Shown here piece by piece: positions 1 to 64,000 of a stretch of 64,000 nt of DNA. Below the pieces are notes generated by a model that was not told where the DNA came from, did not search any database, and saw nothing but the letters and a program-made list of their open reading frames with translations. The translations under genes and the position numbers were made by a program. Each line of letters begins with the position of its first letter. Within the stretch, counting starts at the first letter, position 1. The stretch is from a virus (taxonomy: Duplodnaviria; Heunggongvirae; Uroviricota; Caudoviricetes): the IMG/VR virus record IMGVR_UViG_3300042991_000725, positions 59,632 to 123,631 of that record; one strand, written 5' to 3'.

Positions 1-827
1 TCGCTCATTGAAATCATAGATTCCTTTTCGCCGTCGTTTAAGTCTGTCTTGCTAATAGCGTATTCAAATCTTGGTGCCGAACATGAATCAAAACCGCATT
101 GAATTTTATTCTTTAAACAGAATCCAATCAATTTTGCGTATTCATCTGGATCAATCGGATCAAAGCAGTCTTTTGCCCTACCTTTTGGTTTCACGCACAA
201 AAACACTATTGCATTCATATTGGCCAATCTTGTGTCGTTCAATCTGTCATTCAAAACCTCATAAACAAAATCAATTGTTTGCCGTGAAACCATCAAATGG
301 ATATTCGTTTGCTTGACACCCAAATCCAAAAATTTCTTGACTGTGTTGTAGCAAACATTCTTATCGGTTTTGTATGCAGATACGGCTACCGCCCCTACCA
401 ACCCGGCACAGCGTTCTGCAATTTCGTCAGTTAGATCTATTCCAGATAAAGTAAAGTTGGGAACGACCCCGCATTCTCTACAATATTCCATCATACGAAT
501 AAAATCTGGATTAGTTTGTACTCCAGTTATTCCAAACGCAACCTGTGTTAATAGACTCTTTATTTTATCTAATATCACCTTAAAAGTATCGAATGACATA
601 TTAGTTGGTGCTTCGTTGGTATTACTTTTATAACAAAATTCACACTTATTAGGACACCCATTGATAGAAATTTCAATGTCTGCTATTGTTGGACCGAACG
701 GAGAAAATATTGGGTCATCTTTTAATGTTTTACCCCACGTGAGAGTGAGACCACTCTGTTTATTGAAGTAATAATTATAATCGTCAGACCTGAAACTTTT
801 TGAAGTTGCAGTCTCATTGATCCCCAT
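1..827 (-). CDS. radical SAM domain protein (partial; runs off window start)
   Basis: Minus-strand frame from ATG at 827-825 (SD GGAG ~10 nt upstream) is open to position 1 (checked by hand; translation MNSMGINETATSK...). Contains INGCPNKCEFCY = CxxxCxxC radical-SAM cluster motif. Absent from the ORF track because no stop lies in the window. Plus-strand ORFs 71..316 and 370..633 are its antisense. Confidence 0.6.
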   Translation of the reverse strand, partial: MGINETATSKSFRSDDYNYYFNKQSGLTLTWGKTLKDDPIFSPFGPTIADIEISINGCPNKCEFCYKSNTNEAPTNMSFDTFKVILDKIKSLLTQVAFGITGVQTNPDFIRMMEYCRECGVVPNFTLSGIDLTDEIAERCAGLVGAVAVSAYKTDKNVCYNTVKKFLDLGVKQTNIHLMVSRQTIDFVYEVLNDRLNDTRLANMNAIVFLCVKPKGRAKDCFDPIDPDEYAKLIGFCLKNKIQCGFDSCSAPRFEYAISKTDLNDGEKESMISMS

Positions 828-828
828 A

Positions 829-1863
829 CTATTCATTCTCCAATAAATATTCCGGATTAATTACTTTAAAGGACATTCTGCTACCTAACACATAGCTGTA
901 TTTTTCTTCTACTGGCCTAACCACGATTCCTTCTTGCTTGCAATTCGATGGTTGATAAGTGTGTTTCTTGCAAATCTGCAGCAATTCTTCGACATTCGTC
1001 CAACTAAATGTTGCGCACCCCAGCACTGGCACACTCTGAAGTGGCCCGCCCTTCATTGTTTCGCTAAAAAATGCATAATAATTAAGGAACTTCTGCTTCG
1101 TGATATTAAAGATATTGAAGACAAACAACTCTCGTTCAGCCAGCCCCATTCTGTTCTTTTGAATACCGGGGCCTGCGATCTCGCCCTGAATTGCCCACTC
1201 GTCACCATTTTCTTCTTGCCATTGCTTCAAAATGTTTTCAATGCCGTACTTCCTAGCCATGTCAAAGTAAATAGACGGCTTGCCTTCTTTTTCCCTAAGA
1301 TGCATGTTGCGGCTACAGACATAGAATACTCCGTCTTTCAGGGCATAAGATGCCGAAGTGCCATCAATTTTCTGCGTAATATAGACCGATAATCCCTGCA
1401 TTTCTTTGAAAAGTTCTGGAAAACCATTAATTCTCAACTCATCTGTTTTGTGAATAAATGGAGTAAAGTTTCCAGCAATTTCGCCAGAAAAGAAAGCCGG
1501 AGCGGGCGGTTCATATTTCTTGATTCCAAGTCTATCGGTTAAGTCTTCTCCCTCTGTCAATTCGCTGATATTAATTCCAAAGGCAGTCGCCGTTTCAAGC
1601 GGCAAAACGAGACCTTGGGATATGCGCTTCTTGAGCCGGATTGTCTTTATGCGGATTAATACAGTATCCTCTTTGTTGTTAGACAAAAACCACGTTGGAA
1701 CTATGCTGTCAATTTCTATAAAAAGAACTAACTCGTTTTCTTTGAATAAATCTTTTTTTATGACAACGTTCCACATCTGAATATTTGCTTCTTGAATTTT
1801 ATCTGCATCGGCTATATTTCTTATATTGATTATCTTTTCTACCCTAGCCAACTTTCGTTCCAT
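829..1863 (-). CDS. ATP-dependent RNA ligase (Rnl2/Rnl5-like)
   Basis: 344 aa. Nucleotidyltransferase motif I QKIDGTSASY (KxDG lysine) in a T4 Rnl2-like context. ~140-aa N-terminal extension as in Rnl5/DraRnl-type ligases. Confidence 0.6.
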   Translation of the reverse strand: MERKLARVEKIINIRNIADADKIQEANIQMWNVVIKKDLFKENELVLFIEIDSIVPTWFLSNNKEDTVLIRIKTIRLKKRISQGLVLPLETATAFGINISELTEGEDLTDRLGIKKYEPPAPAFFSGEIAGNFTPFIHKTDELRINGFPELFKEMQGLSVYITQKIDGTSASYALKDGVFYVCSRNMHLREKEGKPSIYFDMARKYGIENILKQWQEENGDEWAIQGEIAGPGIQKNRMGLAERELFVFNIFNITKQKFLNYYAFFSETMKGGPLQSVPVLGCATFSWTNVEELLQICKKHTYQPSNCKQEGIVVRPVEEKYSYVLGSRMSFKVINPEYLLENE

Positions 1864-1864
1864 A

Positions 1865-2926
1865 TCAGTTTCCTTTCTTGTAAAATTTATTTTTCATTAA
1901 TTTTGTTTTAATCAACTCGCATATTTGTTTACCAGTTTTATTTTTAATCTCGTGTTCCCATATTTCTATAATTTTATACCCATTTTTACTGGCAAGTTTT
2001 CTCTTATATCTGTCTTTTTTCCACACATCTTTCGCTTTAAGATCGCCGCATATAATATCGTTAGCTTTATACTTTTCTTTGCATGCATGCCAATAGTCAC
2101 CTTGGACTTCTATAACAATCTTCTTTTGTAATAAGAAATCAAAATTAAATCTCCATAAAAACACATTATGGCAGTATTTGACACCTAAAATTTTCAAAGC
2201 TTTCTCAATTTTCCTCTCTGGTTTCGATATCCAGTTTCTAAATTTTTTAAAATGTCCCGCTCTGCGAGGTGCCTCTGTTCGTTTAATTTTTTCTTCATAT
2301 GATCGACTGGCCCATAATTTTTTAATAGTTTTTATCCTTTTCAATATAGCTACATTTCCAGCACCAAAATTTCTATGCCCATATTTTCTTAAGCATGTTT
2401 CCTCCATTCTATCTATGTCTTTTTTATACTTTGAAGTTTTGCGATATTTTTTACTTCCAATCAACATTCTTTTACGACAAACTTCTAAGTATTTATTGTA
2501 CGATCCATATTTTTTTGCTAAAGTTCTTTCCTTTTTCTTCTGAATAATTGGAGATGCTGACAAATTGGTAATATTCTTGCCGTATTTTTTACGAATGCCG
2601 GACAAGTATCTTTTTTTATATCTTGCTGTCTTTCTTTCTTCTTTTGATGTTCGTTTTATTTTCAATAAATTAAGTAGTTTTTTTGGACAAGCATATTTTT
2701 CCCTTATTTCATTAGTACATATTTTCTCGTTTTTATATTTTCTAATAATATTGTGCAATCTTTTTTTCCCAAAACACGTTTCCCATAAACACGACTCTTT
2801 ATCTAGATTAGTTTTAAATCTTTTGTATTCTGTGCGTGAAAAATGAATACTTAATTCTCTGATATGATTGAATTTTCTGTGACAAAAGGGGCAAATCATG
2901 CTATTCACCATAAAAGGCTCTCCCAT
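1865..2926 (-). CDS. zinc-finger + Vsr-like endonuclease domain protein (putative homing/free-standing endonuclease)
   Basis: N-terminal CPFCHRKFNHIRELSIH (C2H2-like), a long Lys-rich linker, and C-terminal IEVQGDYWH...DVWKKD...IIEIWEHE resembling the Vsr/DUF559 nuclease core. Confidence 0.45.
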   Translation of the reverse strand: MGEPFMVNSMICPFCHRKFNHIRELSIHFSRTEYKRFKTNLDKESCLWETCFGKKRLHNIIRKYKNEKICTNEIREKYACPKKLLNLLKIKRTSKEERKTARYKKRYLSGIRKKYGKNITNLSASPIIQKKKERTLAKKYGSYNKYLEVCRKRMLIGSKKYRKTSKYKKDIDRMEETCLRKYGHRNFGAGNVAILKRIKTIKKLWASRSYEEKIKRTEAPRRAGHFKKFRNWISKPERKIEKALKILGVKYCHNVFLWRFNFDFLLQKKIVIEVQGDYWHACKEKYKANDIICGDLKAKDVWKKDRYKRKLASKNGYKIIEIWEHEIKNKTGKQICELIKTKLMKNKFYKKGN

Positions 2927-3008
2927 GTAGCCGGACCGGACTAGGGATGGCCACAGAGGGGAGAGTTGAATTTATAGTGTAAATAGTCCGATCCATATTT
3001 ATATACAC

Positions 3009-3281
3009 CTAATCTGGGAATAATTGAGTGCCAGTCAGTCTGCCATTTTCCTCTAAACGTATTAAAACCGACTCAATATCCGTTGAAAAGCAGCCATACG
3101 GCCCGATTGTTTGTATTCCGAAAAACTTACTAAACATCTCGGTCCACTCTTTGCCCTTCTTTTTGAACAGAAGATCCAAGCTTTCGTTCGTCACACATCC
3201 TTCTTTAATTTCCAGCCCATATTTATGACAATACTTTAACTCATCGTTCTTGATTTCCTTTTTTATTTTCTTGGCCATCAT
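3009..3281 (-). CDS. hypothetical protein
   Basis: 90-aa ORF in the co-oriented minus block; no recognisable motif. Confidence 0.4.
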   Translation of the reverse strand: MMAKKIKKEIKNDELKYCHKYGLEIKEGCVTNESLDLLFKKKGKEWTEMFSKFFGIQTIGPYGCFSTDIESVLIRLEENGRLTGTQLFPD

Positions 3282-3287
3282 GCCCTC

Positions 3288-3914
3288 CTAGTGGTTAGAA
3301 ATATGAATATGTGAGATTTTATCAAATATTTCTCCACTCTCTAAAACGTTCTCTACTCCCCCATTGTGATCTTCGTAATCTACTACAAATAGATGCTTGC
3401 CCTCAAATTCATGCTTTATTGTGTCGTAATATTTTTCTGCTGCCTGTTTGATTAAATCAGCACGATGTTGATGCATTTGTTCTCTCAACTTTGTTATTGC
3501 TTCCCTGTCTCTTTTGGCCTCTTCGTTCTTATCTACCAAGCCGTCAGTTTCATCTGAATATACCTCCTGCACTTTATATTTTGCCATAAACTTTTTTCGC
3601 ATCTCATCGATATTTTGCCTATCTTTGTCCCCCCAATCAAAATCGGGGCGTCCTTGAAAATAGCCAGAACTAATTTCTTTAATCAAATCAGACCGAACGA
3701 TTTTTCTCATTTTACCGCCGCACAAATCTTCCCACAACCGATCAGTGATTTCGTCTATATGAGCAACTTCACCATAATGTACAATATGCTCAATCCCACA
3801 ACGTTTTCCAAAAAACAGATTTTTTAATTCTTCACGAGTCTTTGGAACTTTATCAAACCCTAGTATAAACGAACTACTGCTTGAATTGGCGACAAAACCA
3901 GTCCTAATTTTCAT
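3288..3914 (-). CDS. hypothetical protein (paralog of 43893..44354)
   Basis: 208 aa. N-terminus MKIRTGFVANSSSSSFIL is near-identical to MKIRAGFVANSSSASFIL of the ORF at 43893..44354. Confidence 0.5.
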   Translation of the reverse strand: MKIRTGFVANSSSSSFILGFDKVPKTREELKNLFFGKRCGIEHIVHYGEVAHIDEITDRLWEDLCGGKMRKIVRSDLIKEISSGYFQGRPDFDWGDKDRQNIDEMRKKFMAKYKVQEVYSDETDGLVDKNEEAKRDREAITKLREQMHQHRADLIKQAAEKYYDTIKHEFEGKHLFVVDYEDHNGGVENVLESGEIFDKISHIHISNH

Positions 3915-4021
3915 AGCCGCTCTCTTTCAAAAATAGATATTGAAAAATATTCCGTGTTATAAAAATATTCATTTCCTGCCCGAACAAACAGAACGCGATC
4001 TCAATATCTTACAAACTGTTT

Positions 4022-4150
4022 TTATTCCTCACTCATCGAAAGACTAAACCCCAATTCATCCAATGCGACAAGTGCGGCATCCTCGTCGTTATCCGCTTCA
4101 ATCTCAAAAAAATCATTCATGTCTTCGTGACTGATAACAAGATATTTCAT
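4022..4150 (-). CDS. small acidic protein (42 aa)
   Basis: ATG at 4150 preceded by GAGAGGA SD; MKYLVISHEDMNDFFEIEADNDEDAALVALDELGFSLSMSEE. Below the ORF-track size cutoff. Confidence 0.35.
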   Translation of the reverse strand: MKYLVISHEDMNDFFEIEADNDEDAALVALDELGFSLSMSEE

Positions 4151-4198
4151 TATTTTATCCTCTCTAATGATTGTCCATCGTTTCATCATAAACATCGT

Positions 4199-4459
4199 CT
4201 ATTCTCGTCTTTTCTCTTTCCATAACTGCATGACACGCCATGTGTTGCATCCCCAACATATTTCATTCCAAAGTTTTTCCGGTATGTCTTTAACCTTAAT
4301 CGGAATGCGAAACGTTTCGCTCTTTACTTCTATTTCTACCCAAGCAGAATAAACTCCCGGTTGTGAATCGTCAGCATATTTACCACGATTTTCAAATTCG
4401 AAATTAAGATTTTTGTACTGATAAAGCATTGTTTGCCCTTTCAATAAATATAAAAACAA
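4199..4459 (-). CDS. hypothetical protein
   Basis: 86-aa ORF in the minus block. Confidence 0.4.
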   Translation of the reverse strand: MFLYLLKGQTMLYQYKNLNFEFENRGKYADDSQPGVYSAWVEIEVKSETFRIPIKVKDIPEKLWNEICWGCNTWRVMQLWKEKRRE

Positions 4460-4561
4460 TATAGAAGGAACATCAATCCCTACAACATAACGGCAAGCAG
4501 GATCTTGGAGGGTGGTATTTACCGGGGCTAACCGGTCCGTTGTTTCCCGTCTTCTATGTTG

Positions 4562-5311
4562 TCAATCTTTCCAAAATAAAATGCCATGCCAACTTCGTCT
4601 GTCAAATGCATCGGTCAATTGCTGAGCCTCTACCCAAGTAGTTGCACCCTCTATCGCTTTAACATGCTTGAGTTCGTGCTTTTTAATAAACCACCATAAA
4701 AATGGGCGGATATGCAAATATTCAATCTTGGCATAACATCCATCATTATCGTAATAAAAATTCAAATAACCAAACCAATGATTAGACAATCTGCTAATTC
4801 GATTGATCTTGCCCACTTCCCATATCCAACACTTATCTATAATATTTATTTTAACTTCCATCGGTGTCCTCCTGTTTCCATACTTTTTTAACTGTTCTGC
4901 CAAACTTTCACATTCTCTTTCTATATAATCGTTGTCGTATGGCCCCGTCTTGTCTCCGTAGTGGTAGCAATCAAATCCCAAGACCCACAAGCCTTCAGCC
5001 TCCTTCACCTTGTCAGTATAATCGGAATATGTTATTGAACCATGGACATCAAACAATAAATCAATTCTTGTATTTTCTAAACTATCTGCACATATACAGG
5101 ATATAATCCCACGCTTGCCCACAGACGTATCATCCTCTAATGTAATTCCACTATTGTCTGAATATTTTTTCCCATAAAATGGATGATTTTTAGGAATGGC
5201 CACATAACCACAGCCCCAACCCGCCATATACTCGTAGTCAGAGCATCGGTTAATAAACGCAATGTAGCCAGCCTTTGTAGTCCAAACTTTTTCAGTTTTC
5301 CATTCACTCAT
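4562..5311 (-). CDS. hypothetical protein
   Basis: 249-aa ORF, Trp/Tyr-rich, no recognised motif. Confidence 0.5.
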   Translation of the reverse strand: MSEWKTEKVWTTKAGYIAFINRCSDYEYMAGWGCGYVAIPKNHPFYGKKYSDNSGITLEDDTSVGKRGIISCICADSLENTRIDLLFDVHGSITYSDYTDKVKEAEGLWVLGFDCYHYGDKTGPYDNDYIERECESLAEQLKKYGNRRTPMEVKINIIDKCWIWEVGKINRISRLSNHWFGYLNFYYDNDGCYAKIEYLHIRPFLWWFIKKHELKHVKAIEGATTWVEAQQLTDAFDRRSWHGILFWKD

Positions 5312-5561
5312 GGCTATTTATCCAAAAAGTAAAAAACAATCTTTGCTGTACAGTGTCCTATACAAACAACAAAATAAACATATATCATTCCCCAAAACAA
5401 ATCAAGCATATCTTCACAAAATGTTGCTTTCATAAAACCCTCCATCCGTTGTTTATGGTAGGCGGCCAACGAGTCGAACGTTGTGTACGAAATTATAAGT
5501 TTCGCCCTCAAAACCGTCGAGGACACCGCCTGTATTTAAATATTTATTCCTTGCAGACTTC

Positions 5562-5759
5562 TTAATCTCGTTCACATTTTTCACAATGATTTTCTAATCT
5601 GACTTCCTCTAATTTCTTCGTTAACGATTCAATCTCCTTTTTAAGCCTGAAAACTTCTCGGCCATTTGCATTAGCGCAACACACTTTGCATTCTGTGTCA
5701 CCATTTTTATGGCAACTACAGACGCAAGTAAAATTAGGATTTAAATCTTTGTCACTCAT
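5562..5759 (-). CDS. small Cys-rich protein
   Basis: 65 aa; CVCSCHKNGDTECKVCC cluster followed by a coiled-coil-like tail. Confidence 0.35.
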   Translation of the reverse strand: MSDKDLNPNFTCVCSCHKNGDTECKVCCANANGREVFRLKKEIESLTKKLEEVRLENHCEKCERD

Positions 5760-5904
5760 TTCCCGGCCTCCTCAATTTTTTGTACAATATTTTCTGCTAA
5801 TCTTAACACCGCATTCTCGCCGCCGTACCATTTATAGCCATCAGACAATCTATCTTCGTGGTCGTTGATTATATCTACTATCATTTTAACCATTTTTTCG
5901 TAAC

Positions 5905-6609
5905 TCATTTTTTTATCCTTTCATAACACTGCTTGCAGTTCAAACACGCAAGTTTATGGTCAATTTCCTCCACATCACACTGACAGAATTTTCCACTTTG
6001 CTTATATTTTTCAATTGCATTCTTTCTCTTATCTACATTGAAAATAATGTCGTAAGTTCCTTTGATTAGTGGCGAATCGAATTCTTCGTTCTTGTCCAAC
6101 GTATAAACCAATTTACTGTTTTTGTTATAAATTCTGAATTCTTTGTGCCAAGCATCTGCTTTTATCTCTTTATCAAAAGAAAGATTAATAAATACATTTG
6201 GATTCTTAATCAGCCTTTTAAGGTCATGCCGATATTTTTTGATGGTCAATGCTTTGCTAATTATTCCAAACTTTATAAAATAAAATCGGCTAAAAACCTT
6301 TTGTGCAATATCAAAATAATCATGAATATAGTCACCAAACGCGAAGCACCTTACATTATCCACACATTTTATAGCAATCTGATTTAAATCTTTTACCAAA
6401 CAATCATGATATTCATCTGGATGTTCAAGAAGAAGTTTGAAATTACGATCCAACTTTTTCTTGACCGATTTATGTATAGCCAGAATTTTTTTATTATAGC
6501 AATATTTGCAATCTTTAATACAACTTCCCAAAGTCCCCGGGGTCGCATCAAAAATAGAGACAAATGTTTTGAAATTATTCATCGCAACTTTCAGTTTTAG
6601 GTCGTGCAT
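5905..6609 (-). CDS. hypothetical protein with CxxxCxxC motif (possible radical SAM/4Fe-4S)
   Basis: 234 aa; GSCIKDCKYCY near the N-terminus fits CX3CX2C; additional C-terminal Cys pairs (CQCD, CLNCKQC). Confidence 0.4.
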   Translation of the reverse strand: MHDLKLKVAMNNFKTFVSIFDATPGTLGSCIKDCKYCYNKKILAIHKSVKKKLDRNFKLLLEHPDEYHDCLVKDLNQIAIKCVDNVRCFAFGDYIHDYFDIAQKVFSRFYFIKFGIISKALTIKKYRHDLKRLIKNPNVFINLSFDKEIKADAWHKEFRIYNKNSKLVYTLDKNEEFDSPLIKGTYDIIFNVDKRKNAIEKYKQSGKFCQCDVEEIDHKLACLNCKQCYERIKK

Positions 6610-7208
6610 AATGTCCTCTTAACAATATCATATGCCGATGGTTCTTGCAATACCATGATGATGTTCCTATGTGCTATAAGTATACGATGCAGATAGATAA
6701 AGTCAAGCGATTTTTCGGAAAAACATATTGAGGTAACTAGTTGTGGATACCGGGTTAGCAACCATGTTGTTTGATCGTACCCTATTGTGTTGACCTGTAT
6801 CGCCATCCTAATGGCGTACTTCAAGCACACAGAAATATTTGGGATACGATGAGGGGCAAAAACAGTTTCTACAGAAAAGTTCACATGATTGCGTAAGTAC
6901 CCCGCAATTTTGTCTTCTTGTTTGCAAAATCGCTTTCCATTATCTCCGCCTCTTACAGCCTTGACAATGATAGGAATGCCAAATGTATCAAGAAAATCAT
7001 ACGGAGTCACAAAACAGTTGTTTAAGCAATTGCGCGAACTTAACAAAAGATGCGGAATGCATATGCATGATATTTTTTTCTTCACAATATCTTCACGCTG
7101 TAGTTTTGTGTTTATGCTTGTTATTTCTAAACATGCCTGCCTGTCGGCAACTCTAGATGAATCGAATGTATTATCAAAGTGCTTATAGCACAGGAGAGTT
7201 GAGTCCAT
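6597..7208 (-). CDS. hypothetical protein
   Basis: 203-aa ORF. Confidence 0.45.
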   Translation of the reverse strand: MDSTLLCYKHFDNTFDSSRVADRQACLEITSINTKLQREDIVKKKISCICIPHLLLSSRNCLNNCFVTPYDFLDTFGIPIIVKAVRGGDNGKRFCKQEDKIAGYLRNHVNFSVETVFAPHRIPNISVCLKYAIRMAIQVNTIGYDQTTWLLTRYPQLVTSICFSEKSLDFIYLHRILIAHRNIIMVLQEPSAYDIVKRTLCTT

Positions 7209-7240
7209 TGGATTCTCCTATATAAGTGGAACTTCATTGA

Positions 7241-7459
7241 TTAGTTGAGCCAATATCTCACTTTTCTGTTCTTTATATCCATGTGTATGGTGATTTTGTT
7301 TCCCTTAACCAAGACCGCAGTCCCGTCTTTCAAACATGTCTCGTTTTTCTCAAAATCGAATTCTTCCAAGTGAAAATATTTTCTAACATCATCGAGCACT
7401 ACTTCATCACTGGAAGTCATTATTTTCTCCTTAACTATTTTTGTTAATAACCAGCCCAT
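7241..7459 (-). CDS. hypothetical protein
   Basis: 72-aa ORF. Confidence 0.35.
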   Translation of the reverse strand: MGWLLTKIVKEKIMTSSDEVVLDDVRKYFHLEEFDFEKNETCLKDGTAVLVKGNKITIHMDIKNRKVRYWLN

Positions 7460-7658
7460 TTTCGGTAATCTGATACCCTCTTTTCATTAATTCTCTAAAA
7501 CATCTTTCTAAAATCAGCAAATCACTCACTCCATAGCATTGCGAAACATAAATAGCGCTATGGGTAGACTGTGCTATTTTCTTTATTTTCTGTGTCGTCC
7601 AGTCCTTGAAATGTATAGAATCATTATTATATTTCTTTGTTTCAGGCGTGGTAGTCAT
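7431..7658 (-). CDS. hypothetical protein (intact copy of a duplicated gene; degraded copy near 23.8 kb)
   Basis: 75 aa; the gene and its upstream region (~7540-7700) share extended nucleotide similarity with 23790-23950. Confidence 0.4.
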   Translation of the reverse strand: MTTTPETKKYNNDSIHFKDWTTQKIKKIAQSTHSAIYVSQCYGVSDLLILERCFRELMKRGYQITENGLVINKNS

Positions 7659-7841
7659 TTATTTATCTCAACCTCCAAAAATTATTTTTGATTTCTTCCA
7701 CTTAGCCTGTTTGATAGATTCAATTAACCCGTTATATCAACCAACATGTATTTAAACCAAAAATTTCCAAGTCTGCTTACCCATATATTCACTCCTCCAA
7801 CTAATAGCTCAATTCTCATATTTATACAAATTGTTTTACTC

Positions 7842-8126
7842 CTAATATCCTCCGATTTCCTCAAAATATCTCTGCCAAATCAAAGCCCTTTCTGTCTTGT
7901 CAAAACCTGCGGCCAACAGCGCACGAGATAGGGAAATCTTTCGGCCCCGCTTCTTGCTGAAAATATCCTGCGCATTACACAAAGACATCCCCCCTCCAAT
8001 GTTCAAATCATATCGTCTGGTAGCAACATCGAAATCTGCAATAGAACAGCTGGTACAATTAACCCCACAATTCCTTCGATGCTTCCACCAAATCTTTACA
8101 ACCTTGTGACCACAATCAATAAGCAT
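7842..8126 (-). CDS. hypothetical protein
   Basis: 94-aa ORF. Confidence 0.4.
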   Translation of the reverse strand: MLIDCGHKVVKIWWKHRRNCGVNCTSCSIADFDVATRRYDLNIGGGMSLCNAQDIFSKKRGRKISLSRALLAAGFDKTERALIWQRYFEEIGGY

Positions 8127-8146
8127 GACATTCCTCCCTAAATAAA

Positions 8147-8359
8147 TTAGCCGATTTCTCCATCCGACATTAAATCAAAAATCATAAGTTCATCCATGCC
8201 CGCATTTTCATCCTTTTGTTTTTGAACCATTTGTCTGGCCTTGCCATCTGAAAGATTAGCGATTCCCCCACATGCACCGCATTTATATCGCATTATTCCG
8301 AATTGTTTTTCAATTATGACTACAACATTACAATACGGACATATCATTTTTATACCCAC
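8147..8359 (-). CDS. zinc-ribbon protein
   Basis: 70 aa; CPYC...CGAC. Confidence 0.4.
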   Translation of the reverse strand: MGIKMICPYCNVVVIIEKQFGIMRYKCGACGGIANLSDGKARQMVQKQKDENAGMDELMIFDLMSDGEIG

Positions 8360-8361
8360 GA

Positions 8362-8709
8362 TTATTGTCCTTCGGAAACAAGCGCTTCATTTTCCATCAC
8401 AATATTCCCGCACTTAAACCGAAGAATATTTTCCGGCCTTACCGAAATATAAGGATGGCCGGTTTTTTGCTTGTTTGTATCGACAAAAACTAAATATTCA
8501 GCTCCTACCGTCCGTTCGCCTCCACGGAGGAACTTTTCCATCTTGCCCTTGCATGACCTACATGTGATTTCTCCAGTAATTTTCTTAAACTTGACTGAGA
8601 AGAACCTCCCACTTTTTACCATCGTCATCATCTTATTCTTGTCAATCATAATGTAACTCCTCTCTTGATTTTGTCGGTCGTAAATTCCGTAGCATCCTTT
8701 TCTTTCCAT
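8362..8709 (-). CDS. hypothetical protein
   Basis: 115-aa ORF; CRSC...C. Confidence 0.4.
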   Translation of the reverse strand: MERKGCYGIYDRQNQERSYIMIDKNKMMTMVKSGRFFSVKFKKITGEITCRSCKGKMEKFLRGGERTVGAEYLVFVDTNKQKTGHPYISVRPENILRFKCGNIVMENEALVSEGQ

Positions 8710-8802
8710 CCATATTCATGAATATTCGTGCAAAAACAAATTGAATCGTGGTTAATTCTTTCAAAAAATGCTCTTTGCTCAATACTTTCCCTCGCCATTG
8801 AT

Positions 8803-9042
8803 TCAGATATTGTATTCATTCCTTTCATAATTTGCTATAGTTTCCATTTCCTTGTTGCCATTCGCCAAAATCTGTCTGCATATCGGACATTTATACAGAA
8901 CATTTGGAGTATTGCTTCCCACCAAAATATTTTTGCTATCCGCAATCTGTACAAATTCCGATGACGTTTTTATAACAAAATTAATCTCGTTTTTGCATCC
9001 GAAGCATATCATGCAAACCCCTCCATTAAAAACATCCTCCAC
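8803..9042 (-). CDS. zinc-ribbon protein
   Basis: 79 aa; CMICFGC...CPIC. Confidence 0.4.
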   Translation of the reverse strand: MEDVFNGGVCMICFGCKNEINFVIKTSSEFVQIADSKNILVGSNTPNVLYKCPICRQILANGNKEMETIANYERNEYNI

Positions 9043-9085
9043 AACAACCTGAATCTACATGTTTTAGGTTATTTGTCCGTTCTCC

Positions 9086-10069
9086 TTAGTTCGCAATAGC
9101 CATCGCCAAATCTAACGCCTTTGTCTTCACACCAATGCTTGGACCGTACCAAATGCGTTTAATCCTATTATTTTGCCTGAATTCATTCGTCTTTCCCCTT
9201 GTCGGCTTGAAATGATCTTCGTATTCTGCAACAGCTTGGAATGCGGCATATGTCGTCCCCTGCATTCCAGGCAAACGATTTGTGGAACTATTGAAAATTG
9301 TCTCTACGGAATTGCGGATATTTTCGGTGCGCGTATTTTTCCCCGCTTCCTTATTGTCTGGATAAATAGATTCCAGATAAGTTTTAAGTTCTCCAGAATT
9401 GATCTGCTTGCGGACAAGAACCTTCATTTGTTCCTCAAATAACTTATAATAATTCACGGTAATCCCAAGAATATGTCGAGACTGATCAATCTTCCCCTTG
9501 ATGCTCTTTGTATGTCGCACATTAATAGAATTTCCTATGTGATTCATTGCAATATTCAAGGTATTCTGACAGACAACACGCGTCGGCGTAAAACCAACGC
9601 AAACTGAACAGCTTCCATTATGGCTTGTTGAAAGCAACAGATATTTATTTATTTCATCGTTAGGAACAGCAGTTATTGGACTTCCAGAAAGTTTTGCCAT
9701 GATCCAAACACGACAACCGCGTTCCAATGCGCCTGCCGTTTCATAAATTGCCTGACCTTCTCCGACAACTCCATCAAAAAAATCAAAAGCTTCGAAGTTC
9801 TGCAAAATTGTATAATCATTTCCGACAACACCAAGAGCTTCATTTACGTCCGTGCGCACTGTTGCAAAAACATTTGGAATCGTAGTCCTTTCATCATCCT
9901 TCATAAAGGAAATATCACGTTTTTCCACAAGCCAATTAAGATGAGCTTTTTCAATAGCGTCTTGGGCCGTTAAGCATCCATCTACAACCTGGCCTAATTT
10001 GTGCCAAGGGATTTCCCGCACCGAAAACATAGACGCTACACCATTTCTGACATCAATATTCGCAGACAT
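9086..10069 (-). CDS. DUF932/TIGR03299-like phage/plasmid protein
   Basis: 327 aa; N-terminal MFSVREIPWHKLGQ matches my recollection of the DUF932 family start motif. Confidence 0.45.
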   Translation of the reverse strand: MSANIDVRNGVASMFSVREIPWHKLGQVVDGCLTAQDAIEKAHLNWLVEKRDISFMKDDERTTIPNVFATVRTDVNEALGVVGNDYTILQNFEAFDFFDGVVGEGQAIYETAGALERGCRVWIMAKLSGSPITAVPNDEINKYLLLSTSHNGSCSVCVGFTPTRVVCQNTLNIAMNHIGNSINVRHTKSIKGKIDQSRHILGITVNYYKLFEEQMKVLVRKQINSGELKTYLESIYPDNKEAGKNTRTENIRNSVETIFNSSTNRLPGMQGTTYAAFQAVAEYEDHFKPTRGKTNEFRQNNRIKRIWYGPSIGVKTKALDLAMAIAN

Positions 10070-10279
10070 TTACAATTCCTTTCAAAAGTTCAATTCTCAA
10101 TTTCCACAATTTTTGGACGCTGACAATCAGTCGCTTCCATTTCCGCTTCTAATATAGTATCAAAAACCTTCACATTTCCAGTATCTTCATCCATTACAGG
10201 AAAAGTATCTTCTGCATCTGGCCAAGTTTCTAGAACAATAAAGACCATTAGTTTCCCTCCGAAGATAAAACTACAGACA

Positions 10280-11056
10280 TTACCCGAAGATACTTAGGTT
10301 TTGTGAATTTCCCATATGCGGGGATATAGGCATAGAAAAAGTCTTGTTTTGAGCCACAACCGTTTTTGGCTTTTCCTGTAATATGGCCATACATCTCCTT
10401 TCAAAAAATATCGGTTCTATAAAAGAATAATTGTTTTGAATATTAATCTCGTGTTGCGTACCCAAAACGCTCGCCCACTTATTCTTACCGACACACTTTA
10501 GCAAAGAAATAACCTTTCCGTCCTGAGTTTTTATTGGAAAATACAGCTTAATGCATTTTCCTTTTGTCGGCTTTCTCCAAATCTCTCCTTCCTCTATTTT
10601 TGCATCGCTTTCTACGATCCATTCGTGTATGCCAGCTCCTGTTTGATAAGTATGCCTTTTTACTTGAGATAAAAAATTATTTGCAGACCTGCTATAACTC
10701 AAAACAGGCCATTCGCCAATAGACAAAAGCTTCAAAAATAAATTGTTTTCTGCCCTTCTGTAAGCTTTAGTCTTAAGGCAAAAGAGAACTGGCCGACTTG
10801 CTTCCGACAAGCAGACATGATAGAAAAATGCATCGTTTGTTTTAGTGCAATGCAGATCTCGATCAATTTTATTTAATATGTTGGCTTTACAAATGCTTGG
10901 AAATAAACCTGTATATCCTCCCAACTCTTCTTCTACTATCATGTCCGTACAATATTGCGTAAGTAACTTCTTTAAATCATAGTCTGGACTGCTTCTATTG
11001 ACAGTCAAGAAAAAACCATGTGTTGCGCGTTCTTTTATGGTCATGGCATACCTCAA
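10280..11056 (-). CDS. hypothetical protein
   Basis: 258 aa; last gene of the operon 14130->10280; overlaps upstream gene by 4 nt. Confidence 0.5.
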   Translation of the reverse strand: MRYAMTIKERATHGFFLTVNRSSPDYDLKKLLTQYCTDMIVEEELGGYTGLFPSICKANILNKIDRDLHCTKTNDAFFYHVCLSEASRPVLFCLKTKAYRRAENNLFLKLLSIGEWPVLSYSRSANNFLSQVKRHTYQTGAGIHEWIVESDAKIEEGEIWRKPTKGKCIKLYFPIKTQDGKVISLLKCVGKNKWASVLGTQHEINIQNNYSFIEPIFFERRCMAILQEKPKTVVAQNKTFSMPISPHMGNSQNLSIFG

Positions 11057-11982
11057 ATAACAGGTTTAAATTGAGGAATAGCTCCAGTTTCTTCAGACAA
11101 TTCGGCATTTGCTTCGTCGTGTTCAACTTGACTATAAATTTTTCTCTCGTTTTCAGCAGACTCAATTTCCATAAGCCACTCTTTTTCCTCCTCGGTCAAT
11201 CCGGCATATTCATCATCTTCTGCGTCAATATCGGCCAAATCTTTTGAGAAATTGCGTGTATCTTTTGGATCATTTTTTGGATTGTCCCAATAACCATCAT
11301 ATTCATATGTCCCATTTTTCTTGAAATAACTTGCAGCATAATCGTAATCGCGAAACGGATAGACGCCAGAATAATCACCATAACTCCAAGCCTTTGTTTT
11401 GTACCCATCGTTAGAATAAAAAATTCCCTCATCTTCAATCCAATTACCGACTTTGTAAATAAACTTTGAAGTGAAAATAATTACCTTGCTTCTGCTTTCC
11501 TTTATAAAAAGCTCGATAAACTTTCTGGCTGAAGCGTACTTGGCCTCATCCTTTATCACATTGCTCAAAACATTTTTACAGAAAATCATGGTGTCTGACA
11601 CTTCGTTCTTTCTATCATTGAAAATTCCGAAGATTCCGTTATGCATAAGAAGATAGTCGTATGAACCAGACAATTTTTCCATTGTATCAAAGCGATTTGT
11701 TATTGGAAAAGGATGGGTGTGCTTCTCATTCGTCTTCCCGCTTGTTCCAATCCGTGCATGAAATGCGAACGCCGTACTTTTCATATCAACCTTTTCGCTA
11801 ATTCTTTTAATTGCACCAATTACTCCCTCTTTTGTTCTAAATCCCTTTTCAAAATAAATGCGCCCCTTCAAATAATACATGAAACCCGCACCGTCTCGAT
11901 TCGAACTCATCATATTTTCTACCTGCTTTTCCCAATCTTTGGGCATTTCTTTCTCAGACGGCTTGTACATAATTACGCACAT
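11053..11982 (-). CDS. class-II glutamine amidotransferase-like (Ntn-hydrolase, Cys2 nucleophile) protein
   Basis: Begins MCVIMYK (Cys directly after initiator Met); AFHARIGTSGKTNEKHTHPFPI fits the GATase-II HxRxxTxG...N.HPF motif; LMHNGIFGIF fits HNGxI. Confidence 0.5.
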   Translation of the reverse strand: MCVIMYKPSEKEMPKDWEKQVENMMSSNRDGAGFMYYLKGRIYFEKGFRTKEGVIGAIKRISEKVDMKSTAFAFHARIGTSGKTNEKHTHPFPITNRFDTMEKLSGSYDYLLMHNGIFGIFNDRKNEVSDTMIFCKNVLSNVIKDEAKYASARKFIELFIKESRSKVIIFTSKFIYKVGNWIEDEGIFYSNDGYKTKAWSYGDYSGVYPFRDYDYAASYFKKNGTYEYDGYWDNPKNDPKDTRNFSKDLADIDAEDDEYAGLTEEEKEWLMEIESAENERKIYSQVEHDEANAELSEETGAIPQFKPVI

Positions 11983-12881
11983 TACAGACCCCTTCCAGTA
12001 AAATAACTATTTAGTTCAACAAACTGTTGTTTGAAACAAAAATCCTTAAAAGTCTCCCATTTTGCCTCCGCAATTTTGTAAACATTATTGCTCATTACAA
12101 ATTTTCTCATGCAATGAATCAATTGAAGTGAAGCAATAAAATCGAAATGGTTCATTGTTCCCTTAAAAATTCTGAATTCGACCGTGCCTCTATTGGCAAT
12201 ATTTATGCAAATATACCTATCAATACATCTATTCTTAATGAGCTTCAAATCATAACGAGCAATTGCGCGTTTGCAATAAGAAAGTAAAGTTGGCTTGCGC
12301 CGAGAGAAAACAATCATTTGTTTCCAGAATTTTTGCATCAACCATACAAGTTTCAGAATATTTAATTGCTTGCCAGGTTCCGCACCTCCAAGAGATTCCG
12401 TCCCAAGATGAATATGTAATCCACACGTATTTTCTGCCGAACATCCTGCGTCGATTGTCAAATATTCAAAAATTTCCTTCCAATTAAATTCTTTATGAAA
12501 AGATAATGACGCTGGATTGCTTACCATTTCCATCCCGTTTCTAAGACTTCCATCATTCTTGAAGAAAATGAAATCGTGATATGCACTCAAAGATATAATA
12601 TTCTTCCTTATTTCTTTTTTCATCGAGTCATTTTCACATTCGAACTCTATTTCAACACCAAAAAATTCTTTATTTCTGACGAAACTGCGCTCTAATGGCT
12701 CTTTTCCAGTTTTAAAAAAGTAAAGGTCCAATTTTTTGTAATTATGCGGGAATAACTGAACAAAAAACTCGAAACAACCGCTGCATAAGCAAGTCCCATT
12801 CCTTAGTTTATACAACAGAGGGCTGTTTCCGCAAGAGCATGTTCCACCAAAGTCCTCGTTTTGGTAAAAAATCCTGTTCAT
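11982..12881 (-). CDS. amidoligase-like protein (Pfam Amidoligase_2-like, glutamine-synthetase-like fold)
   Basis: 299 aa; FGVEIEFE, CGLHIHLG, TVEFRIFKGT motifs shared with the paralog 12898..14130; the amidoligase assignment is from motif recall, not verified. Confidence 0.4.
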   Translation of the reverse strand: MNRIFYQNEDFGGTCSCGNSPLLYKLRNGTCLCSGCFEFFVQLFPHNYKKLDLYFFKTGKEPLERSFVRNKEFFGVEIEFECENDSMKKEIRKNIISLSAYHDFIFFKNDGSLRNGMEMVSNPASLSFHKEFNWKEIFEYLTIDAGCSAENTCGLHIHLGTESLGGAEPGKQLNILKLVWLMQKFWKQMIVFSRRKPTLLSYCKRAIARYDLKLIKNRCIDRYICINIANRGTVEFRIFKGTMNHFDFIASLQLIHCMRKFVMSNNVYKIAEAKWETFKDFCFKQQFVELNSYFTGRGL

Positions 12882-12897
12882 ATTCCCTCCAGCGGAT

Positions 12898-14130
12898 TTA
12901 TATTTTCTTTTCGCTAAATGGCGGCAACAGTCTTTTTTCGTCTAAATATTTGAATAGCATTTTAAATTCATATTTTGCCGCAAACTTCAAATAATCCTGC
13001 CATTGCATCTTGCTGATTTTCTTAACCGGAGTGGCTCTGACAAAATGACAAAAGGTGTGAACAAATTCCAATGTGGCTATTAGCGTAGAATATCTCAGTG
13101 TTCCATTAAAGATTCTGAATTCGGATGTTCTGCTCGGTGTTATATTAATACAGAAAAACTTCCCGTATTCACTACACTTATTTTTTACTTTTTGCAGATT
13201 GGTTATTGAATCATAACGGCGACAAAAGGTGTCAATCTGGCCGCTTTTTCGTCTGGAGAATTTTACAATTTCTGGCCAAAATTTTTGTGCCATCAAAATT
13301 AATTTCAAATCAGATATATCTTGGCCGCCACTATTCTTAGCAAAAAAGTCCTTGTTCACATGAACATGGAGGCCACAATTCCCTGCGTCATGGGACGTGC
13401 ATCCATTTTTTTCCAAATATGAAACAATCTCCTCCCAGCAAAAAAACTTGTGAAAATTTAATGTTCCCGGGTGAGACACGGCCTCAATTCCACAGCGAAG
13501 GCTCTCGTCTTCTTTGTAATACAAAAAATCGCTATCTTTTCTTTTCATCCAATCTACAATAGAGTGTCGGTCTCCATCCACTTCAAATTCCAATTCGACG
13601 CCAAGAAACAATTTTCTCGCAACGCCAAAATCTTCTTTGGTCTCTTTAAAGTTTGGGCTTGGCTTGTAATCGTGATTAAAGAGGGAGGAGCATTCTTCGG
13701 ACGCATCTGCACAATTATTGCAAAGGCAAGAGTTAGAACTAGAACAATCATCATTATGATAAGTTTCTCTGCAAGAATCGCAAACAAAATAGTCGTTTTC
13801 ATAACAATAATCACAAAGAAGTTTAGATCCATGAAAGCAAGCGTATTCGCTAATTCTGTCACTATCAAAAGAAATCTGACCACAATTCTCGCAAGTGATG
13901 GCTTTTTCTTTTGCACAAGCCGTGCAGGCTAAATTGCCATCACTATCTTTTTCAAGTTCGCTCATTGGGAATAATTCAGAACACAAAAAACATTGTATCA
14001 AATCATTGTAACACTTTTTGCAGTAAAACTTTCCGTTGGTACTGCCCGTTTCTTCTACGCAAGAAATCTCGTCGCACATAGCACACTGAATACCATGCTC
14101 CTCAATTGTATCGACATTCTGTTCGGCCAT
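12898..14130 (-). CDS. multi-zinc-ribbon + amidoligase-like protein
   Basis: 410 aa; N-terminal ~150 aa holds >10 CxxC pairs; C-terminal half is paralogous to 11982..12881 (LGVELEFE, CGLHVHV, TSEFRIFNGT). Confidence 0.4.
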   Translation of the reverse strand: MAEQNVDTIEEHGIQCAMCDEISCVEETGSTNGKFYCKKCYNDLIQCFLCSELFPMSELEKDSDGNLACTACAKEKAITCENCGQISFDSDRISEYACFHGSKLLCDYCYENDYFVCDSCRETYHNDDCSSSNSCLCNNCADASEECSSLFNHDYKPSPNFKETKEDFGVARKLFLGVELEFEVDGDRHSIVDWMKRKDSDFLYYKEDESLRCGIEAVSHPGTLNFHKFFCWEEIVSYLEKNGCTSHDAGNCGLHVHVNKDFFAKNSGGQDISDLKLILMAQKFWPEIVKFSRRKSGQIDTFCRRYDSITNLQKVKNKCSEYGKFFCINITPSRTSEFRIFNGTLRYSTLIATLEFVHTFCHFVRATPVKKISKMQWQDYLKFAAKYEFKMLFKYLDEKRLLPPFSEKKI

Positions 14131-14302
14131 TTTCTTCTCCTATGAAATATGGGATCTTGTTTATCCAATTAAAATCTTGTAAAGAAGATAATTGGCAGAA
14201 ACTAACAGAACGATTGCATTCAATACAGCAATAAAAAAATCTTTCCATAAAACACAATGATTTGGCTTCAAGGCCGGAGCCCTCCATAAAAAAATGATAA
14301 AA

Positions 14303-14383
14303 TGCCGATGGCGGGAGTCGAACCCGCATGGGAAATCCCGGCGGCTTTTAAGGCCGCTGTGTCTGCCATTCCACCACATCGGC
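14303..14383 (-). tRNA. tRNA-Leu (anticodon UAA)
   Basis: Cloverleaf on minus strand: acceptor GCCGATG/CATCGGC+A, anticodon loop CU-UAA-AA, long variable arm (type II), T-arm GGGTTCGACTCCC. Confidence 0.75.
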
Positions 14384-14811
14384 TAAAACTTTAGTCTTTT
14401 GTCCAAAGCCAAACTATAGAAAAAAAGAAAAGATATATAAATGCTGCCGATTGAACTTGGTAAATATCCTTCAAAACTTCTAAAATTTCTTTATCCACGG
14501 TGGTCCCTCCCTGATCGAGTACTTATACGGTTTTCTCCAATCACGGCTCCTTTATTTCTTCCATTTTAATCAAAACTACACCATAACCCAGCGGAACAGC
14601 GCGCAGTTGCCTGATTATTCCCGCGTATATTACGCGGTCCCTGTCGTTCAGCAAAACTTGCTTCCAATTTTGTGTCGTCATCCTTTGTGTGTACCGCTCT
14701 CCCAACAGACAAAATCCTTGAAGGTCTACGCTCTCGCTCATTTTGCGGTCTCCTTCCCAAGTATAACTGTTTCAATCAGTTCTTCCCATCCGCCGTTTCC
14801 CCGAAATAAAA

Positions 14812-15381
14812 TTAATAGATTAATTCCGTCGCCTTCGTGTGTTGCTCCCAAAGGTCAATGATCATTTTTTTGTGCGTCTTCCACCATGGCAACGTATCTT
14901 TGCACATTGCCGATATTTGCTGGTCCGTAAACGCGAACCACTTCGCGGCATCATGGATTTGGTACCCGATTTGAATATGTTTTTCGGTTATACATATTGG
15001 CCACTTGAGTCCCAAGATTTGAACCGGAGCCTTTTTTATTTCTTCTCCGTACAGGATTGCGCCGTACAGGCTAGCACCGCATAGGTTTGTACAGGAAACG
15101 TCTACACAGGAAAAGTTTGCGCCGTACAAGCTTGCATAAGACAGATTTACGTAAGACAAATTTGCATAGGAAAAATTTGCATAGGAAAGGTTTGCACAGG
15201 AAAAGTTTACACAGGAAAGGTTTCCGCCGTACAGGTTTATGTTGCACAGATTTGTGTAAGACAGATTTGCACCGTACAGGCTTACGCGGGATCTTATCGC
15301 TATTTCGACAGCCTCCTTGACCGATTCCGCATCACACTCGAAAATTACCAAATCAAGGTGATTGAATATCTGGATATTCAT
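14812..15381 (-). CDS. pentapeptide-repeat protein
   Basis: Start at internal ATG 15381 with GGAGG SD; ~20 consecutive A(N/D)LSx pentapeptides (ANLSYTNLCNINLYGGNLSCVNFSCANLSYANFSYANLSYVNLSYASLYGANFSC...). Confidence 0.7.
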   Translation of the reverse strand: MNIQIFNHLDLVIFECDAESVKEAVEIAIRSRVSLYGANLSYTNLCNINLYGGNLSCVNFSCANLSYANFSYANLSYVNLSYASLYGANFSCVDVSCTNLCGASLYGAILYGEEIKKAPVQILGLKWPICITEKHIQIGYQIHDAAKWFAFTDQQISAMCKDTLPWWKTHKKMIIDLWEQHTKATELIY

Positions 15382-15647
15382 TTTCCGGCCTCCTTCCACT
15401 GGCCTATCAGTCTCTGGCCAAATGCCCATAGAATTTCAATTTTTCCATCTTCTTCTAAAAGCTGCATTGCGTCGGCATAGGACGAGAGGCCGTTGGAATC
15501 CAATTTGCCTTTGCAAAAACACGCCTGATTTATTGTCCCGATCAGTGCCTCCTGATACTTTTCCAGTTCCGATTTGAGCCGGGAAATCTCGTTTTCCAAA
15601 TCAGAAACACACCGACAATCATTCACAGATTCACATATTTCGATCAT
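15378..15647 (-). CDS. hypothetical coiled-coil protein
   Basis: 89 aa; overlaps downstream gene by 4 nt. Confidence 0.4.
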   Translation of the reverse strand: MIEICESVNDCRCVSDLENEISRLKSELEKYQEALIGTINQACFCKGKLDSNGLSSYADAMQLLEEDGKIEILWAFGQRLIGQWKEAGK

Positions 15648-15703
15648 TTTGCGGCCTCCTTGTAGTGTTCGCGCCGAACTTCCAAAATTTCTTTATCCAT
15701 TAT

Positions 15704-15949
15704 TCATACCTCTACTATTTTAATCTTTGGATTATTGAGTTTCGACCACTGTTTATTGTCAATCTTATATGCTTTAATTCTGTAAATCATGGTGCACTTT
15801 CTATTTTCTGCATCCGAAATTTTGCCAAAGAACCTTGCATCTCTTGCGGCTCCTACCAAACTAATTCTTCCATAAAACGGGCCAAAGTCTGAGCGAGAAA
15901 CATACTTATTTCTGCCCACTTTGATAGCATATCTTTTCTTATTATCCAC
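15704..15949 (-). CDS. hypothetical protein
   Basis: 81-aa basic ORF. Confidence 0.35.
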   Translation of the reverse strand: MDNKKRYAIKVGRNKYVSRSDFGPFYGRISLVGAARDARFFGKISDAENRKCTMIYRIKAYKIDNKQWSKLNNPKIKIVEV

Positions 15950-16143
15950 GGCTACGGCCCCCTGAAAGAAGCCCGCGACTTTTCAGATAATAAAAAATAT
16001 TCGAAAAATCAACCATTGATCTTTTGGCCCGAACAAACTTTTCATCTTTTGGAATTGGCACAAACTGTTTTTGCTGCGAGCCACGAACGAATAGAGCGTT
16101 TATTTTCAGAGTTTTCATGAAACGACCTTTCAATAAAAACAAA

Positions 16144-16482
16144 TCATTCCTGATCTGAAAAGACGGGCTCTTCGTCTTTTATCCCCAGAGATTCCACAAA
16201 ATCAGCATCTTTTTGCAAAGACTGATTAACAGTAAATGAGGCCAACGCGATATTTGTAAATCCAACTTCATCCAGCGAAATTTCCATAGGATTTCCCATA
16301 GAGTCCTGCCTATAAATCCAGACTAACGAATGGAGGCCGGAGGATTCACGGCATCGGAAACAAAATCTGTCATCATCTTCTGTGATACTCCTTACATCAT
16401 TCTCAAAAAGACGGTAGGCCACGCCATAAATATCCTTGAAACTCTCTTCGGAACGGCCAGCGAAACTGATTCCGTAACGCAT
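16144..16482 (-). CDS. hypothetical protein
   Basis: 112-aa ORF. Confidence 0.4.
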   Translation of the reverse strand: MRYGISFAGRSEESFKDIYGVAYRLFENDVRSITEDDDRFCFRCRESSGLHSLVWIYRQDSMGNPMEISLDEVGFTNIALASFTVNQSLQKDADFVESLGIKDEEPVFSDQE

Positions 16483-16509
16483 AAGAAATCCCCTTCAAAT
16501 GATTGGCTT

Positions 16510-16869
16510 TTACGCTACTTTTTCGGTATTTTCCGCCATGATAGAATCAATTTCTTTTAATGCTTGTTCTGTAGATAACGCCGCATAATTCCGAAATTCA
16601 TCTGGGCTCATTTTGTATTTGATAGTATCCACATACAACTTTCCAATTGCCACACAAAGATTATGCAGAGCATCACTACGAATTGTAGAAATAATTTTTC
16701 CGTGAATATTTGTTGCCATGATATCCAGAACATAAACGCAAAGTTTGGGCAAATCTTCGCTAATTTCGTCAAGAAATATAGATATTGTTTCCCCTTTTTT
16801 TGTAGTAACTTTGCCAAAATGCACGACGAAACTTTCCGCGCCCGCCTTAATTAATTGGTCACGCGTCAT
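16510..16869 (-). CDS. hypothetical protein
   Basis: 119-aa ORF. Confidence 0.4.
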   Translation of the reverse strand: MTRDQLIKAGAESFVVHFGKVTTKKGETISIFLDEISEDLPKLCVYVLDIMATNIHGKIISTIRSDALHNLCVAIGKLYVDTIKYKMSPDEFRNYAALSTEQALKEIDSIMAENTEKVA

Positions 16870-16874
16870 GATTT

Positions 16875-17231
16875 TTATTCTTTCTCATTAAAAGGTTTTA
16901 CTGTTTTTGAAAAATCAGCTCCCAATTCAATATAGTGGTCGCATCTTTTATCGTCTCTGCCAACCAAATAAACATTTCCTGCACTTCCTTTTTCGATTCT
17001 CGTAAAAACTACACAAACATTGCCTTCTAATCTCCCAGATAAATCGTGATCGTTAACAATAAATTTTTGTTTAGAATCAATAAGTTTTTTTGCTTCCTTC
17101 GCAACGAACTTGGTCAAATCACTGTATTTATCTATTAGTTTGCTCTGGATATGCAAACTCTTTATTACTTTTTCGTATGATGTTATCTGTTCAAACTCCA
17201 TTTTCACTTTTTCATCTACAATTTTGGTCAC
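16875..17231 (-). CDS. hypothetical protein
   Basis: 118-aa ORF. Confidence 0.4.
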   Translation of the reverse strand: MTKIVDEKVKMEFEQITSYEKVIKSLHIQSKLIDKYSDLTKFVAKEAKKLIDSKQKFIVNDHDLSGRLEGNVCVVFTRIEKGSAGNVYLVGRDDKRCDHYIELGADFSKTVKPFNEKE

Positions 17232-17261
17232 GGCTATTGCCCCTTAAAAAGATGGGAAAAA

Positions 17262-17531
17262 TTAATAGTCACTACTTTCGTCGAAATCTACAACGCCGTT
17301 ATTAGAATTTGAAAGGGAAACGATTTTCCACTCGCTTTCTGGGTAGATAAAAGATCTATCTTCCTTCTCTAACCATCCTTTTACCTTAGATACCGCATCG
17401 TCCTTAGAGTCTGCAATAATGGTTACACTTTTTAGGTACGGATTAAAATAACTCCCACATTTCGACCAACACAAAATCTTAAACATTTCCATATTATCGC
17501 CCTTCAAAAAATCAACTTTCCAGCATTTCAT
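17262..17531 (-). CDS. hypothetical protein
   Basis: 89-aa ORF. Confidence 0.35.
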   Translation of the reverse strand: MKCWKVDFLKGDNMEMFKILCWSKCGSYFNPYLKSVTIIADSKDDAVSKVKGWLEKEDRSFIYPESEWKIVSLSNSNNGVVDFDESSDY

Positions 17532-17877
17532 AAGGGAACCGATATTTCCCCTCTTCCATCATAATCCTTGCTGTTTCTGCATGTATTTTATAAGAGAAAA
17601 GGATGGAATCAATGAGTTTGTTGGCAAAAGCGACCTCTGACTTGTTTTCAGAATTACAAATTGTTTTTAGTGCATTTTTGTAACAAATTAGAAGGTGAGA
17701 AGCTCTATCTCGATGATACTGCAAAGTTTCGGCGTTCTTAACTTCATCTGAAAGATCGTCAATCCAATAATTCCAAGGGGATGAAAATTCAAAAATATCT
17801 CTGTCAATTCCAGAATCATTTACTGGTTCAGTCTTGAACTTGCCAATCAAATCGGCGGCATTATAAATTCTTGTCAT
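17512..17877 (-). CDS. hypothetical protein
   Basis: 121-aa ORF. Confidence 0.4.
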   Translation of the reverse strand: MTRIYNAADLIGKFKTEPVNDSGIDRDIFEFSSPWNYWIDDLSDEVKNAETLQYHRDRASHLLICYKNALKTICNSENKSEVAFANKLIDSILFSYKIHAETARIMMEEGKYRFPYEMLES

Positions 17878-17985
17878 TTGTAAGTCCTTTTAAGACAAAG
17901 ACATAAGTGGGAAACATTAAATACAAGAAATTACGGTGTATATTATAGTAGTTAACGGGCAATTGTGGTGTTTCATAAAATCATA

Positions 17986-18027
17986 AAAAGCCAGACGAAT
18001 CAACGCCCGTTGACGCTGGCTTTTTTA
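17986..18027. terminator. bidirectional rho-independent terminator
   Basis: AAAAAGCCAGACGAATCAACGCCCGTTGACGCTGGCTTTTTT: GC-rich hairpin flanked by an A-run upstream and a T-run downstream. Confidence 0.5.
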
Positions 18028-18338
18028 TTTTCTGAGTGAAGTAAAAGTTTTCAAATATGTCCAACTATAAGACAGGAGAGGTTTTCCATTTATGGCCTTT
18101 TGCCACGGCTAAGATTCATAGTCAAAAAAATGGCCATTGAGATACAAGACGAAACAGAATTTTCCAGACTAAACATCTGGTTTTTCCGGGCATCTGAGTG
18201 GGTAGTGGAGGGCGACATTTCGCTCCCGGTTGATAAGATCGGCCCACAAAACCAGCGCATCCCGGTCCGCAAGTGATAAAGAAAAAAATTCTGGAAATTA
18301 AATTTTGTAATTCTCTCTAATTCCTGTTATATATATTA

Positions 18339-18674
18339 TCACGAAGGGGGCTGGTCTAAAGTAGATGTGTGTAAAAAAGAAACACTTTTTAATTTTTCTA
18401 ATCTTTCTCTTTTCCTCTTGTTCCTTCTGGTCTTAAAATCGCAATCAGTATCATTCAAAATAACTCTGTGAATCTCTGCGAAATCACGATGATCAATACC
18501 GTCACCTTTATCATTTCTGTTCGGATTATTCCATCCACGAAAATTGGCAAGAACTTCAAAATTGTTTTGGATAAAATTGTGAGCACGTCTGGCATTGGCA
18601 AAGGCAAGATAGGTTTCTTTACGTCCACATTCTGTTTCATAAGAAATCTTTACAATCCAAACTTTCATTTTCAA
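18339..18674 (-). CDS. hypothetical protein
   Basis: 111-aa ORF. Confidence 0.4.
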   Translation of the reverse strand: MKMKVWIVKISYETECGRKETYLAFANARRAHNFIQNNFEVLANFRGWNNPNRNDKGDGIDHRDFAEIHRVILNDTDCDFKTRRNKRKRERLEKLKSVSFLHTSTLDQPPS

Positions 18675-18883
18675 TCTCCTTAATTTTTTCTTTCTTCTAA
18701 TCTCTTTCGTTCAAAAAATCAAGAGAAAGAATAGATGCTTTTTGTTTTTTAAGCGGAAGCATCTAAAACCGCGCTAAAGTTGAGGCATCACGCCTTTCAA
18801 ACTCTCATTATTTTGGTGGCGAGAGATACCACGCAACAAATTAAATCTTAGGGCGGGTCCATGGCTGATCCCTTTCAAAAAAA

Positions 18884-19099
18884 TTACGCTCCCAAATTTT
18901 CATTCATCTTTTTAACCTGTTCTGAAACATTAATCCCTTCACAAATTAAATCTCCGTTTGGCCGGACAACAATATCATAAATCTGATTGCCCACCCAAAT
19001 ATCCGCATAAACAATCGCGGATTCGCTGTTTCCGTCTTGGATATCAATTGTATAACCCTTGCGAATTACTGTGATTACATTATCATTTGGGTCAGTCAT
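18884..19099 (-). CDS. hypothetical protein
   Basis: 71-aa ORF. Confidence 0.35.
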   Translation of the reverse strand: MTDPNDNVITVIRKGYTIDIQDGNSESAIVYADIWVGNQIYDIVVRPNGDLICEGINVSEQVKKMNENLGA

Positions 19100-19246
19100 T
19101 TTTCTTTTCCCTTCAATTTTCGGTCACAATCGGCCAGAATTTCCAAAATGAATTTCGAAATCCGCGCAAGCTGTTTTTGCTCCGCCTAATCCGCACAATA
19201 AAAACGGCTGGAACAAAATTGTTGTCAGCCGTCTGAATTGCGTAGA

Positions 19247-19477
19247 TTATGCAAAAACAGGGTCTCTAATAATCCGCGAAACCTTGAGAGATACCGCCTT
19301 TTTCTTCAGTTCTCTTTCTTCCTCTTGGGTAATCACACAAGCCAGATCGTATTTCCCGCCACAGATTTCACATGGAACTTCAGGATCATTTATGCAATAT
19401 CCTGTCAGCATCGTGAATTTCTTCCACGGCTTTCTCTCTGTTTCGTTCTGGATGATGCAGTTCCTACAGACTAACAT
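19247..19477 (-). CDS. zinc-ribbon protein
   Basis: 76 aa; CRNC...CEIC. Confidence 0.35.
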   Translation of the reverse strand: MLVCRNCIIQNETERKPWKKFTMLTGYCINDPEVPCEICGGKYDLACVITQEEERELKKKAVSLKVSRIIRDPVFA

Positions 19478-19519
19478 GACATGGTCCTTCCAAAATTAGA
19501 TAATTGGCATTTTCAAAAA

Positions 19520-19702
19520 CTACACTTTGAAAATAAAATTGCATTTGCGACAAACATACGTCTGTTTTGTGAGAAAAAGCAGAAGTCCGACAGGGAAAAG
19601 CAGAAAAGCGAAAATAATAAGAGCACAACCAAATCCGCCATCTGCAATTCCATTACATTTTGGACAAGATAATTGACTGCAAGCCATAAAAAATCCTTTC
19701 AA
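19520..19702 (-). CDS. small membrane zinc-ribbon protein
   Basis: 60 aa; CPKC...CRKC flanking a hydrophobic helix. Confidence 0.35.
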   Translation of the reverse strand: MKGFFMACSQLSCPKCNGIADGGFGCALIIFAFLLFPVGLLLFLTKQTYVCRKCNFIFKV

Positions 19703-19715
19703 TAAAGGTAAAAAA

Positions 19716-19788
19716 TGACGGCGGAGGGAATTGAACCCTCGACCCCCGGATTAAAAATCCGATGTTCTGCCAACTGAACTACGCCGTC
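19716..19788 (-). tRNA. tRNA-Lys (anticodon UUU)
   Basis: Minus-strand cloverleaf: acceptor GACGGCG/CGCCGTC+A, anticodon loop UU-UUU-AA, T-arm GGGTTCAATTCCC. Confidence 0.75.
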
Positions 19789-19814
19789 TTTTCGTCAAAA
19801 AACGTTTTCCATTT

Positions 19815-20048
19815 TTATTCATAAATACTTTTTATTTCCCATCCGACAATAACACCTTTTCCGTCGTAAATCTGGACGGCTCCTAACGTCCCCGAAAGAC
19901 GAGGTTCTACATTTAAGGTGTAATCGTCGTGCTCCGTTCTCTCGTAATTCCTGTTTATGTACATCTTATTTCTCCTGTAAAAAATCCGGGCAACCCCCTT
20001 TATAAGAGAAGAACCATTAGGTTTTGGTGTTTCCCATAATTTAATCAA
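19815..20048 (-). CDS. hypothetical protein
   Basis: 77-aa ORF. Confidence 0.35.
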   Translation of the reverse strand: MIKLWETPKPNGSSLIKGVARIFYRRNKMYINRNYERTEHDDYTLNVEPRLSGTLGAVQIYDGKGVIVGWEIKSIYE

Positions 20049-20050
20049 TG

Positions 20051-20443
20051 TTATTTTTGGTTTTTAAGGAGGGTAAACAATGCAGTATCGCGAACTTTTT
20101 CATACACATCTTGAGCAGAACCGCAAACTTTGGCATACTCTGTCCAAGCGGCATACCCCGCCCAAGTAGAATCACAAACCTTGCAATACTCTACCCAAGC
20201 AGCATTATAAACTTTTTCATGTACCTCCCAAGCAGAATCGCGAATTTTGGTATACTTTGCCAAATTTCTCGGACTCAAAAATTTCGCGCAAAACAATACA
20301 TCCAACTCCACGCCCTTCGCCTTTTCCCAATTGCCCCTTGTTATTTTTGCACCATCTGGGAACATCTTCCTGAACAAAGAGGTTTGTTTTCTACAGGCTT
20401 TTCCCGCCTTCAGCATTTCGGCGGTGATCTTCGTTATTTTCAC
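20051..20443 (-). CDS. tandem-family paralog 7 (AWAEY 11-residue-repeat protein)
   Basis: GTG start (VKITKITAEML) set by the invariant 25-nt spacer and AAGGG SD; same architecture as the other six copies. Confidence 0.55.
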   Translation of the reverse strand: MKITKITAEMLKAGKACRKQTSLFRKMFPDGAKITRGNWEKAKGVELDVLFCAKFLSPRNLAKYTKIRDSAWEVHEKVYNAAWVEYCKVCDSTWAGYAAWTEYAKVCGSAQDVYEKVRDTALFTLLKNQK

Positions 20444-20468
20444 CGGAATTCCCTTTCGATGTAAAAGA

Positions 20469-20843
20469 TTATTCTTGGTTTTCGAGAAGGATAAACAATG
20501 CGGAATCGCAAACTTTTTCATACTCTGTCCAAGTAGAACCGAGAGCTTTGGTATAATCTGCCCAAGCAGAACCGCAAATTCCGGCATACTCTACCCAAAC
20601 AGAATCGCGAATTTTGTTATACTCTTCCCAAGCAGAATTGCGAATTTTAATATACTCTGCCAACTTTCCCGGACTCAAAAATTTCACGCAAAATGAAATA
20701 TTCAAGCCCGCGCCCTTTGCCTTCTCCCAATTGGCCCTTGTGATTTTTGCGCCATTCGGGAAAATCTTTTTGAACAAAGCGGCTTGCTGTCCAGAGATTT
20801 TTCCCGCTTCCAGCATTTCGGCGGTGATCTTCGTTATTTCCAC
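20469..20843 (-). CDS. tandem-family paralog 6
   Basis: MEITKITAEMLEAGK...ALFILLENQE; 124 aa. Confidence 0.6.
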   Translation of the reverse strand: MEITKITAEMLEAGKISGQQAALFKKIFPNGAKITRANWEKAKGAGLNISFCVKFLSPGKLAEYIKIRNSAWEEYNKIRDSVWVEYAGICGSAWADYTKALGSTWTEYEKVCDSALFILLENQE

Positions 20844-20868
20844 TGAAGTCCCCTTTCAATGTAAAAGA

Positions 20869-21177
20869 TTATTCTTGGCTTTCAAGAAGAGTAAATAAGG
20901 CAGAAACGCAAACTTTTTCATATTCTGTCCAAGTAGAACCGAGAGCTTTGGTATAATCCGCCCAAGCAGAATCGCGAATTTTGTTATACTCTGCCAACTT
21001 TTCCGGGCTCAAAAATTTCACACAAAAAAAGACACTCAAGCCCGCGCCCTTTGCCTTCTCCCAATTGGCCCTTGTGATTTTTGCGCCATCTGGGAAAATC
21101 TCTTTGAATAAAGTAGCTTGCTGTCCACAGACTTTTTCAGCTTCCAGCATTTCGGCGGTGATCTTCGTTATTTTCAT
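20869..21177 (-). CDS. tandem-family paralog 5
   Basis: Internal ATG start (MKITKITAEMLEAEK) 25 nt after the upstream stop; 102 aa, shortest copy with two repeats. Confidence 0.55.
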   Translation of the reverse strand: MKITKITAEMLEAEKVCGQQATLFKEIFPDGAKITRANWEKAKGAGLSVFFCVKFLSPEKLAEYNKIRDSAWADYTKALGSTWTEYEKVCVSALFTLLESQE

Positions 21178-21202
21178 GAGAGTTCCCTTTCGATGTAAAA
21201 GA

Positions 21203-21676
21203 TTATTCTTGGCTTTCGAGGAGGGCAAATAAGGCAGAAACGCAAACTTTTTCATACTCTGTCCAAGTAGAATTCCAAACTTTGTCGTACTTTGCCCTGG
21301 CAGGACCGCAAATATTGTTGTACTCTACCCAAGCAGGGTTGTTACCTTTGTTATACTCTGGCAAATTAAAACCGCAAACTTTGGCATACTCTGCCCAAGC
21401 AAGACAGAGGATTTTATCATACTTTATCCGGGCAAGTTCGCAAACTTCGTCATACTCTGCCCAAGCAGAATCGCGAATTTTGGAAAACTCTGCCAACTTT
21501 TTCGGGCTCAAAAATTTCACACAAAACCAGACATCCAACTCCACGCCCTTTGCCTCTTCCCAATTGCCCCTTGTAAGTTTTGCGCCATCTGGGAAAATCT
21601 TTTTGAATAAAGCAACTTGCTGTCCACAGGCATTTTCCGCTTCCAGCATTTCGGCGGTGATCTTCGTTATTTTCAC
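21203..21676 (-). CDS. tandem-family paralog 4
   Basis: GTG start VKITKITAEML; 157 aa with ~7 repeats. The ORF-track extension to 21928 is an out-of-frame read through the upstream paralog. Confidence 0.55.
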   Translation of the reverse strand: MKITKITAEMLEAENACGQQVALFKKIFPDGAKLTRGNWEEAKGVELDVWFCVKFLSPKKLAEFSKIRDSAWAEYDEVCELARIKYDKILCLAWAEYAKVCGFNLPEYNKGNNPAWVEYNNICGPARAKYDKVWNSTWTEYEKVCVSALFALLESQE

Positions 21677-21701
21677 GGGAGTCACCTTCCAATGTAAAAG
21701 A

Positions 21702-22109
21702 TCATTCTTGGTTTTTGAGAAGATCAAACAAGGCAGAAACGCAAACTTTTTCATAATCTGCCCAAGTAGAATCGAGGACTTTGATATAATCTTCCAAAGT
21801 AGGATAGCGAATTTTTCCATACTCCGCCCAAGCAGTTCTGTCAACTTTGTTGTACTCTGCCATAGCAGAATCGCAAATTTTGGAATACTTTGCCCAAGCA
21901 GGACCGAGGACTTTGTTATATTCTGCAAAATTCTCCGGACTCAAAAATTTCACGCAAAACAAGACATCCAAGTCCGCCTTCTTTGCCTTCTCCCAATTGG
22001 CCCTTGTGAATTTTATGCCATTCGGGAAAATCTCTTTGAACAAAGCGGTTTGCTGTCCACAGGCTTTTTCCGCTTCCAGCATTTCAACGGTGATCTTTGT
22101 TACTTTCAT
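21702..22109 (-). CDS. tandem-family paralog 3
   Basis: MKVTKITVEMLEAEK...ALFDLLKNQE; 135 aa. Confidence 0.6.
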   Translation of the reverse strand: MKVTKITVEMLEAEKACGQQTALFKEIFPNGIKFTRANWEKAKKADLDVLFCVKFLSPENFAEYNKVLGPAWAKYSKICDSAMAEYNKVDRTAWAEYGKIRYPTLEDYIKVLDSTWADYEKVCVSALFDLLKNQE

Positions 22110-22134
22110 GAGAGTCCCCTTTTAATGTAAAAGA

Positions 22135-22509
22135 TCATTCTTGGTTTTTGAGAAGATCAAACAATGCAATATCGCGGACTTTCCCATACACATCTCGAGC
22201 AGAACCGAGAGTTTTGATATATTCTGTCCAAGCAGGGCCGCAAGCTTTGGAATACTTTGCCCAAGCAAGTTCGCGGATTTTGTTATGTTCTGTCCGAGCA
22301 GAATCGCGAACTTTGATATAATCTGCCAAATTCTCCGGGCTCAAAAATTCCACGCAAAACAAGATATCCAACTCCGCATTCTTTGCCTTCTTCCAATTGG
22401 CCTTTGTGAATTTTGCGCCATCTGGGAAAAGTTCTTTGAACAAAGCGACTTGCTCCTTACAGGCTTTTCCCGTCTTCAGCATTTTGGCGGTGATCTTTGT
22501 TACTTTCAT
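22135..22509 (-). CDS. tandem-family paralog 2
   Basis: MKVTKITAKMLKTGK...ALFDLLKNQE; 124 aa. Confidence 0.6.
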   Translation of the reverse strand: MKVTKITAKMLKTGKACKEQVALFKELFPDGAKFTKANWKKAKNAELDILFCVEFLSPENLADYIKVRDSARTEHNKIRELAWAKYSKACGPAWTEYIKTLGSARDVYGKVRDIALFDLLKNQE

Positions 22510-22534
22510 TTAAATTCCCTTTCAGTGTAAAAGA

Positions 22535-23014
22535 TTATTTTTGGTTTTCGAGGAGGGCAAACAAGGCAGAATCGCGAACTTTTTCATACTCTGTCTGAGC
22601 AGAATCGCGAACTTTGATCTGCTCTGCCCAAGTAGCTCTGCAAATTTTGTCGTACTTTCTGAAACGACTCTCTGACGAATAAGGGATTGAAACGTACTCC
22701 GCCCAAGTAGCTCTGGAAATTTTGTTGCGCTTTATCCGAGCAAGTTCACAGATTTTGGCAACCTCCCAAGCAGAATCACAAATTTTAGTACATTCCGCCC
22801 AAGCAGAGCCGTCGATTTTGTTATATTTTGCCAAATTCTCCGGGCTCAAAAATTTCATGCAAAATAAGACATCTAAGCCTGCCCTTTTCGCTTTCTCCCA
22901 ATTATCCCTTGTGAATTTTGCACCATCTGGAAACATCTTCCTGAACAAAGCGGTTTGTTTTTTACAGGCTTTTCCCGCCTTTAACATTTTAATAGTGATC
23001 TTTGTCATTTTCAT
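22535..23014 (-). CDS. tandem-family paralog 1
   Basis: MKMTKITIKMLKAGK...ALFALLENQK; 159 aa. Confidence 0.6.
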   Translation of the reverse strand: MKMTKITIKMLKAGKACKKQTALFRKMFPDGAKFTRDNWEKAKRAGLDVLFCMKFLSPENLAKYNKIDGSAWAECTKICDSAWEVAKICELARIKRNKISRATWAEYVSIPYSSESRFRKYDKICRATWAEQIKVRDSAQTEYEKVRDSALFALLENQK

Positions 23015-23026
23015 TTAAATTCCCTT

Positions 23027-23347
23027 TTAATAAGGATAAGATTTTGATTTAATCCGACCTGTATAACCAAGGCGGATTGGATAATATTTCTTTGGAGAGG
23101 TTTCGGCGTGTCTTGTAAATGGCGAATAAGACCACCCGTTAATCCAGGCGGATCGGTTCCAGAAAACAAGGATAGAGCGAAAACTTCTCTCGTTCCGTGC
23201 CCATAACCCATCTTTATAAAAGAACTTGCCTTCTTTGTAAACTGAATATTCAAATTTCTTGGTATTCGGCATCTTGGACCTAAAAAACTCTGTGCTTATT
23301 TTGTTGTCCATAATGATGAAACCTCGTCGAAAATTGATAGTTGGCAT
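23027..23347 (-). CDS. hypothetical protein
   Basis: 106-aa ORF ending 12 nt upstream of paralog 1. Confidence 0.35.
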   Translation of the reverse strand: MPTINFRRGFIIMDNKISTEFFRSKMPNTKKFEYSVYKEGKFFYKDGLWARNERSFRSILVFWNRSAWINGWSYSPFTRHAETSPKKYYPIRLGYTGRIKSKSYPY

Positions 23348-23699
23348 TCTGGGAGTATCTTGCTACCACCCACTTTTTTCATTCATTTTTTGGGCCGAAT
23401 CCGCCATTATTTACCATCAACAGGGGGGAGGCAAACAATGGTCCATTGAGACGGAAGAATCTCGGATTATATCGTAACCCGTTTGGTGTCAACAGGCTAT
23501 GTTTGTTCGGTGGACGTTACTTGCAGACATTTTTGATAGGTATTTCCCTTTTCTAATACCTTAAAAGATGAGATAAGATAATGAGGACGATGTTGAAGCC
23601 TCGATGAGACGGGAAAAAGGGGGGGAAAAATCGTTTTCATCGTAGTTAATATACAATAATGTATACTAACTGCAACGGTTTTGATTCCCCCAATGAAAA

Positions 23700-23945
23700 A
23701 TTTGTGAATGAACACTCACTAATCCCCTCTTTTTGCCATTAAAAAGCCGTCTGTATGCCTGGACGTGCTCCCATTCTCTCTTTTGTAGCGCGCTGTCATA
23801 CAACCAATATCGCAAGCAGATTCCGCCAATTTCTTTATTTTCTGTGCCGTCCAGCCCCCAAAATGATAGAATCATCCTTGTATTCCTTTGTTTTAGGCAT
23901 GGTAGCCATTTGTTTGTCTCAACCCCTAAAAATGATTTTTGACTT
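23700..23945 (-). pseudogene. degraded (frameshifted/truncated) paralog of gene 7431..7658
   Basis: Reverse complement reads MATMPKTKEYKDDSII... (cf. MTTTPETKKYNNDSIH...) then stops after 25 codons; similarity resumes in another frame (DGTENKEIGGICLRYWLY vs DWTTQKIKKIAQSTHSAIY). The upstream ~50 nt is also conserved with 7650-7700. Confidence 0.4.
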
Positions 23946-24332
23946 CTTCTTTTTGGCCAATTCAACGAATTCGATGAGGCCGTTATACCAATTGACGTAA
24001 AATTCATGATTCTTCTTCCCCAGCTTTTCCCCTCTTGGCCCAAAAGACCTGTCTATCCCATCTACTTTTCCCTTTGCCTTCAAAACATATGACATAAATG
24101 TATCAAGACCAGAAACTTTCAAGTTGCCCTCAGTATTAAAACAATCTTTATTTGTTTCCCGAAACCCCCACCACGAATATTCGTAGCCAGTATTGCGAGT
24201 CAGCCAAGCGAACAAACCTCCCTCGTTATAACAATCGCGGAAATACCCAAGATTACGCGCCTTGTCTGGAACTCCGAATCCAGTATACTGTGCGTCTTCA
24301 TCCATTTTCTCGATATACAAATCAGCGCCCAT
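23919..24332 (-). CDS. hypothetical protein
   Basis: 137-aa ORF. Confidence 0.4.
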   Translation of the reverse strand: MGADLYIEKMDEDAQYTGFGVPDKARNLGYFRDCYNEGGLFAWLTRNTGYEYSWWGFRETNKDCFNTEGNLKVSGLDTFMSYVLKAKGKVDGIDRSFGPRGEKLGKKNHEFYVNWYNGLIEFVELAKKKKSKIIFRG

Positions 24333-24441
24333 GGCTCCGCCCTCTCAAAAAATAATTGAATTAAAAGCTTTTCGCGTGATTGGCCGAACAAACAGAATGA
24401 ATTTCCAGATTCTCACAGACCTTAATTCCTCTTTTATGCTA

Positions 24442-24702
24442 TCAAAAAGCCATTTGTGTCGGGGGGCGTGCCTGCATAATCGCCACGAAATTCTCATGTC
24501 TGCAATCATCGCAGGAAAGGAACTCACTTTCTTCCATTTCTCTCCCACAAGTTTCGCATACTTGCACGGGAAGAGAACTCATTATTCTTTCTGTCAAATT
24601 GATCCCTGCTTCCTTGAACATGATAAGGGAAGAAATTATCCCCTCGTTATCCGTGATCCCGGCCATATCATCAATCAATTCATCGTTTTGGATGGTCTTC
24701 AT
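24442..24702 (-). CDS. zinc-ribbon protein
   Basis: 86 aa; CETCG...CDDC. Confidence 0.35.
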   Translation of the reverse strand: MKTIQNDELIDDMAGITDNEGIISSLIMFKEAGINLTERIMSSLPVQVCETCGREMEESEFLSCDDCRHENFVAIMQARPPTQMAF

Positions 24703-25010
24703 CGGTTTTTCTCCAAAAAAACATCAAAAGGTTTTAGCGTTCTTTCTTTCCCAATAATAAACGTTCATTCGGCGTATCTTAAACATCCTATGCCGTTGCT
24801 TATTTTACATTTATTTAATATATTAAACAATACCCCGCGCTTTTTGGCATATTTGTTTAATATAGTAAACAAAAACGGCATGACATTAACGGTCGGCCCT
24901 TGAAAGGGGATAAGGGAAGGGATTGCCTTCGGCTTGTGGACCGCTAGGACAATCCGTTCCGTTATGCTCTCTCTGAAATGCCTCCCTGACGGCTAGGGGA
25001 TTGAAACGTG

Positions 25011-25442
25011 TTATTCGCCCTGTTCTGCACACGATGAGCCAACGCCTTTGAAATATCTCTCTGGCGGATAAGGGACTTCGTATCCGGTACAGTCCCAGCC
25101 TAACTTTCTCCAAGCATTGTTTTCCACAATTGTCTCCGCCTGGACGACCGCTTTTTTGATGCGATCCACATCCCCCGGTTGAGCGGAGCAACAGACCGCG
25201 ATTTCCCCGCTCGGATGGATATGAAACGACACCTTTTTTCCATCAACTCCGGACGAAGACATCCAAAGGTAGAACTCGGTCGCGACCTCCGCGATCTTTC
25301 GCAACTCCGCCAGCTTCTTCAAATCACCTTCTGTATCCACTTCTGAAAATCTGTCAACATAAATCTCTACAGAAGGACTTTCCCCACACCATTGTGCTAA
25401 AGTGCAAATCTCCCCTGCCTTATTCTTCAAATTTACTATCAT
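25011..25442 (-). CDS. hypothetical protein (tandem paralog A)
   Basis: 143 aa; GGAGG SD; paralogous to 25542..25922 (NKAG.ICTLAQWCGE.PS.EI...GIAVCCSAQPG..DRIKKAV.QAE.IV.NN.WR). Confidence 0.45.
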   Translation of the reverse strand: MIVNLKNKAGEICTLAQWCGESPSVEIYVDRFSEVDTEGDLKKLAELRKIAEVATEFYLWMSSSGVDGKKVSFHIHPSGEIAVCCSAQPGDVDRIKKAVVQAETIVENNAWRKLGWDCTGYEVPYPPERYFKGVGSSCAEQGE

Positions 25443-25541
25443 TGTAATCCTCCTTAAAAAGATGAATAAAGAATTGAAACATCCGGGAAAAGCTCTTTAA
25501 ACAAAGCGGCTTGCTCCTTCTCTGAAACACCTCCCTGACGG

Positions 25542-25922
25542 CTAAAGGGTCGGAACTTCGTATTCGGTAGAATCCCAACACCAAGCCCTCCAAACATTGT
25601 TTTTCACAATTGCCTCCGCCTGAATGACCGCTTTTTTGATGCGATCCTTCTCTCCCGGTTGAGCGGAGCAACAGACCGCGATTCCCCCACTTGAATGGAT
25701 GCTCAATTTCACCTTTTTTTCGTCGACTCCGCACGAAGTTTCCCACAATTCGAAACCGATGGCTATTTGTGCGATCTTTTGCAACTCTGCCAACTTTATC
25801 ATGTCTTCTATCGGATTTGTTTCCGAAAATCTGGCTGCGTTAATCTCGATAGAAGGTCTTTCTCCACACCATTGTGCTAAAGTGCAAATCCTTCCTGCCT
25901 TATTCCTCAAAGTCACCATCAT
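25542..25922 (-). CDS. hypothetical protein (tandem paralog B)
   Basis: Start at internal ATGATG (25922) with GGAGG SD; ~126 aa; tandem ~530-bp duplication including downstream sequence. Confidence 0.45.
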   Translation of the reverse strand: MMVTLRNKAGRICTLAQWCGERPSIEINAARFSETNPIEDMIKLAELQKIAQIAIGFELWETSCGVDEKKVKLSIHSSGGIAVCCSAQPGEKDRIKKAVIQAEAIVKNNVWRAWCWDSTEYEVPTL

Positions 25923-26244
25923 CGCGTTCCTCCTTAAAGTCCGGTTTGTCCATGCCGACTTCTTCCCATGTCTGGGGGGAGCTTGATTCACAAAGGAAAG
26001 CGTAATCCTCTCCCTCCTTGTCGTAGCCATTATATCGGCAACAGACTTCTACATAGTTCCCGAAGTCATGGGGAAAAGTCTTCATGCAAAGTTTCGCCGT
26101 TCCGACTTCCGGCCCTAACTTCTTCCGGATTGCTTTAATAAATGCCCTACATTCAATTCTCGACTTCCGCACATAGTCTTCTTCTCCTACTTGCACACAA
26201 TCTTCCCCGTATGGGGCTGAACCAATATTTACAAAATCCATCAT
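25900..26244 (-). CDS. hypothetical acidic protein
   Basis: 114-aa ORF. Confidence 0.35.
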   Translation of the reverse strand: MMDFVNIGSAPYGEDCVQVGEEDYVRKSRIECRAFIKAIRKKLGPEVGTAKLCMKTFPHDFGNYVEVCCRYNGYDKEGEDYAFLCESSSPQTWEEVGMDKPDFKEERDDGDFEE

Positions 26245-27344
26245 TGCGATTCTCCTTGAAAAATTGAAAATTCTTCACATTGTCTTGATAACTGAATCCT
26301 TGGGGATGTAAACAACTTCATTCCCCAGAATCCAGATTTCCAGCATTTCCGGGAACACGTTCGCGACCGTCCCGAAAATCTTTTGGCCATTCAACCAAAA
26401 CCAAATACTGTTACCCCGCGCCATAATGTGCCCTCTCTTAAAAAGTTGAAACACGGCTTTTTCTGTTTATACAACCGTCTATCCTTCAATGCTTTGCAAC
26501 TATTCTTTTTTTCTTTCAACAAAACGCATTCTCGCGAAGTACTTATATAAGATAAGTGAAAAAGGTTTTTTGTGGCTTCGCACATAGACTTTTGCATCGC
26601 AAAAGACGAAGACTATAAGAGAAGCAGTATTATTTTCTCAGAATAACCCGAATTCTCCAGCAAAGCTCATCCGTTGGATTCGCAGTCTTCTGGAGTGAAT
26701 TAAAGCAAAATAGACGGGTTATTGTTTCAAAAATGGGAAAACTGGCGGGATTTAGCCAATTCCCCCTATGAAAAATAATACTCCAGTTTATTATCTGCAT
26801 TTGTCGAATATCTTGATAACAACCGACAAAAGCAAAGTGCTTCGTGCCAGATTGAATATCCGTCTTTATTCTACCGTCTGTCATTTTCAGGCAGTAGGAG
26901 AAAGAAGATTGATTTTTAATTATCGGGGAATCAATCAAAAACCCCGCTTTAATGGCTATCCAGATCAAGCAAGCATAGGCAGATTTTTTCCCAAATTAGC
27001 CACGGATTCGGTTTTAACGGACATTCTTGCCCGGTCTTTTATGGCAGGCAAGCGGAATCCCATTAATAATCTGTCTACTTCATTATATAAGACAAGTTGT
27101 CCTCATATACATGGGAGTTGGCTTGCGCCCTTGCTCTCCCATATTTTGCCATTCTGGAAGCCCCCCTCGGATATGGCGGACCGGATAATAGATTGTTTTA
27201 CATATTTCTTCCTTTCCAAAAAACGTTTATGAAAAAACCCTTTTGCTTTCAGATGACCAGGGCGACCCCCCGATTCATCCGAAAACACAATTAAATCTGT
27301 CCGAATCCTTTTTTCCCTTTTTGGAGCGGATATTCGGGCTTAAC

Positions 27345-27668
27345 TCAAACAACAAGCCCATCGCATGCAACCGGATTCCCCTTGTCGTCACGGATCAAAT
27401 CCCCTGGGGAAACCAAATCGGTTCTATCCGGGCAAAAGTCTCTCACCATTCTTGGGACGATATAAATATTATTATGATATTTGTCTCGCTTTGGGAGATC
27501 CTCAACATCTCCGTATGTGTTATTGTTTATCGCGATTCCGTTAAAAACATCAATCGTTTGTGTCCTGACTTTTACCCTGGCAACCTTCCCGCTTTTCGGG
27601 AAAGTCACAAACTCCCCGTCTTGCCGCTTCACCACGATGTCGTGCGGGGTCAGATTAATGAAATTCAT
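27345..27668 (-). CDS. hypothetical protein
   Basis: 107-aa ORF. Confidence 0.4.
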   Translation of the reverse strand: MNFINLTPHDIVVKRQDGEFVTFPKSGKVARVKVRTQTIDVFNGIAINNNTYGDVEDLPKRDKYHNNIYIVPRMVRDFCPDRTDLVSPGDLIRDDKGNPVACDGLVV

Positions 27669-27818
27669 AGTGTTCCCCTTCCTATAAGATTTCTACTTGA
27701 AAGCGGATACCCGGAATGGGCGCCGCTATAATTAAAAACGGTCCGTCCGCATTTAAGCAGAACGGACCTTATCGAAATGCGGCCACACTAACCGATGGCC
27801 GCCTTCTACCTTCTCCTT

Positions 27819-27965
27819 TTAAATCTCCCCGTCAAACGTCAACGGGAAAAACTCGTCACAATCCGAACAATGGAACTCTTCCGGAAGCTCATCCTCCCCG
27901 GAAAAGTCCCAGGTCGTTGTCAATTGCTTTCCACAAAACGGGCAATCCGGGTTATCGTATTCCAT
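27819..27965 (-). CDS. small zinc-ribbon protein (48 aa)
   Basis: MEYDNPDCPFCGKQL...HCSDCDEFF; AAGGAAG SD; below the ORF-track cutoff. Confidence 0.35.
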   Translation of the reverse strand: MEYDNPDCPFCGKQLTTTWDFSGEDELPEEFHCSDCDEFFPLTFDGEI

Positions 27966-28127
27966 TGTTCTTCCTTTGACAAAGGTCGTTTTTATCCAAA
28001 ATACCCTGAAAAGACCCGGGATTCGGCGATTTTTTCCGAATCTTTCCAGGATACTTTGAATCTCTCTGGAATCCCCTATCTTCCCTCTTATAACCGGGAT
28101 AGGGCAAAACTTCTTTAATGGCCGGGA

Positions 28128-28502
28128 TCATTCCTTCATTCCGTCCATGATTTCTACATACTCGAAAGCCGTCATGCCTTTAACGGCTTTCGCATAATCC
28201 CCGCAAATATCCGGGGAGAAATTAATCTTGTCTCCCATAACGGAAGAATGTCCCGCTTTACAATAAAGACAAGACCTTGTAGCCCCGGAGGCTGTTCTAT
28301 GCTCTTGAAAGAATGAATGGACACACTTTTTACAGCTTTTCATGGATTTCGCTTCGACTTCTTGTGTCGATTCGCGGAGGAGTTTGATCTCTGCTTCCTG
28401 CTCCGTCCCCTTCTCCGCTTCCCTTATTTTGGTTAATTCGGCAAGGCGTTTGATCAGTTCCAGGGGAATCAAATCCATGTCATTCCCTTTCGAAAATTGC
28501 AT
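28128..28502 (-). CDS. hypothetical protein
   Basis: 124 aa; lies in the GC-elevated island 27.7-29.7 kb. Confidence 0.4.
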   Translation of the reverse strand: MQFSKGNDMDLIPLELIKRLAELTKIREAEKGTEQEAEIKLLRESTQEVEAKSMKSCKKCVHSFFQEHRTASGATRSCLYCKAGHSSVMGDKINFSPDICGDYAKAVKGMTAFEYVEIMDGMKE

Positions 28503-28720
28503 CTTGCATTGTTATATTCTTCCGCTTCTTTCATATCCTTTTGATACTTAATCCAAACAACACAATCCGAACAATACTTTTCGCCCGCTTCGGGGCAATT
28601 CATGCAACGCCTTTCAAAAACTTTCAAGGCAATTGCATATCTTCTCATTTCCGTTTTCAATTCTCTGGTGAAATTCTTTTGGATATCCATTCTATTGCCT
28701 TTCCTGGAAAATAATGGCAT
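28469..28720 (-). CDS. zinc-ribbon protein
   Basis: 83 aa; CMNCPEAGEKYCSDC. Confidence 0.35.
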   Translation of the reverse strand: MPLFSRKGNRMDIQKNFTRELKTEMRRYAIALKVFERRCMNCPEAGEKYCSDCVVWIKYQKDMKEAEEYNNARCNFRKGMTWI

Positions 28721-28740
28721 TGTTGCAAAGACCTTGCCGA

Positions 28741-29049
28741 TTACAAAATAAATGCAAGGCGCTTCTTGTAAACTTCAAGCCGCCGTTCCAAATTCGCTTC
28801 TTCTTTGCGGATTTTCTCCGCGTAGAAGTCAATTCGTGCCGCCTTCCCCTCCGAAGATAGTTGCGCTTCGAGGGCGCTAATCTCCGCCTGGCATTGCTCC
28901 ATCTCTCTCCGGGAGTAGGCGGACACGGCCAAATCCGCCAAAAACTCCTTATGTCCTTTTTCTTCTCTTGCCAATTTCTTCGCACCTACTTCCCGCTCTA
29001 TGCCGACAATATCTATCGGCACGATCGCGCCAAAGCTTAAAATACCCAT
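28741..29049 (-). CDS. hypothetical protein (MGILSF-family paralog)
   Basis: Start at internal Met (MGILSFGAIVPIDIV...) matching the N-terminus of 29134..29436. Confidence 0.4.
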   Translation of the reverse strand: MGILSFGAIVPIDIVGIEREVGAKKLAREEKGHKEFLADLAVSAYSRREMEQCQAEISALEAQLSSEGKAARIDFYAEKIRKEEANLERRLEVYKKRLAFIL

Positions 29050-29133
29050 GAGACCCCCTTTCCGGTTAAGGTCATTAAACGACAACAAAAAAAGCCCCCT
29101 CCTGTATTAGCGAGGGGGGAAATTTTGGTGCTG

Positions 29134-29436
29134 TTAACTTTTCTTTTCGGCCGGGATCATGGCCGCAAGATACGCGGCGTATTCCTCGTCTAGCGAAGCG
29201 GCGGCAACCCCCGCGTTGGCGGCCGCCAATGTCGCGACAAGTGATATGGCCAAATTTTGGCAGGTGGGAAAATCGCCCTTCCCGTATGCCTCTCTGATGC
29301 GCTTCTCGACGCCAATCACGGCGTCACGATAGCTTTTCGCGGAGGCCAAGGCCCTTCCCGCCGTCCGCCGTGCAACCTCTTTATCCGACACGATGCCCGA
29401 TTCCACATTCACGCTGGCAAAACTCAGAATTCCCAT
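29134..29436 (-). CDS. hypothetical Ala-rich protein (MGILSF-family paralog)
   Basis: 100 aa; MGILSFASVNVESGIV... Confidence 0.4.
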   Translation of the reverse strand: MGILSFASVNVESGIVSDKEVARRTAGRALASAKSYRDAVIGVEKRIREAYGKGDFPTCQNLAISLVATLAAANAGVAAASLDEEYAAYLAAMIPAEKKS

Positions 29437-29439
29437 GAC

Positions 29440-29720
29440 AGCCTACCTTTCCGGGGATCTCTCCCCTGACTCTCCCCTATTCCCGCGGTATTGCGGGATT
29501 ACAGGGCACTACAGACAATAGTCTCTTCGTCTCACAGCGCCGACACTCCCACATCGGCCCCTCTCCCCTCATCCCCTTGCAACGTACAACTTCCCGCACA
29601 TTTCTATCACATACCGGGCACCTCGCATTGGAGATGACATCTCCGTTCTTCATTTTACCTTCCCGGGGATCTCTCCCCTTCATTCTCCTGTTCCCCGCGG
29701 CATGCGGGGTTGTATTCTTT
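29440..29720. repeat. two copies of a ~60-bp GC-rich element with a hairpin
   Basis: CCGGGGATCTCTCCCCT...TTCCCGCGGTATTGCGGG at ~29445 and CCGGGGATCTCTCCCCT...TCCCCGCGGCATGCGGGG at ~29658; each ends in a CCCGCGG-loop-CCGCGGG hairpin. Confidence 0.6.
29477..29683 (-). CDS. zinc-ribbon protein
   Basis: 68 aa; CPVCDR...CRRCE; flanked on both sides by copies of a GC-rich hairpin element. Confidence 0.35.
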   Translation of the reverse strand: MKGRDPREGKMKNGDVISNARCPVCDRNVREVVRCKGMRGEGPMWECRRCETKRLLSVVPCNPAIPRE

Positions 29721-30001
29721 CTTTCGCTGTCAATGATTATACCGGCTCCTCCCCCGGATTACAAGGCCTTTTTTTATTTTCATGTCGCTGTAACGTGCTT
29801 GTTGATAGTAGGTTATGACAATTCCGAAAATAGTCCATAAATTATTTCGATCTCATTGTAACCCGTTGATTGACACAAGGTTATGAGCATTTTGAATGTT
29901 GGAAGGGGGCGAAAGACAGCTTGCCATTTTCTATTTTCCGTTTTTTCGCACGTGCATATGTTGTTATACAGCAAGAGTTTACGATTTGATATGGCGTTCC
30001 T

Positions 30002-30036
30002 GGGACTATCGCCCTGGAGGGGACTATCGCCCTGGA
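30002..30036. repeat. direct repeat 2 x 17 bp (GGGACTATCGCCCTGGA), period 18
   Basis: Seen directly; followed by long G-runs (GGGGGGCGGGAGGGGCGC at 30050-30070 and GGGGGG/GGGGGGGGG at 30090-30140). Confidence 0.7.
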
Positions 30037-30497
30037 TTGTCACCACGGGGGGCGGGAGGGGCGCAATGCAATTGATAATGATTCTTGATAAGGTCTTGGG
30101 GGGTATTTCGATTTTGAGGGGGGAATGTGGGGAGAGAGGGGGGGGGTGGTCCTCCCTCAACATTTTCGATTTGCTCATTGCAACGCCGAATCTATCTGAT
30201 TATTGAGGGAAAGTGATGGGACATCTAATACATGTAGTGATAGAGTAATTGATCATATCACTTAAAATATTAAGAATCTATTTGTTTGGTCTTCTCTCAA
30301 CTCCAAGCCCTCAAGCATCGTAACATTGAAATTGTTAGTGTGCAACAAGCCTGTTAGTTTCTGGGAAAATACCGGACCCCCATCCCACCTTGTGCAACGC
30401 CTAATCCTTGGATAAATAGTCTGCGAAGCCGCCGGATCCTAACAATTATAGGCACTCATATATACTATGCCAACATTTTATAGACGAAGCGGCCACC

Positions 30498-30540
30498 CTG
30501 TCCAAAGACATACTGTCCAAAGACACACTGTCTAAGATGG
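30498..30540 (+). promoter_or_regulatory. three 15-bp-period iteron/operator-like direct repeats overlapping a start codon
   Basis: CTGTCCAAAGACA (30498), CTGTCCAAAGACA (30513), CTGTCTAAGATGG (30528). Confidence 0.45.
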
Positions 30541-30734
30541 GGGAATGTACTATTGGCTCTTTTTGCCATTTTTGCCAATGGGCAGCACCATTATTATATA
30601 GCGTGTTATATCATCTTTTGCAACGAAAACTATTTTATTTTCCCAACAGCAAATGGCGGCCTTTTCTATCTATATATATGTTGACAAATGGGCGAAAGAA
30701 GCGGAATAAGCGGAAGAAACGTTATGAGGACTTT

Positions 30735-30968
30735 ATGACTACCCTATCTACGTCTGTTATAGTAGTAGCGACTAGGCAGAATCAGGTAACTGGCAGACTT
30801 TATGGTAAATCGCATATAATGGTGGGCGACCGTACTGCTTGCAAAATTGATTTGCGCAGGGGCTATTGGAATATAAAATATGAAAAAGACATGGCGTGTA
30901 ATTGTAAAATATGCAACGACACTATTAAAGAAGTGAAAGGAGAATCAAATGCCCAAGATTCTTGGTAA
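30735..30968 (+). CDS. hypothetical protein
   Basis: Shorter version of ORF 30537..30968 starting at ATG 30735 with GAGGA SD; C-terminal CNCKIC. Confidence 0.3.
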   Translation: MTTLSTSVIVVATRQNQVTGRLYGKSHIMVGDRTACKIDLRRGYWNIKYEKDMACNCKICNDTIKEVKGESNAQDSW

Positions 30969-31059
30969 ATGCGGCAAGGCTATTGGCAAGCGGATTTGTA
31001 AGAAGTTCAAGCGGCTTTCGCGTTGTCCGAATAAGAATTGTAAGGGAAAGATGGCTTAA
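30949..31059 (+). CDS. small basic Cys-containing peptide (36 aa)
   Basis: MPKILGKCGKAIGKRICKKFKRLSRCPNKNCKGKMA; AAAGGAG SD; its 3' part shares a ~22-bp motif with 34528-34549. Confidence 0.3.
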   Translation: MPKILGKCGKAIGKRICKKFKRLSRCPNKNCKGKMA

Positions 31060-31083
31060 TAAAAATATTTTGAGGATTTATAT

Positions 31084-31401
31084 ATGATTAAGAAATTTGT
31101 TACGCTGATCGAAATTTTATTTATTGTTTCTATTTTTTTAATTATCACAAGTATGATTCTTAGAGGAATTGCAAAAAGTCTAGACAAACCTCCTTTGGGA
31201 ACCATAACGCTGTGTACAAACGAAGGATCTATTTCGCAAGAATATAAAGTAGACGCCCCATTGATAATCAGCCCTGACGGAACAGTCAATTTCAAGTCTC
31301 GCGGGAAAACAATCATTTTTAAGGGTAGTTATATTTATACAGAATACAAGGAAAATAACACTAACAAAGAAAGGGACAAAGGCCATGATCAGAGTCATTG
31401 A
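31084..31401 (+). CDS. membrane protein with prepilin-like N-terminal segment
   Basis: N-terminus MIKKFVTLIEILFIVSIFLIITSM resembles a class-III (type IV pilin) signal/hydrophobic stem (xTLIE), but lacks the canonical Gly at -1. Confidence 0.4.
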   Translation: MIKKFVTLIEILFIVSIFLIITSMILRGIAKSLDKPPLGTITLCTNEGSISQEYKVDAPLIISPDGTVNFKSRGKTIIFKGSYIYTEYKENNTNKERDKGHDQSH

Positions 31402-31510
31402 AATGATCGTATTGATGTCATGTATTGGAGTTTCAACAGCTTTTATTTATTATGCAGCGAAGTCAACCAATAACTCCAAGGAGGACAAAGGCCATGATCA
31501 GAGTCATTGA
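31385..31510 (+). CDS. small single-TM peptide (41 aa), tandem copy 1
   Basis: MIRVIEMIVLMSCIGVSTAFIYYAAKSTNNSKEDKGHDQSH; AAGGAGG SD lies inside the 3' end of the previous gene. Confidence 0.45.
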   Translation: MIRVIEMIVLMSCIGVSTAFIYYAAKSTNNSKEDKGHDQSH

Positions 31511-31604
31511 AATGGTTATATTGATGTCATGTATCGGGGTCGCGTCAGCTTTTATTTATTGTGCTATAAAGTCAAACAATAGCTCTAAGGAGAACAAAGA
31601 ATGA
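31494..31604 (+). CDS. small single-TM peptide (36 aa), tandem copy 2
   Basis: MIRVIEMVILMSCIGVASAFIYCAIKSNNSSKENKE; its stop overlaps the SPFH gene start (ATGA). Confidence 0.45.
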   Translation: MIRVIEMVILMSCIGVASAFIYCAIKSNNSSKENKE

Positions 31605-32416
31605 ATGATACTCGAAAGATCATTGGAATCAGTTGTGCATTTGTTGGTATCGTTGCCCTTCTTGTCGTTATTTTCTGCTCATGGGGTACGATTGACGCCG
31701 GACATAGGGGCGTTGTCCTAAGTATGGGCAAAGTCACGGGAGAGATAAAAGGCGAAGGATTTTATACAAAGATCCCGTGGATAGTTTCTGTTGTTGAAGC
31801 GGATATCAGGATGCAAAAAGAGCAGGTCGAAACAGAAGGTGCGAGTAAAGACTTGCAAACAGTCAAGGCTGATATTGCTTTGAATCTATCAATTGAACCT
31901 TCTAAATGCGCAGATCTTTATCAGTCAATTGGGAGGGACTATTTGGATAAATTTGTGGCCCCGTCAATGCAAGAGTCCATAAAGGCCGTTCTCGCTCAAT
32001 TTACTGCAGAAGAGCTTATTTCAAAAAGGGAGTGTGTGCGCGAATCAATGGGGAATCTTTTATCTTCCAAGCTGGCCCCTGTTGGTATCAAAACCTCTGC
32101 ACTAAATATTGTGGATCTTGATTTTAGTCCATCGTTCAATAGCGCGATTGAGGCCAAAGTCACAGCGGAACAAAACGCGCTTGCCGCAAAAAACTTATTG
32201 GCACAGAAGGAATTTGAGGCACAGCAGCTTATTGCTACGGCTAAGGGCAAGGCCGAAGCCATGCAAATTGAAAGTGCGGCGTTGGCAAAAAATCCACAGG
32301 TACTTCAACTCCGTGCTCTTGAAAAGTGGAACGGCGTTCTACCGCATGTTATGAGCGGCGATGTGGTTCCATTTATTGACATCACAGAAAAACAAGATAA
32401 TGTTATTAAGCGGTAA
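31601..32416 (+). CDS. SPFH/band-7 (prohibitin/HflC-like) membrane protein
   Basis: N-terminal TM helix, then GHRGVVLSMGKV...EGFYTKIPWI...DIRMQ SPFH signature, and a C-terminal Ala/Gln-rich coiled coil. Confidence 0.8.
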   Translation: MNDTRKIIGISCAFVGIVALLVVIFCSWGTIDAGHRGVVLSMGKVTGEIKGEGFYTKIPWIVSVVEADIRMQKEQVETEGASKDLQTVKADIALNLSIEPSKCADLYQSIGRDYLDKFVAPSMQESIKAVLAQFTAEELISKRECVRESMGNLLSSKLAPVGIKTSALNIVDLDFSPSFNSAIEAKVTAEQNALAAKNLLAQKEFEAQQLIATAKGKAEAMQIESAALAKNPQVLQLRALEKWNGVLPHVMSGDVVPFIDITEKQDNVIKR

Positions 32417-32553
32417 TTCGCAAGAGGGAATTTTGATTAAAAATCGTGGAGTGCCGCCAAACAATGGAGATTTCGCCTGTATTCTTGTTCTTATAGGGGC
32501 GCATCTCCTAATTATAGCCATAGCTTCCGTATTATATTGGGGGTTTATGTAAA

Positions 32554-32997
32554 ATGGACAAATGTTCGAATCCAAAATGCAAAAATGGATTTGTAAAGAC
32601 GTGTGTACTTGTGCATTCAGGCGGCAATTATTATGTTAAATGCGCTATTTGTAATTCTCAAAAAGAAGATGCTGATAGGAAGTTGTGTGAAAAATGTTCC
32701 CATTTCAACAAATGTGCTATGTGTATAAATCAAAGCAATCATAATGAAATTTTGTCTCGCAGCTCGTCTAAAAGCGAATATATAACAGAGGCTTGGCCAC
32801 GCTGTAGAATTGATGAATATGAAACTCTTGATCATTTGGCCTTTAAGTCCCCCCATGGAAATATTTATCAAATTAATTTTACACACCCGTTTGGTCGTTA
32901 TGGAGATTATTTGTTTGTGAAATTTAATAAAACAGGAAATTTTGCAAATGGGGCTGTAGAAAGTGTTGATATGCTAAAGATAAAGCAAATTATTTGA
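32554..32997 (+). CDS. Cys-rich hypothetical protein
   Basis: 147 aa; N-terminal CxxC x4 (CSNPKC, CAIC, CEKC, CAMC). Confidence 0.45.
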   Translation: MDKCSNPKCKNGFVKTCVLVHSGGNYYVKCAICNSQKEDADRKLCEKCSHFNKCAMCINQSNHNEILSRSSSKSEYITEAWPRCRIDEYETLDHLAFKSPHGNIYQINFTHPFGRYGDYLFVKFNKTGNFANGAVESVDMLKIKQII

Positions 32998-33021
32998 ATT
33001 TATTCTAAGGGCTGTTAAAGA

Positions 33022-34230
33022 ATGAAGTATTATAATGGAAATGACGCACTTGTAATAAAAAGTTGGTGCAATAATCCAGAAGATTCGGCCCTTGATCAAG
33101 CCAAGAATTTAGCCAAATTGCCGTTTGCTTATGGCAGTATTTGTTTGATGCCAGATACACATGCTGGTTACGGAATGCCCATAGGTGGAGTTCTCGCCAC
33201 CAAAGATGTTGTAATTCCTAATGCTGTTGGGGTAGATGTGGGATGTGGAATGTGTGTAGCAAAAACAAATTTACATGATTTATCAACGGATACTATCAAA
33301 CGTATTGTGGGAGAAATTAGAAAGGTTGTTCCGCTTGGATTTAACCATCACAAAGAGCCTCAACCAAAATCGCTGATGCCAGAAGGAGACTTGTATTATC
33401 AAGAATACTACAATAATTATTTTGATAAAATGTTTATTTGTGAAAGAAATCATGACAAGGCAAGAGAGTCTCTTGGAACGCTGGGCGGAGGCAATCATTT
33501 TATTGAGATACAAAAAGACAGCAGAGGGATTGTATGGATTATGATTCATTCTGGATCTCGTAATTTAGGCAAACAGGTTGCCGATCATTACAATAGGTTG
33601 GCGATAGAATTAAATGAATCATATTATAGCAATGTTCCAAAAGAATGGCAATTGGCTTTTTTGCCTATAAATTTTGAAGAAGGCGAAAAATATATACAGG
33701 AAATGGATTATTGCGTCAAGTACGCCAAGGCTAATAGAAAGTTGATGATGACAAGAATAATGCAGTGTTTTGTTGATATTATTCCTGATTGCTTATTTTC
33801 TTCTATTGACGGGAACACTGTTCTTGATGTTGTTCATAATTATGCTAGAATGGAAAATCATTTCGGACACAATTTAATGGTTCATCGAAAAGGTGCTACT
33901 TCTGCAAGAAAAGACGAATATGGGATTATACCGGGATCACAAGGGACTGCGAGCTATATAGTCAAGGGGCTTGGCAATCCAGATAGTTTCATGTCTTGTT
34001 CCCATGGCGCTGGCCGTAAAATGGGCAGGAAAGAAGCCAAGCGAACCCTTAATTTGGATTCAGAAAAGAAGAAGCTTGACGATTTGGGAATTGTCCACGG
34101 CATACGCAGCGTTGACGATTTAGAAGAGGCTTGTAGTGCATATAAAGATATTGATGTGGTTATGGAAGAGCAAAAAGATCTTGTGGAAATCGTTGAGCGT
34201 CTTAAACCTCTTGGCCTTATTAAGGGATAA
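33022..34230 (+). CDS. rtcB: RNA-splicing ligase RtcB (3'-phosphate/5'-OH RNA ligase)
   Basis: 402 aa; CLMPDTHAGYGMPIGGV, GGGNHFIEIQ, IHSGSRNLGKQ and CSHGAGRKM match the RtcB metal/GTP-binding motifs. Confidence 0.85.
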   Translation: MKYYNGNDALVIKSWCNNPEDSALDQAKNLAKLPFAYGSICLMPDTHAGYGMPIGGVLATKDVVIPNAVGVDVGCGMCVAKTNLHDLSTDTIKRIVGEIRKVVPLGFNHHKEPQPKSLMPEGDLYYQEYYNNYFDKMFICERNHDKARESLGTLGGGNHFIEIQKDSRGIVWIMIHSGSRNLGKQVADHYNRLAIELNESYYSNVPKEWQLAFLPINFEEGEKYIQEMDYCVKYAKANRKLMMTRIMQCFVDIIPDCLFSSIDGNTVLDVVHNYARMENHFGHNLMVHRKGATSARKDEYGIIPGSQGTASYIVKGLGNPDSFMSCSHGAGRKMGRKEAKRTLNLDSEKKKLDDLGIVHGIRSVDDLEEACSAYKDIDVVMEEQKDLVEIVERLKPLGLIKG

Positions 34231-34233
34231 ATA

Positions 34234-34473
34234 ATGAAAGCCTACGTTTCGCTTATTATTCTTTTAGACGACGACTACAGTGAGGCCACAAAAAAAATGA
34301 CAGTAGAGCAGAACAGTAGGATTTATGAATCAGAAGCTTGTGTTTTTGAAGATGACGAAATTGAAACTATGATAAAGACTATGCAAAAAATGGCGTCTGA
34401 TGCCTTGAATGTAGCAAAAGAAGAGGCTGGATTTAGGGAGCAAGAAAGATTAAATCATCTTGGGTTGATATAA
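34234..34473 (+). CDS. hypothetical acidic protein
   Basis: 79-aa ORF starting 4 nt after the rtcB stop. Confidence 0.4.
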   Translation: MKAYVSLIILLDDDYSEATKKMTVEQNSRIYESEACVFEDDEIETMIKTMQKMASDALNVAKEEAGFREQERLNHLGLI

Positions 34474-34600
34474 AATATTATCGGTATGCGGATTTATAAG
34501 AAGTCCAAGCGTAATATGCGGCGCTCGGATAAGAATTGCAAGGAAAAGAGCAAATGGAGCTTCTGTCTATGTCAATGATATGTGTTAAGGATAAGTCCCT

Positions 34601-35422
34601 TTGATGGTTATGGAGAATCCAAATAGCTTATCCACCAAATGTGTTTTCCGAGACGATGAATCTGGCATTTGGCTTTATCAGACCAATTGCATTGAATTTA
34701 TGGATATACTTGCTGCTAAATTCCCTGAAGGCAAGTTCGATATGATTTTTGCCGATCCGCCATATTTTTTATCTAACGGAGGGTTTACCTGCCACACGGG
34801 GAAGATGGTGGCGGTCAATAAGGGGGAATGGGATAAATCCAATGGACCGGAGATGAATCATAAATTTAATATGGAGTGGCTTTCAAGGTGCCAGAATGTT
34901 CTAAAACCAAATGGAACCTTATGGGTGTCTGGGACACACCATGTGATCCATTCTGTAGGTCATGCCATGCAACAACTGGGGATGAAAATCCTTAATAACA
35001 TTACTTGGTTGAAACCAAATCCGCCTCCGAACCTTTCTTGCCGCTATTTTACTCATTCTACGGAAACAATAATCTGGGCTGCGAAAACAGAAAAATCAAA
35101 GCATTGTTTCAATTATGGAGAAATGCGTGAAAGCAATAATGGCAAACAGATGAAATCCGTATGGTCTTTCTCTGTGCCTAACAAAAAGGAAAAGGAATTT
35201 GGGAAACATCCTACTCAAAAGCCGATTGCTCTCTTAGAAAGAATTATCCTATCATCAACGAGTGAAGGCAATTTAATCTTTGATCCTTTTGCAGGCAGTT
35301 CTACTACTGGTGTATCAGCAATACAAACACATCGTAAATTTGTAGGGACGGAACTTAAAACAGAATTTATCAATCTGTCTATTGCTCGATTAAAACATGC
35401 GATAGGTATCCGCGAAAGATAA
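34601..35422 (+). CDS. DNA N6-adenine/N4-cytosine methyltransferase (beta-class amino-MTase)
   Basis: DMIFADPPY (motif IV) precedes the C-terminal FDPFAGSSTTG (motif I), the beta-class order. Confidence 0.8.
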   Translation: MMVMENPNSLSTKCVFRDDESGIWLYQTNCIEFMDILAAKFPEGKFDMIFADPPYFLSNGGFTCHTGKMVAVNKGEWDKSNGPEMNHKFNMEWLSRCQNVLKPNGTLWVSGTHHVIHSVGHAMQQLGMKILNNITWLKPNPPPNLSCRYFTHSTETIIWAAKTEKSKHCFNYGEMRESNNGKQMKSVWSFSVPNKKEKEFGKHPTQKPIALLERIILSSTSEGNLIFDPFAGSSTTGVSAIQTHRKFVGTELKTEFINLSIARLKHAIGIRER

Positions 35423-35514
35423 CGCAATACCCAGGGATCAAGCATGATAATGCAGAACCACGACCCGTAGCTAATCAATGGATGTTACGACGATAGTAAA
35501 AGGAATGATTCATC

Positions 35515-36189
35515 ATGAACACTGGAAAAGGCAAGTCTATAATAACGAATTTTGGATGTGATAAGTCGTGTCATTATTGTATTTGGAAATATTCACAACT
35601 GAGGAATTACAAAACTACAATAGACAATACAGACTGGGAAAAGCTATCGAAGTTCATAAAGGGCTCGGATAGCATAAGTATTTCTGGTGGCGGCGACCCT
35701 CTTTATAATATTGACGGAAATTGGGCATGGTTCAAGGAGTTCTTTACCAGGGCTAAATCCTATCATGTCAAACTTCACACCGCAGTTATTTTGCCACAAG
35801 ACAAAAGTTTTTATTATGGTAGCTTTAATAAGATTGCACTGCATCTGAATTATAAAGAATTCAAACACAATCTTGACAGGGTTTTTTCTCTACATGAGAA
35901 TATTAGGCTAGTTTTCGTATTGTCGGAGAACGATTTGTCCAAGAACAGGGTAAGTGAGATATGCGAAATATGTGCTGATAAGTCTGTTCAGTTAAGTTTT
36001 AGAGAATTGTTTATCCCTGATAAGACAAAGTCTAGATTGCAGAGTGTGCTTGAAATTAATACGAAGGAAATAGTTAAGAGCAAATACAGTTCTTTCGCCA
36101 AATTTGTCGAACAGGCCGACTATAATATTTATTATATGCCAGACAATTCTATAAGAACAAAATTTTTGGAGAATGCCCATGCAATTTAA
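35515..36189 (+). CDS. QueE-like radical SAM protein (7-carboxy-7-deazaguanine synthase family, B. subtilis type)
   Basis: 224 aa; FGCDKSCHYC (cf. QueE GCDYSCSWC) and ISISGGGDPL (cf. VTISGGNP SAM-binding loop). Confidence 0.5.
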   Translation: MNTGKGKSIITNFGCDKSCHYCIWKYSQLRNYKTTIDNTDWEKLSKFIKGSDSISISGGGDPLYNIDGNWAWFKEFFTRAKSYHVKLHTAVILPQDKSFYYGSFNKIALHLNYKEFKHNLDRVFSLHENIRLVFVLSENDLSKNRVSEICEICADKSVQLSFRELFIPDKTKSRLQSVLEINTKEIVKSKYSSFAKFVEQADYNIYYMPDNSIRTKFLENAHAI

Positions 36190-37165
36190 GAATGCTTTTT
36201 ATCTCCCAAGCGGTAGGGTATTTTTGCTTGATTGTGACGGATTTCCTGTTGAATGTACAGAAATGAGAGATGTTACTGTCGGTGGGAAGGACCATGAAGA
36301 AGTACGAACATCTAACGACCCGCATGTGATTTGGAATCACTTAAAGCCATATAATGAAAAATGGCTGCTTACAGTATCTACGCAGAAGGGCTGCCCACAT
36401 AAATGCAAGTTTTGTGATGTCGCAGGGCTTGGCTTTAGCGGCAATTTAACTGTTGAACAAATCTTGGAGCAAGTTTCTTTCATCCTGGATGCTTCTCCGT
36501 ATGTGCAAAATTGCTCTAAAGTCAAAATAGGATTTGCTAGAATGGGAGAGCCGTCACATAATTTGACAAATGTTCTTAATGCCATGAAGATGCTACCATC
36601 AATCTCTTCTAGCAAAAGTAGAGTTTTCACATGGCTGCCATGCTTTAATAGTATTCTGCCCAAGAAAACAATAGATGGACGGTCAGCATACGATGTGATA
36701 GAAAGAGTTTTAGCTATGAAGGATTGGTATAATGGATTCCTCCACTTCCAAATCTCGGCAAATTCTACAGACGAGAATATTAGGAAGCAGCTTTTCGGTG
36801 GTGCCGATGTCTTGGGCTTGGAAGAAATTGTCAAATATATCAATGGAAAGTCGATTACTAATAGGACAATTACGCTGAATTTTATAGTAATAGATGGAGT
36901 CCCTATTGATGTAAAATATCTAAAGAGTATTGGCGTTAATGGCAGCAAATTTAACATTAAGCTGATCCCATTAAACAATACGGAGCGCGGGATCATCAAT
37001 AACTTGAAGACATATGCCAATTATACCAATTATGATAAACTGATTGATTTGGGAGATGAAATACGGAAGGAAGGCATTCCTGTTGTCGTAGATGCTATAG
37101 CAAAATGTGAAGAGGCCGGGTTATGTTGCGGACAGTTGGCTCATATATATGCGAAAAATAATTAA
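36173..37165 (+). CDS. RlmN/Cfr-family radical SAM RNA methyltransferase
   Basis: STQKGCPHKCKFCDVAGLGFSGNLTVEQILEQV parallels RlmN [33 protein letters not shown]; C-terminal CCGQLA parallels the RlmN ACGQLAG (second catalytic Cys). Confidence 0.7.
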   Translation: MPMQFKNAFYLPSGRVFLLDCDGFPVECTEMRDVTVGGKDHEEVRTSNDPHVIWNHLKPYNEKWLLTVSTQKGCPHKCKFCDVAGLGFSGNLTVEQILEQVSFILDASPYVQNCSKVKIGFARMGEPSHNLTNVLNAMKMLPSISSSKSRVFTWLPCFNSILPKKTIDGRSAYDVIERVLAMKDWYNGFLHFQISANSTDENIRKQLFGGADVLGLEEIVKYINGKSITNRTITLNFIVIDGVPIDVKYLKSIGVNGSKFNIKLIPLNNTERGIINNLKTYANYTNYDKLIDLGDEIRKEGIPVVVDAIAKCEEAGLCCGQLAHIYAKNN

Positions 37166-37174
37166 TTTTTTCTA

Positions 37175-37202
37175 TTGACAAAATCTGGTTTAGGTGTATA
37201 CT
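37175..37202 (+). promoter_or_regulatory. sigma70-type promoter (TTGACA-16-TATACT)
   Basis: TTGACA at 37175-37180 and TATACT at 37197-37202. Confidence 0.55.
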
Positions 37203-37208
37203 AATAAT

Positions 37209-37409
37209 AGCTTCTTACTCTTTTATAGGGGTGCGCTTTCCGTGAGATTGAAGCAATCCATATTTACCTATCTCGATATGGCCATTACGTCCCCCGGACT
37301 AGGGGAACGAACATGGTCAGTCCATCGAAATTTGGGTAGGAGAGTGATGGTGGGCTGAGGAAAACGGGAAAACCGAATTCCTCAACTCACCCACGAAAGT
37401 GGGTTTTTT
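37209..37409 (+). ncRNA. candidate ~200-nt structured small RNA / tRNA-operon leader
   Basis: No ORF; bounded by the promoter above and an intrinsic terminator. Internal hairpin CCCCGGACTAGGGG and long-range pairing CCTATCTCGATATGG / CCATCGA...GGTAGG. Confidence 0.4.
37386..37409 (+). terminator. rho-independent terminator
   Basis: CACCCACGAAAGTGGG + TTTTTTG. Confidence 0.6.
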
Positions 37410-37428
37410 GTTTGTAGTAAAAAATCGT

Positions 37429-37504
37429 TCTGGGGTAGCTCAGCTGGTAGAGCGACGGACTGTTAATCCGTTTGTCGCAGGTTCAAATCCTGCTCCCAGA
37501 GCCA
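37429..37504 (+). tRNA. tRNA-Asn (GUU)
   Basis: Acceptor TCTGGGG/TCCCAGA, anticodon loop CU-GUU-AA, T-arm GGTTCAAATCC, CCA encoded. Confidence 0.8.
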
Positions 37505-37511
37505 AAATTAT

Positions 37512-37583
37512 CAGGGTGTGGGCCAATGGCTGGCCACCAGTCTTGGGCACTGGGTCATGCAGGTTCGACTCCTGTCACCCTGA
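37512..37583 (+). tRNA. tRNA-Pro (UGG)
   Basis: Acceptor CAGGGTG/CACCCTG, anticodon stem CCAGT/ACTGG, loop CU-UGG-GC. Confidence 0.75.
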
Positions 37584-37595
37584 TTTAATATGTGC

Positions 37596-37666
37596 GTCCC
37601 TGTGATCTAATGGCAGGATACCAGATTTTCAGTCTGGGTGCAAGGGTTCGATCCCCTTCAGGGATA
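37596..37666 (+). tRNA. tRNA-Glu (UUC)
   Basis: Acceptor GTCCCTG/CAGGGAT, anticodon loop UU-UUC-AG; D-arm TCTAATGGCAGGA homologous to bacterial tRNA-Glu. Confidence 0.75.
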
Positions 37667-37684
37667 TTTGTTCTTTGAAAATGT

Positions 37685-37758
37685 AGCCCATTAACTCAAC
37701 TGGCTAGAGTGCCACTTTTACACGGTGGAAGTTGAAGGCTCGAATCCTTCATGGGCTA
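37685..37758 (+). tRNA. tRNA-Val (UAC)
   Basis: Acceptor AGCCCAT/ATGGGCT, anticodon loop UU-UAC-AC, T-arm GAAGGCTCGAATCCTTC. Confidence 0.7.
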
Positions 37759-37764
37759 TTTAAT

Positions 37765-37838
37765 GCTCGGTTAGTGTAGTGACAACACGCGACACTGTCG
37801 ATGTCGAGTCAGGAGTTTAATTCTCCTACCGAGTGCCA
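37765..37838 (+). tRNA. tRNA-Asp (GUC)
   Basis: Anticodon stem CGACA/TGTCG, loop CU-GUC-GA; CCA encoded. Confidence 0.8.
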
Positions 37839-37865
37839 TTTTTTTCGGGCTATGTGCCCACCAAT

Positions 37866-37936
37866 GGGGACATAACATAATGGGAATGTGTTACCCTTGC
37901 AAGGTAAAAATGTGGTTTCGACTACCACTGTCTCCA
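37866..37936 (+). tRNA. tRNA-Ala (UGC)
   Basis: Acceptor GGGGACA/TGTCTCC with G3:U70 identity pair; anticodon loop CU-UGC-AA. Confidence 0.8.
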
Positions 37937-37985
37937 TTATCTTTTATTTTTTGCTCTTTGACAATATTGCTGTAAAACGTAACAC

Positions 37986-38073
37986 AGAAGCGTAGCCTAA
38001 CGGTAAGGCAGCACTTTGCTAAAGTGCCATGCGTCCACAAGGCGTATTGAGAGTTCAATTCTCTCCGCTTCTG
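37986..38073 (+). tRNA. tRNA-Ser (GCU)
   Basis: Type II; acceptor AGAAGCG/CGCTTCT+G, anticodon loop UU-GCU-AA, long variable arm. Confidence 0.8.
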
Positions 38074-38095
38074 CTTTATAAAACTAGGAGCCCAT

Positions 38096-38815
38096 ATGCA
38101 AACTAATACAATGAAGTGCGAATATGGATGTGGGAATAACGCTTTATACAAGTTGCCTAAAGGCAGATGGTGTTGTTCGACGAGCTTTAATTCGTGTCCT
38201 GCTTCCAGAGAAAAAAACAGAATAGCCGTTCTCGATAGCTATAAAAATGGAAGATCTGGTTATTGGAAAGGCAAAAGTTATCCAAGTTTTGGCAAAAAAT
38301 ATGAAGAAATGTACGGCAAGGACAGGTCTGAAATAATCAAAGATAAAATATCAAAGTCTTTGATTGGCGTTTCTCCGGGCAGAGCAAGTACGGACGAGAA
38401 AGAACAAATAAGAAGATCTCGCATTTCTGCAAAAATGATTCTTAATAAATGTGGCGGGTATAGGTACGGTAGCGGCAGAGGTAAAAAGGGAACATATAAG
38501 GGGTATTGGTGTGATAGTAGTTGGGAGCTAGCCTATGTTATTTATTGTTTAGATCATAGTATCAAAATAAGTAGAAATTGGACAAGGTTTCCTTATGTTT
38601 ATAAAGGCAAGCAGCGTTTTTGGATTCCAGACTTTGTTAAAGAAGATACCTATATCGAGATTAAAGGATATGAGACAAAAAAGGATGAAGCAAAATTCAA
38701 TTATTTTAAAAAGAGCTTGATTATTCTTAAAGAAAAAGAAATGCGTTTTATACTAAGTTATGTTACTGATAAATACGGAAAGGACTATATTTCAATGTAC
38801 GAAAGGAAGAGTTGA
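38096..38815 (+). CDS. zinc-finger + PD-(D/E)xK nuclease domain protein (putative homing endonuclease inside the tRNA array)
   Basis: 239 aa; AGGAG SD; N-terminal CEYGCG...CCSTSFNSC zinc cluster; C-terminal WCDSSWE...PDFVKEDTYIEIKG (D...E-x-K); stop overlaps the 5' end of tRNA-Ser(UGA) by 11 nt. Confidence 0.5.
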   Translation: MQTNTMKCEYGCGNNALYKLPKGRWCCSTSFNSCPASREKNRIAVLDSYKNGRSGYWKGKSYPSFGKKYEEMYGKDRSEIIKDKISKSLIGVSPGRASTDEKEQIRRSRISAKMILNKCGGYRYGSGRGKKGTYKGYWCDSSWELAYVIYCLDHSIKISRNWTRFPYVYKGKQRFWIPDFVKEDTYIEIKGYETKKDEAKFNYFKKSLIILKEKEMRFILSYVTDKYGKDYISMYERKS

Positions 38816-38896
38816 CCACAGTGGGTGCGTGGCCTTGTCTTGAAAACAAGTGCCCATGAAAGTGGGCTGAGAGTTCAAATCTCTCCTCTTCCTCCA
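38805..38896 (+). tRNA. tRNA-Ser (UGA)
   Basis: Type II; acceptor GGAAGAG/CTCTTCC, anticodon stem CTTGT/ACAAG, loop CU-UGA-AA, T-arm GAGAGTTCAAATCTCTC; end taken with encoded CCA. Confidence 0.7.
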
Positions 38897-38898
38897 CT

Positions 38899-38968
38899 GC
38901 CCCGTGGTGTAATTGGAAACGCGCTGGCCTTTGGAGCCGGAGTCTCCCGTTCAAATCGGGACGGGGCA
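38899..38968 (+). tRNA. tRNA-Gln (UUG)
   Basis: Acceptor GCCCCGT/ACGGGGC+A, anticodon loop CU-UUG-GA. Confidence 0.7.
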
Positions 38969-38977
38969 ATTTTATAC

Positions 38978-39049
38978 TGCCCAGTGGTGTAATAGAAACA
39001 TATCGGACTCTGACTCCGAAGACTTCAGGTGCAAGTCCTGACTGGGCAA
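38978..39049 (+). tRNA. tRNA-Gln (CUG)
   Basis: Acceptor TGCCCAG/CTGGGCA+A, anticodon stem TCGGA/TCCGA, loop CU-CUG-AC. Confidence 0.7.
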
Positions 39050-39058
39050 TTTTTATTC

Positions 39059-39142
39059 GCAAGTGTAGCCCGTTATGGAGGCGGATGAGCCTGTAGAGCT
39101 CATATCTTCGGATCATAGAAGGTTCGATTCCTTCCACTTGCA
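39059..39142 (+). tRNA. tRNA-Tyr (GUA)
   Basis: Type II; acceptor GCAAGTG/CACTTGC+A, anticodon stem TGAGC/GCTCA, loop CU-GUA-GA. Confidence 0.8.
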
Positions 39143-39153
39143 TTTTATATTGT

Positions 39154-39226
39154 CGCAGGGTCGCCAAATGGTAAGGCTCCAGACTCATAATCTGGCAATT
39201 TGCTGGTTCGATTCCGGCCCCTGCTA
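39154..39226 (+). tRNA. tRNA-Met or Ile2 (CAU)
   Basis: Anticodon stem CCAGA/TCTGG, loop CU-CAU-AA. Elongator-type (no 3 G-C pairs in anticodon stem); a C1:U72 mismatch is read at the acceptor end, so termini are approximate. Confidence 0.65.
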
Positions 39227-39237
39227 TTTATTTTTAT

Positions 39238-39310
39238 GGTGGCTATAGTGTAGAGGACTGCACGTCTGACTGTGGCTCAGGAAGTCTGGGATCGTTACCC
39301 AGTAGTCACC
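39238..39310 (+). tRNA. tRNA-His (GUG)
   Basis: Encoded extra G(-1) opposite discriminator C73 (His hallmark); acceptor GTGGCTA/TAGTCAC, anticodon loop CU-GUG-GC. Confidence 0.8.
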
Positions 39311-39321
39311 CCATTTTTCTT

Positions 39322-39394
39322 GCGAGTGTAGCTGAATAAGACTAGCACCGGATTTTTAATCCGGGATATGTGGGTGCGAATCCCATCACTCGCA
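39322..39394 (+). tRNA. tRNA-Lys (UUU)
   Basis: Acceptor GCGAGTG/CACTCGC+A, anticodon stem CCGGA/TCCGG, loop UU-UUU-AA. Confidence 0.8.
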
Positions 39395-39399
39395 CTTTT

Positions 39400-39472
39400 G
39401 CGTCTGTAGCTCAATTGGCAGAGCATTTGGTTCTTACCCAAGGGGTTGGAGGTTCAAGTCCTCCCAGACGCA
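39400..39472 (+). tRNA. tRNA-Lys (CUU)
   Basis: Acceptor GCGTCTG/CAGACGC+A, anticodon loop UU-CUU-AC. Confidence 0.7.
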
Positions 39473-39480
39473 TTTTATTT

Positions 39481-39553
39481 GCTGGTGTAGCTTAATGGTT
39501 AAAGCGTCAGCCTTATAAGCTGAAAATCGGTGGTCCAATTCCACCCACCAGTA
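39481..39553 (+). tRNA. tRNA-Ile (UAU)
   Basis: Acceptor GCTGGTG/CACCAGT+A, anticodon stem TCAGC/GCTGA, loop CU-UAU-AA (AUA decoder). Confidence 0.65.
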
Positions 39554-39560
39554 CCATTCT

Positions 39561-39636
39561 GCGCTCATGGTGTAATGGATAACATTTCTGACTACGAATC
39601 AGAAGAGTGCAGGTTCGAGTCCTGCTGGGCGTACCA
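39561..39636 (+). tRNA. tRNA-Arg (ACG)
   Basis: Anticodon stem TCTGA/TCAGA, loop CU-ACG-AA; CCA encoded. Confidence 0.75.
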
Positions 39637-39637
39637 T

Positions 39638-39709
39638 GTGCCTGTGGTGTAATGGATAACATGTCACGGTCCTAACGTGTCGATTTGGGTTCAATTCCCA
39701 ACGGGCATA
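39638..39709 (+). tRNA. tRNA-Arg (CCU)
   Basis: Anticodon stem CACG/CGTG, loop GU-CCU-AA; T-arm TTGGGTTCAATTCCCAA. Confidence 0.65.
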
Positions 39710-39735
39710 TTTACTTTGAAAGGCGGTGATAACCA

Positions 39736-40326
39736 ATGGTTCTAAATGACGCAACTCTTGTTTTGAATAAAGGATGGGTCCCAATCGGCTTCGCTTCAGT
39801 GCGCAGGGCTATGGAACTGTTGGTTACTGATAGGGCACAGGCGATTCTCCCAGACGACTATTCTGTCCATAATTTTGATTCTTGGGCAGATTTAAGGCTG
39901 TTAGACGATGAGATACGAATCCGTACTGTAAGTTTGGAAATAAAAGTTCCTGAGATCATCAGGCTAAATACATATACCGGAGTTCCGCAACACAAACTCA
40001 AGCTTTCTAGGCGCAATCTTTTCCGCAGGGATAATTGTACGTGTCAGTATTGCGGCAAACAACTCAAGAGCGAGGATGCAACTATTGACCATGTCATTCC
40101 GAGAGCATTGGGTGGTAAAACGACTTGGCTCAATTGTGTTATCGCCTGTCTCAAGTGCAATAGCAAAAAAGACGACAAGACGCTGGCTCAGTGTGGGATG
40201 AGATTGATAAAAATTCCTGTTGCACCTAATGGAATGGCAAGTATACGGATTCCTGTATTTAAGAAGAGGATCAGTTGGGATAAGTTTATTTCAGAAGCGT
40301 ATTGGAATATTGAACTTCTTGAATAG
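39736..40326 (+). CDS. HNH endonuclease (putative homing endonuclease inside the tRNA array)
   Basis: 196 aa; CQYCGK...DHVIPRALGG...N...CLKCN HNH motif with flanking zinc-ligand Cys pairs. Confidence 0.75.
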   Translation: MVLNDATLVLNKGWVPIGFASVRRAMELLVTDRAQAILPDDYSVHNFDSWADLRLLDDEIRIRTVSLEIKVPEIIRLNTYTGVPQHKLKLSRRNLFRRDNCTCQYCGKQLKSEDATIDHVIPRALGGKTTWLNCVIACLKCNSKKDDKTLAQCGMRLIKIPVAPNGMASIRIPVFKKRISWDKFISEAYWNIELLE

Positions 40327-40358
40327 GAGTTAAGCAGACAAACGTTTCGAATAAGCAC

Positions 40359-40431
40359 ATGCCCATAGTCTAATTGGATAGGCGCCAGACTTCTAATCTG
40401 GTTTATGAGGGTCCGAGTCCCTCTGGGCATA
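40359..40431 (+). tRNA. tRNA-Arg (UCU)
   Basis: Acceptor ATGCCCA/TGGGCAT+A, anticodon stem CCAGA/TCTGG, loop CU-UCU-AA. Confidence 0.75.
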
Positions 40432-40433
40432 TT

Positions 40434-40507
40434 GCGGGTGTGGCTCAGTGGTAGAGCGCGACGTTGCCATCGTCGATGCGAGGGTCCGATTCCCTTCACT
40501 CGCTCCA
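40434..40507 (+). tRNA. tRNA-Gly (GCC)
   Basis: Acceptor GCGGGTG/CACTCGC, anticodon stem CGACG/CGTCG, loop UU-GCC-AU; CCA encoded. Confidence 0.8.
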
Positions 40508-40508
40508 A

Positions 40509-40582
40509 GCGCCTGTGGTGAAATGGCATCACGAGAGTCTTCCAAACTCTAGTCCCGGGTTCAATCCCCGGTAGGCGCTCCA
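40509..40582 (+). tRNA. tRNA-Gly (UCC)
   Basis: Anticodon stem AGAGT/ACTCT, loop CU-UCC-AA; CCA encoded. Confidence 0.8.
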
Positions 40583-40594
40583 TTTTTTTTATAC

Positions 40595-40665
40595 GCTTGG
40601 ATAGCTCAACGGTAAGGCATCTGGTTGAAGCCCAGAAAATGCAAGTTCAATTCTTGCTCCAAGCA
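40595..40665 (+). tRNA. tRNA-Phe (GAA)
   Basis: Acceptor GCTTGGA/TCCAAGC+A, anticodon stem TCTGG/CCAGA, loop UU-GAA-GC. Confidence 0.8.
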
Positions 40666-40670
40666 TTTAT

Positions 40671-40744
40671 ACGGGTGTAGTGTAGTGAAAACATTTCAGA
40701 CTCCAAATCTGAAGACAGGGGTTCGATTCCTCTCGCCCGTGCCA
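40671..40744 (+). tRNA. tRNA-Trp (CCA)
   Basis: Anticodon stem TCAGA/TCTGA, loop CU-CCA-AA; CCA end encoded. Confidence 0.75.
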
Positions 40745-40847
40745 TGCTATAAATCGTATGTGGGGAGAATAAAAATGATCGTTAGAGCTGGAATGAATTA
40801 TGCCGATGCTGGAAGAATTGGATATTTGAAAGGGAAAAGTTATTAAT

Positions 40848-40919
40848 GCCCGATAAGCGTAGATGCCGACGCAGGACCCTTGTAAGGTTCAGAGGCTGGT
40901 TGAAGTCCAGCATCGGGCT
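40848..40919 (+). tRNA. tRNA-Thr (UGU)
   Basis: Acceptor GCCCGAT/ATCGGGC, anticodon stem GGACC/GGTTC, loop CU-UGU-AA, T-arm GCTGGTTGAAGTCCAGC. Confidence 0.7.
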
Positions 40920-40930
40920 TTTATTTATAC

Positions 40931-41001
40931 GCTGTTATAGCTTAGTGGCAAAGCAGGGCTTTCGTAAAGCTCAGACGTTGGTTCGATTCCAACTAGCAGC
41001 T
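40931..41001 (+). tRNA. tRNA-Thr (CGU)
   Basis: Acceptor GCTGTTA/TAGCAGC, anticodon loop UU-CGU-AA. Confidence 0.7.
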
Positions 41002-41006
41002 TTTGT

Positions 41007-41079
41007 GCCGCCATAGCTCAGTTAGAAGAGCGCATTCTTGGTAAGAATGAGGTCGTGAGTGCAAATCTCGCTGGTGGCT
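41007..41079 (+). tRNA. tRNA-Thr (GGU)
   Basis: Acceptor GCCGCCA/TGGTGGC, anticodon stem CATTC/GAATG, loop UU-GGU-AA. Confidence 0.75.
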
Positions 41080-41084
41080 TTTAT

Positions 41085-41156
41085 GCACGAGTAGCCAAGT
41101 GGCTAAGGCGGCAAGCTGCAACCTTGCTAATATGGGTTCGATTCCCATCTCGTGCT
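41085..41156 (+). tRNA. tRNA-Cys (GCA)
   Basis: Acceptor GCACGAG/CTCGTGC, anticodon stem GCAAG/CTTGC, loop CU-GCA-AC. Confidence 0.8.
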
Positions 41157-41163
41157 TATTTGT

Positions 41164-41249
41164 GGCCAAGTGGCGGAATGGCAGACGCGAGAGTTTCAAA
41201 AGCTCTTGTCCATACACGGACACTGTGGGTTCAAGTCCCACCTTGGCTA
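41164..41249 (+). tRNA. tRNA-Leu (CAA)
   Basis: Type II with long variable arm; anticodon stem AGAGT/GCTCT, loop UU-CAA-AA; T-arm GTGGGTTCAAGTCCCAC. Confidence 0.7.
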
Positions 41250-41255
41250 TTTTAT

Positions 41256-41329
41256 GGCGCCATAGCCCAACGGCAGGAGGCATCTCGCTTAGAACGAGAG
41301 CAGTGCTGGTTCGAGTCCGGCTGGCGTTA
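41256..41329 (+). tRNA. tRNA with anticodon UAG (Leu-type anticodon, atypical short variable arm)
   Basis: Anticodon stem TCTCG/CGAGA, loop CU-UAG-AA; variable region only 5 nt (GCAGT); T-arm GCTGGTTCGAGTCCGGC; acceptor has two G:U pairs. Confidence 0.55.
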
Positions 41330-41342
41330 TTTTTTCAAATCT

Positions 41343-41414
41343 GCGGATATAGCTCAGCAGTAGAGTTCTTGTCTGATAAGCAAGAGGTCGAAGGTGCGAT
41401 TCCTTCTATCCGCA
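41343..41414 (+). tRNA. tRNA-Ile (GAU)
   Basis: Acceptor GCGGATA/TATCCGC+A, anticodon stem CTTGT/GCAAG, loop CU-GAU-AA. Confidence 0.8.
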
Positions 41415-41495
41415 TTTTATATTTTGTAATAGTGGCAGCGATTGCCTTTAACTATATCAATGCTACTTGTGGCACCAGTGAATTGCCAACTGCCA

Positions 41496-41765
41496 TCAGT
41501 TGATCTTTAACCATTCGTCCGGGAAGCCCATTAACCACAGGCTTAATCTCGGATTGATGATATCAGACCTGGGAGGAGATTTCTCTCTGTAGTAGATTGC
41601 ACGTAGCAACGCGTCCGTCCGTTTGCGTTTCCCGCTTTGTTTCGCCATTCCGGGAGTGTTTTCCCAGTCTCGAGCTTTGTCATTGACGCCGTCGTTCTTC
41701 TGGATCAATTGGAGAAGGGCATTGAGGGATTCACACATTGAAAAGCTCCATCGTTTGTTCACCAT
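41496..41765 (-). CDS. hypothetical protein with C-terminal GFPD motif (possible C5-MTase C-terminal remnant)
   Basis: ORF 41496..41867 overlaps the upstream MTase; likely starts at an internal Met; ends ...NPRLSLWLMGFPDEWLKIN resembling the (E)CxRLMGFPDxF segment of C5-MTases; GC-rich (~50%). Confidence 0.3.
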   Translation of the reverse strand: MVNKRWSFSMCESLNALLQLIQKNDGVNDKARDWENTPGMAKQSGKRKRTDALLRAIYYREKSPPRSDIINPRLSLWLMGFPDEWLKIN

Positions 41766-42717
41766 TCGCCTTTGCATGCGATATCTTTTGTTCGCTGAGA
41801 CTATTTCTTTCCCAAAACACACCGTCAGAATACCCTTGAATGCTCGAATCTGCTTTAGCTGCTTCAAGTCGCTTATGCGTCCAGCAGCAATACTCCCGGT
41901 TCAGTTCTATGCCGCAATACCGGCGTCCGAGTTTCTTTGCAGCGACAGCCGTTGTGCCGCTTCCGAGGAAGGGATCGAAAACAAAATCGCGGGGGAGTGA
42001 ACTGGCGAGAATTAGTTTCGCGATCAATTTCTCAGGCTTCTGTGTGGGATGGTCCGTGTTTTCCGGCATGGACCAGAAGGGTATCGTTATGTCAGACCAC
42101 AAGTTCGATGGATGGGTGAGTCTGTAGTTCCCATTGTCCGATTCTTCCCAATCCTTTGGTTGCCCGTCCTCGTGCCGATACGGTGCGATAACTTTCCGTT
42201 TTAGCTTAACGGCGTCCACGTTAAAGGTGTAATCGTCGTCCCGTGTGCAGAACCAGATGTCCTCTGTGTTGTTCTTCCAGTTTGCTTTTGCGCCACGACC
42301 CTTTTCGCGTTCCCACGTAATCCTGTTGCGGACATGTAGATGTCTGTCCAGAACAGGGAAAACCAGCGTGGAGGTGCGCCAATCACTGCATACGTACACG
42401 GACGACCTTGCTCGGAGTAAGGGCGTCATGGCTGACAACATACTCTCGAACCATGACGCATACTCCTCCGACTCCTGTGCGTGGAACACATGCCCGTTGA
42501 AATCCTTTGTCAGATTGTACGGGGGGTCAAGGATGAGGAGATCTACAAAGGCACGGGGAAGCAACGGGCACGCATCCCGGAAATCCTGATTGATCACGCG
42601 GTCCGTCACGTCTTCTACGGTAGCGGGGTGCGACAAGTGCAGTAGCGTGGAGGACAAATCAGACAACTCCTCCGCAGTGCATGTCAGCGTTCTATTCCGT
42701 GGTGAGCGTGTCTTCAT
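41731..42717 (-). CDS. DNA N6-adenine/N4-cytosine methyltransferase (beta-class), GC-rich foreign-looking gene
   Basis: LILDPPYNL (motif IV) then FDPFLGSGTTAVAA (motif I); ~50% GC against a ~37% background; overlaps the upstream dcm-like gene by 4 nt. Confidence 0.75.
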   Translation of the reverse strand: MKTRSPRNRTLTCTAEELSDLSSTLLHLSHPATVEDVTDRVINQDFRDACPLLPRAFVDLLILDPPYNLTKDFNGHVFHAQESEEYASWFESMLSAMTPLLRARSSVYVCSDWRTSTLVFPVLDRHLHVRNRITWEREKGRGAKANWKNNTEDIWFCTRDDDYTFNVDAVKLKRKVIAPYRHEDGQPKDWEESDNGNYRLTHPSNLWSDITIPFWSMPENTDHPTQKPEKLIAKLILASSLPRDFVFDPFLGSGTTAVAAKKLGRRYCGIELNREYCCWTHKRLEAAKADSSIQGYSDGVFWERNSLSEQKISHAKANGEQTMELFNV

Positions 42718-43676
42718 AATTTTCTGGGCTTTGGTTGTACAATCTGGGCTTTTACAGGTTGCTTTTTTCCCAGAGCATTGATCATTTCATGAGCTATAGA
42801 TTTTATTACAGGGACTGCGACTGAATTTCCTGCAACCTTTCTCACCTGTGAATAAGGAATGTTTATAATAAAATCATCAGGGAATCCTTGTAATCTAAGC
42901 ATTTCTCTTCCTGTTAGCCTTCTCGTTCCATTAACAACAAGATAGTTGTAGCTCCCACCAGCTCTTAATGCACACGAGTACGGGAGTGCTGAGATGTTCC
43001 CGCCAATATTTTCGTGCCATATAGAAGGATATGGAGGGGTTCCTTTTACGGCTTGAAGTCTTTTCTCCTTCAACCTTTCAGAAATAAAATAATTTGATGG
43101 GACATCTATTTCTTTTTCAAGAAATTCTGTAAGGGGCCTATAAAATCCTATTGGTTTTGGAAAATCCAAATGGATTTTATCTTTAAATCCTACAATGTAA
43201 ATTCGTTCCCTTTTTTGAGGTACACCGAAGTCAAGCGCGTTCAAAACCTTGTGGTAAACGGTATACCCTATCTCATTGAGTTTTTCTAAAATTATTTTAA
43301 ATGTTCTCCCTGAATCATGTGTTGTTAAACGTTTTACATTTTCAAGTAAAAAGGCTGTTGGTTTTTTGACTTTCAAAATCGACTCAATATTAAAGAACAA
43401 TGTTCCTCTTGTATCAGAAAAACCTAATCCTTTACCTGCTATGCTAAATGGTTGGCATGGGAAACCAGCAAGTAGAATGTCATGGTCAGGAATGTCTTCA
43501 GGTTTAATCAAATTTATATCACCGAAGGGTTTTTCTTTAAAATTTGCTTCGTACATAGCCTGTGCGTATTTATCCCATTCAGATGAAAAAACATTCTCGC
43601 AATCATAACATTGAAATCCTAAGCGAATTCCGCCAATACCGGCAAAAAGGTCTATAGTTCTATATTTATTCGTCAT
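42714..43676 (-). CDS. DNA (cytosine-5)-methyltransferase
   Basis: DLFAGIGG (I), GFPCQPFS (IV), ENV (VI), QKRERIYIVG (VIII), RLQGFPDDF, GNSVAVPV (X). Confidence 0.85.
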   Translation of the reverse strand: MTNKYRTIDLFAGIGGIRLGFQCYDCENVFSSEWDKYAQAMYEANFKEKPFGDINLIKPEDIPDHDILLAGFPCQPFSIAGKGLGFSDTRGTLFFNIESILKVKKPTAFLLENVKRLTTHDSGRTFKIILEKLNEIGYTVYHKVLNALDFGVPQKRERIYIVGFKDKIHLDFPKPIGFYRPLTEFLEKEIDVPSNYFISERLKEKRLQAVKGTPPYPSIWHENIGGNISALPYSCALRAGGSYNYLVVNGTRRLTGREMLRLQGFPDDFIINIPYSQVRKVAGNSVAVPVIKSIAHEMINALGKKQPVKAQIVQPKPRKL

Positions 43677-43833
43677 GTTTCGTTCGTTTTTCTTTTCTTT
43701 TTCTGCCTAACATCCCATTGCACATCATGCCCGATATTGGCAAAACTTCTGAGGATTGAGTAGCAAGTGCAAACCCGCCAATTCCCGAAAAGAGGTCAAG
43801 AACCGAGAATGTGGTCGTGGATGATAAGCCCAT
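43666..43833 (-). pseudogene. remnant N-terminus of a second C5-MTase (55-aa ORF with motif I)
   Basis: MGLSSTTTFSVLDLFSGIGGFALATQ... carries FxGxGG motif I, then ends; overlaps the start of the intact C5-MTase in another frame. Confidence 0.4.
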
Positions 43834-43892
43834 ATTTTATTTGTGATTCATAATAATGGTGAAGTTACAGTATGGCACAAACAAGACTTTTG

Positions 43893-44354
43893 TCAATCGT
43901 TGTTTATAATTTCGAGACTGGTTTGTATCCCAGACGCCGTACATATTGAATTTATAATTGCTATTATCTCGTGAATACTACTGGCATCGTTATACATTAT
44001 GGTCCATGCTGATAGTGTCATTTGCTTTGGATTGAAGACAACCCCCTCATAATCTAATATAGCACAAACTAAATCTTTTTTATTTTTGGCCTTTGATATT
44101 TTAGATCTATGTGTTTTTAATGTTTTTAATCTAGTTTTATAAAATTCTTTGAAAAAAGTCTTGTGGTCTTCTTTGCTTGCACTCTCTTCTCTTTTTATTT
44201 CTTTGTCTAAAGTCTCTATTGTTCTAGATTTGTCTAGCGTTAAAGAGAATTGTTCTATTAAAAATTGCACAAACGATTCTGGACTTTGACCAATAATCTT
44301 GAGTATAAAGCTTGCGCTGCTAGAATTAGCAACAAATCCAGCTCTTATTTTCAT
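43893..44354 (-). CDS. hypothetical protein (paralog of 3288..3914)
   Basis: MKIRAGFVANSSSASFIL N-terminus shared with 3288..3914. Confidence 0.5.
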   Translation of the reverse strand: MKIRAGFVANSSSASFILKIIGQSPESFVQFLIEQFSLTLDKSRTIETLDKEIKREESASKEDHKTFFKEFYKTRLKTLKTHRSKISKAKNKKDLVCAILDYEGVVFNPKQMTLSAWTIMYNDASSIHEIIAIINSICTASGIQTSLEIINND

Positions 44355-45052
44355 TGCGATTTCCCTTTAGATTTAGCCGACTTTATAAGATCTTCCAAGC
44401 TACTAAGTTTAGCAAGCTTTATTTTCCCGCTTTTAATATCCCTAACCCTCTTTTGCATTTCGTTTCTTGTCTTTATAACTTTTTCTGGTGTTCCAAAAAA
44501 TGATAATTCGTAAAATATGGCCGATATTACTTCTTTTAAAGTAAAGTTACAATGAACGTCTTTGGCTATTATGTTGCTACTAATAATTTTATATTTATTA
44601 TCATATTGTACGTGAGTGAAGTTGTATTTGTTCTGTATCACTATCGGCAAATGATCTATTTCATTAACAATTGTAAAGTCAAGCCCGAATCTATTTTCGT
44701 CATCCCCAATGCCATCAAAAATATTATAAAATTGCAGATCGTCTTCATTCCCCAGTTGTGTTTCTAAACAAGCTATCTTCTCAATATTAAGACTTTTTAT
44801 ATTTTTTGATTTTTCAAATTTTCCGACATTAGTTTTCCAAAAATGCAATGTGGGCACCAGGCACCCGTCTCCAAGGATATCTATAAACAACATATCTTTA
44901 TATATGGCCTCAAGAAAATTTCTGAACACTGCGCCCTTTTCTATGATCAGCATTTTGAATGAAAGGCTGAGAATCTGTCCTGTTCCACAGATGTTCTTGT
45001 TTTTATACAACAGCTTCGACGATTTAGTCAGTGTTACAGCTTCATTATACAT
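44351..45052 (-). CDS. hypothetical protein
   Basis: ORF 44351..45106 trimmed to an internal Met to limit overlap with the upstream gene. Confidence 0.4.
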   Translation of the reverse strand: MYNEAVTLTKSSKLLYKNKNICGTGQILSLSFKMLIIEKGAVFRNFLEAIYKDMLFIDILGDGCLVPTLHFWKTNVGKFEKSKNIKSLNIEKIACLETQLGNEDDLQFYNIFDGIGDDENRFGLDFTIVNEIDHLPIVIQNKYNFTHVQYDNKYKIISSNIIAKDVHCNFTLKEVISAIFYELSFFGTPEKVIKTRNEMQKRVRDIKSGKIKLAKLSSLEDLIKSAKSKGKSQ

Positions 45053-45365
45053 TTGTCTTCCTCCCAAGTTTAACAGCCATATCAACAATAAGCGTCTGTT
45101 CGTCAATGTTCATTTCAAATATTTTAGACAGTTTTTTAGCTATTTTGTTTTTTTCGACATCGTTAATACATATTTCAAAAAAATCACCAACACTAGAAAG
45201 GTCCGTGATTAAAGAACATTCCGCGTGTTCTATACCACACATTTTACCTATTGTTTTTAGCACACGTTCTATAGCCTTGGCATGCTTCTTGACTATTCCT
45301 CTATTTGCTACAGTAATTTTTTTCCTCATTGGCTCTCCATTAAATATCAAAGGTTTCTGCATCAT
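45045..45365 (-). CDS. hypothetical protein
   Basis: 106-aa ORF. Confidence 0.4.
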   Translation of the reverse strand: MMQKPLIFNGEPMRKKITVANRGIVKKHAKAIERVLKTIGKMCGIEHAECSLITDLSSVGDFFEICINDVEKNKIAKKLSKIFEMNIDEQTLIVDMAVKLGRKTNV

Positions 45366-45529
45366 CTATATATTCATCTAACTCCTCTTTATATATAGAT
45401 CGTTGATATTCAACAATCCTGTTGGTTTTTTTCTTAAATTTTTCGGTTTTATCAAAAAAAACAATCTCTTTTAGCCTCTTCTCTTTCTTCGTGCTTTGTT
45501 TAACGTGCTCTCTGTCGTCACATTCCATC

Positions 45530-45802
45530 TTAACCGCTCCTACGAATAATATTAATGTAATTACGCTTAGTCTTTAAGCACTCGTCGCACACAAGAATCT
45601 CTATCCGTTCAATTCCCCCATCACTTCCGCGCCTATTTCCCATGTGATCCATTAATGTGTCATACAGCGCAGAGCCATAATTCCCGGCATCTTGGAAAAT
45701 AACTGTACTTGCTGGCGCTTCCCAAGTATCAATCCCTTTACCAGCAGGTTTTATTTTTTTAGAACAAACAATACACTTTGGATTACTTTTTAGTGTCTTC
45801 AT
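45530..45802 (-). CDS. zinc-ribbon protein
   Basis: 90 aa; CIVC...CDEC. Confidence 0.4.
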   Translation of the reverse strand: MKTLKSNPKCIVCSKKIKPAGKGIDTWEAPASTVIFQDAGNYGSALYDTLMDHMGNRRGSDGGIERIEILVCDECLKTKRNYINIIRRSG

Positions 45803-46100
45803 TTTCCGTCCTCTTTTTTCTTATCCATAATTTGCATATTCCAAACTGATTAATTCGTCTTCCGTTTGTCCAATGTTCCCACATGGCCCTTTGTTCTTTA
45901 AGCATCTGTTGCTCTGCCCTATTAAACGGTTCATTCATTTCTACTGATCCGCATAATGGACGCTCTCCGTTGTTTGCTGAACAAAAACACTTGCTATTTA
46001 TATCTAGGTCTTTGTATTCAAAAAACCACTTACAATTCCAACAGCCATCTTGTTTTTTATACGACCTATCTAATTTATAGAGCTTTGTTTGTTTTGCCAT
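45783..46100 (-). CDS. Cys-rich hypothetical protein
   Basis: 105-aa ORF. Confidence 0.4.
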   Translation of the reverse strand: MAKQTKLYKLDRSYKKQDGCWNCKWFFEYKDLDINSKCFCSANNGERPLCGSVEMNEPFNRAEQQMLKEQRAMWEHWTNGRRINQFGICKLWIRKKRTENEDTKK

Positions 46101-47319
46101 AATTTAAAAACCTTTCAGCTATTTGTGGTTTAACATATGATTTAAGTCCTCTTCGTATGCCATTGATTAATACATCGGTTAGTTCTGGACCTCCACGTTT
46201 AAGTGCCATAAGAAGCCTATATGTAGTTTCTGTTTGCCCACAACGCCCAAAGCAATTGTATTCGATAAAACGCTTAGCGTCTTTAATAAACCCATTATCT
46301 TGCAGTACTGTCGCCCATCGAATAACAAATTCTTTTTTGGCGTCAAAGTCGACCAGCGGCGCGTTTTCAAGCGGCGTTCTTGAAGATGGTTGAAAGTTGG
46401 TAATGCTGAAATCAATACGTATGTTGTGGGAGCAACCTTTTCTCATTTGTCCGATGATATTTACCCAATTATACCATTCTTGATAATTGTCGTTTGGCAG
46501 TCCGTATATGAGATAAAAATGCAGAGTTGTCATATATGACATCATTTTTTGTATAGAATCTAACATAAAATCATTAGTAAAACCTTTCCCGATGCGCTTA
46601 CGCGTTTGTTCATCGAAGCTTTCTATTCCAGTGCGAACATTCTTTTGTAAATAATTTTGATATTTTATAATATTATTAATATAGAACATACATGTGTCTG
46701 AGTTAGCGACGAATATTTTTTTTGACATGGCATACTGGATAAGTTCATCAAACTTCGAGTAACCGGCAAAATTGGCAGACATAAAATTTACCGTCCTTGC
46801 CCCGTTTTTTACAAGCCAATCTATTTGTTTTTTGGCAAGATTCAGTTGTTTTTCTCTGTACTTGCACGTATTCCAAGAATATTCACAAAATGCACACTTA
46901 AGCCTGCAGCCTCTGGTTAATTCTATAATGCCGTTTTTATTGTTATTAATGAACGGATTCGTTACTATTTCATCTTTATTTTCTTTGTAATCATATTCGC
47001 CGCAAAACGTGCTATCAACAATGTCTTTTAATATCCAGTTATTGCCTATGCCTTGACCTCCAGCGATAATAACCGGCAGTCCATTGCGCCTATTTTTGAG
47101 AGGCTCAATCTTATTAATTCGTAAAAACGCCATTGCATTTATTATTTGTAATGGATAAAATATGTTAAATCCAATTGCGCTATATTGTTCCCAGTTTACT
47201 TTTTTGCTCCATTTTATTACATCGGCATTCCAAGAATCTTTTACTATTTGTAGGCCGAAATTTACTGTGTTTACTTGTTCAAGGTCGTATGGAGTTGTGT
47301 CTACTATTAGTGTTTTCAT
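46075..47319 (-). CDS. radical SAM protein with N-terminal B12-binding-like domain
   Basis: 414 aa; N-terminal ~150 aa Rossmann-like (VIIAGGQGIGN); core ELTRGCRLKCAFCEY = CxxxCxxC. Confidence 0.55.
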   Translation of the reverse strand: MKTLIVDTTPYDLEQVNTVNFGLQIVKDSWNADVIKWSKKVNWEQYSAIGFNIFYPLQIINAMAFLRINKIEPLKNRRNGLPVIIAGGQGIGNNWILKDIVDSTFCGEYDYKENKDEIVTNPFINNNKNGIIELTRGCRLKCAFCEYSWNTCKYREKQLNLAKKQIDWLVKNGARTVNFMSANFAGYSKFDELIQYAMSKKIFVANSDTCMFYINNIIKYQNYLQKNVRTGIESFDEQTRKRIGKGFTNDFMLDSIQKMMSYMTTLHFYLIYGLPNDNYQEWYNWVNIIGQMRKGCSHNIRIDFSITNFQPSSRTPLENAPLVDFDAKKEFVIRWATVLQDNGFIKDAKRFIEYNCFGRCGQTETTYRLLMALKRGGPELTDVLINGIRRGLKSYVKPQIAERFLNYGKTNKAL

Positions 47320-47489
47320 AAGAAAGGCTGGTGATCAGGTCGCTATGTCGTATGATGGTGTCCCGACGGTATTGAGCGGGCTTCCGCCTGTCGGTGAGTC
47401 TTGACTTATAGCCAAGAGCGCCTCATACAAACGTCTTAGTGACGAACACCCCTCATTGCGCCAGCCGCTATTATATACACTCAAATTCA

Positions 47490-48053
47490 TTATTTGTTTT
47501 TTGACCATAAACCAATGCCCTTGTCTTTGGCTACACATTCTTCTTTAATATATTCCGACCTATGCTTGAAATTAAATTTTGTATAAGCAAGAGCATAGCC
47601 GTATCTTATAAGATTAAGATTCAAACAATCTCCATTTTCGTCATAAACATACGCAAGGGTTCTTCCAAACATGTCTGTTTTTTTGTCTCCAAATTCTAAA
47701 TAAAGATTTTTATTGTATGTAAATGTTTCAGTATATATTTTTGCCTCTTCTGCCATATATTCTGGGCGGTGACTATTGCTTTTCATTTCTGGCGTATCCA
47801 CACCTATTAGTCGTACCTTTATAACTTCTCTGTTGTTCGTTATTCTAACCTCTATCGTGTCTCCGTCTATACTTCTAGTCATTTTTGCTTTTGTAAGACT
47901 TTCTTGAAAGGGGGTTGTAGCAATCTTAGCAGACTTTGTTTTATATTCTTTTGTTGTGTCATTGTTCTCTACACAAATATTAATTATTATGCTTGAAAAA
48001 AGTCCAGCTACAAAGCAAAAAAAATACATAAACGTTGTGATTGTTTTATTCAT
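47490..48053 (-). CDS. secreted thermonuclease (staphylococcal-nuclease/SNc family)
   Basis: N-terminal hydrophobic signal/TM; DGDTIEVR...RLIGVDTPE...GDKKTDMFGRTLAYV...NLNLIRYGYALAY...GLW matches the SNase catalytic core. Confidence 0.8.
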   Translation of the reverse strand: MNKTITTFMYFFCFVAGLFSSIIINICVENNDTTKEYKTKSAKIATTPFQESLTKAKMTRSIDGDTIEVRITNNREVIKVRLIGVDTPEMKSNSHRPEYMAEEAKIYTETFTYNKNLYLEFGDKKTDMFGRTLAYVYDENGDCLNLNLIRYGYALAYTKFNFKHRSEYIKEECVAKDKGIGLWSKNK

Positions 48054-48288
48054 TTTTTCCCATATCTACTGTTGTATTATATACACATCCGTTTATTACT
48101 AAGCAAAGTTTTACAAGATCGTCTAACTTTCCGTTAAAAATAACTTTTGCATTTTCAATACAATCCGGTGTGGGCTCGGCCACAAACCCTATTATACACA
48201 TATTTGTTCTTTTAACAAGTTCAGCAGAAAGCTCTTCATTTGTATATATCTCTATACCAACAGAACGTTTGCAATTGTTTTTTTTCAC
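48046..48288 (-). CDS. hypothetical protein
   Basis: 80-aa ORF. Confidence 0.35.
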   Translation of the reverse strand: MKKNNCKRSVGIEIYTNEELSAELVKRTNMCIIGFVAEPTPDCIENAKVIFNGKLDDLVKLCLVINGCVYNTTVDMGKNE

Positions 48289-48491
48289 TTTTTGCCCCCG
48301 TCTGTATGCTTTAATACAAGTGCATTATAAATAGAGTCGTTATTAATGTCTGAACTATAGTTCAAATATTCCTTCTTCGTCCGCTTATAGAATAGCTTTA
48401 TATTATCCCCATATATTTTTCTAATATCGCTGGAAACGCTCCATAACTTTTTAACAGCTTTTCTAATTATCTTTGCTTTTTTTTCGTTCAT
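48285..48491 (-). CDS. hypothetical protein
   Basis: 68-aa basic ORF. Confidence 0.35.
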   Translation of the reverse strand: MNEKKAKIIRKAVKKLWSVSSDIRKIYGDNIKLFYKRTKKEYLNYSSDINNDSIYNALVLKHTDGGKK

Positions 48492-48993
48492 TTAGTTCTC
48501 CAAAGTAGGCATTGCTAAGATTTAAGACTTTGTTGTTGTGTTTTTTGTTCTTTGGATATAACACAACACGGCACCCTTCTTTGTTGCTGGGATCAATGAA
48601 ATAAGTAGCCATATCCTCTATTACTTCCTCTGGCACCTTCTCGGAAATGTCGCACCTTTTGTTATTTTCAAAGCATTTTTTTATAGTTGTTGTGACCCAC
48701 ACTATGGTTGTTTTCGCCCCATAATCCTGTCCTATATTTATCCATTTGGCCCTTATTCTTCTGCTTATGTTTGTTTCGTCTATGATGACAGAAGATCCCT
48801 GCATCAACAAGAGTCTAGCTAACGACTCAGCTACTGCCCATACAAACATTTCGGCATTCTCGTGATATTGATGGCCAAAGATTGTTCTGCGAATTACATC
48901 TTTAGAAACAACAATTTCGTTCTTTTTTTTATTTTTTTTAATCCATGTAGATTTGCCAGACCTTGGGAGCCCACACATTATTATTAAGTTCAT
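48463..48993 (-). CDS. polynucleotide 5'-kinase (T4 Pnk kinase-domain-like)
   Basis: GLPRSGKSTW P-loop, VSKDVIRRTI, VIIDETNISRRIRAKW, NNKRCDISEKVPEEVIEDM closely parallel the T4 Pnk kinase domain (GCPGSGKSTW...INRDDYRQSI...VIISDTNLNPERRLAW...RNSKRGTKAVPIDVLRSM). Confidence 0.7.
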   Translation of the reverse strand: MNLIIMCGLPRSGKSTWIKKNKKKNEIVVSKDVIRRTIFGHQYHENAEMFVWAVAESLARLLLMQGSSVIIDETNISRRIRAKWINIGQDYGAKTTIVWVTTTIKKCFENNKRCDISEKVPEEVIEDMATYFIDPSNKEGCRVVLYPKNKKHNNKVLNLSNAYFGELNERKKSKDN

Positions 48994-49394
48994 TGGATGC
49001 TACCCACACAGTCTTTGCATAGGGTTGTGTACCATCCATTTTGACAAATAAGCTCTCCGTCTTTGCCACAAAATTCACATATTCTTGCACTATCTTTTTC
49101 AGCCTCTCTTATAAGATTTTCCATTTCATCTGTGCTTGTGGACATATAGAAGCGCAATGTACCAAATTTACTTTTAACTTGAGAAGCTATTGGATAAAAA
49201 TCTTCGTTGCAATCTTCTGCTTTGTATCCAATAATAAGTTTTTCTAATTTTGACGACAAATTATAAATAAGATCATACCATCCAGATCCGCATTCGAATC
49301 TTAAACAATTTAGATTTTGCTCGATTGTCATATTTTTTCCCATATACAGATTTGGGAAATTATTGATTAATTTTTTTTCTAATTTTGAATACAT
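48990..49394 (-). CDS. hypothetical protein
   Basis: 134-aa ORF; C-terminal CEFCGK...CKDC. Confidence 0.4.
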   Translation of the reverse strand: MYSKLEKKLINNFPNLYMGKNMTIEQNLNCLRFECGSGWYDLIYNLSSKLEKLIIGYKAEDCNEDFYPIASQVKSKFGTLRFYMSTSTDEMENLIREAEKDSARICEFCGKDGELICQNGWYTTLCKDCVGSIQ

Positions 49395-49450
49395 TGTGCG
49401 TCTTGCAACAAATGTGTTTTATTTTATTGATAAATTGGCCATATTGGAAG

Positions 49451-49708
49451 TCAGACTTTATCGTTTGTCTCTAAAAAATTTATCATTTCTTCTTGAGTAT
49501 TATTATTCAATATTATTTCTTGGAAACAGCCATAGGTGCATTTGTAGCCAAACACATATCTTATTGCAATCCATAATCTTTGCAAGAGCCGAAGATGCGT
49601 TAAATGAATCTCTACATAAACTTCTGGCTCACCATCTATTTTGCGCAGGATTAACTGATGTTCTGGAGAAGAGCAGGCGCAAAAGAAAATAATGTCTTTG
49701 TTTTTCAT
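49451..49708 (-). CDS. hypothetical protein
   Basis: 85-aa ORF. Confidence 0.35.
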   Translation of the reverse strand: MKNKDIIFFCACSSPEHQLILRKIDGEPEVYVEIHLTHLRLLQRLWIAIRYVFGYKCTYGCFQEIILNNNTQEEMINFLETNDKV

Positions 49709-49986
49709 TGTTTGGCTATCTTATATCCGATTTTATTTTTTATCAATTCTTCGTGTCTTTTTGCTATGCTTTCAATTTTTCTATGTAAAATACGTGCGAG
49801 CCTATCTTTTGCCGTTATTATATAATAATTTAAAATAATGGCGTCTTCTTCCTCGGTAAACAACTTACCACAACCACAGTTTTTCTTTTTGGCGGTTTCC
49901 AATAACTCTAACGTCTGCCTGTCTATTTTTACAACTTTATAATTTTTGCTTCCTGCGCCTGAACCCTTGCAAGTTTCGGCTTCCAT
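49705..49986 (-). CDS. hypothetical protein
   Basis: 93-aa ORF. Confidence 0.35.
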   Translation of the reverse strand: MEAETCKGSGAGSKNYKVVKIDRQTLELLETAKKKNCGCGKLFTEEEDAIILNYYIITAKDRLARILHRKIESIAKRHEELIKNKIGYKIAKQ

Positions 49987-50753
49987 GTGTACTCTCCCTT
50001 ATCAGAAATGGTAAAAATAACAAAACCGATATCTATTGTTGTCGAACAGCGTCTAGCACCATACTTGGACCCCATTGCTTGCATCCCGGGGAGTGTCATT
50101 GCCAACCAGTCAGAGTCTCCACAATATGCATACTTGTGTACGTGTGCGCGTACAATAATATCTGCTTTAGGTTGTTCTCCGTGTATATTCCAAAGCACGT
50201 TTTGCAGACGTTCTTTTGCAACAGGAGTCATTCTGCCATAGGGGACAGAAGATCCACCAATATGATGCTTTAGATCAAATAATACTCCATTTATTTCTAC
50301 AAACTCCTGACTACCTATTGATTTTGCTCCAACCTTAGCCGCTATTGTGTCCTCTAAATCTTCATAAGTCCCTGAGTGGTAAGGAGTCCCATACACAATG
50401 CTTATGCTTTTCGCATTGATTGTTTTGATAACCTCTATAGCCATATCGCATTGTTCATCACGATCAACGGTAATTAATTCCGTACTTCCAGACTTCTCTC
50501 CTCTGCCGTCTATGCAATCTCCGCCAATAAGGGCAAAGTCTAGTCCTCCGTAATGCCGCTTAATGTCTTTAATTTCGTTTTTGAACCAATTCCAGATTTC
50601 TTTTTGTATCTTGGCAAACTTGTCACGCTTATGTTCAGAAATCGTTCCTGTGCCGCTTTCTATCACTCGATAATGATAATTTGAAGGCGTAAGTCCACTA
50701 CGGTGTCCGCAATGAAAATCTGCTATAGCTATTCCAACTTTTTGTTTTCCCAA
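49929..50753 (-). CDS. calcineurin-like metallophosphoesterase
   Basis: IADFHCG (DxH), GGDCIDGRG (GDxxDRG), RAHVHKY (GHxH). Confidence 0.7.
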   Translation of the reverse strand: MGKQKVGIAIADFHCGHRSGLTPSNYHYRVIESGTGTISEHKRDKFAKIQKEIWNWFKNEIKDIKRHYGGLDFALIGGDCIDGRGEKSGSTELITVDRDEQCDMAIEVIKTINAKSISIVYGTPYHSGTYEDLEDTIAAKVGAKSIGSQEFVEINGVLFDLKHHIGGSSVPYGRMTPVAKERLQNVLWNIHGEQPKADIIVRAHVHKYAYCGDSDWLAMTLPGMQAMGSKYGARRCSTTIDIGFVIFTISDKGEYTWKPKLARVQAQEAKIIKL

Positions 50754-50926
50754 TTCAAGGCTCCTTTAAAACGTTGGTTTAATATGCTACTTGACATGAT
50801 AATAGATATAAAACATCTGAATATACTGTCAACTTTTTTATTTTTCCTGTAGATTGACCGTATATAATATACAAGACAGGGGGGTATTTGGCGTTTCATA
50901 TGCGGCGCACCCGTGCTCAAACTTTA

Positions 50927-51010
50927 GAAAAAGAAAGAAGAAAAAAGAGAAAGAAAGAAAAGAAAGAAGCAAAGAAAAGAAAGAAAGAGAAAAAAGAATA
51001 AAGAAAAAGA
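50927..51010. repeat. polypurine (AAGAAAGA)n low-complexity tract
   Basis: ~85 bp of A/G only on the plus strand in the divergent intergenic region. Confidence 0.7.
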
Positions 51011-51325
51011 TTGCAATTACTTATTATATAAAGATTTAAAGGAGTAGTAATTGCTCGAACTTCAAAATCTGCATTTTGACGGCAATTCTTGAATTCAAAC
51101 GAACGTTTGTATGCCCTCCCAGATGGCCGTTTTTACACACATACGCACACCGCCTTTATAAATAAGACAATATTATATCTGGGCGACCCGATAATTCTAT
51201 ATCCGCTTGTGATTGATAATAAAAAAATTTTGTTGACAGTATTTTCGGGTCTTGACAATCTATATTGGTATGCATGCATCTTTGCCAATCAATAACTTTA
51301 AGCGTTTCATACCACGGAGGGGACA

Positions 51326-51550
51326 ATGGGCGATTCTAAAAAAACTAGGATTAAGGCTTCTATCAACGTTAAACCGACCAAAAGAATGCTTGATGAGATT
51401 GCTGCAAACGAGGAGGCTATGGCGGCGCTTAAACACAAAGATGGTCACGAAGACAAGTCTGATTGTTTTATTTGTATTGACAAGTGCAAATGTGATGATA
51501 TAATTTCAAAGAACATTAAAAACAAAAAGCGTATAAAAAAGGATAACTAG
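51326..51550 (+). CDS. hypothetical protein
   Basis: 74 aa; CFICIDKCKCDD. Confidence 0.4.
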   Translation: MGDSKKTRIKASINVKPTKRMLDEIAANEEAMAALKHKDGHEDKSDCFICIDKCKCDDIISKNIKNKKRIKKDN

Positions 51551-52227
51551 TGCGCATTGTTGCCGTATCAATAAACAATAAAAAGTATTATTTTTTTGAT
51601 AAAAACCAAGACAAGAGCATCAGCCTTGCTAACGCCTGTTACGGCAAGTTTGAAGAAATTATCGAGTTTATTATCAACAAAAAGGCAATGCTTTATTTGG
51701 ACATGTTGCCCACATATGAAAAAGGAGATATAGCCCAGGAGATGCGGATAATCGCTTTAAATTCATTCAAAGATTTTGATGTCAGTGTTGTTTTTGGTAA
51801 AAAGAAAAATATACCAGCTAAAGATTGTGAAAATCTTATTTATATGTTTGTTCTTAAAGCAATAACGTGGCGGATGTTTAACATCAGGAGAGATAAATTA
51901 GTTAGAACCTCGGACCCGTGTTATTACTGCAAAAAGAAAACAAAAAACAAAAATGGGACATGTTCTATAAAATGTAAAAATATCCATAACAAGGTTGTTG
52001 ACGACAAGATCAAGATGAATCTATTGCTCCCATATTCTATTTTTGACGACAACTACAAACAAAAAAGAGTAGTTAAAAACAACGATGTTCAATTGCTTAA
52101 TATCATGGTGAAAGAGGCGTTTGATTACAATATAGATGATTTAAATAATTTTATTTATAAAGGTGAAATGCCATATGATAAGCGAGCCAGGCTCAAAAAA
52201 AAGCTCAGAAAATATTTTTTCAAGTAA
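51550..52227 (+). CDS. hypothetical protein
   Basis: 225 aa, GTG start; CYYCKKK...CSIKCKN. Confidence 0.4.
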   Translation: MRIVAVSINNKKYYFFDKNQDKSISLANACYGKFEEIIEFIINKKAMLYLDMLPTYEKGDIAQEMRIIALNSFKDFDVSVVFGKKKNIPAKDCENLIYMFVLKAITWRMFNIRRDKLVRTSDPCYYCKKKTKNKNGTCSIKCKNIHNKVVDDKIKMNLLLPYSIFDDNYKQKRVVKNNDVQLLNIMVKEAFDYNIDDLNNFIYKGEMPYDKRARLKKKLRKYFFK

Positions 52228-53047
52228 TTTTGGTGGAGAGTTTTTGTCCGACGAAACTAAAGGGGAAGGGAAAGAAGATAGCGATAAGTCGGTTAAGATA
52301 AGCAGGCCAAAGATTTCGAGGAAAATAACGGACTTTGACAAAGACTACATCAAGCGAAACTATCTTGTTATGTCTGATGAAGAAATAGCAGATGCGCTTG
52401 GCAAGACTGCCGCATCGGTATATAAGGCAAGGAAGGCTCTTGGATTTCTAAAAGATTCTGCATCTATTGAAAAAAACAAAGACGTTTTTGATAAAGACAA
52501 ACAAGACTCAATTTCTGCATTAAGTGACCACGACAGGGCGACTTTAGCCATTGCAGAACTTAAAAGGTCTGGCCATTACAAGTGGATAGAAACAGAACTT
52601 ATAGAAAACGAAAAAGATATTTATTTGCGAGAATTTGCGGATCAAATAGCACAACTTGAGGGTATAACCCCAGCAGAAGTCCATTCACTTCATATCATGT
52701 TAATGGAAAGAATTAAGCAACACAGAATAAACGAGCTTAAGGCGGACAAACTCCGTGAGGCCAGAGCGCAGGGTGGCTCTATAGACACAGATGCTCTTCT
52801 TACGCTTGAGAAAGAGTATAGTGAGAGTGTCAAAAACTATAGGGAGATACAAAAAACACTTATGTTAGAAAGGAGAGAAAGAAAAGATATTGCTAAAAAC
52901 AAGTATGATCTTATCAGTCTTATAAAGAAGTTGTCTGAAAGAAAGTCTAGAGACGAGATTGGTAAAGAAATAGTAGAAACAAATTTGGCGACGATAGAGT
53001 ACAGGAGTACAATAGCAGCTAATGCTGTTTTTGGCGACCAACAATAA
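52163..53047 (+). CDS. HTH protein (sigma-70 region-4-like) with C-terminal coiled coil
   Basis: MSDEEIADALGKTAASVYKARKALG resembles sigma region 4 / small-terminase-type HTH; true start probably downstream of 52163. Confidence 0.4.
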   Translation: MKCHMISEPGSKKSSENIFSSNFGGEFLSDETKGEGKEDSDKSVKISRPKISRKITDFDKDYIKRNYLVMSDEEIADALGKTAASVYKARKALGFLKDSASIEKNKDVFDKDKQDSISALSDHDRATLAIAELKRSGHYKWIETELIENEKDIYLREFADQIAQLEGITPAEVHSLHIMLMERIKQHRINELKADKLREARAQGGSIDTDALLTLEKEYSESVKNYREIQKTLMLERRERKDIAKNKYDLISLIKKLSERKSRDEIGKEIVETNLATIEYRSTIAANAVFGDQQ

Positions 53048-53069
53048 ATCAAGAACGGAGGATTTTTAT

Positions 53070-53537
53070 ATGATGTATAATAAGATAGCACTGGCCGGAA
53101 ATCTTACGAGAGACGTAGAGATTAAGCAGACAAAAGACGGGGAGACATTTGGTGTTTGCTCTATGGCTGTTCGTAATGGCTATGGAGATAATGCGGAGGT
53201 TTTTTTTGTTGATTTTATAATGTTTAATAAAACAGCCGAGGTTATAGCTTCTACGTGTGGGAAAGGGTCTACGATTTTAATTGATGGCCGCTTGGATCAA
53301 GATGTTTGGGAAACAGGAAACGGGGAAAAGCGAACAAAGTTTAAGGTGGTTGTTAATAATGCGCAGATTGTGAGAAGCAAGAGAGATATTGCCAACGGAC
53401 AACCTGTTGCTGGTGTAGTAAATAGTGTTAAAGTAAAAGACGAGCCCAAAAGAGGAAGACCTCCGAAGCAGCAACCGGCACCAGTTGAAGACGCGGTCGA
53501 GAACAATCCAACAACAGAAAATGAGCTCCCATTTTAA
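53070..53537 (+). CDS. ssb: single-stranded DNA-binding protein
   Basis: Start MMYNKIALAGNL with GGAGG SD; OB-fold SSB pattern; acidic C-terminal tail ending ENELPF. Confidence 0.8.
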   Translation: MMYNKIALAGNLTRDVEIKQTKDGETFGVCSMAVRNGYGDNAEVFFVDFIMFNKTAEVIASTCGKGSTILIDGRLDQDVWETGNGEKRTKFKVVVNNAQIVRSKRDIANGQPVAGVVNSVKVKDEPKRGRPPKQQPAPVEDAVENNPTTENELPF

Positions 53538-53546
53538 TGGTGGACA

Positions 53547-55985
53547 ATGTCAAATATGAAACATATCGACTATCCAGAGGTTTTAACAAATTTTTCTCCA
53601 AATGCACTAAAGATAATGGAGCAGCATTATTATCTCAAGGACCATAGCGGAAAATTAACAGAAAGGTGTCCGTCAGAGGTTTTTAAGAGAATTTGTGGTT
53701 TTTATCATAGAAACGGAATGGAGGTAGAGAAGTGCAAGTTTTTATATAAGCTGTTAATGAAACAAATTGTGGCATTAAATAGTCCAATTTATTACAATGT
53801 AAGAAACGATAAAAACTCAGCCCAGTGTTTGGCGTGTTTTATGGGGCAGTTTGAGGATTCTATAGACAGCATTAATTCAGAAATATCTAAGGCCGTCAAG
53901 ATATTTAAGCGCGGAGCTGGATTTGGCCATAACTATGGTGACTTGAGGCCGTCCAGCGCATCAATTGGAGATGGCGGCAAGAACATAGACAAATTCGGCG
54001 GAAGTTCTGGCCCACTGTCGTTCTTGAAGGTCGTGAACGTTTGGGCGAGAGAGATGAAGTCTGGAGGGCATCGTAGAGCAGCATACTTGGCCACATTGGA
54101 TTGTACACATCCAGACATAGAGAAATTTATAAAATGCAAGAGCATTGGAGACGAGAGAGAGTCTTATGTGTACGCGAACCTGTCGGTGTTTTTAACAAAT
54201 GACTTTATGTTGAAGGTTGTCAACAACGAGCAGGTTGATTTAGAGTGGGGCGGTGTTGTATACAAGACGGTGAACGCAGCAGATTTGTTTTATCAAATAT
54301 GCGAAGGTGCCAAGACTTCTGGAGATCCGGGCGTTTTGTTTGGTGACACAGCTCAAGAATACAATACGCTTGAAGAGTTTAATGGGAAGCCGACAAAGGT
54401 TAGAACAACCAATGCTTGTAGCGAACTTGTTGCATATGCTCCGCATTTTTGTTGTAACCTAGGCCATATTAATTTATATAAGCTGTATTTGTTTTGTCAA
54501 GAAGAGAATCTTAATTTGGTCACAGAGGTTGGTAAAATCTCCTCATTTCTTTCAGATTTCTTAGACAAAAACATAGATATTACAGAATATCCAGACGAAG
54601 TATTTGAGGTAACGGCGAAAAGAACTAGGCCGATAAGTATTGGCGTTATGGGCTTTGGTGAGATGTTGATGGCTGCAAAAATTAGATACGGTTCTATCAA
54701 ATCTATTGATTTGGCAGAAGAAATTTCAGAAGAGTTAACGCTTAGCGCTCTTGAAAGGGCCACAGAAACACAATCGTCCTATGAGGAATTGAGCAATAGT
54801 AAGAATAGGTTGCGGCTTGTGGGCGTATTACGGAAATATGAAGAACGGTCGTCTATTAAGAAAGACAGATGGACACACATTATAAGCCATATCCTATCGG
54901 GTGGACATTTTAGAAACTGTGCTGTATCCTCTGTTGCGCCAACTGGGAATAGTGGTCTTATTTCCGATTCTGGCACAACCGGTATTGAACCGGCATTTGC
55001 CTTGTATCACACAAGGAACGTGGCTGGCCAGTCCGAGCCGTTGAGGGTTGTTGACTTTGAATTAGAAAAGTTTATGAAAGAAAATAAATACGAAAACGTT
55101 TTTGATATACAGGGCATGCCAGATCACTTTATTTCCGCACATGACATAGATCCTATAGGTAGAATCAAGGTTCAGGCTGCTTTTCAAAAATTTATTATGT
55201 TTGGTATTTCGTCAACTATTAATTTGGCCAAAGACACTCCGGCAGATAAAATTAGAGATATTTATTTGACTGCTTGGAAGTCTGGCCTAAAAGGTATAAC
55301 CGTTTTTGTGGACGGGTGCTTGAAAAGTTTTGGTGGCAGTCAGGTTCTTGAGAGAGAAGAAAGCAAGATGTTAGACTCTGATATAGAAATATGCTTAGAC
55401 GGAAAGGAAATAAAAGAACAGAATAGGATATTGAAGATCACATTAACAAAAACAAGGCAGAAGGTGCAGGGATTGGAAGATAAATTAAAGATTGTCGATG
55501 GAGGATTTAAGCGTCCAATCAATGTAAAATCAGAAACTTTTTGCTTTAAGCTTCAACATAACAGGGGCGTTCATGAATTTTTGGTTACTGTTGGCGAAAT
55601 AAATGGGAAGCCGATAGAGGTTATTATTACGCTCGGCAAAAGCGGGACCGATGAGCATGCGTGGGCAGAGGCTGTTGGTCGTCTTATTTCAATGGCTCTA
55701 CAAACAGAAATACCTCTAGATCGTATTTGTAAAAAGATCAGAGACATTAAAGGCGATCTTTCTAATTTTGTAAAGTTCGAAGATAAACAGGAGCGGTCTG
55801 TGATGATTTATAGCATACCGGACTTAACGGCGAGGTTATTAGAATATAAGTATTTATTAAAAGACAAAATTGAAATAGAGGGCGCTCAAGAATGTTCTGA
55901 GTGTAACAACTTAACGCTTGTTTTTGAGGCTGGGTGTCAGATATGTAAAAATCCAGAGTGTGATTACAAGAAGGCTTGTGGATGA
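53547..55985 (+). CDS. ribonucleotide reductase catalytic subunit, class I/II type (probably class II, B12-dependent)
   Basis: 812 aa; NSPIYYN, AQCLACF, RRAAYLATLDCTHPDIEKFI, TNACSELV and CCNLGHINL match the RNR active-site/thiyl motifs. No ATP cone, no NrdB in the window, and a C-terminal CxxC...CxxC zinc ribbon favour class II. Confidence 0.7.
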   Translation: MSNMKHIDYPEVLTNFSPNALKIMEQHYYLKDHSGKLTERCPSEVFKRICGFYHRNGMEVEKCKFLYKLLMKQIVALNSPIYYNVRNDKNSAQCLACFMGQFEDSIDSINSEISKAVKIFKRGAGFGHNYGDLRPSSASIGDGGKNIDKFGGSSGPLSFLKVVNVWAREMKSGGHRRAAYLATLDCTHPDIEKFIKCKSIGDERESYVYANLSVFLTNDFMLKVVNNEQVDLEWGGVVYKTVNAADLFYQICEGAKTSGDPGVLFGDTAQEYNTLEEFNGKPTKVRTTNACSELVAYAPHFCCNLGHINLYKLYLFCQEENLNLVTEVGKISSFLSDFLDKNIDITEYPDEVFEVTAKRTRPISIGVMGFGEMLMAAKIRYGSIKSIDLAEEISEELTLSALERATETQSSYEELSNSKNRLRLVGVLRKYEERSSIKKDRWTHIISHILSGGHFRNCAVSSVAPTGNSGLISDSGTTGIEPAFALYHTRNVAGQSEPLRVVDFELEKFMKENKYENVFDIQGMPDHFISAHDIDPIGRIKVQAAFQKFIMFGISSTINLAKDTPADKIRDIYLTAWKSGLKGITVFVDGCLKSFGGSQVLEREESKMLDSDIEICLDGKEIKEQNRILKITLTKTRQKVQGLEDKLKIVDGGFKRPINVKSETFCFKLQHNRGVHEFLVTVGEINGKPIEVIITLGKSGTDEHAWAEAVGRLISMALQTEIPLDRICKKIRDIKGDLSNFVKFEDKQERSVMIYSIPDLTARLLEYKYLLKDKIEIEGAQECSECNNLTLVFEAGCQICKNPECDYKKACG

Positions 55986-56956
55986 GACCAGAATTAAGCA
56001 CTCATATTCCAGTAAATATTGCGCAAAAAAGGGCCATAATAATACCCACATGCAATAGGCACATATATTTAACAGAGTGTCTTAATAGTTTGTCTAAATG
56101 CAGGGGGGCGATACTGTTTGATGTTTTTGTTTTTGTTGATGCTCCTGCGAAGCTTGATTTGTGTAAAAAGACAATAGATGTTTTAGATAAATTCGACAAG
56201 AATGCTTTTGCGTCCTTTAATATTATAAAAAGAGAGTGTAATTATGGCATAACAAAGAATATTTTATTTGCTATGAAGTACATTTTTGACAACAACTATG
56301 ATTATTTGGTGACAATAGAAGACGATCTTATTCTGTCGAAAGACGCTCTAGAGTTTATGATAACGCTTAACCAGAGAGAAACGTGGCTTGACGACAAGAA
56401 GGTTTTTAGTCTATGTGGGTGCGGAATATCGGACCATGTTAATGACAAATATTTAGACATGACATTTATGTTAAATTGGAACAAATCAATTTTTGTTAGC
56501 TATAGAAAGAGTGTGTGGAATCTTATAGAGCCGTATTTGTGCAGAGAGTATCTTGGAGACATTAATACTCGGACACACGAAGAGAAGATGAAAGAGTATA
56601 TCTATAAGAACTTTAGCGGAAAAATAGCATCAACCAAATACGCACAATATCATGCCGACAGATTTTGGGTAGGAGGTAAGGCCAGATACCCGCTACAGGC
56701 AGGGCTTCTTAACTGCATCAGAGCCGCTAATGAAATGTATCAGGTGTGTGCCTATCACAGCAGAGCCAAGCACATTGGCGTTGTTGGCTGGAACCAAACA
56801 TTTAAGACTCTTGACAGGGCACCGAAGGCCGTTCTTGATAATATGCTAAAAAATCCAGATTCATTTGTTCATATTGTCGGGAATGGTACATGGAAAGATG
56901 ACTTTAAGTGGAACTATATTATTAATGGCAACAATGTAGAAGGGGTGGTTAGATGA
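55982..56956 (+). CDS. glycosyltransferase (GT-A/GT2-like)
   Basis: ATG overlaps the RNR stop; AIIIPTCNR resembles the GT2 N-terminal motif. Confidence 0.45.
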   Translation: MRPELSTHIPVNIAQKRAIIIPTCNRHIYLTECLNSLSKCRGAILFDVFVFVDAPAKLDLCKKTIDVLDKFDKNAFASFNIIKRECNYGITKNILFAMKYIFDNNYDYLVTIEDDLILSKDALEFMITLNQRETWLDDKKVFSLCGCGISDHVNDKYLDMTFMLNWNKSIFVSYRKSVWNLIEPYLCREYLGDINTRTHEEKMKEYIYKNFSGKIASTKYAQYHADRFWVGGKARYPLQAGLLNCIRAANEMYQVCAYHSRAKHIGVVGWNQTFKTLDRAPKAVLDNMLKNPDSFVHIVGNGTWKDDFKWNYIINGNNVEGVVR

Positions 56957-58071
56957 ACAAATACGCCTTTGTTGTTGGCGCTAGACCAAACTTTATGAAA
57001 ATCGCCCCCATATTAAGGTGTATTGACGAAACAAAGGCAGACATTCAGTATATCCTTGTTCATACGGGTCAGCACAAAAGTGTGGTGATGTCTGATGTTT
57101 TTTTTAATGATCTTGGAATAAAACATCCAGACTATATTTTTGATACAGATAGCGACAGGTTTGTTAGGGCTGGTCCAATTATGTCTGCGTTTAGTGATGT
57201 TATTGATAAAGAAAGGATAACACACACGTTTGTTGTCGGTGATGTTGACTCTACGTTTCTGTGTGCTTTCGTAGCCAAAAACAAAGGCTGTTTTGTTATG
57301 CATGCAGAGGCTGGACTTAGAAGTTTCGATACGGGAATGCCAGAAGAGCTTAATAGGGTTCTGACAGACTCTATTTCTGACAAATTTTTTGTTACAGAGA
57401 GTTCTGGTGTAAATAATTTAGTTAAAGAGGGACGGAGGTTGGCAGAGATTCATCTCGTTGGGAACCTAATGATCGATAGCCTTATTTATCAGTTAAACAA
57501 GCTCAATGGGGCAGATCTGTCTGCCAGTACAAAAATAAAAAGTATTATCGGTGATAAATATGTTGTTTTAACAATGCATAGACCGAGCAATGTTGATTCA
57601 AAGCCACAACTTGAAAGAATTATAAGCAAGCTTTTGTGTGTTGCTATAGATATTCCAATTGTGTTTTGTTGCCATCCAAGAACCGCCAACAAGATAGACG
57701 AGTTCGGTTTTAGTAATCTATTTGCCCGTATCCCCCAGCCAAACAGCGACAAGATACTTATTACAGACCCGCTGGGATACAACGACTTCATAAATATCTT
57801 AAAGGACGCAACTGCTGTAATAACTGATAGCGGTGGGATACAAGAAGAGCTTGTATATCTTAATGTTCCATGCATTACAATTAGGAATAGCACCGAGCGG
57901 CCATCTACGATTCAATCTGGAGGCAATATACTTATTGGTAAAAACTACGACCTAATAAGACAATATGTTTCGTTGGCTATACATAAAAAGTGGCCAGAGA
58001 TAAAGACTCCCGAATTATGGGATGGTAATTCGTCATCTAGAATACTTAATATATTGACGGGGCTCGCATGA
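56953..58071 (+). CDS. wecB: UDP-N-acetylglucosamine 2-epimerase (non-hydrolysing)
   Basis: LVHTGQHKSVVMSDVFFNDLGI, HAEAGLRSFD and DSGGIQEE match the 2-epimerase family. Confidence 0.8.
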   Translation: MNKYAFVVGARPNFMKIAPILRCIDETKADIQYILVHTGQHKSVVMSDVFFNDLGIKHPDYIFDTDSDRFVRAGPIMSAFSDVIDKERITHTFVVGDVDSTFLCAFVAKNKGCFVMHAEAGLRSFDTGMPEELNRVLTDSISDKFFVTESSGVNNLVKEGRRLAEIHLVGNLMIDSLIYQLNKLNGADLSASTKIKSIIGDKYVVLTMHRPSNVDSKPQLERIISKLLCVAIDIPIVFCCHPRTANKIDEFGFSNLFARIPQPNSDKILITDPLGYNDFINILKDATAVITDSGGIQEELVYLNVPCITIRNSTERPSTIQSGGNILIGKNYDLIRQYVSLAIHKKWPEIKTPELWDGNSSSRILNILTGLA

Positions 58072-58901
58072 GAAATATTACAATATGTACTACATTTAAA
58101 AACAGGGCGAATTATTTGCGTAATCATTTTAATTTTGTTCTTATGCAGGACTATGACCACAAAAAAATATCATATATTATTGCAGATGGCGGAAGTTCCG
58201 ATCACGTTCTAGATATTGTAAAAGAGTACTACGGTAGATTCAAGCAAGTGTGTTTTTTTGTTAGCGATAGAAATAAGTTGCCTTTGAAGTTGAAATATGG
58301 CAATCCGGCGATAGATTATAATGTTAGCGTTTCTCAATCAGAAGACGATCTTGTATTGAGATGCGACCCTGAAGTCGTATTCAGGAATAAGGATATGTTG
58401 AGGTTTGTTTCTAGTGTTTATGATAATAATTGTGACTATTTGCTTCATTTTAACACAATAAAAGTAAATAAAGAATTCAATCCAAGTAGCGATGTACACA
58501 TGGAGTTTGTAGACAGGTTCGCCTTAAAGGGCAAGCCATATCAAACAGATGCTAGTTTTTGTGTGTCTTATAGTAAGCGGTTTTTTATGGAAAAAATGAG
58601 GGGTTATGATGAGCGTTTTGCTTACAATTATTACTGTGGAGAGGACACATACGCTAGTCACTGGGTCAGGATAAATTACAAGTTTATAACTGCGCCATTC
58701 GAATATTCTCCGATTCATTTATGGCACGAGGAACAGATGTGCCGTGAGGATCGCGAAAGAGTCGTTACAACAGAAACTGTTCCATTTATAAGGATGTTGC
58801 AGTCGAAGAACGAAAATGCGAACTGCGGTATTGACAATTGGTGGCATCCAGAAATTATTACAAACAAGATAATTTTTAATGCTGGGGGTGGTAATGAATG
58901 A
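58068..58901 (+). CDS. glycosyltransferase (GT-A-like)
   Basis: ITICTTFKNRANYL N-terminal motif; translationally coupled to wecB. Confidence 0.4.
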   Translation: MRNITICTTFKNRANYLRNHFNFVLMQDYDHKKISYIIADGGSSDHVLDIVKEYYGRFKQVCFFVSDRNKLPLKLKYGNPAIDYNVSVSQSEDDLVLRCDPEVVFRNKDMLRFVSSVYDNNCDYLLHFNTIKVNKEFNPSSDVHMEFVDRFALKGKPYQTDASFCVSYSKRFFMEKMRGYDERFAYNYYCGEDTYASHWVRINYKFITAPFEYSPIHLWHEEQMCREDRERVVTTETVPFIRMLQSKNENANCGIDNWWHPEIITNKIIFNAGGGNE

Positions 58902-59709
58902 ACTGTGTGTGCATATACTTGCGCGTTATGAACCGTTTATTGTCTATGCTGTCGAGAGTGTTGTTAAATATGCCAATAAGATATTGTTATATGATACTGG
59001 GTCTAGGGATGCAGAATTTCCTGACTATACTATTAGCGATTGCGAAATGTTGGCTAACAAGTATCCAGACAAAGTTGTTTTTAAGGAATTTAAGACAGAG
59101 GATGAGACTCCATGGAATTTGGATACTCTAGGAGATTTTAAGGCTCGTATGGCAGGGAAGTCAGGCAAGGGGGCCGTTAGAAAAAAACATATAGAAGACA
59201 CAGACCCAAATGAATTTTCTCATTTTCTAGTTGTCGATGCAGACGAAATTTATTATGAAGAAACAATAGCTAAGATAAAAAACACAATAATCAACGAGAA
59301 TTGGGGAAAAATTTTGAATTATCGTGTTCCGCTTATATGGTATTATGACAAGGATACCTATTTTGACATTGGCCATACTGGACGAATTTTTATCACAAAA
59401 AAGACAGATATGCATATTGGTTCTCCGGGCGAAATGCATTGTGAAAAAGGAACCGGCAGTGTATTCAACTATTCAGATGGAACGTTGAAGGTAAGAGAAG
59501 ACTTGAAGTATGTTACGCACTGGGAGACTTATTTGAAAAGATGGAGAAGGCCGGTTGACAAATCTCTAATGCGTAGTCGTAAAGAAGAATTGCCAGAGGT
59601 TATGATTGATGATATGTCTTATTTTGAGAGATTTGAAAAAGAGCTCAAGGGGCCGCGTGAGGAGTATTATAAAGAGAAGCAGAAAAAATTATTCGGGAGC
59701 TTTCGATGA
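58894..59709 (+). CDS. hypothetical protein, possible GT-A glycosyltransferase
   Basis: Start MNELC overlapping the upstream stop; LVVDADE (DxD-like). Confidence 0.35.
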   Translation: MNELCVHILARYEPFIVYAVESVVKYANKILLYDTGSRDAEFPDYTISDCEMLANKYPDKVVFKEFKTEDETPWNLDTLGDFKARMAGKSGKGAVRKKHIEDTDPNEFSHFLVVDADEIYYEETIAKIKNTIINENWGKILNYRVPLIWYYDKDTYFDIGHTGRIFITKKTDMHIGSPGEMHCEKGTGSVFNYSDGTLKVREDLKYVTHWETYLKRWRRPVDKSLMRSRKEELPEVMIDDMSYFERFEKELKGPREEYYKEKQKKLFGSFR

Positions 59710-60536
59710 AAATCAAAAGAGTCGGCATGATTACCGGCTATACCATTAGTCAAGTGCGGATGGTAGAGGCCGTTAAGAAGCTGTGCAAAATTATTGGAGC
59801 GGAATTTGTTACTAGGTGTTTGTTTAATGAATTAAGTCCAGAACTTGACACTTGTGACTTGGTTATTGATGGGAACCGTGCTTATAAGAGGGCATTTAAG
59901 GATCAGAAAATCGTTTTTTTCTTTACCGGATGTGGCGATTTAACATCTAACGCTAGAAATGAAAGGCAGTTTTGTGAAAATATAGATTTTATTATTCTAC
60001 CTAAAAACAGAAGCTTAAAAAATCCAAAGGTATACTATAAATATAAAGAGATTGGGAATATAACGCAGTTATATTTTGAGGATTTTTATGTAGATGTTAC
60101 AAGTTATCCTAAAAAAGATATTGTTTTAGTGCCAGACGAAAACTGTTTTCAGATGGATAATATACTGGGCGTCGCTAGAAAGTTTGCCGAAGAGGAAGGT
60201 TTGGATGTCAGTTATAAGAGCAGGCAGAATGACGAGCCAATTGACAAGGTTATGTTGTTTTTGCGTGAGGCTAAATATATATTCACCGGATTTTCTACAA
60301 TGGCATTTGAGGGTTTATACTTTAATATTCCGTGCTGCATGTTAGACGGACTTACTGCCAAAAACATTACAAACAATAACGACCTATTTTATAAAGAAAT
60401 GAAAGAAATGTATCCTGAGATTGTAATTAAAAGCCATAAAGACGTAAAAAATATAAAGCCAGAAGTTTATAAGCAAATACGTTCCGAATTTTACAATCCC
60501 AACTTTGTCGATGACTTTGTAAATCTTTTTGAATAA
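59706..60536 (+). CDS. hypothetical protein
   Basis: 276 aa, coupled within the sugar operon. Confidence 0.4.
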   Translation: MKIKRVGMITGYTISQVRMVEAVKKLCKIIGAEFVTRCLFNELSPELDTCDLVIDGNRAYKRAFKDQKIVFFFTGCGDLTSNARNERQFCENIDFIILPKNRSLKNPKVYYKYKEIGNITQLYFEDFYVDVTSYPKKDIVLVPDENCFQMDNILGVARKFAEEEGLDVSYKSRQNDEPIDKVMLFLREAKYIFTGFSTMAFEGLYFNIPCCMLDGLTAKNITNNNDLFYKEMKEMYPEIVIKSHKDVKNIKPEVYKQIRSEFYNPNFVDDFVNLFE

Positions 60537-60546
60537 GGAGTTCGGC

Positions 60547-61311
60547 ATGTCGGGAAAAATGGGCATTATTGTTGTTTCTAGACTTTCATCAACCAGATTG
60601 CCAAGGAAGGCCATTCTTAATATAGGTAAAAAAAGAGCTATAGAGTATGTTTTTGAAAGAGCTGTCAATACTATCGGCGTCTCTGGTGTTTGTTTGGCTA
60701 CGTCTTATTTTAATGAAAATAGCATTTTGTGCGACATTGCTAAGGAATATGGGATTACATCTTATAAGGGTAGCGATTCAGATAAGGCTTTGCGTATATG
60801 TGAAGCAGCAGAACTTTGTGGGTTTGATTTCTTTGTCACATATGACGGAGATGATCTTTTCGTTTCAGAAGAGCTGGCAGAAATTGCCTTCGATAGATAC
60901 AAGAAGGAGCATTTCGATTTTATAGAATCTGATTATGATTTGGCTGTTGGTGCGTTTAGTTATGGATTCAAGACCAGCGCCTTAAGGACAATTTGTAATC
61001 TAAAGGACTCAGAAGATACAGAAATGGTTTTTAATTTTTTTGAAGCCAAGCGAGACATTTTTAATCTGGCGAAACTTACCGATGTCGATAGAGTTTATTA
61101 TAATGGCAAGGTTAGAGCTACACTGGACTATTATGAAGATCTTTTATTTTTCAAAAATATAGTTGAAAATATAGGTGTGGAAAGGTTTACCATGCGAGAT
61201 GTTTTGAATTATATAAGTTGCCATCCTGAAGTCATCAATATAAATTTCCAACGCAATTTAGATTGGATTAGGAATAGAGAAAATCACAAAAAAGTAGAAT
61301 TTAAGGTGTAA
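60547..61311 (+). CDS. CMP-sugar cytidylyltransferase (NeuA/KdsB/PseF family)
   Basis: AAGGAG SD; GIIVVSRLSSTRLPRKAILNIGKKRAIEYVFERA matches the CTP_transf_3 N-terminal motif. Confidence 0.65.
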   Translation: MSGKMGIIVVSRLSSTRLPRKAILNIGKKRAIEYVFERAVNTIGVSGVCLATSYFNENSILCDIAKEYGITSYKGSDSDKALRICEAAELCGFDFFVTYDGDDLFVSEELAEIAFDRYKKEHFDFIESDYDLAVGAFSYGFKTSALRTICNLKDSEDTEMVFNFFEAKRDIFNLAKLTDVDRVYYNGKVRATLDYYEDLLFFKNIVENIGVERFTMRDVLNYISCHPEVININFQRNLDWIRNRENHKKVEFKV

Positions 61312-61312
61312 G

Positions 61313-62188
61313 ATGAATATACTCATCACTGGATGTAGTGGTTTTGTTGGGTCTTATTTGACAAAGGCTTTGCACAAACTTGGTCATACAATCATAGGTA
61401 TTGACATAAACGACCTTGGCCCAACATGTGACAGTAAAAGTGTGGATATTTTTTTTAAGCACGACCTAACAAAGCCATTTTATAACTATATTGGCAACAT
61501 AGACTTATGCATACATTTGGCAAGTTCTGTTGGTGGCATTTTATTTAATGTTGACAAGCCTAACATTGTGGTGTATAATAAGATAGTGAATGAGAATGTT
61601 TTGAATCTGTGTGTGAGGGCAAGATGTGACAGGTTATTGTTTTTTTCAAGCATAAATGTGTTCGAAGACCGTTGTCAATTTTCTCACGAACCTCTTTATA
61701 AGCTTACGCCATATGCGGAGTCGAAGGTTGAAGGTGAGCGATTGTTCGAAAGTGCCTGTGAGAATTTAATGGTTATTAGACCAACCAATATTTTTGGGAA
61801 GAATCAGAATAGGCACGGCGGGTTTGGAGAATCTCATGTGATCCCAGACCTTTTGAAAAAAATAGACGAAAGCGACATATTGGAAGTCTGGGGAGACGGG
61901 AAACAGATGCGAAACTTTGTTCATGTTGTTGATTTATGTAATTTTATTCTGGAGGGTCTTAATTTTAATGGCAAGCTGTATTTCAACATCAGGTCGGATT
62001 TGACAATTTCAATAACCTCGTTGGCTAATTCGCTTATGGAGTTCAAGGGGAAGGCGCTGCCAATCGTTTATAAAAAAGAATATTTACAGCATGAGCGGAT
62101 GAAACTTGTTGATTTTGATATGTCGTTGCCTATTGCTTTTGGATGGAAACAGTCTATTCGTAGTATTGGCGAAGGGCTTTTGATATGA
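61313..62188 (+). CDS. NAD-dependent epimerase/dehydratase (extended SDR)
   Basis: ILITGCSGFVGSYL Rossmann motif; YAESK catalytic YxxxK. Confidence 0.7.
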   Translation: MNILITGCSGFVGSYLTKALHKLGHTIIGIDINDLGPTCDSKSVDIFFKHDLTKPFYNYIGNIDLCIHLASSVGGILFNVDKPNIVVYNKIVNENVLNLCVRARCDRLLFFSSINVFEDRCQFSHEPLYKLTPYAESKVEGERLFESACENLMVIRPTNIFGKNQNRHGGFGESHVIPDLLKKIDESDILEVWGDGKQMRNFVHVVDLCNFILEGLNFNGKLYFNIRSDLTISITSLANSLMEFKGKALPIVYKKEYLQHERMKLVDFDMSLPIAFGWKQSIRSIGEGLLI

Positions 62189-62370
62189 ATCACGACGACA
62201 CCATTGTTGTATTTGGTTCTTCTGGTATGGCCGGATCTGCTATTTCGGAACAGCTTCGTGGAAATGGACATCTTTTCGTTGTTAAGCCCAATAGGACTCA
62301 TGCTGATTTGATGAATTATGATTCAACTATTGATTTTTTGAGAATGTCTGAGCCTAGGAAGGGAAAATAA
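62185..62370 (+). pseudogene. truncated GDP-L-fucose synthase (Fcl/GMER)-like N-terminal fragment
   Basis: 61 aa TIVVFGSSGMAGSAISEQLRGNGHLFVVKPNRTHADLMNYDSTIDFL aligns with the Fcl N-terminus, then stops. Confidence 0.45.
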
Positions 62371-62372
62371 TT

Positions 62373-63569
62373 ATGGACAGGTTCTTCGGTAACGAATCTA
62401 ACTATTTAACGAAGGCCCTTTATTTGGGCGAGCAGTATGTACGGAAGTTTGAAGAAGAGTTAATTAAATACACTGGTTGTAAATATGCCGTGTTATTTAA
62501 TAGCGGAACGGCTACATTGCACACCGCACTATTGGCCGCTGGTGTAGAAAAGAATGATGCCGTTATTACACCAGCCCTTGCCCCATTTATGTGTACAAGT
62601 TCTATTTTTCATGCTGGAGCAGTCCCTTATTATTGTGATATAGACGAAAAGACGTTTACGATGTCATATGATCATTTTATTAAGCTCGTTGAGAGCGATA
62701 AAAAGAAATACGATAGCAAACATCATATTTCTGCGGCAATTTTAGTTTCGCTTTATGGCAATCCTGTTGATTTACGAATTATTAATTATGCGAAAGAAAA
62801 TGATATTGCTGTCATTCTTGATGATGCGCAGGGCTTTGGTGGGAGAATCTGTGGGAAGCATAGCTGCATATATGGAGACATTACGTCATATAGTTTTGAG
62901 AATTCGAAATTGGTAAATGTGTCGGAAGGTGGGGCTATAGTCACAGATAATGAAGAGCTTGCTACTAAGTGTAGACTTATAGGCAATCATGGATTTAAAA
63001 ACTCAACGGCGATTATGGGTAAAACGAAATTAAACAAGAGCGTTTTCCAAGACCCAGACTACATCAGACATTCTCATATTGGTTATAATTTCAGAATGAG
63101 CAACTATCTTGCTGCTATTGGCTTGGCCCAGATGGAAAACGTAGAGAAGCTTCTTGAATATAGGCGTTTGTCGGCTGAAAAACTTGACGATGTTGCTATA
63201 AGCAGCAATTGCCTGACGCCGCAAGTTATCAGTCTTACCAACACTCATGCCAATTATATTTATGCTTGTTTGTACAATCCAGAAGTCACTGGAATTCCAT
63301 GGAAGGAGTTTAGAGAGCTTTATATTCAAAATGGTGGAGAATCTCTTTATTCTGCCTGGATGAATCCATATTTTGAAGCAGCCATGGTTAATGAAGAATA
63401 TATTCGTTTTAATAGCGAGTATATTACCCCGGGCAGAGGCAGTTGTCCAACGGCTGAGCGTCTTCAAAAAAATATCATGCAATTCCAAACTAATGCAACC
63501 ACACAAGAAGAGGCTGACGTGAAAGCTAGAGCTCTTTACAAAACACTTTGTCAGGTGGGCGCAATATGA
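62373..63569 (+). CDS. DegT/DnrJ/EryC1/StrS-family PLP-dependent sugar aminotransferase
   Basis: 398 aa; LIKYTGCKYAVLFNSGTATLHTALLAAGVEKNDAVITPALAPF typical of DegT aminotransferases. Confidence 0.7.
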   Translation: MDRFFGNESNYLTKALYLGEQYVRKFEEELIKYTGCKYAVLFNSGTATLHTALLAAGVEKNDAVITPALAPFMCTSSIFHAGAVPYYCDIDEKTFTMSYDHFIKLVESDKKKYDSKHHISAAILVSLYGNPVDLRIINYAKENDIAVILDDAQGFGGRICGKHSCIYGDITSYSFENSKLVNVSEGGAIVTDNEELATKCRLIGNHGFKNSTAIMGKTKLNKSVFQDPDYIRHSHIGYNFRMSNYLAAIGLAQMENVEKLLEYRRLSAEKLDDVAISSNCLTPQVISLTNTHANYIYACLYNPEVTGIPWKEFRELYIQNGGESLYSAWMNPYFEAAMVNEEYIRFNSEYITPGRGSCPTAERLQKNIMQFQTNATTQEEADVKARALYKTLCQVGAI

Positions 63570-64000
63570 AAGAGACTGTTATAGTAACTGGTTCTAAGGG
63601 GTTGGTAGGGAGGGCCGTAACGAATAGGCTTAAGAATGTTGGGTGTCGTGTTATTGAGGCCGACATCGTTGACGGTGATGATTTTAATGACGAAGATTAT
63701 GTTAAGTCTTTTTTCAAGAAGAACATTGGCACAGCCCTTGTCAATCTCTTTGCTATGAATGACCATGTTGATGGTGGCGCAAGAGGAAATAGACTGATGG
63801 ATATTTCTCTTGATAGTTTTGACAACTATCTTAAGGTCAATGTAACTTCGCTTTTTTCTGTTTGTAGGGAGTTTGCACGCAATAGTATGAACGGCTCTAT
63901 TGTCAACTTTACATCAACGTATGGTGTTGTTTCTCCTGATCCTCTACTCTATGACAACGGAGAGAAGCATATAGCCTATGGAGTTTCTAAGGCCGCAGTA
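63566..64000 (+). CDS. short-chain dehydrogenase/reductase (partial, runs off window end)
   Basis: ATG overlaps the upstream stop; VIVTGSKGLVGRAV glycine motif and YGVSKAAV (YxxxK). Confidence 0.6.
   Translation, partial: MKETVIVTGSKGLVGRAVTNRLKNVGCRVIEADIVDGDDFNDEDYVKSFFKKNIGTALVNLFAMNDHVDGGARGNRLMDISLDSFDNYLKVNVTSLFSVCREFARNSMNGSIVNFTSTYGVVSPDPLLYDNGEKHIAYGVSKAAV

What the first reader, a model, noticed from the sequence alone, without database searches (positions are those of the whole stretch)
29440..30540. Divergent non-coding hub with hairpin repeats, G-runs and iteron-like repeats
Between the leftward and rightward gene blocks lies ~1.1 kb with almost no coding potential. It contains two copies of a ~60-bp GC-rich hairpin element flanking a tiny zinc-ribbon gene, a 2 x 17-bp direct repeat, and long G-runs (GGGGGGCGGGAGGGG and G6-9 tracts; potential G-quadruplex or slippage sites, striking in an AT-rich genome). 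Three 15-bp-period repeats (CTGTCCAAAGACA) abut the first rightward start codon. This is a candidate replication origin and/or early-late transcriptional switch region.
Basis: seen in the sequence. Interest (0 to 1): 0.5.

Follow-up and report, generated by a model that had tools for sequence, protein, structure and literature searches.

The report
Divergent control region of a huge phage
This is a real, repeat-rich gap of about 1 kb between two oppositely transcribed gene blocks of an uncharacterised large phage; it reads best as an ordinary divergent promoter, leader and operator region, and the idea that it is also the replication origin is neither shown nor excluded.

Summary
The window is part of a phage genome of at least 154 kb (32 tRNAs, RtcB, RNR, about 38% GC) with no close relatives.

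- **Hairpin elements.** The two "hairpin elements" are duplicated 5' leaders on the minus strand. Each has hairpin 1, then a GGGGA-GAGA-TCCCC hairpin, then a CCGGRAAGG ribosome site, and sits in front of two small leftward orphan genes.
- **Core.** A central stretch of about 38% GC (29736-29905) holds back-to-back promoter-like sites.
- **15-bp repeats.** These are 12-bp palindromes (TGTC-N4-GACA). They overlap promoter hexamers and do not abut a credible start codon.
- **G-runs.** They form the G-richest 100 nt of the window and one of its only two canonical G4 motifs. They lie in a GC-rich island of 51.5% GC.
- **Classical origin features.** None is met: no phased iteron array, no AT-rich unwinding element, no DnaA box, no initiator gene nearby.
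- **Skew test.** A codon-third-position test, controlled for gene orientation, puts a strand-bias switch at 29-32 kb (permutation p about 0.01-0.02). The signal disappears at four-fold degenerate sites.
- **Conservation.** It cannot be tested, because all three flanking genes searched have no homologue and no syntenic relative was found.

Verdict: an ordinary divergent regulatory hub. An origin role stays a minority possibility.

The parts
29095..29120 (-). Intrinsic terminator (CCCCCCUCGC...GGAGGGGG followed by CUUUUUUUG) that ends the leftward two-gene unit
   Evidence: Fold z = -3.12; the sequence was read directly.
29134..29436 (-). 100-aa orphan gene (MGILSF...), the GC-richest gene of the window at 57.8% GC
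   Evidence: Called by the Logan gene caller. Only itself was found among 5.8 billion proteins. GC content. It is a weak paralogue of the next gene, 28741-29049.
29442..29498 (-). Leader copy 1: hairpin 1 (29481-29498), purine-rich spacer, GNRA-type hairpin 2 GGGGA-GAGA-TCCCC (29453-29466), and ribosome site CCGGAAAGGTAGG
   Evidence: (z = -2.72).
29477..29653 (-). 58-aa zinc-ribbon orphan gene (CxxC...CxxC). It contains the only canonical G4 motif on the minus strand (29548-29576).
   Evidence: no homologue among 1.84 billion representative proteins.
29654..29709 (-). Leader copy 2: hairpin 1 (29693-29709), spacer, hairpin 2 (29665-29678), and ribosome site CCGGGAAGGTA
   Evidence: (z = -2.89). 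One compensatory pair (U-A to C-G) separates the two copies.
29736..29781 (-). Leftward promoter-like site TTGTAA-17-TATAAT (29764..29736) with an upstream A-tract (29769-29781)
   Evidence: 10/12 match; sequence.
29786..29902 (+). Two imperfect direct repeats of about 45 nt (rA 29786-29833, rB 29855-29902). Each carries a rightward promoter-like site: TTGATA-18-GAAAAT (29802-29831) and TTGACA-18-GAATGT (29870-29899).
   Evidence: (alignment). The fine-scale GC-skew sign change falls here.
30002..30036 (+). Perfect tandem repeat, 2 x 17 nt with an 18-nt period (GGGACTATCGCCCTGGA)
30047..30146 (+). G-run cluster (G6, G4, G6, G6, G4, G9). The G4 motif is at 30118-30146. On the minus strand it reads as a tract with 49% C, 7-8% G and almost no structure.
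30066..30206 (+). Candidate 46-aa ORF with a strong ribosome site (GGGAGGGG, 6 nt upstream of the ATG). It contains the G9 tract. Whether it is real is unproven.
   Evidence: best local coding score 0.36 bits per codon; no family match.
30139..30158 (+). G/C hairpin followed 4 nt later by a U-rich stretch; a weak terminator-like element
   Evidence: z = -1.62.
30439..30504 (.). Second promoter cluster. Leftward: TTGGCA-17-TATAAT (30473..30445, 11/12) and TGGACA-18-TAAAAT (30504..30475, 10/12). Rightward: CTAACA-16-TATACT (30439-30466, 9/12).
30498..30584 (.). Operator-like 12-bp palindromes TGYC-N4-GRCA at 30499-30510, 30514-30525 and 30573-30584, plus a degenerate copy at 30528-30540. The first overlaps the TGGACA -35 hexamer. 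The last overlaps a TTGCCA -35-like hexamer.
   Evidence: 9 sites in 64 kb, 3 of them here; 2.55 expected for the whole window.
30735..30968 (+). First credible rightward gene (77 aa, orphan)

Best explanation
The region is a composite, divergent transcription-control region at the junction of a leftward block of about 36 kb of mostly small genes and a rightward auxiliary block (SPFH protein, RtcB, methylase, tRNA arrays).

Shown by sequence:
(a) The two 'hairpin elements' are duplicated 5' leader and translation-initiation cassettes on the minus strand. The order is GC hairpin, purine spacer, GGGGA-GAGA-TCCCC hairpin, CCGGRAAGG Shine-Dalgarno sequence, ATG. They sit in front of the zinc-ribbon gene and the 100-aa gene. 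The Shine-Dalgarno part recurs before the next paralogous gene. An intrinsic terminator closes the two-gene unit.
(b) All of this lies in a GC-rich island (28741-30165) that is compositionally foreign to the 38% GC genome.

Inferred:
(c) The core at 29736-29905 (about 38% GC) holds back-to-back promoters that fire leftward into the leaders and rightward through the 18-bp repeats and G-runs.
(d) A second promoter cluster at 30439-30600 is controlled by a dimeric DNA-binding protein that recognises the TGYC-N4-GRCA palindromes overlapping the -35 hexamers.
(e) The leader hairpins act at the RNA level, in mRNA stabilisation or in control or enhancement of translation initiation.
(f) The G-runs are part of a G-rich transcribed leader or small ORF, not a replication element.
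For: Gene map and orientation switch.

Leaders:
- Repeat D1 and the unique 17-mer.
- Alignment and folds with z = -2.7 and -2.9.
- All 22 aligned stem positions pair, with one compensatory change.
- CCGGRAAGG occurs only three times in 64 kb, each time directly before a consecutive leftward ATG, and two of the genes share the N-terminus MGILSF.
- The terminator has z = -3.1.
- Significant RNA structure appears only on the minus strand at 29430-29654.

Promoters:
- 12 sites against 5.7 +/- 2.3 expected in 28500-31500.
- 3 of 37 strong sites fall in 1.6% of the window.
- rA and rB each carry TTGAYA-18-GAAnnT.

Operators: TGTC-N4-GACA occurs only here, and 3 of the 9 TGYC-N4-GRCA sites lie within 86 nt.

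GC island.

No coding signal or family match in 29690-30735.

No known RNA family.
Against: - All promoter and operator calls are consensus matches. The host and its sigma factors are unknown, and a sigma-70 region-2-like gene lies about 8 kb left of the window (faint Pfam hit).
- No cognate DNA-binding protein is identified. The neighbours have no homologues, and the AlphaFold models are low-confidence (pLDDT 59-60).
- Conservation cannot be tested.
- About 900 nt between the core promoters and the first credible rightward gene is long for a leader and is only partly accounted for.
- The function of the G-run cluster and of the 18-bp repeat is not explained by anything tested.
- The GC3 change-point result hints at something beyond transcription.
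Confidence: 0.55

Rival explanations
1. Bidirectional replication origin, probably primed by transcription. Rightward transcripts from the core promoters would form a persistent R-loop or hybrid G-quadruplex over the G-run cluster (G-rich non-template strand). This would open the adjacent AT-richer stretch (30166-30300) and prime leading-strand synthesis. This reading is not mutually exclusive with the regulatory one.
For: - The cumulative GC-skew minimum of the window is at about 30 kb. The fine-scale sign change is at about 29800.
- The G-richest (+ strand, 30046-30145) and C-richest (+ strand, 29526-29625) 100-nt windows of the 64 kb face away from each other around the core.
- Both canonical G4 motifs of the window lie here, one on each strand.
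- After controlling for gene orientation, GC3 skew shows a switch best placed at 29-32 kb. The gain in log-likelihood is 9.3-9.7. Gene-permutation p is 0.02, and 0.008 with 18.7 kb of extra sequence.
- The two blocks oriented against the presumed fork direction have low GC3 skew: B3 0.005 and B0 0.06, against 0.12-0.16 elsewhere.
- Promoter-plus-downstream-element origins and G-rich R-loop priming are known from T4 oriF/oriG (PMC3016281) and from mitochondrial CSB II (PMC3488243, PMC4176368).
Against: - The GC-skew switch disappears at four-fold degenerate sites (log-likelihood gain below 1; B2 has the lowest value). The GC3 signal therefore probably reflects amino-acid or codon choice in one block, B3.
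- The raw skew follows gene orientation, with an equal switch at about 51 kb.
- No DnaA boxes. No AT-rich element more extreme than the genome average.
- The repeats have fewer than three copies and are not helically phased.
- No replication-initiation gene was found among the ORFs scanned in the window. SSB and RNR flank the other hub.
- The likelihood plateau spans 28.5-40 kb. Only 82 kb of at least 154 kb could be examined.
Confidence: 0.2
2. The G-run part is coding. A small gene (46 aa, 30066-30206, or the 107-aa version from 29883) would be translated from the strong GGGAGGGG ribosome site. The G9 tract would be a slippage-prone contingency site that switches its reading frame.
For: - A canonical Shine-Dalgarno sequence lies 6 nt before the ATG at 30066.
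- This ORF has the best local coding score, 0.36 bits per codon.
- The Logan gene caller called the 107-aa ORF.
- G9 is the only G-run longer than 7 in 64 kb.
- Hypermutable homopolymer tracts that act as contingency loci have been reported in phages (10.1101/2025.10.21.683753).
Against: - The coding score collapses over the G-rich half.
- An equally long ORF lies on the opposite strand (121 aa), as expected for purine-rich sequence.
- No Pfam match.
- The two assemblies carry the same G9, so no length variation has been seen.
Confidence: 0.15
3. Rho-dependent attenuator. Transcripts from the strong leftward promoter-like sites at 30445-30504 would cross the G-run region as an extremely C-rich, G-poor, unstructured RNA that serves as a rut site. 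They would then be terminated before reaching the zinc-ribbon unit unless antiterminated.
For: - The site at 30473..30445 scores 11/12; only five sites in the window score 11/12 or higher.
- The minus-strand RNA of 30046-30145 has 49% C and 7-8% G.
- Its folding energy is only -3.9 to -7.5 kcal/mol per 100 nt.
- About 790 nt downstream of these promoters has no credible ORF.
Against: - The promoter call is consensus only.
- The host and its Rho status are unknown.
- The composition is equally explained by G-richness of a rightward transcript.
- No nut-like or antiterminator element is recognisable.
Confidence: 0.1
4. The gap encodes a structured non-coding RNA, or it marks the physical genome end or packaging site.
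For: - It is long and non-coding, with many short repeats.
- In some large phages the early promoters and small takeover genes sit next to the terminal repeats (own knowledge, not tested here).
Against: - No Rfam match up to E = 5.
- No segment of 29700-30450 folds better than shuffled sequence on either strand.
- Nothing in the sequence marks a terminus, and no reads were available.
Confidence: 0.05

Closest known systems
Divergent promoter-operator regions of phages (lambda OR with PR/PRM; anti-CRISPR promoters controlled by Aca repressors). Comparison from own knowledge.
   Same: Back-to-back promoter-like sites in a non-coding gap between oppositely oriented gene blocks. Tandem short palindromic sites overlap the -35 hexamers. 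Small genes lie immediately downstream.
   Different: Site spacing is 15 bp centre to centre, with 12-bp palindromes. No repressor gene is recognisable. There are two separate promoter clusters about 600 nt apart. Nothing has been shown experimentally, and there are no relatives in which to check conservation.
T4 oriF/oriG-type origins: a promoter plus a downstream unwinding element, primed by an R-loop (PMC3016281)
   Same: Promoter-like sites are followed downstream by a compositionally unusual stretch and then an AT-richer stretch. The location is in a region of early or auxiliary genes.
   Different: The T4 downstream element is A+T-rich, whereas here the element after the promoters is extremely G-rich. 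No R-loop evidence exists. The skew support vanishes at four-fold sites.
Mitochondrial CSB II (G6AG8) transcription-termination and primer-formation site (PMC3488243, PMC4176368)
   Same: A G-run cluster on the non-template strand lies downstream of a promoter. GGGGAGAGAGGGGGGGGG resembles the CSB II G-tracts, and a canonical G4 motif is present.
   Different: The biological system is unrelated, and no evidence of termination or priming exists here. This is an analogy only.
Iteron-type origins (lambda ori, theta plasmids). Comparison from own knowledge.
   Same: Short direct repeats lie in a non-coding region at a skew switch.
   Different: Only 2 to 2.6 copies are present, at 15 and 18 bp periods that are not helically phased. 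There is no adjacent AT-rich unwinding element and no initiator gene nearby. The repeats are palindromes that overlap promoter hexamers.
Repeated inter-cistronic leader hairpins of phage early operons (for example the RNase III sites between T7 early genes; 5' stabiliser hairpins). Comparison from own knowledge.
   Same: A conserved stem-loop module is repeated upstream of successive small early genes, immediately 5' of the ribosome site.
   Different: The stems are only 5-6 bp, too short for RNase III. One of them has a GNRA-type tetraloop. No processing data exist.

Membership tests
Iteron-type replication origin | Array of at least 3-4 direct repeats of about 17-22 bp in helical phase | tested here: not met
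   The 18-bp-period repeat has 1.9 copies and the 15-bp-period repeat has 2.6 copies. The 15-bp units are palindromes.
Iteron-type replication origin | Adjacent AT-rich DNA unwinding element | tested here: not met
   The hub is GC-richer than the genome. Its lowest 100-nt windows are 30-33% GC, against a genome mean of 39% with many windows at 20-30%.
Iteron-type replication origin | Initiator (Rep/O-like) or other replication gene next to the repeats | tested here: not met
   The flanking genes have no homologues and no Pfam or PHROG match. No initiator, helicase, primase or polymerase hit was found among the ORFs scanned in the window. Orphan proteins could still hide one.
DnaA-dependent origin | Cluster of DnaA boxes (TTATCCACA) | tested here: not met
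   No box with at most 1 mismatch lies between 28001 and 31941.
Replication origin (any type) | Strand-composition switch that is independent of gene orientation | tested here: inconclusive
   The GC3 change-point is at 29-32 kb, p = 0.008-0.02. It is absent for GC at four-fold degenerate sites, and the TA signal is only weak and broad. The result rests mainly on one block, B3.
Transcription-primed (R-loop or G4) origin | Promoter upstream of a tract that is G-rich on the non-template strand | tested here: met
   Promoter-like sites at 29802-29831 and 29870-29899. G-run cluster at 30047-30146 and G4 motif at 30118-30146. The promoter evidence is consensus level only.
Transcription-primed (R-loop or G4) origin | Persistent RNA-DNA hybrid used as a primer | not testable with these tools
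   This needs in vitro transcription with RNase H or S9.6 assays, or replication-intermediate mapping.
Divergent promoter-operator control region | Oppositely oriented promoters within one non-coding gap | tested here: met
   29764..29736 (-) against 29802-29831 (+); 30473..30445 (-) against 30439-30466 (+). These are consensus matches, enriched 12 against 5.7 +/- 2.3.
Divergent promoter-operator control region | Palindromic operator sites that overlap core promoter elements | tested here: met
   TGTCCAAAGACA x 2 and TGCCAATGGGCA. Site 1 contains the TGGACA -35 hexamer, and the last site overlaps TTGCCA. Three of the 9 window sites lie within 86 nt.
Divergent promoter-operator control region | Cognate DNA-binding regulator encoded nearby | tested here: inconclusive
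   No HTH or RHH family hit. The AlphaFold models of the 77-aa and 100-aa proteins have pLDDT 59-60.
Canonical G-quadruplex motif | Four G3-or-longer tracts with loops of 1-7 nt | tested here: met
   30118-30146 (+) and 29548-29576 (-) are the only two in 64 kb. Actual folding was not tested.
Phase-variable homopolymer (contingency) locus | Long homopolymer tract whose length varies between genomes or reads | not testable with these tools
   A G9 tract is present. The two available assemblies are identical. No read data were available.
Rho-dependent terminator (rut site) | C-rich, G-poor, unstructured RNA of about 80 nt downstream of a promoter | tested here: inconclusive
   Composition and lack of structure are met on the minus strand. 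Leftward transcription across it and Rho dependence are unknown.
Known structured RNA families (Rfam 15) | Covariance-model match | tested here: not met
   No match reaches any gathering score in the hub. The best E-value for 29000-31200 is 0.45, at a bit score of 19 against a gathering threshold of 70.

The most novel reading that the evidence does not exclude
The hub is a bidirectional, transcription-primed origin of a huge phage. A cluster of G-runs on the non-template strand, rather than an AT-rich unwinding element, would trap the nascent transcript as an R-loop or hybrid G-quadruplex to make the primer. This would be a bacterial-virus counterpart of mitochondrial CSB II, embedded in a divergent early promoter region.
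Probability: 0.12. Interest if true: 0.65.

Novelty: new member of a known kind. Interest (0 to 1): 0.3.

Why it matters
If the regulatory reading is right, this is routine genome architecture in a poorly sampled large phage. It would be useful mainly for annotating transcription units: it gives a leader and ribosome-site cassette, candidate promoters and an operator motif.

It would matter more if the G-run cluster turned out to prime replication or to be a phase-variable switch. Origins of huge phages are almost unmapped, and a G-quadruplex or R-loop origin in a bacterial virus would link phage and mitochondrial priming mechanisms.

The analysis also shows that a raw GC-skew minimum at a divergent gene junction is not evidence of an origin. 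After correcting for gene orientation, the signal here is fragile.

Tried and rejected
**Comparative genomics gave nothing.**
- No blastn or megablast match in 50,697 phage records.
- The 100-aa, 77-aa and zinc-ribbon proteins have no homologue in 5.8 billion proteins or 1.84 billion representative proteins.
- IMG/VR loci found with the SPFH protein, RtcB and the 107-aa protein share only that single gene.
- A tblastx hit in L008 was spurious, inside a high-GC gene.
- The best SPFH homologue on a large (191-kb) contig, P0004 (73% identical), sits in a co-directional block with no hub.
- 63 metagenome loci found with RtcB include none that is syntenic, and blastn of the hub against them is empty.
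- The Logan contigs L003 and L004 are the same genome at 100% identity.

**DNA pattern scans.**
- The 22-mer of the leader has 0 hits in JGI metagenomes.
- The 17-mer has 3 IMG/VR hits, all inside an unrelated coding sequence.
- The 23-mer has 2 hits in Bacteroidales MAGs. Both lie in the N-terminus (KYLSGDLSPDE) of an anti-sigma-like gene next to an ECF sigma gene. I judged this a coding coincidence, because similarity ends after about 24 nt.

**Ideas tested and rejected.**
- The 15-bp x 9 array at 15083-15271 as a better iteron candidate. It is the coding sequence of a pentapeptide-repeat protein.
- A 215-nt tandem triplication suggested by the three CGTTGCAMW motifs. No alignment supports it.
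- The right arm as a decayed inverted copy of the left arm. The best local alignment is no better than shuffles.
- A structured ncRNA in 29700-30450. No z-score falls below -2.1.
- A shared specific promoter motif with other intergenic gaps. Only generic A/T-rich k-mers were found.
- GGGGGGTATTT shared with the second hub at 50879. I judged this within chance expectation.
- AlphaFold models of two neighbouring proteins were too uncertain to search with.
- Walking further along the genome was blocked, because only proteins of the window can be looked up.
Full report
**Context.** The window belongs to a large, uncharacterised phage.
- It carries 30-32 tRNA genes, RtcB, an RNA ligase, class I RNR and DNA methylases.
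- GC content is about 38%.
- It has no nucleotide match among 50,697 deposited phage genomes.
- The 100-aa protein next to the finding exists elsewhere only on a 154,404-bp JGI contig. It is also on Logan contigs that are 100% identical to the window.
- A codon-usage gene map gives four blocks: leftward genes from before position 1 to 29436; rightward genes and tRNAs from about 30735 to 41415; leftward genes 41496-50753; rightward genes from 51326 onward.
- Flanking Logan sequence shows that the leftward block starts about 6.8 kb left of the window, and that the last block continues at least 9.5 kb to the right.

**Observation.**
- The two copies of the hairpin element lie at 29444-29491 and 29656-29703. 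They share a 17-mer found nowhere else in 64 kb, against 0.03 expected.
- The 2 x 17-nt repeat is perfect.
- The G-runs make 30046-30145 the G-richest 100 nt of the window at 49% G. They give 7 runs of G4 or longer in 150 nt, while shuffles reach at most 4.
- The window contains only two canonical G4 motifs. Both are here: 30118-30146 on the + strand, and 29548-29576 on the - strand inside the zinc-ribbon gene.
- CTGTCCAAAGACA has two perfect copies and one degenerate copy.
- Coding potential is near zero from about 29690 to 30735. All frames of 30207-30735 are rich in stop codons.
- One statement is wrong. The ATG at 30537 has no ribosome site and no coding signal. The gene callers start the first rightward gene at 30735 or at about 30819.

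**The hairpin repeats.** Read on the minus strand, each copy is a 5' leader.
- The order is a 6-bp GC hairpin, a purine-rich spacer, a GGGGA-GAGA-TCCCC hairpin with a GNRA-type loop, then CCGGRAAGGTA and the ATG. The genes served are the zinc-ribbon gene (29653) and the 100-aa gene (29436).
- Both leaders fold better than shuffled sequence (z = -2.9 and -2.7).
- All 11 stem pairs are kept in both copies, with one U-A to C-G exchange. With only two sequences this has no statistical weight.
- CCGGRAAGG occurs only three times in the window, each time directly before the start of one of three consecutive leftward genes. The second and third genes both begin MGILSF and are weak paralogues.
- A clear intrinsic terminator (29120..29095, z = -3.1) follows the 100-aa gene.
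- The repeats are therefore products of local duplication of a leader and translation-start cassette, not origin elements.
- These genes sit in the GC-richest part of the window (28741-30165, 51.5% GC). The 100-aa gene is 57.8% GC, against 38.7 +/- 5.1% for all genes. This suggests an acquired cassette.

**The core and the right half.**
- The fine-scale GC skew changes sign at about 29800, inside a core of about 38% GC at 29736-29905.
- That core holds a leftward TTGTAA-17-TATAAT site preceded by an A-tract.
- 37 bp away it holds two imperfect 45-nt direct repeats. Each carries a rightward TTGAYA-18-GAAnnT site.
- Rightward transcripts from there would run through the 18-bp tandem repeat and the G-runs.
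- A 46-aa ORF (30066-30206) has a strong GGGAGGGG ribosome site and the best local coding score. That score collapses in the G-rich half, and the ORF matches no family.
- A second cluster lies at 30439-30600: two leftward sites (11/12 and 10/12) and one rightward site.
- The '15-bp repeats' are 12-bp palindromes, TGTC-N4-GACA. The exact form occurs only here. The relaxed form TGYC-N4-GRCA has 9 sites in 64 kb, three of them within 86 nt.
- The first palindrome contains the TGGACA -35 hexamer of a leftward site. The third overlaps a TTGCCA hexamer. That is operator-like, not iteron-like.
- Promoter-like sites are enriched in 28500-31500: 12 against 5.7 +/- 2.3. Three of the 37 window sites scoring at least 10/12 lie in the hub.
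- No part of 29700-30450 shows significant RNA structure on either strand, and no Rfam family matches.

**Origin hypothesis.**
- The classical features are not met. No DnaA box lies in 28001-31941. No AT-rich element more extreme than the genome background is present. The repeats have too few copies and are not phased. No replication gene lies nearby, and SSB and RNR flank the other divergent gap at about 51 kb.
- The raw cumulative skew minimum at about 30 kb coincides with the switch in gene orientation, and a second switch lies at about 51 kb.
- To separate the two effects I compared skew on the sense strand of each block. For GC at all third codon positions the values are B1 0.136, B2 0.125, B3 0.005 and B4 0.150.
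- A logistic model with an orientation term and a positional switch fits best with the switch at 29-32 kb. The log-likelihood gain is 9.3, with values above 6 from 28.5 to 40 kb, and gene-permutation p is 0.02.
- Adding 18.7 kb from flanking contigs keeps the maximum in place (p = 0.008). A second inverted block on the left also has low skew, 0.06, but it is small.
- The polarity is that of an origin: the + strand is G-rich to the right.
- At strictly four-fold degenerate sites, however, the GC signal disappears. The log-likelihood gain is below 1 and B2 has the lowest value. The TA signal is weak and broad.
- The GC3 effect therefore probably reflects amino-acid or codon choice in block B3. 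I rate the origin idea as possible but not supported (about 0.2).
- If it were an origin, the most coherent mechanism would be transcription priming. The layout would be a promoter, then a G-rich non-template tract, then an AT-richer stretch. That is analogous to T4 oriF/oriG (PMC3016281) and to mitochondrial CSB II (PMC3488243 and PMC4176368).

**Other readings.**
- On the minus strand the G-run region is 49% C and 7-8% G, with almost no structure. It would make a rut-like tract for transcripts from the strong leftward sites at 30445-30504.
- The G9 tract is the only G-run longer than 7 in the window and could be slippage-prone (compare).
- Neither idea can be tested without transcript or read data.

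**Conservation.** It cannot be assessed. All three flanking genes searched have no homologue. No syntenic locus was found in IMG/VR or in JGI metagenomes. Exact-pattern scans returned nothing, or coding coincidences.

**Verdict.** The best-supported interpretation is an ordinary composite divergent control region: duplicated leader cassettes, back-to-back promoters and palindromic operator-like sites, partly built from a GC-rich acquired cassette. The origin claim is not established. Interest is low to moderate.

Noticed in passing
window 14812-15429 (-); repeat array 15040-15290: A 15-bp-period array (GTTTGCACAGGAAAA, about 9-17 copies) looks like iterons. It is in fact the coding sequence of a 205-aa pentapeptide-repeat protein (Pfam PF00805, E = 1.8e-16).
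   Followed up: yes
window 20226-22632: Large tandem repeats with periods of 334-499 bp and 33/66-bp sub-repeats (75-87% identity) span several small leftward ORFs. This is a locally amplified gene family. Related copies lie at 25046-25938.
   Followed up: no
window 37429-41415, with 829-1863, 33022-34230 and 48463-48978: Twenty-nine tRNA genes in arrays sit with RtcB, an RNA ligase and a polynucleotide-kinase-like protein. Together these look like a tRNA supply and repair kit. An HNH gene (39736-40326) is inserted between the tRNA arrays.
   Followed up: partly
window 55982-64000 and L092 11194-21197: A long rightward cluster resembles nonulosonic or sialic-acid-type sugar biosynthesis. It includes NeuB, a CMP-sugar synthetase-like CTP_transf_3, a DegT aminotransferase, UDP-GlcNAc 2-epimerase, glycosyltransferases and PIG-L. 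That is unusual cargo for a phage.
   Followed up: no
window 50754-51550: A second divergent gap is AT-rich. It has an 85-nt polypurine AAAG-type array (50926-51010) and a perfect TTGACA-16-TATAAT site at 51477-51504, and it lies next to SSB and RNR. By classical criteria it is at least as good an origin candidate as the hub under study.
   Followed up: partly
window 31374-31599: A 109-bp tandem duplication (84% identity) creates two small paralogous membrane-peptide ORFs just upstream of the SPFH gene. It also breaks the Logan assembly at this point.
   Followed up: no
window 41496-50753 (block B3): Sense-strand GC skew at third codon positions is near zero (0.005) in this leftward block, against 0.12-0.15 in the other three blocks. 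The difference is absent at four-fold degenerate sites. The cause is unresolved: amino-acid usage, foreign origin or replication direction.
   Followed up: partly
window 29444-29480 and 29656-29700 (+ strand reading); L089 6706-6728: On the + strand both leader copies would translate as YL(S/P)GDLSP. This is the N-terminal motif of an anti-sigma-like protein in Bacteroidales MAGs, whose DNA matches 23 nt exactly. I judged it a coincidence arising from the palindromic hairpin.
   Followed up: yes
L091 7476-8012 (about 3.5-4.0 kb left of window position 1): A 178-aa ORF with a faint sigma-70 region-2 hit lies next to a RuvB-like AAA+ gene. A phage sigma factor would weaken promoter inferences that rely on the host sigma-70 consensus.
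   Followed up: no

What the first reader, a model, noticed from the sequence alone, without database searches (positions are those of the whole stretch)
34601..37410. QueE-like and RlmN/Cfr-like radical SAM enzymes plus an amino-MTase immediately upstream of the tRNA array
36173..37165 has the RlmN/Cfr hallmarks: GCxxxCKFC followed by GF..NLTV.EI..QV, and C-terminal CGQLA. RlmN makes m2A at A37 of tRNAs as well as on rRNA, so a phage copy just upstream of 32 tRNA genes plausibly modifies phage or host tRNA (or confers Cfr-like ribosome methylation). 35515..36189 resembles B. subtilis-type QueE (GCDxSCxxC, ISGGxP), an enzyme of the 7-deazaguanine pathway used for queuosine in tRNA and for deazaguanine DNA modification in phages. 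QueC/QueD/FolE/DpdA are not in the window, so the pathway context is unresolved.
Basis: partly seen in the sequence, partly recalled or inferred. Interest (0 to 1): 0.65.

Follow-up and report, generated by a model that had tools for sequence, protein, structure and literature searches.

The report
Phage radical-SAM gene pair linked to NAD
Two adjacent phage genes encode a conserved pair of radical-SAM enzymes, one with the RlmN/Cfr fold but lacking two features that RNA-methylating RlmN needs and one of an unnamed family that is not QueE, and in related phages this pair sits inside or is fused to NAD-salvage genes rather than next to tRNAs.

Summary
The three ORFs and the quoted motifs are real. 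The 273-aa protein is an ordinary N6/N4 DNA methyltransferase.

The 330-aa protein has the RlmN/Cfr fold (Foldseek E 1e-14). It keeps the CxxxCxxC cluster and the C-terminal CGQL cysteine. It is not a canonical RlmN/Cfr: TIGR00048 scores 61.7 bits against a cut-off of 290, the N-terminal RNA-binding domain is missing, and the resolving cysteine (E. coli C118) is an invariant threonine.

The two genes form a cassette. Of 121 relatives, 109 have the partner within 1.4 kb on the same strand. In 10 the flank is too short to tell, and 2 lack it.

tRNA arrays lie nearby in only 5 of 61 dereplicated loci. NAD/ADP-ribose genes lie within 5 kb or are fused in 23 of 61, and are about 7-fold denser in the nearest 2.5 kb. 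These include NMNAT, NAPRTase, nicotinamidase, NadE, NUDIX, NAD-dependent ligase, Macro and NADAR. NMNAT is fused to the partner in six lineages.

Best reading: a two-step radical tailoring pathway acting on a pyridine or adenine nucleotide. The chemistry is inferred, not shown. No description was found in the searched literature.

The parts
35515..36189 (+). Partner radical-SAM enzyme, 224 aa: a minimal single-cluster radical-SAM core of a large unnamed family. It is not QueE.
35557..35580 (+). CxxxCxxC [4Fe-4S]/SAM motif of the partner enzyme (C15, C19, C22)
   Evidence: Read directly from the sequence. All three cysteines are at least 90% conserved in alignment A2.
35683..35700 (+). SGGGDP motif (residues 57-62), at the position of the radical-SAM GGE SAM-binding motif
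   Evidence: S57, G58, G59 and G60 are invariant, and D61 and P62 at least 90% conserved, in A2.
36173..37165 (+). Radical-SAM enzyme with the RlmN/Cfr fold (class A methylase type), 330 aa. The JGI gene call starts at 36179.
   Evidence: TIGR00048 5.7e-17, 61.7 bits against a 290-bit cut-off. PDB RlmN 1e-8. AF2 pLDDT 90.9. The Foldseek top 10 are all RlmN, E 1e-14 to 1e-11, and the next radical-SAM hit is at 2e-4. The family has 407 homologues, the top 120 at 60% identity or more.
36371..36373 (+). Thr67, at the position of the resolving cysteine of RlmN (C118) and Cfr (C105)
   Evidence: Profile alignment to PDB RlmN gives LCVSSQVGC against LTVSTQkGC. T67 is invariant in 34 family members. 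The distant viral clades and the cellular fusion proteins also lack a Cys here, whereas true RlmN representatives keep it.
36392..36415 (+). CxxxCxxC radical-SAM cluster motif (C74, C78, C81)
   Evidence: Invariant in A1 and aligned to the RlmN cluster motif.
36641..36643 (+). Cys157 in WLPCFN, an invariant extra cysteine specific to this clade. I inferred it as a candidate substitute for the missing resolving cysteine.
   Evidence: Invariant in A1. It is Val in the distant clade. By my reading of the sequences, not by a tool alignment, it corresponds to the RlmN beta-strand TLSTSG.
37106..37138 (+). C-terminal cysteine loop KCEEAGLCCGQL. C319 is the equivalent of the methyl-carrying C355 of RlmN. 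C312 and C318 are additional invariant cysteines.
   Evidence: Invariant in A1. The CGQL motif is shared with true RlmN representatives. pLDDT is lower here (60-76), as expected for a mobile loop.
34601..35422 (+). N6/N4 (beta-class, DPPY) DNA methyltransferase. It is a neighbour, not part of the conserved cassette.
   Evidence: PF01555 4.6e-56. The CcrM model gives 221.8 bits against an 830-bit cut-off. phrog_67 2.9e-63. A methyltransferase of this family lies within 5 kb in only 6 of 85 dereplicated loci.
37429..41415 (+). Array of 29 tRNA genes, interrupted by a 239-aa ORF and an HNH endonuclease. It is a neighbour in this phage only.
   Evidence: ARAGORN and HNH Pfam hits. Only 5 of 61 dereplicated loci have 3 or more tRNAs within 5 kb of the cassette.

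Best explanation
Window 35515-37165 is a self-contained two-gene radical-SAM cassette. It occurs in many large, mostly uncultivated phages from metagenomes.

Gene 2 has the RlmN/Cfr fold. It keeps the SAM-cleaving cluster and the C-terminal cysteine that RlmN first methylates. It has lost the N-terminal RNA-binding domain and the cysteine that releases the product.

Gene 1 is a minimal radical-SAM enzyme of an unnamed family.

I infer that the pair tailors a small heteroaromatic nucleotide of the NAD pathway (NaMN, NMN, NaAD, NAD+ or an ADP-ribose derivative), not tRNA or rRNA.

Proposed mechanism; every step is inferred:
1. C319 takes a methyl group from SAM.
2. A 5'-deoxyadenosyl radical from a second SAM turns that methyl into a Cys-S-CH2 radical.
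3. The radical adds to an electron-poor ring carbon of the adenine or pyridine ring.
4. A clade-specific cysteine (C157, C312 or C318) or another base resolves the adduct, leaving a C-methyl group.
5. The partner enzyme performs a second radical step on the same nucleotide. NMNAT, which is adjacent or fused to it in other phages, supplies or consumes that nucleotide.

Shown here: the fold, the motif pattern, the obligate pairing, and the association and fusions with NAD genes. Not shown: the substrate, the product, and any benefit to the phage.
For: Fold and family:
- The Foldseek top 10 are all RlmN, E 1e-14 to 1e-11, against 2e-4 for the next radical-SAM enzyme.
- The profile hit is real but far below the family cut-off.

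Motifs:
- C74, C78, C81 and C319 are invariant.
- T67 replaces the resolving cysteine.
- C157, C312 and C318 are also invariant.
- The profile match to RlmN starts at residue ~58, and the preceding 57 residues are modelled as beta-hairpins plus short helices.

Pairing:
- The partner is within 300 bp on the same strand in 100 of 121 relatives and within 1.4 kb in 9 more.
- Only 2 lack it despite adequate flanks.
- Both gene orders occur.
- By sequence clustering of 21 viral loci, no other neighbour recurred in more than 4.

NAD link:
- The recurrent neighbour clusters within 5 kb include NUDIX, NAPRTase, an NMNAT-like gene, isochorismatase, NAD synthase, NAD-dependent DNA ligase, Macro and NADAR.
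- Density of such genes is 1.26 per 10 kb at 0-2.5 kb, against 0.18, 0.18 and 0 further out.
- 23 of 61 dereplicated loci have one within 5 kb or fused.
- An NMNAT::partner fusion occurs in 6 dereplicated lineages. Both nucleotidyltransferase motifs (HxGH; a SxTxxR-like motif) are visible in the two fusion proteins I read, P0155 and P0171.
- Co-directional gene strings place the pair inside NAD genes:
  - NAPRTase-nicotinamidase-NadE-NUDIX-[pair]-NMNAT-NUDIX in L074 and L091.
  - NUDIX-82 aa-NAMPT-[pair] in L046.
  - nicotinamidase-NadE-[pair]-PRTase in L047.

Wider superfamily lacking the resolving cysteine:
- It contains fusions to isochorismatase, to a thioredoxin-reductase-like flavoprotein, and to a QueT transporter plus a nucleoside phosphorylase/nucleosidase domain. 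One of the last sits in a bacterial chromosome.
- These fit a small-molecule substrate and a need for thiol or electron recycling.

tRNA adjacency is rare, at 5 of 61 loci.
Against: - No NAD-related gene was found in the 64 kb of this window with my probes and partial Pfam scans. Here the pair sits between RtcB, a DNA methyltransferase and the tRNA array.
- 38 of 61 dereplicated loci show no NAD/ADP-ribose gene within 5 kb.
- Large phages gather auxiliary genes in islands, so some co-location could be incidental.
- The HMMs used for the density test were built from neighbours found within 5 kb, which biases detection towards the near zone. The 2.5-5 kb bin lies inside that range and is already low.
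- The only chemistry known for this fold is RNA adenine methylation.
- No radical-SAM step is known in NAD metabolism (my own knowledge).
- The partners in the full NAD operons (L074, L078, L091) are a second, 240-266 aa type that is only distantly related to the window's partner.
Confidence: 0.42

Rival explanations
1. The 330-aa protein is a phage RlmN/Cfr that methylates C2 or C8 of A37 in tRNAs, or A2503 in 23S rRNA. Its position next to the tRNA array reflects that function.
For: RlmN/Cfr are the only significant named families and the best fold match. The cluster and the CGQL cysteine are conserved. In this window the gene lies 264 nt upstream of 29 tRNA genes and near RtcB. tRNA arrays are also close in L011, L049, L065 and L115.
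Against: The score is 61.7 bits against a 290-bit cut-off. The resolving cysteine, indispensable in RlmN and Cfr, is an invariant Thr. The N-terminal helical domain of RlmN has no counterpart. The enzyme needs a second radical-SAM partner that RlmN and Cfr do not have. Only 5 of 61 loci have a tRNA array nearby, against 23 of 61 with NAD/ADP-ribose genes.
Confidence: 0.18
2. The pair modifies phage DNA or its precursors, by C-methylation of a purine or a deazapurine-type pathway, to evade restriction. It would work alongside the adjacent DNA methyltransferase.
For: In this window the pair follows a DNA methyltransferase. N6/N4 methyltransferases, SSB and HD-domain genes recur near the pair. 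In L001 the pair sits in a replication module (topoisomerase, SNF2 helicase, SSB) and is followed by a PTPS/QueD-like gene. One copy carries an intein; by my own knowledge, inteins are often found in replication and nucleotide-metabolism genes.
Against: QueE membership fails. PTPS is adjacent in one lineage only. No QueC, FolE or DpdA was seen. Methyltransferases are abundant in these genomes, with three in this window, and occur near the pair in only 6 of 85 loci. Nothing here indicates DNA binding.
Confidence: 0.1
3. The enzyme is a natural single-turnover cross-linker. Without the resolving cysteine, it becomes covalently attached through C319-CH2 to its target. The target could be host RNA, as in the RlmN C118A mutant, or a nucleotide. 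The result would be to inactivate the target or to make a protein- or peptide-nucleotide conjugate.
For: Loss of C118 in RlmN traps the covalent protein-RNA adduct. All viral and fusion relatives lack that cysteine. In Vibrio phage D479 and Moorella phage MTATph1 the cysteine loop is a separate small ORF, duplicated in tandem in D479, like a detachable carrier peptide.
Against: The clade has three extra invariant cysteines that could resolve the adduct. Fusions to a thioredoxin-reductase-like domain suggest redox recycling and therefore turnover. There is no direct evidence for any adduct.
Confidence: 0.07
4. The NAD association is only co-location in an auxiliary-gene island. The pair acts on some other substrate, such as a cofactor, a sugar nucleotide or a peptide.
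For: Most loci have no NAD gene nearby, this window included. Extra radical-SAM genes join the pair in some phages: a B12-binding type in L091 and L115, and further ones in L046. That pattern resembles natural-product or cofactor pathways. The partner's fold has no specific nearest relative.
Against: Independent domain fusions are hard to explain by co-location: NMNAT to the partner, and isochorismatase to RlmN-like proteins. The density of NAD genes falls sharply beyond 2.5 kb.
Confidence: 0.2

Closest known systems
RlmN / Cfr (class A radical-SAM methylases; TIGR00048, TIGR04432; PDB 3RFA, 5HR7, 6FZ6)
   Same: Same fold (Foldseek E 1e-14, TM 0.6-0.67). Same CxxxCxxC cluster followed by a G-F-x-x-N-L motif. 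Same beta-extension before the cluster. Same C-terminal CGQL loop with the methyl-carrying cysteine.
   Different: About 18% identity. No N-terminal helical RNA-binding domain. The resolving cysteine (C118/C105) is replaced by Thr. It has extra invariant cysteines (C157, C312, C318). It needs an adjacent second radical-SAM gene. Its genomic partners are NAD/ADP-ribose genes, not translation genes.
QueE (7-carboxy-7-deazaguanine synthase)
   Same: The 224-aa partner is of similar size and has a single radical-SAM cluster. One related phage (L001) has a PTPS/QueD-like gene next to the pair.
Viperin and other minimal radical-SAM nucleotide enzymes (PFL-AE/NrdG activases, MoaA)
Phage NAD+ salvage modules (NAMPT + NMNAT/Nudix; Preiss-Handler genes PncA-PncB-NadD-NadE). 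The names and roles come from my own knowledge; no paper on them was read here.
   Same: In many relatives the pair is embedded in, or fused to, these genes.
   Different: To my knowledge no radical-SAM enzyme is part of any described NAD salvage or reconstitution pathway. The window itself shows none of these genes.

Membership tests
RlmN/Cfr (class A radical-SAM RNA methylases) | CxxxCxxC radical-SAM cluster in the conserved sequence context | tested here: met
   C74, C78 and C81 are invariant in A1 and align to the RlmN motif.
RlmN/Cfr (class A radical-SAM RNA methylases) | Methyl-carrying cysteine in the C-terminal loop (E. coli C355; CGQL) | tested here: met
   C319 in CCGQLA is invariant. 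The same motif is present in true RlmN representatives.
RlmN/Cfr (class A radical-SAM RNA methylases) | Resolving cysteine before the cluster (RlmN C118, Cfr C105), indispensable for turnover | tested here: not met
   The aligned position is Thr67, invariant in 34 of 34 sequences. The requirement is stated in PMC9692996.
RlmN/Cfr (class A radical-SAM RNA methylases) | N-terminal helical (HhH-like) RNA-binding domain | tested here: not met
   The TIGR00048 match covers model positions 99-342 and protein residues 58-322 only. Residues 1-57 are modelled as three beta-strands plus short helices.
RlmN/Cfr (class A radical-SAM RNA methylases) | Score above the curated family cut-off | tested here: not met
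   TIGR00048 gives 61.7 bits against 290. The Cfr models give 41-45 bits against 468-550.
RlmN/Cfr (class A radical-SAM RNA methylases) | RlmN-type three-dimensional fold | tested here: met
   The Foldseek PDB top 10 are all RlmN, E 1e-14 to 1e-11.
RlmN/Cfr (class A radical-SAM RNA methylases) | Methylates adenine C2 or C8 in rRNA or tRNA | not testable with these tools
   Needs biochemistry. The gene context does not favour it.
QueE (7-carboxy-7-deazaguanine synthase) | Match to QueE family profiles above cut-off | tested here: not met
   TIGR03365 gives 12.5 bits against 206.1. PHROG QueE-like gives 8e-5, against 5e-24 for an unknown-function PHROG.
QueE (7-carboxy-7-deazaguanine synthase) | QueE is the nearest fold | tested here: not met
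QueE (7-carboxy-7-deazaguanine synthase) | Pathway partners (FolE, QueD, QueC, DpdA/Tgt) in the neighbourhood | tested here: not met
   A PTPS probe found a match only in L001/L005 and none in the window. None of these appear among the recurrent neighbours. QueC, FolE and DpdA were not probed separately.
Glycyl-radical activating enzymes (PFL-AE, NrdG) | Match to family profiles above cut-off | tested here: not met
N6/N4 amino DNA methyltransferases (PF01555) | Full-length domain match above cut-off, with a DPPY catalytic motif | tested here: met
   190.7 bits against a 26.7-bit cut-off, covering profile positions 2-219 of 221. FADPPYF is visible in the sequence. Target sequence and base were not determined.

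The most novel reading that the evidence does not exclude
The cassette makes a C-methylated, or otherwise radically tailored, pyridine dinucleotide: an NAD+ analogue. This would let the phage keep NAD-dependent functions running, or escape or poison NAD-consuming host defences. It would be the first small-molecule substrate for the RlmN/Cfr fold and the first radical-SAM step in NAD metabolism. The wider relatives lacking the resolving cysteine, fused to nicotinamidase, a thioredoxin-reductase-like domain, or a transporter plus nucleosidase, would then be a cellular pathway for C-methylating free pyridine or purine bases.
Probability: 0.15. Interest if true: 0.9.

Novelty: new variant of a known kind. 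Interest (0 to 1): 0.7.

Why it matters
To my knowledge, RlmN and Cfr are the only characterised members of their radical-SAM methylase class, and both act on RNA. This work points to a large sister group, 42 clusters at 50% identity with E at or below 1e-30 and about 500 at or below 1e-10, found in phages and bacteria. Every member I examined keeps the methyl-carrying cysteine and lacks the resolving cysteine and the RNA-binding domain.

Its gene fusions point to small heteroaromatic substrates rather than RNA: NMNAT on the partner, and nicotinamidase, a thioredoxin-reductase-like domain, or a QueT transporter plus nucleosidase on the enzyme itself.

If the NAD link holds, it adds an unknown branch to phage NAD metabolism. 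By my own knowledge, that area is of current interest because many anti-phage systems act by depleting NAD+.

The practical point for annotation is that calls such as '23S rRNA (adenine2503-C2)-methyltransferase', already attached to these proteins by JGI, and 'QueE-like' are probably wrong. They should not be read as evidence for phage tRNA or rRNA methylation, Cfr-type antibiotic resistance, or deazaguanine DNA.

Tried and rejected
- Nucleotide search against 50,697 phage records found nothing. The phage is known only from metagenomes. The exact 330-aa and 224-aa proteins are on record from a 154,404-bp JGI contig, and the same gene string is on an 11,220-bp Logan contig.
- A single-sequence locus search found only one viral locus, so an alignment was needed.
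- QueE, PFL-AE and NrdG assignments for the 224-aa protein were rejected on profile scores and fold ranks.
- A functional link to tRNAs and RtcB was rejected as a general rule. Only 5 of 61 loci have a tRNA array, and 4 of 85 representative loci have RtcB within 10 kb.
- The window's third radical-SAM gene (46075-47319, minus strand) was tested as a possible third component. It shows no BLAST similarity to the B12-type radical-SAM genes inserted in the cassette elsewhere.
- Net charge and pI of both families are about neutral and say nothing about nucleic-acid binding.
- The AFDB50 fold library was not available.
- Seven literature searches found no paper on phage RlmN-like enzymes, on radical-SAM enzymes in NAD metabolism, or on this gene pair. 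Subscription journals are not covered.
- I could not inspect model coordinates, so the distances of C157, C312 and C318 from the active site were not checked.
Full report
**What is there**

The stretch 34601-37410 holds three co-directional ORFs:
- a 273-aa protein at 34601-35422
- a 224-aa protein at 35515-36189
- a 330-aa protein at 36173-37165

The last two overlap by 17 nt. RtcB (33022-34230) and a 79-aa ORF lie upstream. An array of 29 tRNA genes starts 264 nt downstream. The region has about 38% G+C and shows no compositional break across the three genes.

**The methyltransferase**

The 273-aa protein is a full-length PF01555 N6/N4 DNA methyltransferase (4.6e-56) with a DPPY motif. Its closest curated model is CcrM, well below that model's cut-off. 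It is ordinary. The window has at least two more DNA methyltransferases.

**The 330-aa protein**

RlmN and Cfr are the only named families it matches: TIGR00048 at 5.7e-17, and PDB RlmN at 1e-8. The score is 61.7 bits against a curated cut-off of 290.

A model built on 34 homologues is confident (pLDDT 90.9). Its ten best PDB matches are all RlmN, at E 1e-14 to 1e-11, ten orders of magnitude ahead of any other radical-SAM enzyme. So the fold assignment is sound.

The family is tight, with 68% mean column identity:
- Invariant: the cluster cysteines C74, C78 and C81, and the C-terminal KCEEAGLCCGQL, whose C319 aligns with the methyl-carrying C355 of RlmN.
- The position of the resolving cysteine is an invariant Thr67: LCVSSQVGC in RlmN against LTVSTQKGC here. 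That cysteine is 'indispensable in resolving the crosslink' in RlmN (C118) and Cfr (C105) (PMC9692996).
- The profile match starts at residue ~58. The first 57 residues are modelled as beta-hairpins plus short helices, not the helical N-terminal domain of RlmN.
- C157, C312 and C318 are extra invariant cysteines.

Two defining features of RlmN/Cfr are therefore tested and not met. The protein works on the RlmN scaffold but should not be filed as RlmN or Cfr.

**The 224-aa protein**

Pfam radical-SAM hits are below threshold. NCBIfam's best hit is NrdG2 at 20.8 bits against 131, and QueE gets 12.5 bits against 206. The best family is a PHROG of unknown function.

The family has more than 1200 members at 90% clustering, none with an informative name. 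Its conserved motifs are SIITNFGCxxxCxYC, ISISGGGDP, HT, an Arg, and DYNxYYMPDN. QueE is not supported.

**The two genes are a cassette**

In 21 viral loci the partner was directly adjacent in 19, with a divergent radical-SAM gene in that position in one more. By sequence clustering, no other neighbour recurred in more than 4 loci.

I enlarged the sample with MAG and metagenome contigs. Across 121 close relatives:

| Position of partner | Relatives |
|---|---|
| Within 300 bp, same strand | 100 (83 downstream, 17 upstream) |
| Within 1.4 kb | 9 |
| Too little flank to tell | 10 |
| Absent despite adequate flanks | 2 |

Where something is inserted between the two genes, it is a homing endonuclease (L129) or a third, B12-binding radical-SAM gene (L091, L115). 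One copy carries an intein. A second type of partner, 240-266 aa, replaces the window type in some lineages.

The nine hits in 'genome' records are MAG contigs assigned to unrelated phyla. I read these as mis-binned phage DNA.

**What travels with the cassette**

tRNA arrays (3 or more tRNAs within 5 kb) occur in only 5 of 61 dereplicated loci with usable flanks. RtcB occurs in 4 of the 85 representative loci.

I clustered 963 neighbour ORFs from 85 dereplicated loci and scanned the recurrent clusters against Pfam:

| Neighbour family | Loci |
|---|---|
| NUDIX | 7 |
| N6/N4 methyltransferase | 6 |
| NAPRTase | 5 |
| stand-alone NMNAT-like | 5 |
| HD domain | 5 |
| SSB | 4 |
| isochorismatase | 4 |
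| NAD synthase | 4 |
| NAD-dependent DNA ligase | 4 |
| Macro | 3 |
| NADAR | 3 |

Eight of these eleven families belong to NAD or ADP-ribose metabolism.

Their density by distance from the cassette:

| Distance from cassette | NAD/ADP-ribose genes per 10 kb |
|---|---|
| 0-2.5 kb | 1.26 |
| 2.5-5 kb | 0.18 |
| 5-7.5 kb | 0.18 |
| 7.5-10 kb | 0 |

In 23 of 61 loci such a gene lies within 5 kb or is fused.

Gene maps show co-directional strings:
- NAPRTase-nicotinamidase-NadE-NUDIX-[RlmN-like, partner]-NMNAT-NUDIX in L074 and L091 (L091 has a B12-binding radical-SAM gene between the pair)
- NMNAT-partner-RlmN-like-NUDIX in L058
- NUDIX-82 aa-NAMPT-RlmN-like-NMNAT::partner in L046
- nicotinamidase-NadE-RlmN-like-NMNAT::partner-phosphoribosyltransferase in L047, with a NAD kinase about 5 kb upstream

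The NMNAT-like domain is fused to the N-terminus of the partner in six dereplicated lineages. It is of the NadM type (GRFQPxHxGH), and in the two fusion proteins I read (P0155, P0171) the C-terminal SxTxxR-like motif is also present.

Stand-alone members of the partner family also sit near NAD-related genes. One is near PnuC, NADAR, a NadR-like kinase and NUDIX in a 266-kb phage. Another directly follows a gene with a faint Macro-domain hit.

**The wider family**

A profile search of 1.8 billion representatives finds 42 clusters at E 1e-30 or below and 513 at 1e-10 or below. True RlmN-length proteins appear only at about 80 bits.

Every non-canonical member I aligned lacks the resolving cysteine and keeps the C-terminal Cys. 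True RlmN representatives keep C[IV]S[ST]Q.

This wider set contains three kinds of fusion:
- RlmN-like::isochorismatase, in three clusters
- thioredoxin-reductase-like::RlmN-like, in two clusters
- QueT-transporter::RlmN-like::PNP_UDP_1, of which one sits in a bacterial chromosome beside ffh, ftsY and rnc

A distant viral clade has a gene I judged from its sequence to be flavodoxin-like (not confirmed by a profile search), then an isochorismatase and a NAPRTase (the latter confirmed by homology), directly downstream.

In Vibrio phage D479 and Moorella phage MTATph1 the cysteine loop is a separate small ORF.

These architectures fit an enzyme that acts on a free base, nucleoside or nucleotide and needs electron or thiol recycling.

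**Interpretation**

- Shown: a conserved pair of radical-SAM enzymes; an RlmN fold with a changed cysteine set and no RNA-binding domain; repeated physical and fusion links to NAD/ADP-ribose enzymes.
- Inferred: the pair tailors a pyridine or adenine nucleotide, with the RlmN-like enzyme adding a methyl group to an electron-poor ring carbon through a methyl-cysteine radical, and the partner carrying out a second radical step.
- Not known: the substrate, the product, and the benefit to the phage.

The main caveat is that this window shows no NAD gene in its 64 kb. About 60% of loci have none nearby either. For this phage, then, the NAD reading rests on orthology with the cassettes of other phages.

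The RNA-methylase reading remains possible at about 0.18, DNA modification at about 0.1, a cross-linking role at about 0.07, and incidental co-location with some other substrate at about 0.2.

**Literature**

Seven full-text searches found nothing on this family or on radical-SAM enzymes in NAD metabolism. The library lacks most subscription journals, so 'undescribed' is provisional.

**Verdict**

- The finding is more interesting than a phage copy of RlmN. It is a new variant of the class A radical-SAM methylase scaffold, in an obligate two-enzyme cassette, with a reproducible and unexplained tie to NAD metabolism.

Noticed in passing
L144 4965-6045 (Vibrio phage D479); L143 4830-5792 (Moorella phage MTATph1): In these isolates the RlmN-like gene is split. 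The core ends before the cysteine loop. A separate small ORF carries the 'AACGQ(L/M)' loop: 40 aa in MTATph1, and 93 aa with the loop duplicated in tandem in D479. No partner radical-SAM gene was detected next to them.
   Followed up: partly
P0320, P0354, P0370; P0330, P0391; P0317, P0318, P0334 (L146, L147): Relatives of the RlmN-like protein that lack the resolving cysteine occur as fusions. The fused domains are isochorismatase, a thioredoxin-reductase-like flavoprotein, or a QueT transporter plus a PNP_UDP_1 nucleosidase/phosphorylase domain. P0334 lies in a bacterial chromosome next to ffh, ftsY and rnc.
   Followed up: partly
L091 5668-6873; L115 10927-12327; L046 12202-13425: A B12-binding radical-SAM gene is inserted between the two cassette genes, or lies just beyond them, in three lineages. 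That makes a three-enzyme radical-SAM cluster. L046 has a further 268-aa radical-SAM gene.
   Followed up: partly
window 46075-47319 (-): A third radical-SAM gene in the window: 414 aa, with Radical_SAM 1.5e-17 plus a Radical_SAM_N2 domain. It is not similar by BLAST to the B12-type genes found in cassettes elsewhere. Function unknown.
   Followed up: partly
window 829-1863 (-), 33022-34230 (+), 48463-48993 (-): An RNA-repair gene set: an Rnl-type RNA ligase (phrog_968, 8e-62), RtcB (PF01139, 2e-111), and an AAA_33/KTI12-like P-loop kinase that could be a polynucleotide kinase.
   Followed up: no
window 38096-38815 and 39736-40326 (+): Two ORFs interrupt the tRNA array. One is a 239-aa Cys-rich protein with no Pfam hit, which has a homologue beside the tRNA array of L011. 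The other is an HNH endonuclease.
   Followed up: no
window 55976-63569 (+): A sugar-nucleotide and glycosylation cluster: two GT2 glycosyltransferases, UDP-GlcNAc 2-epimerase, a CMP-sugar-type cytidylyltransferase, an NAD-dependent epimerase/dehydratase, and an aminotransferase. It follows a ribonucleotide reductase large subunit at 53547-55985.
   Followed up: no
window 31601-32416 (+): An SPFH/Band 7 (prohibitin-like) protein lies upstream of RtcB. In Stenotrophomonas and Xanthomonas phages, the region matching the RlmN-like protein is annotated 'prohibitin family protein', which hints at a recurring neighbourhood.
   Followed up: no
L002/L003 13689-16434: In a 199-kb phage, about 5 kb from the cassette, there is a DAHP synthase/chorismate mutase fusion, then a 206-aa ORF, then a U32-peptidase-like gene (faint hit). 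By my own knowledge, that combination recalls prephenate-dependent RNA hydroxylation enzymes.
   Followed up: no
L047 2944-6040 (-): A QRPTase-like gene, a 296-aa radical-SAM gene and an aminotransferase form an operon. It sits on the opposite strand beside the NAD kinase / nicotinamidase / NadE / cassette cluster.
   Followed up: no
L024 8735-10789; L129 5344-6099: Selfish elements target the cassette. L024 has an intein with a LAGLIDADG domain inside the RlmN-like gene. L129 has a GIY-YIG/NUMOD3 homing endonuclease between the two genes.
   Followed up: partly
L001 9589-10257: A 222-aa protein with a C-terminal PTPS/QueD domain directly follows the cassette in a 289-kb phage. This is the only deazaguanine-type neighbour seen in any locus.
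   Followed up: partly

What the first reader, a model, noticed from the sequence alone, without database searches (positions are those of the whole stretch)
37166..37410. Promoter- and terminator-bounded ~200-nt non-coding transcript directly upstream of the tRNA array
A near-consensus sigma70 promoter (TTGACA-16-TATACT) is followed by ~200 nt without a credible ORF. The region contains a CCCC-loop-GGGG hairpin enclosed by a long-range helix, and ends in a canonical intrinsic terminator 20 nt before the first tRNA. It may be a phage sRNA, a processed leader of the tRNA operon, or an attenuator controlling tRNA transcription.
Basis: seen in the sequence. Interest (0 to 1): 0.5.

Follow-up and report, generated by a model that had tools for sequence, protein, structure and literature searches.

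The report
Orphan structured leader RNA before phage tRNAs
An uncultivated phage carries a strong promoter, a tightly folded ~200-base non-coding RNA and a weak terminator directly in front of its 29-gene tRNA array; the features are real, but the RNA matches no known family and no relative was found, so its role as a gate on tRNA transcription is an inference.

Summary
A perfect TTGACA-16-TATACT promoter (37175-37202) is followed by about 200 nt with no credible ORF. That stretch ends in a 6-bp GNRA-loop hairpin plus U-tract (37389-37409), 19 nt before tRNA-Asn. It is the most stable GC-corrected fold of 2552 windows in the 64 kb (z about -4.3). Its helices are well defined: a three-way-junction domain containing the CCCC/GGGG hairpin, then a second hairpin P4, then the terminator.

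There is no room for another promoter before the tRNAs, so the first tRNA block can only be reached by reading through this terminator. The bottom 3 bp of the terminator compete with an extension of P4 (GGUGGG:CUCACC), and the two states are about isoenergetic. That predicts a leaky or switchable terminator.

My best reading (0.42) is a structured leader and attenuator of the tRNA operon that also yields a discrete ~200-nt RNA.

No Rfam family matches. No homolog turned up in GenBank phages, plasmids, E. coli genomes, IMG/VR, JGI metagenomes or GTDB genomes. The phage was seen in two samples with identical sequence, so covariation could not be tested. T-box, tmRNA, Y RNA, nut/boxA and T4 rnaC/rnaD membership all failed. 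Interest is moderate to low: a real orphan RNA of a known general kind.

The parts
37154..37174 (+). A+T tract (20 of 21 bases) directly upstream of the -35 hexamer. It resembles an UP element and overlaps the last codons and stop of the radical SAM gene.
   Evidence: Read from the sequence. The UP-element role is an inference.
37175..37202 (+). Sigma-70-type promoter TTGACA-16-TATACT. Transcription is predicted to start near A37209.
   Evidence: 11/12 match, best in 35-41 kb. Only exact match to this pattern in 64 kb.
37216..37233 (+). P0, a weak G-U-rich 5' hairpin within a CU-rich 5' end. It is not significant on its own.
   Evidence: -4.5 kcal/mol, z=-1.64. Pair probabilities 0.73-0.93 in the full RNA.
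37234..37346 (+). Domain I, a three-way junction. It comprises closing helix P1 (37234-41 with 37339-46), hairpin P2 (37242-61) and the long arm P3 (37265-37338). The apex of P3 is the CCCC-GGACUA-GGGG hairpin (37292-37305).
   Evidence: -41.8 kcal/mol, MFE equals centroid, z=-4.45. Pair probabilities 0.86-1.0.
37347..37351 (+). Linker AUGGU. G37349-U37351 can extend the base of P4 by pairing with A37389-C37391.
37352..37388 (+). P4 hairpin (GGG C UGAGGAA AA CGG-GAAAA-CCG AA UUCCUCA A CUC). Its 3-bp extension (37349-51 with 37389-91) sequesters half of the terminator's 5' arm.
   Evidence: Core pair probability 0.98, extension 0.45-0.71. This helix is already complete when the transcript reaches 37394, before the terminator's 3' arm exists.
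37389..37414 (+). Intrinsic terminator: ACCCAC-GAAA-GUGGGU (6 bp, GNRA loop, -9.3 kcal/mol) followed by U5-G-U3-G.
   Evidence: The three bottom pairs have probability only 0.25-0.54. The 3' domain states lie at -27.4 vs -27.1 kcal/mol.
37415..37428 (+). Short A-rich spacer before the first tRNA. It is too short to hold a promoter.
37429..38074 (+). First block of the tRNA array (Asn, Pro, Glu, Val, Asp, Ala, Ser). It can only be reached by read-through of the terminator.
   Evidence: No + strand promoter-like site between 37203 and 37428.

Best explanation
This is the structured 5' leader of the phage tRNA operon, and it carries a built-in attenuating terminator.

Proposed sequence of events:
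1. Host sigma-70 RNA polymerase starts near 37209 from a very strong promoter.
2. The nascent RNA folds into a stable three-way-junction domain (37234-37346), then the P4 hairpin.
3. The base of P4 first extends over CUCACC (37386-37391). When GUGGGU (37399-37404) emerges, the terminator stem must take back three of those bases to complete its bottom pairs.
4. The two states are about equal in energy, so only a fraction of polymerases terminate. Those release a discrete RNA of about 200 nt.
5. The rest read on into tRNA-Asn and the array, where RNase P cleavage at the tRNA 5' end would free the leader.

The same hairpin is also the first convincing + strand terminator after the upstream RtcB / methylase / radical SAM operon.

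Shown here: the promoter, the fold, the competing helices and the absence of any other promoter. Inferred: transcription itself, partial termination, processing, and any regulatory input acting on the switch.
For: - Promoter quality and uniqueness.
- No ORF.
- The fold ranks 1st of 2552 windows and z is about -4.3 to -4.5.
- Helix probabilities are 0.9 or higher.
- No promoter-like site on the + strand between 37203 and 37428, and only 19 nt between the U-run and tRNA-Asn.
- The bottom pairs of the terminator have probability 0.25-0.54 against 0.45-0.71 for the P4 extension. The states lie at -27.4 vs -27.1 kcal/mol, and the extension forms first in a growing-transcript series.
- The terminator hairpin is modest (-9.3 kcal/mol, 6 bp) compared with the window's strongest hairpin-plus-T-run sites at -13 to -16.
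- No other + strand terminator-like site stronger than -6.6 kcal/mol lies between 30 kb and 37.4 kb.
- Two unrelated phage contigs also show a promoter, then a strongly folding stretch of 160-250 nt, then a tRNA (L019 z=-4.55, L028 z=-6.66). This suggests the architecture recurs.
- Established knowledge: intrinsic termination requires the hairpin to extend down to the U-tract, so weakening the bottom pairs lowers efficiency.
Against: - There are no homologs, so no covariation or conservation supports either the fold or the switch.
- There are no expression data.
- All energies are equilibrium predictions for a single sequence. A 3-bp strand exchange is fast and may not reduce termination much in vivo.
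- A leader role gives no reason why 113 nt of stable three-way junction is needed.
- The other tRNA blocks in this window have unstructured upstream regions (z=+1.7 to -0.8 for the three other + strand blocks).
- The L019 and L028 analogues are not homologous, and L028 overlaps a called gene.
Confidence: 0.42

Rival explanations
1. It is a stand-alone trans-acting phage small RNA gene with its own promoter and terminator. It would act on host or phage RNAs or proteins, for example as a base-pairing regulator through the CU-rich 5' end, or as a protein sponge or decoy. Read-through into the tRNAs would be incidental.
For: - It has the classic gene shape of promoter, about 200 nt of structured RNA and an intrinsic terminator.
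- The 5' 25 nt are CU-rich and only weakly paired (z=-1.64).
- T4 keeps small stable RNAs of unknown function, rnaC and rnaD, inside its tRNA cluster.
- Attenuator-derived RNAs can also act in trans (PMC6614838).
Against: - No complementarity longer than 12-15 nt to anything else in the 64 kb. The best match is the U-tract against an A-run.
- The tRNA block still needs a promoter and this is the only one.
- The terminator is predicted to be weak rather than efficient.
- The host is unknown, so host targets cannot be tested.
Confidence: 0.25
2. It is a regulated sensor. Domain I would bind a ligand, a protein (a phage antiterminator) or an RNA such as the uncharged 3' end of a tRNA. Binding would shift the balance between the P4 extension and the terminator, making tRNA-array transcription conditional or timed, in the manner of a riboswitch, T-box or nut/put element.
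For: - Promoter, large well-defined structured domain, mutually exclusive helices, terminator and then genes is the standard layout of transcription-attenuation switches.
- The G-rich strand occurs three times (GGGGUG at 37228, GGUGGG at 37349, GUGGGU at 37399) against a single C-rich partner, CUCACCCAC (read).
- The single-stranded linker UGGU (37348-37351) is complementary to a tRNA ACCA end.
- P4 is capped by CGG-GAAAA-CCG, the same pentaloop as lambda nutR boxB (from memory).
Against: - No riboswitch, T-box or other cis-regulatory family reaches even E<=10, apart from terminator-only look-alikes.
- The 7-nt T-box bulge and specifier architecture are absent on inspection.
- The boxA 13-mer does not match the RNA within 3 mismatches.
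- Four- to six-nucleotide complementarities are expected by chance.
- No conservation is available to show that the switch is under selection.
Confidence: 0.15
3. The RNA has no dedicated function. The hairpin would simply terminate the upstream protein operon, the promoter would simply drive the tRNAs, and the intervening stable fold would be incidental, for example a decayed remnant of other genes.
For: - No homolog was found anywhere searched.
- The phage is seen in only two samples, with identical sequence.
- The terminator is the first after a 7-kb operon.
- The 27.6-28.2 kb region shows that this genome also makes very stable hairpin chains elsewhere.
Against: - The promoter lies upstream of the terminator, not downstream, which is the wrong order for a simple stop-then-start.
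- Rank 1 of 2552 windows, MFE equal to centroid for domain I, raised G+C and strand asymmetry are hard to get from junk.
- There is no trace of tRNA or other RNA remnants at E<=10.
Confidence: 0.15

Closest known systems
Phage T4 small stable RNAs rnaC (species 1, 139 nt) and rnaD (species 2, 119 nt) in the T4 tRNA cluster
   Same: Both are phage-encoded, non-coding, of unknown function, 120-200 nt long, physically part of a tRNA gene cluster that also holds a homing-endonuclease gene, and presumably co-transcribed with the tRNAs (T4 annotation; segB context in PMC2330249).
   Different: The T4 RNAs lie at the distal (3') end of the cluster, directly abutting tRNA-Arg, and no promoter or terminator is annotated around them in the T4 record. 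The RNA here is at the 5' end, between a promoter and a terminator. No sequence or structure similarity: model R1 scores 10 bits or less, and nothing falls on rnaC or rnaD.
Transcription-attenuation leaders (riboswitches, T-box leaders)
   Same: Both have a promoter-proximal structured domain followed by a terminator whose 5' arm can pair alternatively with an upstream G-rich strand, and then the controlled genes.
   Different: No family match. There is no T-box sequence, bulge or specifier loop. The controlled genes are tRNAs rather than aminoacyl-tRNA synthetase, biosynthesis or transport genes. No ligand or effector is known, and the alternative helix overlaps only 3 of the 6 terminator pairs.
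Processive antitermination sites (rrn and lambda boxA/boxB nut, HK022 put)
   Same: Both are promoter-proximal RNA elements upstream of a terminator in front of stable-RNA or delayed genes. The RNA here has a GAAAA-capped hairpin and a CU-rich 5' segment.
   Different: boxA is not matched within 3 mismatches. The boxB-like loop sits 140 nt from the CU-rich segment, on a 3-bp stem. No N-like or Q-like protein was identified. I did not compare it with put RNA directly; none of the three weak matches that Rfam returned at E<=10 is a put or nut family.
Bacterial Y RNAs (YrlA/YrlB) of rsr-rtcBA operons
   Same: Both are structured non-coding RNAs of 100-200 nt encoded near an RtcB RNA ligase gene. 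Here RtcB lies 3 kb upstream on the same strand.
   Different: No Rfam Y RNA match. No T-arm-like module was seen on inspection. No ORF of Ro60 size lies near it, and none of the three other ORFs of 400 aa or more is annotated as Ro60.

Membership tests
Sigma-70 promoter | -35 TTGACA and -10 TATAAT hexamers with a 16-18 nt spacer, placed in an intergenic position | tested here: met
   TTGACA-16-TATACT, 11/12. Only exact copy in 64 kb. Starts 9 nt after the upstream stop codon.
Intrinsic (Rho-independent) terminator | G+C-rich hairpin immediately followed by a U-tract | tested here: met
   ACCCAC-GAAA-GUGGGU followed by U5GU3. Hairpin -9.3 kcal/mol. The bottom pairs are contested by the P4 extension.
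Any Rfam 15 family | Covariance-model score at or above the family's gathering threshold | tested here: not met
   Only tRNAs reach the gathering threshold in the window. At E<=10 on 37100-37450 there are three weak hits, all to the terminator or to a 27-nt stretch on the opposite strand.
T-box riboswitch | Match to RF00230 and the conserved T-box sequence, with a 7-nt UGGN bulge between antiterminator helices A1 and A2 | tested here: not met
   No RF00230 hit at E<=10. The 5' side between the candidate helices is 1 nt (C37355), not a 7-nt bulge (read).
T-box riboswitch | Controls aminoacyl-tRNA synthetase, amino-acid biosynthesis or transporter genes | tested here: not met
   The downstream genes are tRNAs.
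tmRNA (standard or permuted) | tRNA-like domain plus tag reading frame, detected by ARAGORN or the Rfam tmRNA models | tested here: not met
   ARAGORN finds no tmRNA in the window and no Rfam tmRNA model hits. The same tools do detect the tmRNA in locus L019.
Bacterial Y RNA (YrlA-like) | Rfam Y RNA match, tRNA-like module and a Ro60 (Rsr) partner gene | tested here: not met
   No Rfam hit. No ORF of Ro60 size lies near it; the ORFs of 400 aa or more are RtcB, a radical SAM protein, ribonucleotide reductase and a protein of unknown function. Only the RtcB neighbourhood criterion is met.
T4 rnaC / rnaD small stable RNAs | Sequence or structure homology to T4 rnaC or rnaD | tested here: not met
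   Model R1 with filters off over the T4 tRNA region gives no hit on rnaC or rnaD; the best hit elsewhere scores 10 bits. blastn against 50,697 phage records gives no match.
T4 rnaC / rnaD small stable RNAs | Non-coding RNA gene embedded in a phage tRNA cluster | tested here: met
   The RNA lies 19 nt upstream of the first of 29 tRNAs on the same strand, though at the 5' rather than the 3' end.
boxA/boxB (nut, rrn) antitermination site | boxA consensus (UGCUCUUUAACAA or CGCUCUUA) close to a boxB hairpin | tested here: not met
   No boxA match within 3 mismatches inside 37203-37414. A GAAAA pentaloop hairpin exists at 37365-37375 but lies 140 nt from the CU-rich 5' end.
Leader-peptide attenuator | Translatable short ORF with a ribosome-binding site whose translation decides between antiterminator and terminator | tested here: inconclusive
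   A three-codon ORF, AUG-GUG-GGC-UGA (37347-37358), has AGGAG 4 nt upstream and overlaps the GGUGGG strand. However, the AGGAG is paired in helix P1 (probability 0.95). The 26-codon ORF from AUG 37278 has no ribosome-binding site and sits inside helix P3b.
Conserved structured RNA (any new family) | Homologs with compensatory base changes | tested here: inconclusive
   No homolog was found, so no alignment could be built. The only second copy (L010/L032, Logan SRR35210686) is 100% identical.

The most novel reading that the evidence does not exclude
Domain I is a new sensor class that makes transcription of a phage tRNA array conditional. It might respond to the state of the host tRNA pool (the UGGU linker pairing with free tRNA ACCA ends) or to a phage-encoded factor. 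It would be the first riboswitch- or T-box-like attenuator known to control tRNA genes. It sits in a phage that also carries RtcB, an RNA ligase, a kinase and tRNA/rRNA-type radical SAM methylases, a gene set consistent with countering tRNA-cleaving host defences.
Probability: 0.1. Interest if true: 0.8.

Novelty: new member of a known kind. Interest (0 to 1): 0.35.

Why it matters
Phage tRNA arrays are increasingly seen as tools for overcoming codon bias and tRNA-targeting host defences, yet how their expression is controlled is largely unknown. Here a strong promoter, a very stable 113-nt junction domain and a deliberately weak-looking terminator sit immediately before the array. That gives a concrete, testable candidate for such control. 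If the RNA accumulates, it is also a new phage small RNA comparable to the still-unexplained T4 rnaC and rnaD.

Two unrelated phage contigs showed a non-homologous but similar layout of promoter, strongly folding stretch and tRNA. This hints that structured leaders before phage tRNAs may be more common than annotated.

On present evidence it is a single-lineage orphan with no conservation support, so its importance is potential rather than demonstrated.

Tried and rejected
**Known RNA families**
- Rfam at gathering threshold and at E<=10 gave nothing. tmRNA, tRNA remnant, Y RNA, T-box, SRP, 6S and known riboswitch or ribozyme classes are rejected on that basis and on inspection.
- boxA: the 5' CUCUUUU segment looked similar by eye but fails the 13-mer within 3 mismatches.

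**Coding potential**
- Only an ORF that starts in the -10 hexamer, an ORF without a ribosome-binding site inside helices, and a 3-codon mini-ORF whose ribosome-binding site is paired.

**Homolog search by nucleotide similarity**
- blastn (distant mode) against GenBank phages, plasmids and E. coli genomes: no match.
- megablast of 15 kb around the site: no match.

**Homolog search by DNA pattern**
- IMG/VR: an exact 20-mer and two purine/pyrimidine-degenerate hairpin patterns found 0.
- GTDB genomes: two degenerate patterns found 0.
- The tRNA-Asn 3' 22-mer in IMG/VR found 0.

**Homolog search through neighbouring proteins**
- Anchors used: radical SAM 330 aa, RtcB, the 224-aa protein and the 239-aa endonuclease, in IMG/VR, JGI metagenomes and the 5.8-billion-protein set.
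- The nearest radical SAM is 69% identical, and in the five relatives' contexts examined the gene is not followed by tRNAs or by this RNA.
- RtcB relatives are at most 60% identical in IMG/VR and at most 41% in GenBank phages.

**Other attempts**
- A spurious ORF across the tRNAs, used as a protein handle, found nothing.
- Single-sequence covariance model R1 run over 28 fetched loci and the T4 tRNA region gave no hit.
- A paralog search in the window found none.
- Exact-protein look-ups for strain variants found only one other sample, with identical sequence.
- The 186-nt spacer inside the array (40745-40930) is not structured (z=-0.47) and holds a small ORF.

Full report
**Setting.** The window is part of an uncultivated phage. 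It carries ribonucleotide reductase, an RNA ligase, RtcB, DNA methylases, several radical SAM proteins and homing endonucleases, plus 32 tRNA genes. Of those tRNAs, 29 form an array on the + strand at 37429-41415. The same protein set occurs on a JGI contig of 154,404 bp and on one Logan contig.

The + strand block begins near 30.4 kb, where GC skew flips. It runs through an SPFH-domain gene, RtcB (33022-34230), a DNA methylase, a 224-aa CxxxCxxC protein and a 330-aa RlmN/Cfr-like radical SAM gene that ends at 37165.

**Checking the observation.**
- The promoter TTGACA-16-TATACT (37175-37202) scores 11/12 and is the best site in 35-41 kb. It is the only exact match to that pattern in 64 kb.
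- It begins 9 nt after the upstream stop codon and is preceded by a 95% A+T tract. Two other operon starts in the window use the same TTGACAA -35, so this looks like the phage's standard host-polymerase promoter.
- Transcription should start near A37209.
- No credible ORF follows.
- The terminator ACCCAC-GAAA-GUGGGU plus U5GU3 occupies 37389-37414, and tRNA-Asn starts at 37429.

**The fold.** The 204-nt RNA folds at -75.5 kcal/mol with z=-4.28. I folded every 204-nt window of the 64 kb on both strands and corrected for G+C. This stretch ranks first of 2552, ahead of the tRNA array. The anatomy, is:
- a weak 5' hairpin P0, not significant on its own (z=-1.64);
- domain I (37234-37346), a three-way junction closed by P1, with a short hairpin P2 and a 74-nt arm P3 whose tip is the CCCC-GGACUA-GGGG hairpin. 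For this domain z=-4.45, the MFE equals the centroid, and pair probabilities are 0.86-1.0;
- a 5-nt linker, AUGGU;
- hairpin P4 (37352-37388), capped by CGG-GAAAA-CCG;
- the terminator.

The sense strand is 5 kcal/mol more stable than the antisense strand for domain I. G+C is 0.47 in a genome of about 0.38. Both fit an RNA gene read from the + strand.

**What constrains function.** Three points stand out.
1. There is no promoter-like site on the + strand between 37203 and 37428, and only 19 nt separate the U-run from tRNA-Asn. The first seven tRNAs can therefore only be transcribed by polymerases that pass this terminator, whether they come from the 37175 promoter or from the upstream operon.
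2. The terminator is short (6 bp, -9.3 kcal/mol), and its three bottom pairs are contested. G37349-G37350-U37351 can pair with A37389-C37390-C37391 and so extend the base of P4. In a growing-transcript series this extension is complete by 37394, before the terminator's 3' arm exists. In the full-length ensemble the bottom terminator pairs have probability 0.25-0.54 and the extension 0.45-0.71. The two 3'-domain states differ by 0.3 kcal/mol. Intrinsic termination needs the hairpin to reach the U-tract (established knowledge), so this predicts partial, tunable termination.
3. This is the first convincing + strand terminator after the 7-kb protein operon, so it probably also ends that operon.

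The order promoter, structured RNA, weak terminator, genes is the layout of an attenuated leader. It is not the order expected for a simple stop followed by a restart.

**Search for relatives.** This was the main effort, and it failed.
- Rfam has no match.
- blastn found nothing in 50,697 phage records, 72,556 plasmids or E. coli genomes.
- Exact and purine/pyrimidine-degenerate patterns for three parts of the RNA found nothing in IMG/VR or GTDB genomes.
- Neighbouring proteins used as anchors showed that the phage has no close relative. The nearest radical SAM is 69% identical. In the five relatives' contexts I examined (L001, L002-L005, L006-L009, L023, L025), it sits in other phage or bacterial settings without tRNAs or this RNA downstream.
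- RtcB relatives are at most 60% identical in IMG/VR and at most 41% in GenBank phages.
- A single-sequence covariance model (R1, 157 nt, 56 pairs) found only itself among 28 fetched loci and the T4 tRNA region.
- The only second occurrence, Logan SRR35210686, is identical.

**Families considered.**
- T-box: no RF00230 hit, no 7-nt UGGN bulge, and the wrong kind of downstream genes.
- tmRNA: not found by ARAGORN or Rfam, although the same tools detect a tmRNA inside the tRNA array of locus L019.
- Y RNA: RtcB is nearby, but there is no Rfam hit and no Ro60-sized gene near it.
- boxA/boxB: the CU-rich 5' end fails the boxA 13-mer. The GAAAA-capped hairpin is 140 nt away.
- Leader peptide: a three-codon ORF with an AGGAG overlaps the GGUGGG strand, but its ribosome-binding site is locked in P1.
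- T4 rnaC and rnaD are the nearest analogues in kind. They are small stable RNAs of unknown function inside a phage tRNA cluster that also holds a homing endonuclease (PMC2330249). They sit at the other end of the cluster and share no similarity.

**Interpretation.** I commit to a structured leader and attenuator of the tRNA operon that also yields a ~200-nt RNA (0.42). The alternatives are:
- a stand-alone trans-acting sRNA (0.25);
- a genuinely regulated sensor, riboswitch-like, T-box-like or protein-dependent (0.15);
- no dedicated function (0.15).

These overlap, because an attenuator product can also act in trans (PMC6614838). Transcription, partial termination and processing are all inferred. 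Only the sequence features and the thermodynamic predictions are shown.

**Side observation bearing on the interpretation.** In two unrelated phage contigs a promoter-like site is followed by a strongly folding stretch of 160-250 nt that runs up to a tRNA. They are L019 2152-2341 (z=-4.55) and L028 5190-5471 (z=-6.66, with a 19-bp hairpin plus U5 about 10 nt before a suppressor tRNA). They are not homologous to this RNA and match no Rfam family. The other tRNA blocks in this window lack such leaders. Three cases are too few to generalise, but a survey would be cheap.

**Verdict.** This is a real, strongly structured, promoter- and terminator-bounded non-coding RNA at the head of a phage tRNA array. 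It is unclassified and currently an orphan. It is a new member of a known general kind (phage tRNA-cluster-associated small or leader RNA), with an untested but specific attenuation model. Interest 0.35.

Noticed in passing
window 38096-38896; L028 10001-10806; L030 10001-10814: The 239-aa ORF inside the tRNA array belongs to a large family whose members carry phage endonuclease I or NUMOD3 domains. It overlaps the start of tRNA-Ser(UGA). Its homologs in two unrelated phage contigs are also immediately followed by tRNA-Ser(UGA), which suggests a homing endonuclease tied to that tRNA gene.
   Followed up: partly
window 37952-37964 (+): TGCTCTTTGACAA, between tRNA-Ala and tRNA-Ser(GCU), is one mismatch from the E. 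coli rrn boxA sequence TGCTCTTTAACAA. It overlaps a TTGACA, so it may be an internal promoter or an antitermination box. About 0.08 such matches are expected by chance under uniform base composition.
   Followed up: no
window 27650-28210 (-), and more broadly 26600-28200: This is the next most stable region of the window (z=-5.88 over 561 nt). It is a chain of long, near-perfect hairpins interleaved with small ORFs in a stretch of higher G+C. It has no Rfam match at E<=1.
   Followed up: partly
L019 2152-2341; L028 5190-5471: Two unrelated phage contigs also show a promoter-like site followed by a strongly folding stretch of 160-250 nt that ends just before a tRNA (z=-4.55 and -6.66). Neither is homologous to the window RNA or matches an Rfam family.
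   Followed up: partly
window 829-1863 (-), 33022-34230 (+), 48463-48993 (-), 35515-37165 (+), 46075-47319 (-): The window carries an RNA-repair and RNA-modification gene set around the tRNA array: an RNA ligase, RtcB, an AAA_33/KTI12-like kinase, an RlmN/Cfr-like radical SAM gene paired with a 224-aa CxxxCxxC protein, and a further radical SAM gene. The radical SAM pair recurs as a cassette in other phages and in bacteria.
   Followed up: partly
window 40775-40846 (+): A 23-codon ORF (MIVRAGMNYADAGRIGYLKGKSY) with a GGGGAG ribosome-binding site lies in the 186-nt spacer between tRNA-Trp and tRNA-Thr. It is followed by a terminator-like hairpin at 40902-40921, and the spacer itself is not structured.
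   Followed up: no
L019 2978-3360; L028 5472-5547: A phage contig carrying an RtcB relative (L019) has a tmRNA inside its tRNA array. The contig carrying an endonuclease homolog (L028) has a tRNA with anticodon UUA, an ochre-suppressor type, which may indicate stop-codon reassignment.
   Followed up: no
window 5456-5531 (-), 39481-39556 (+): ARAGORN calls two tRNA-Ile genes with anticodon UAU. Three isolated tRNAs (Ile, Leu, Lys) also lie on the - strand, far from the main array.
   Followed up: no
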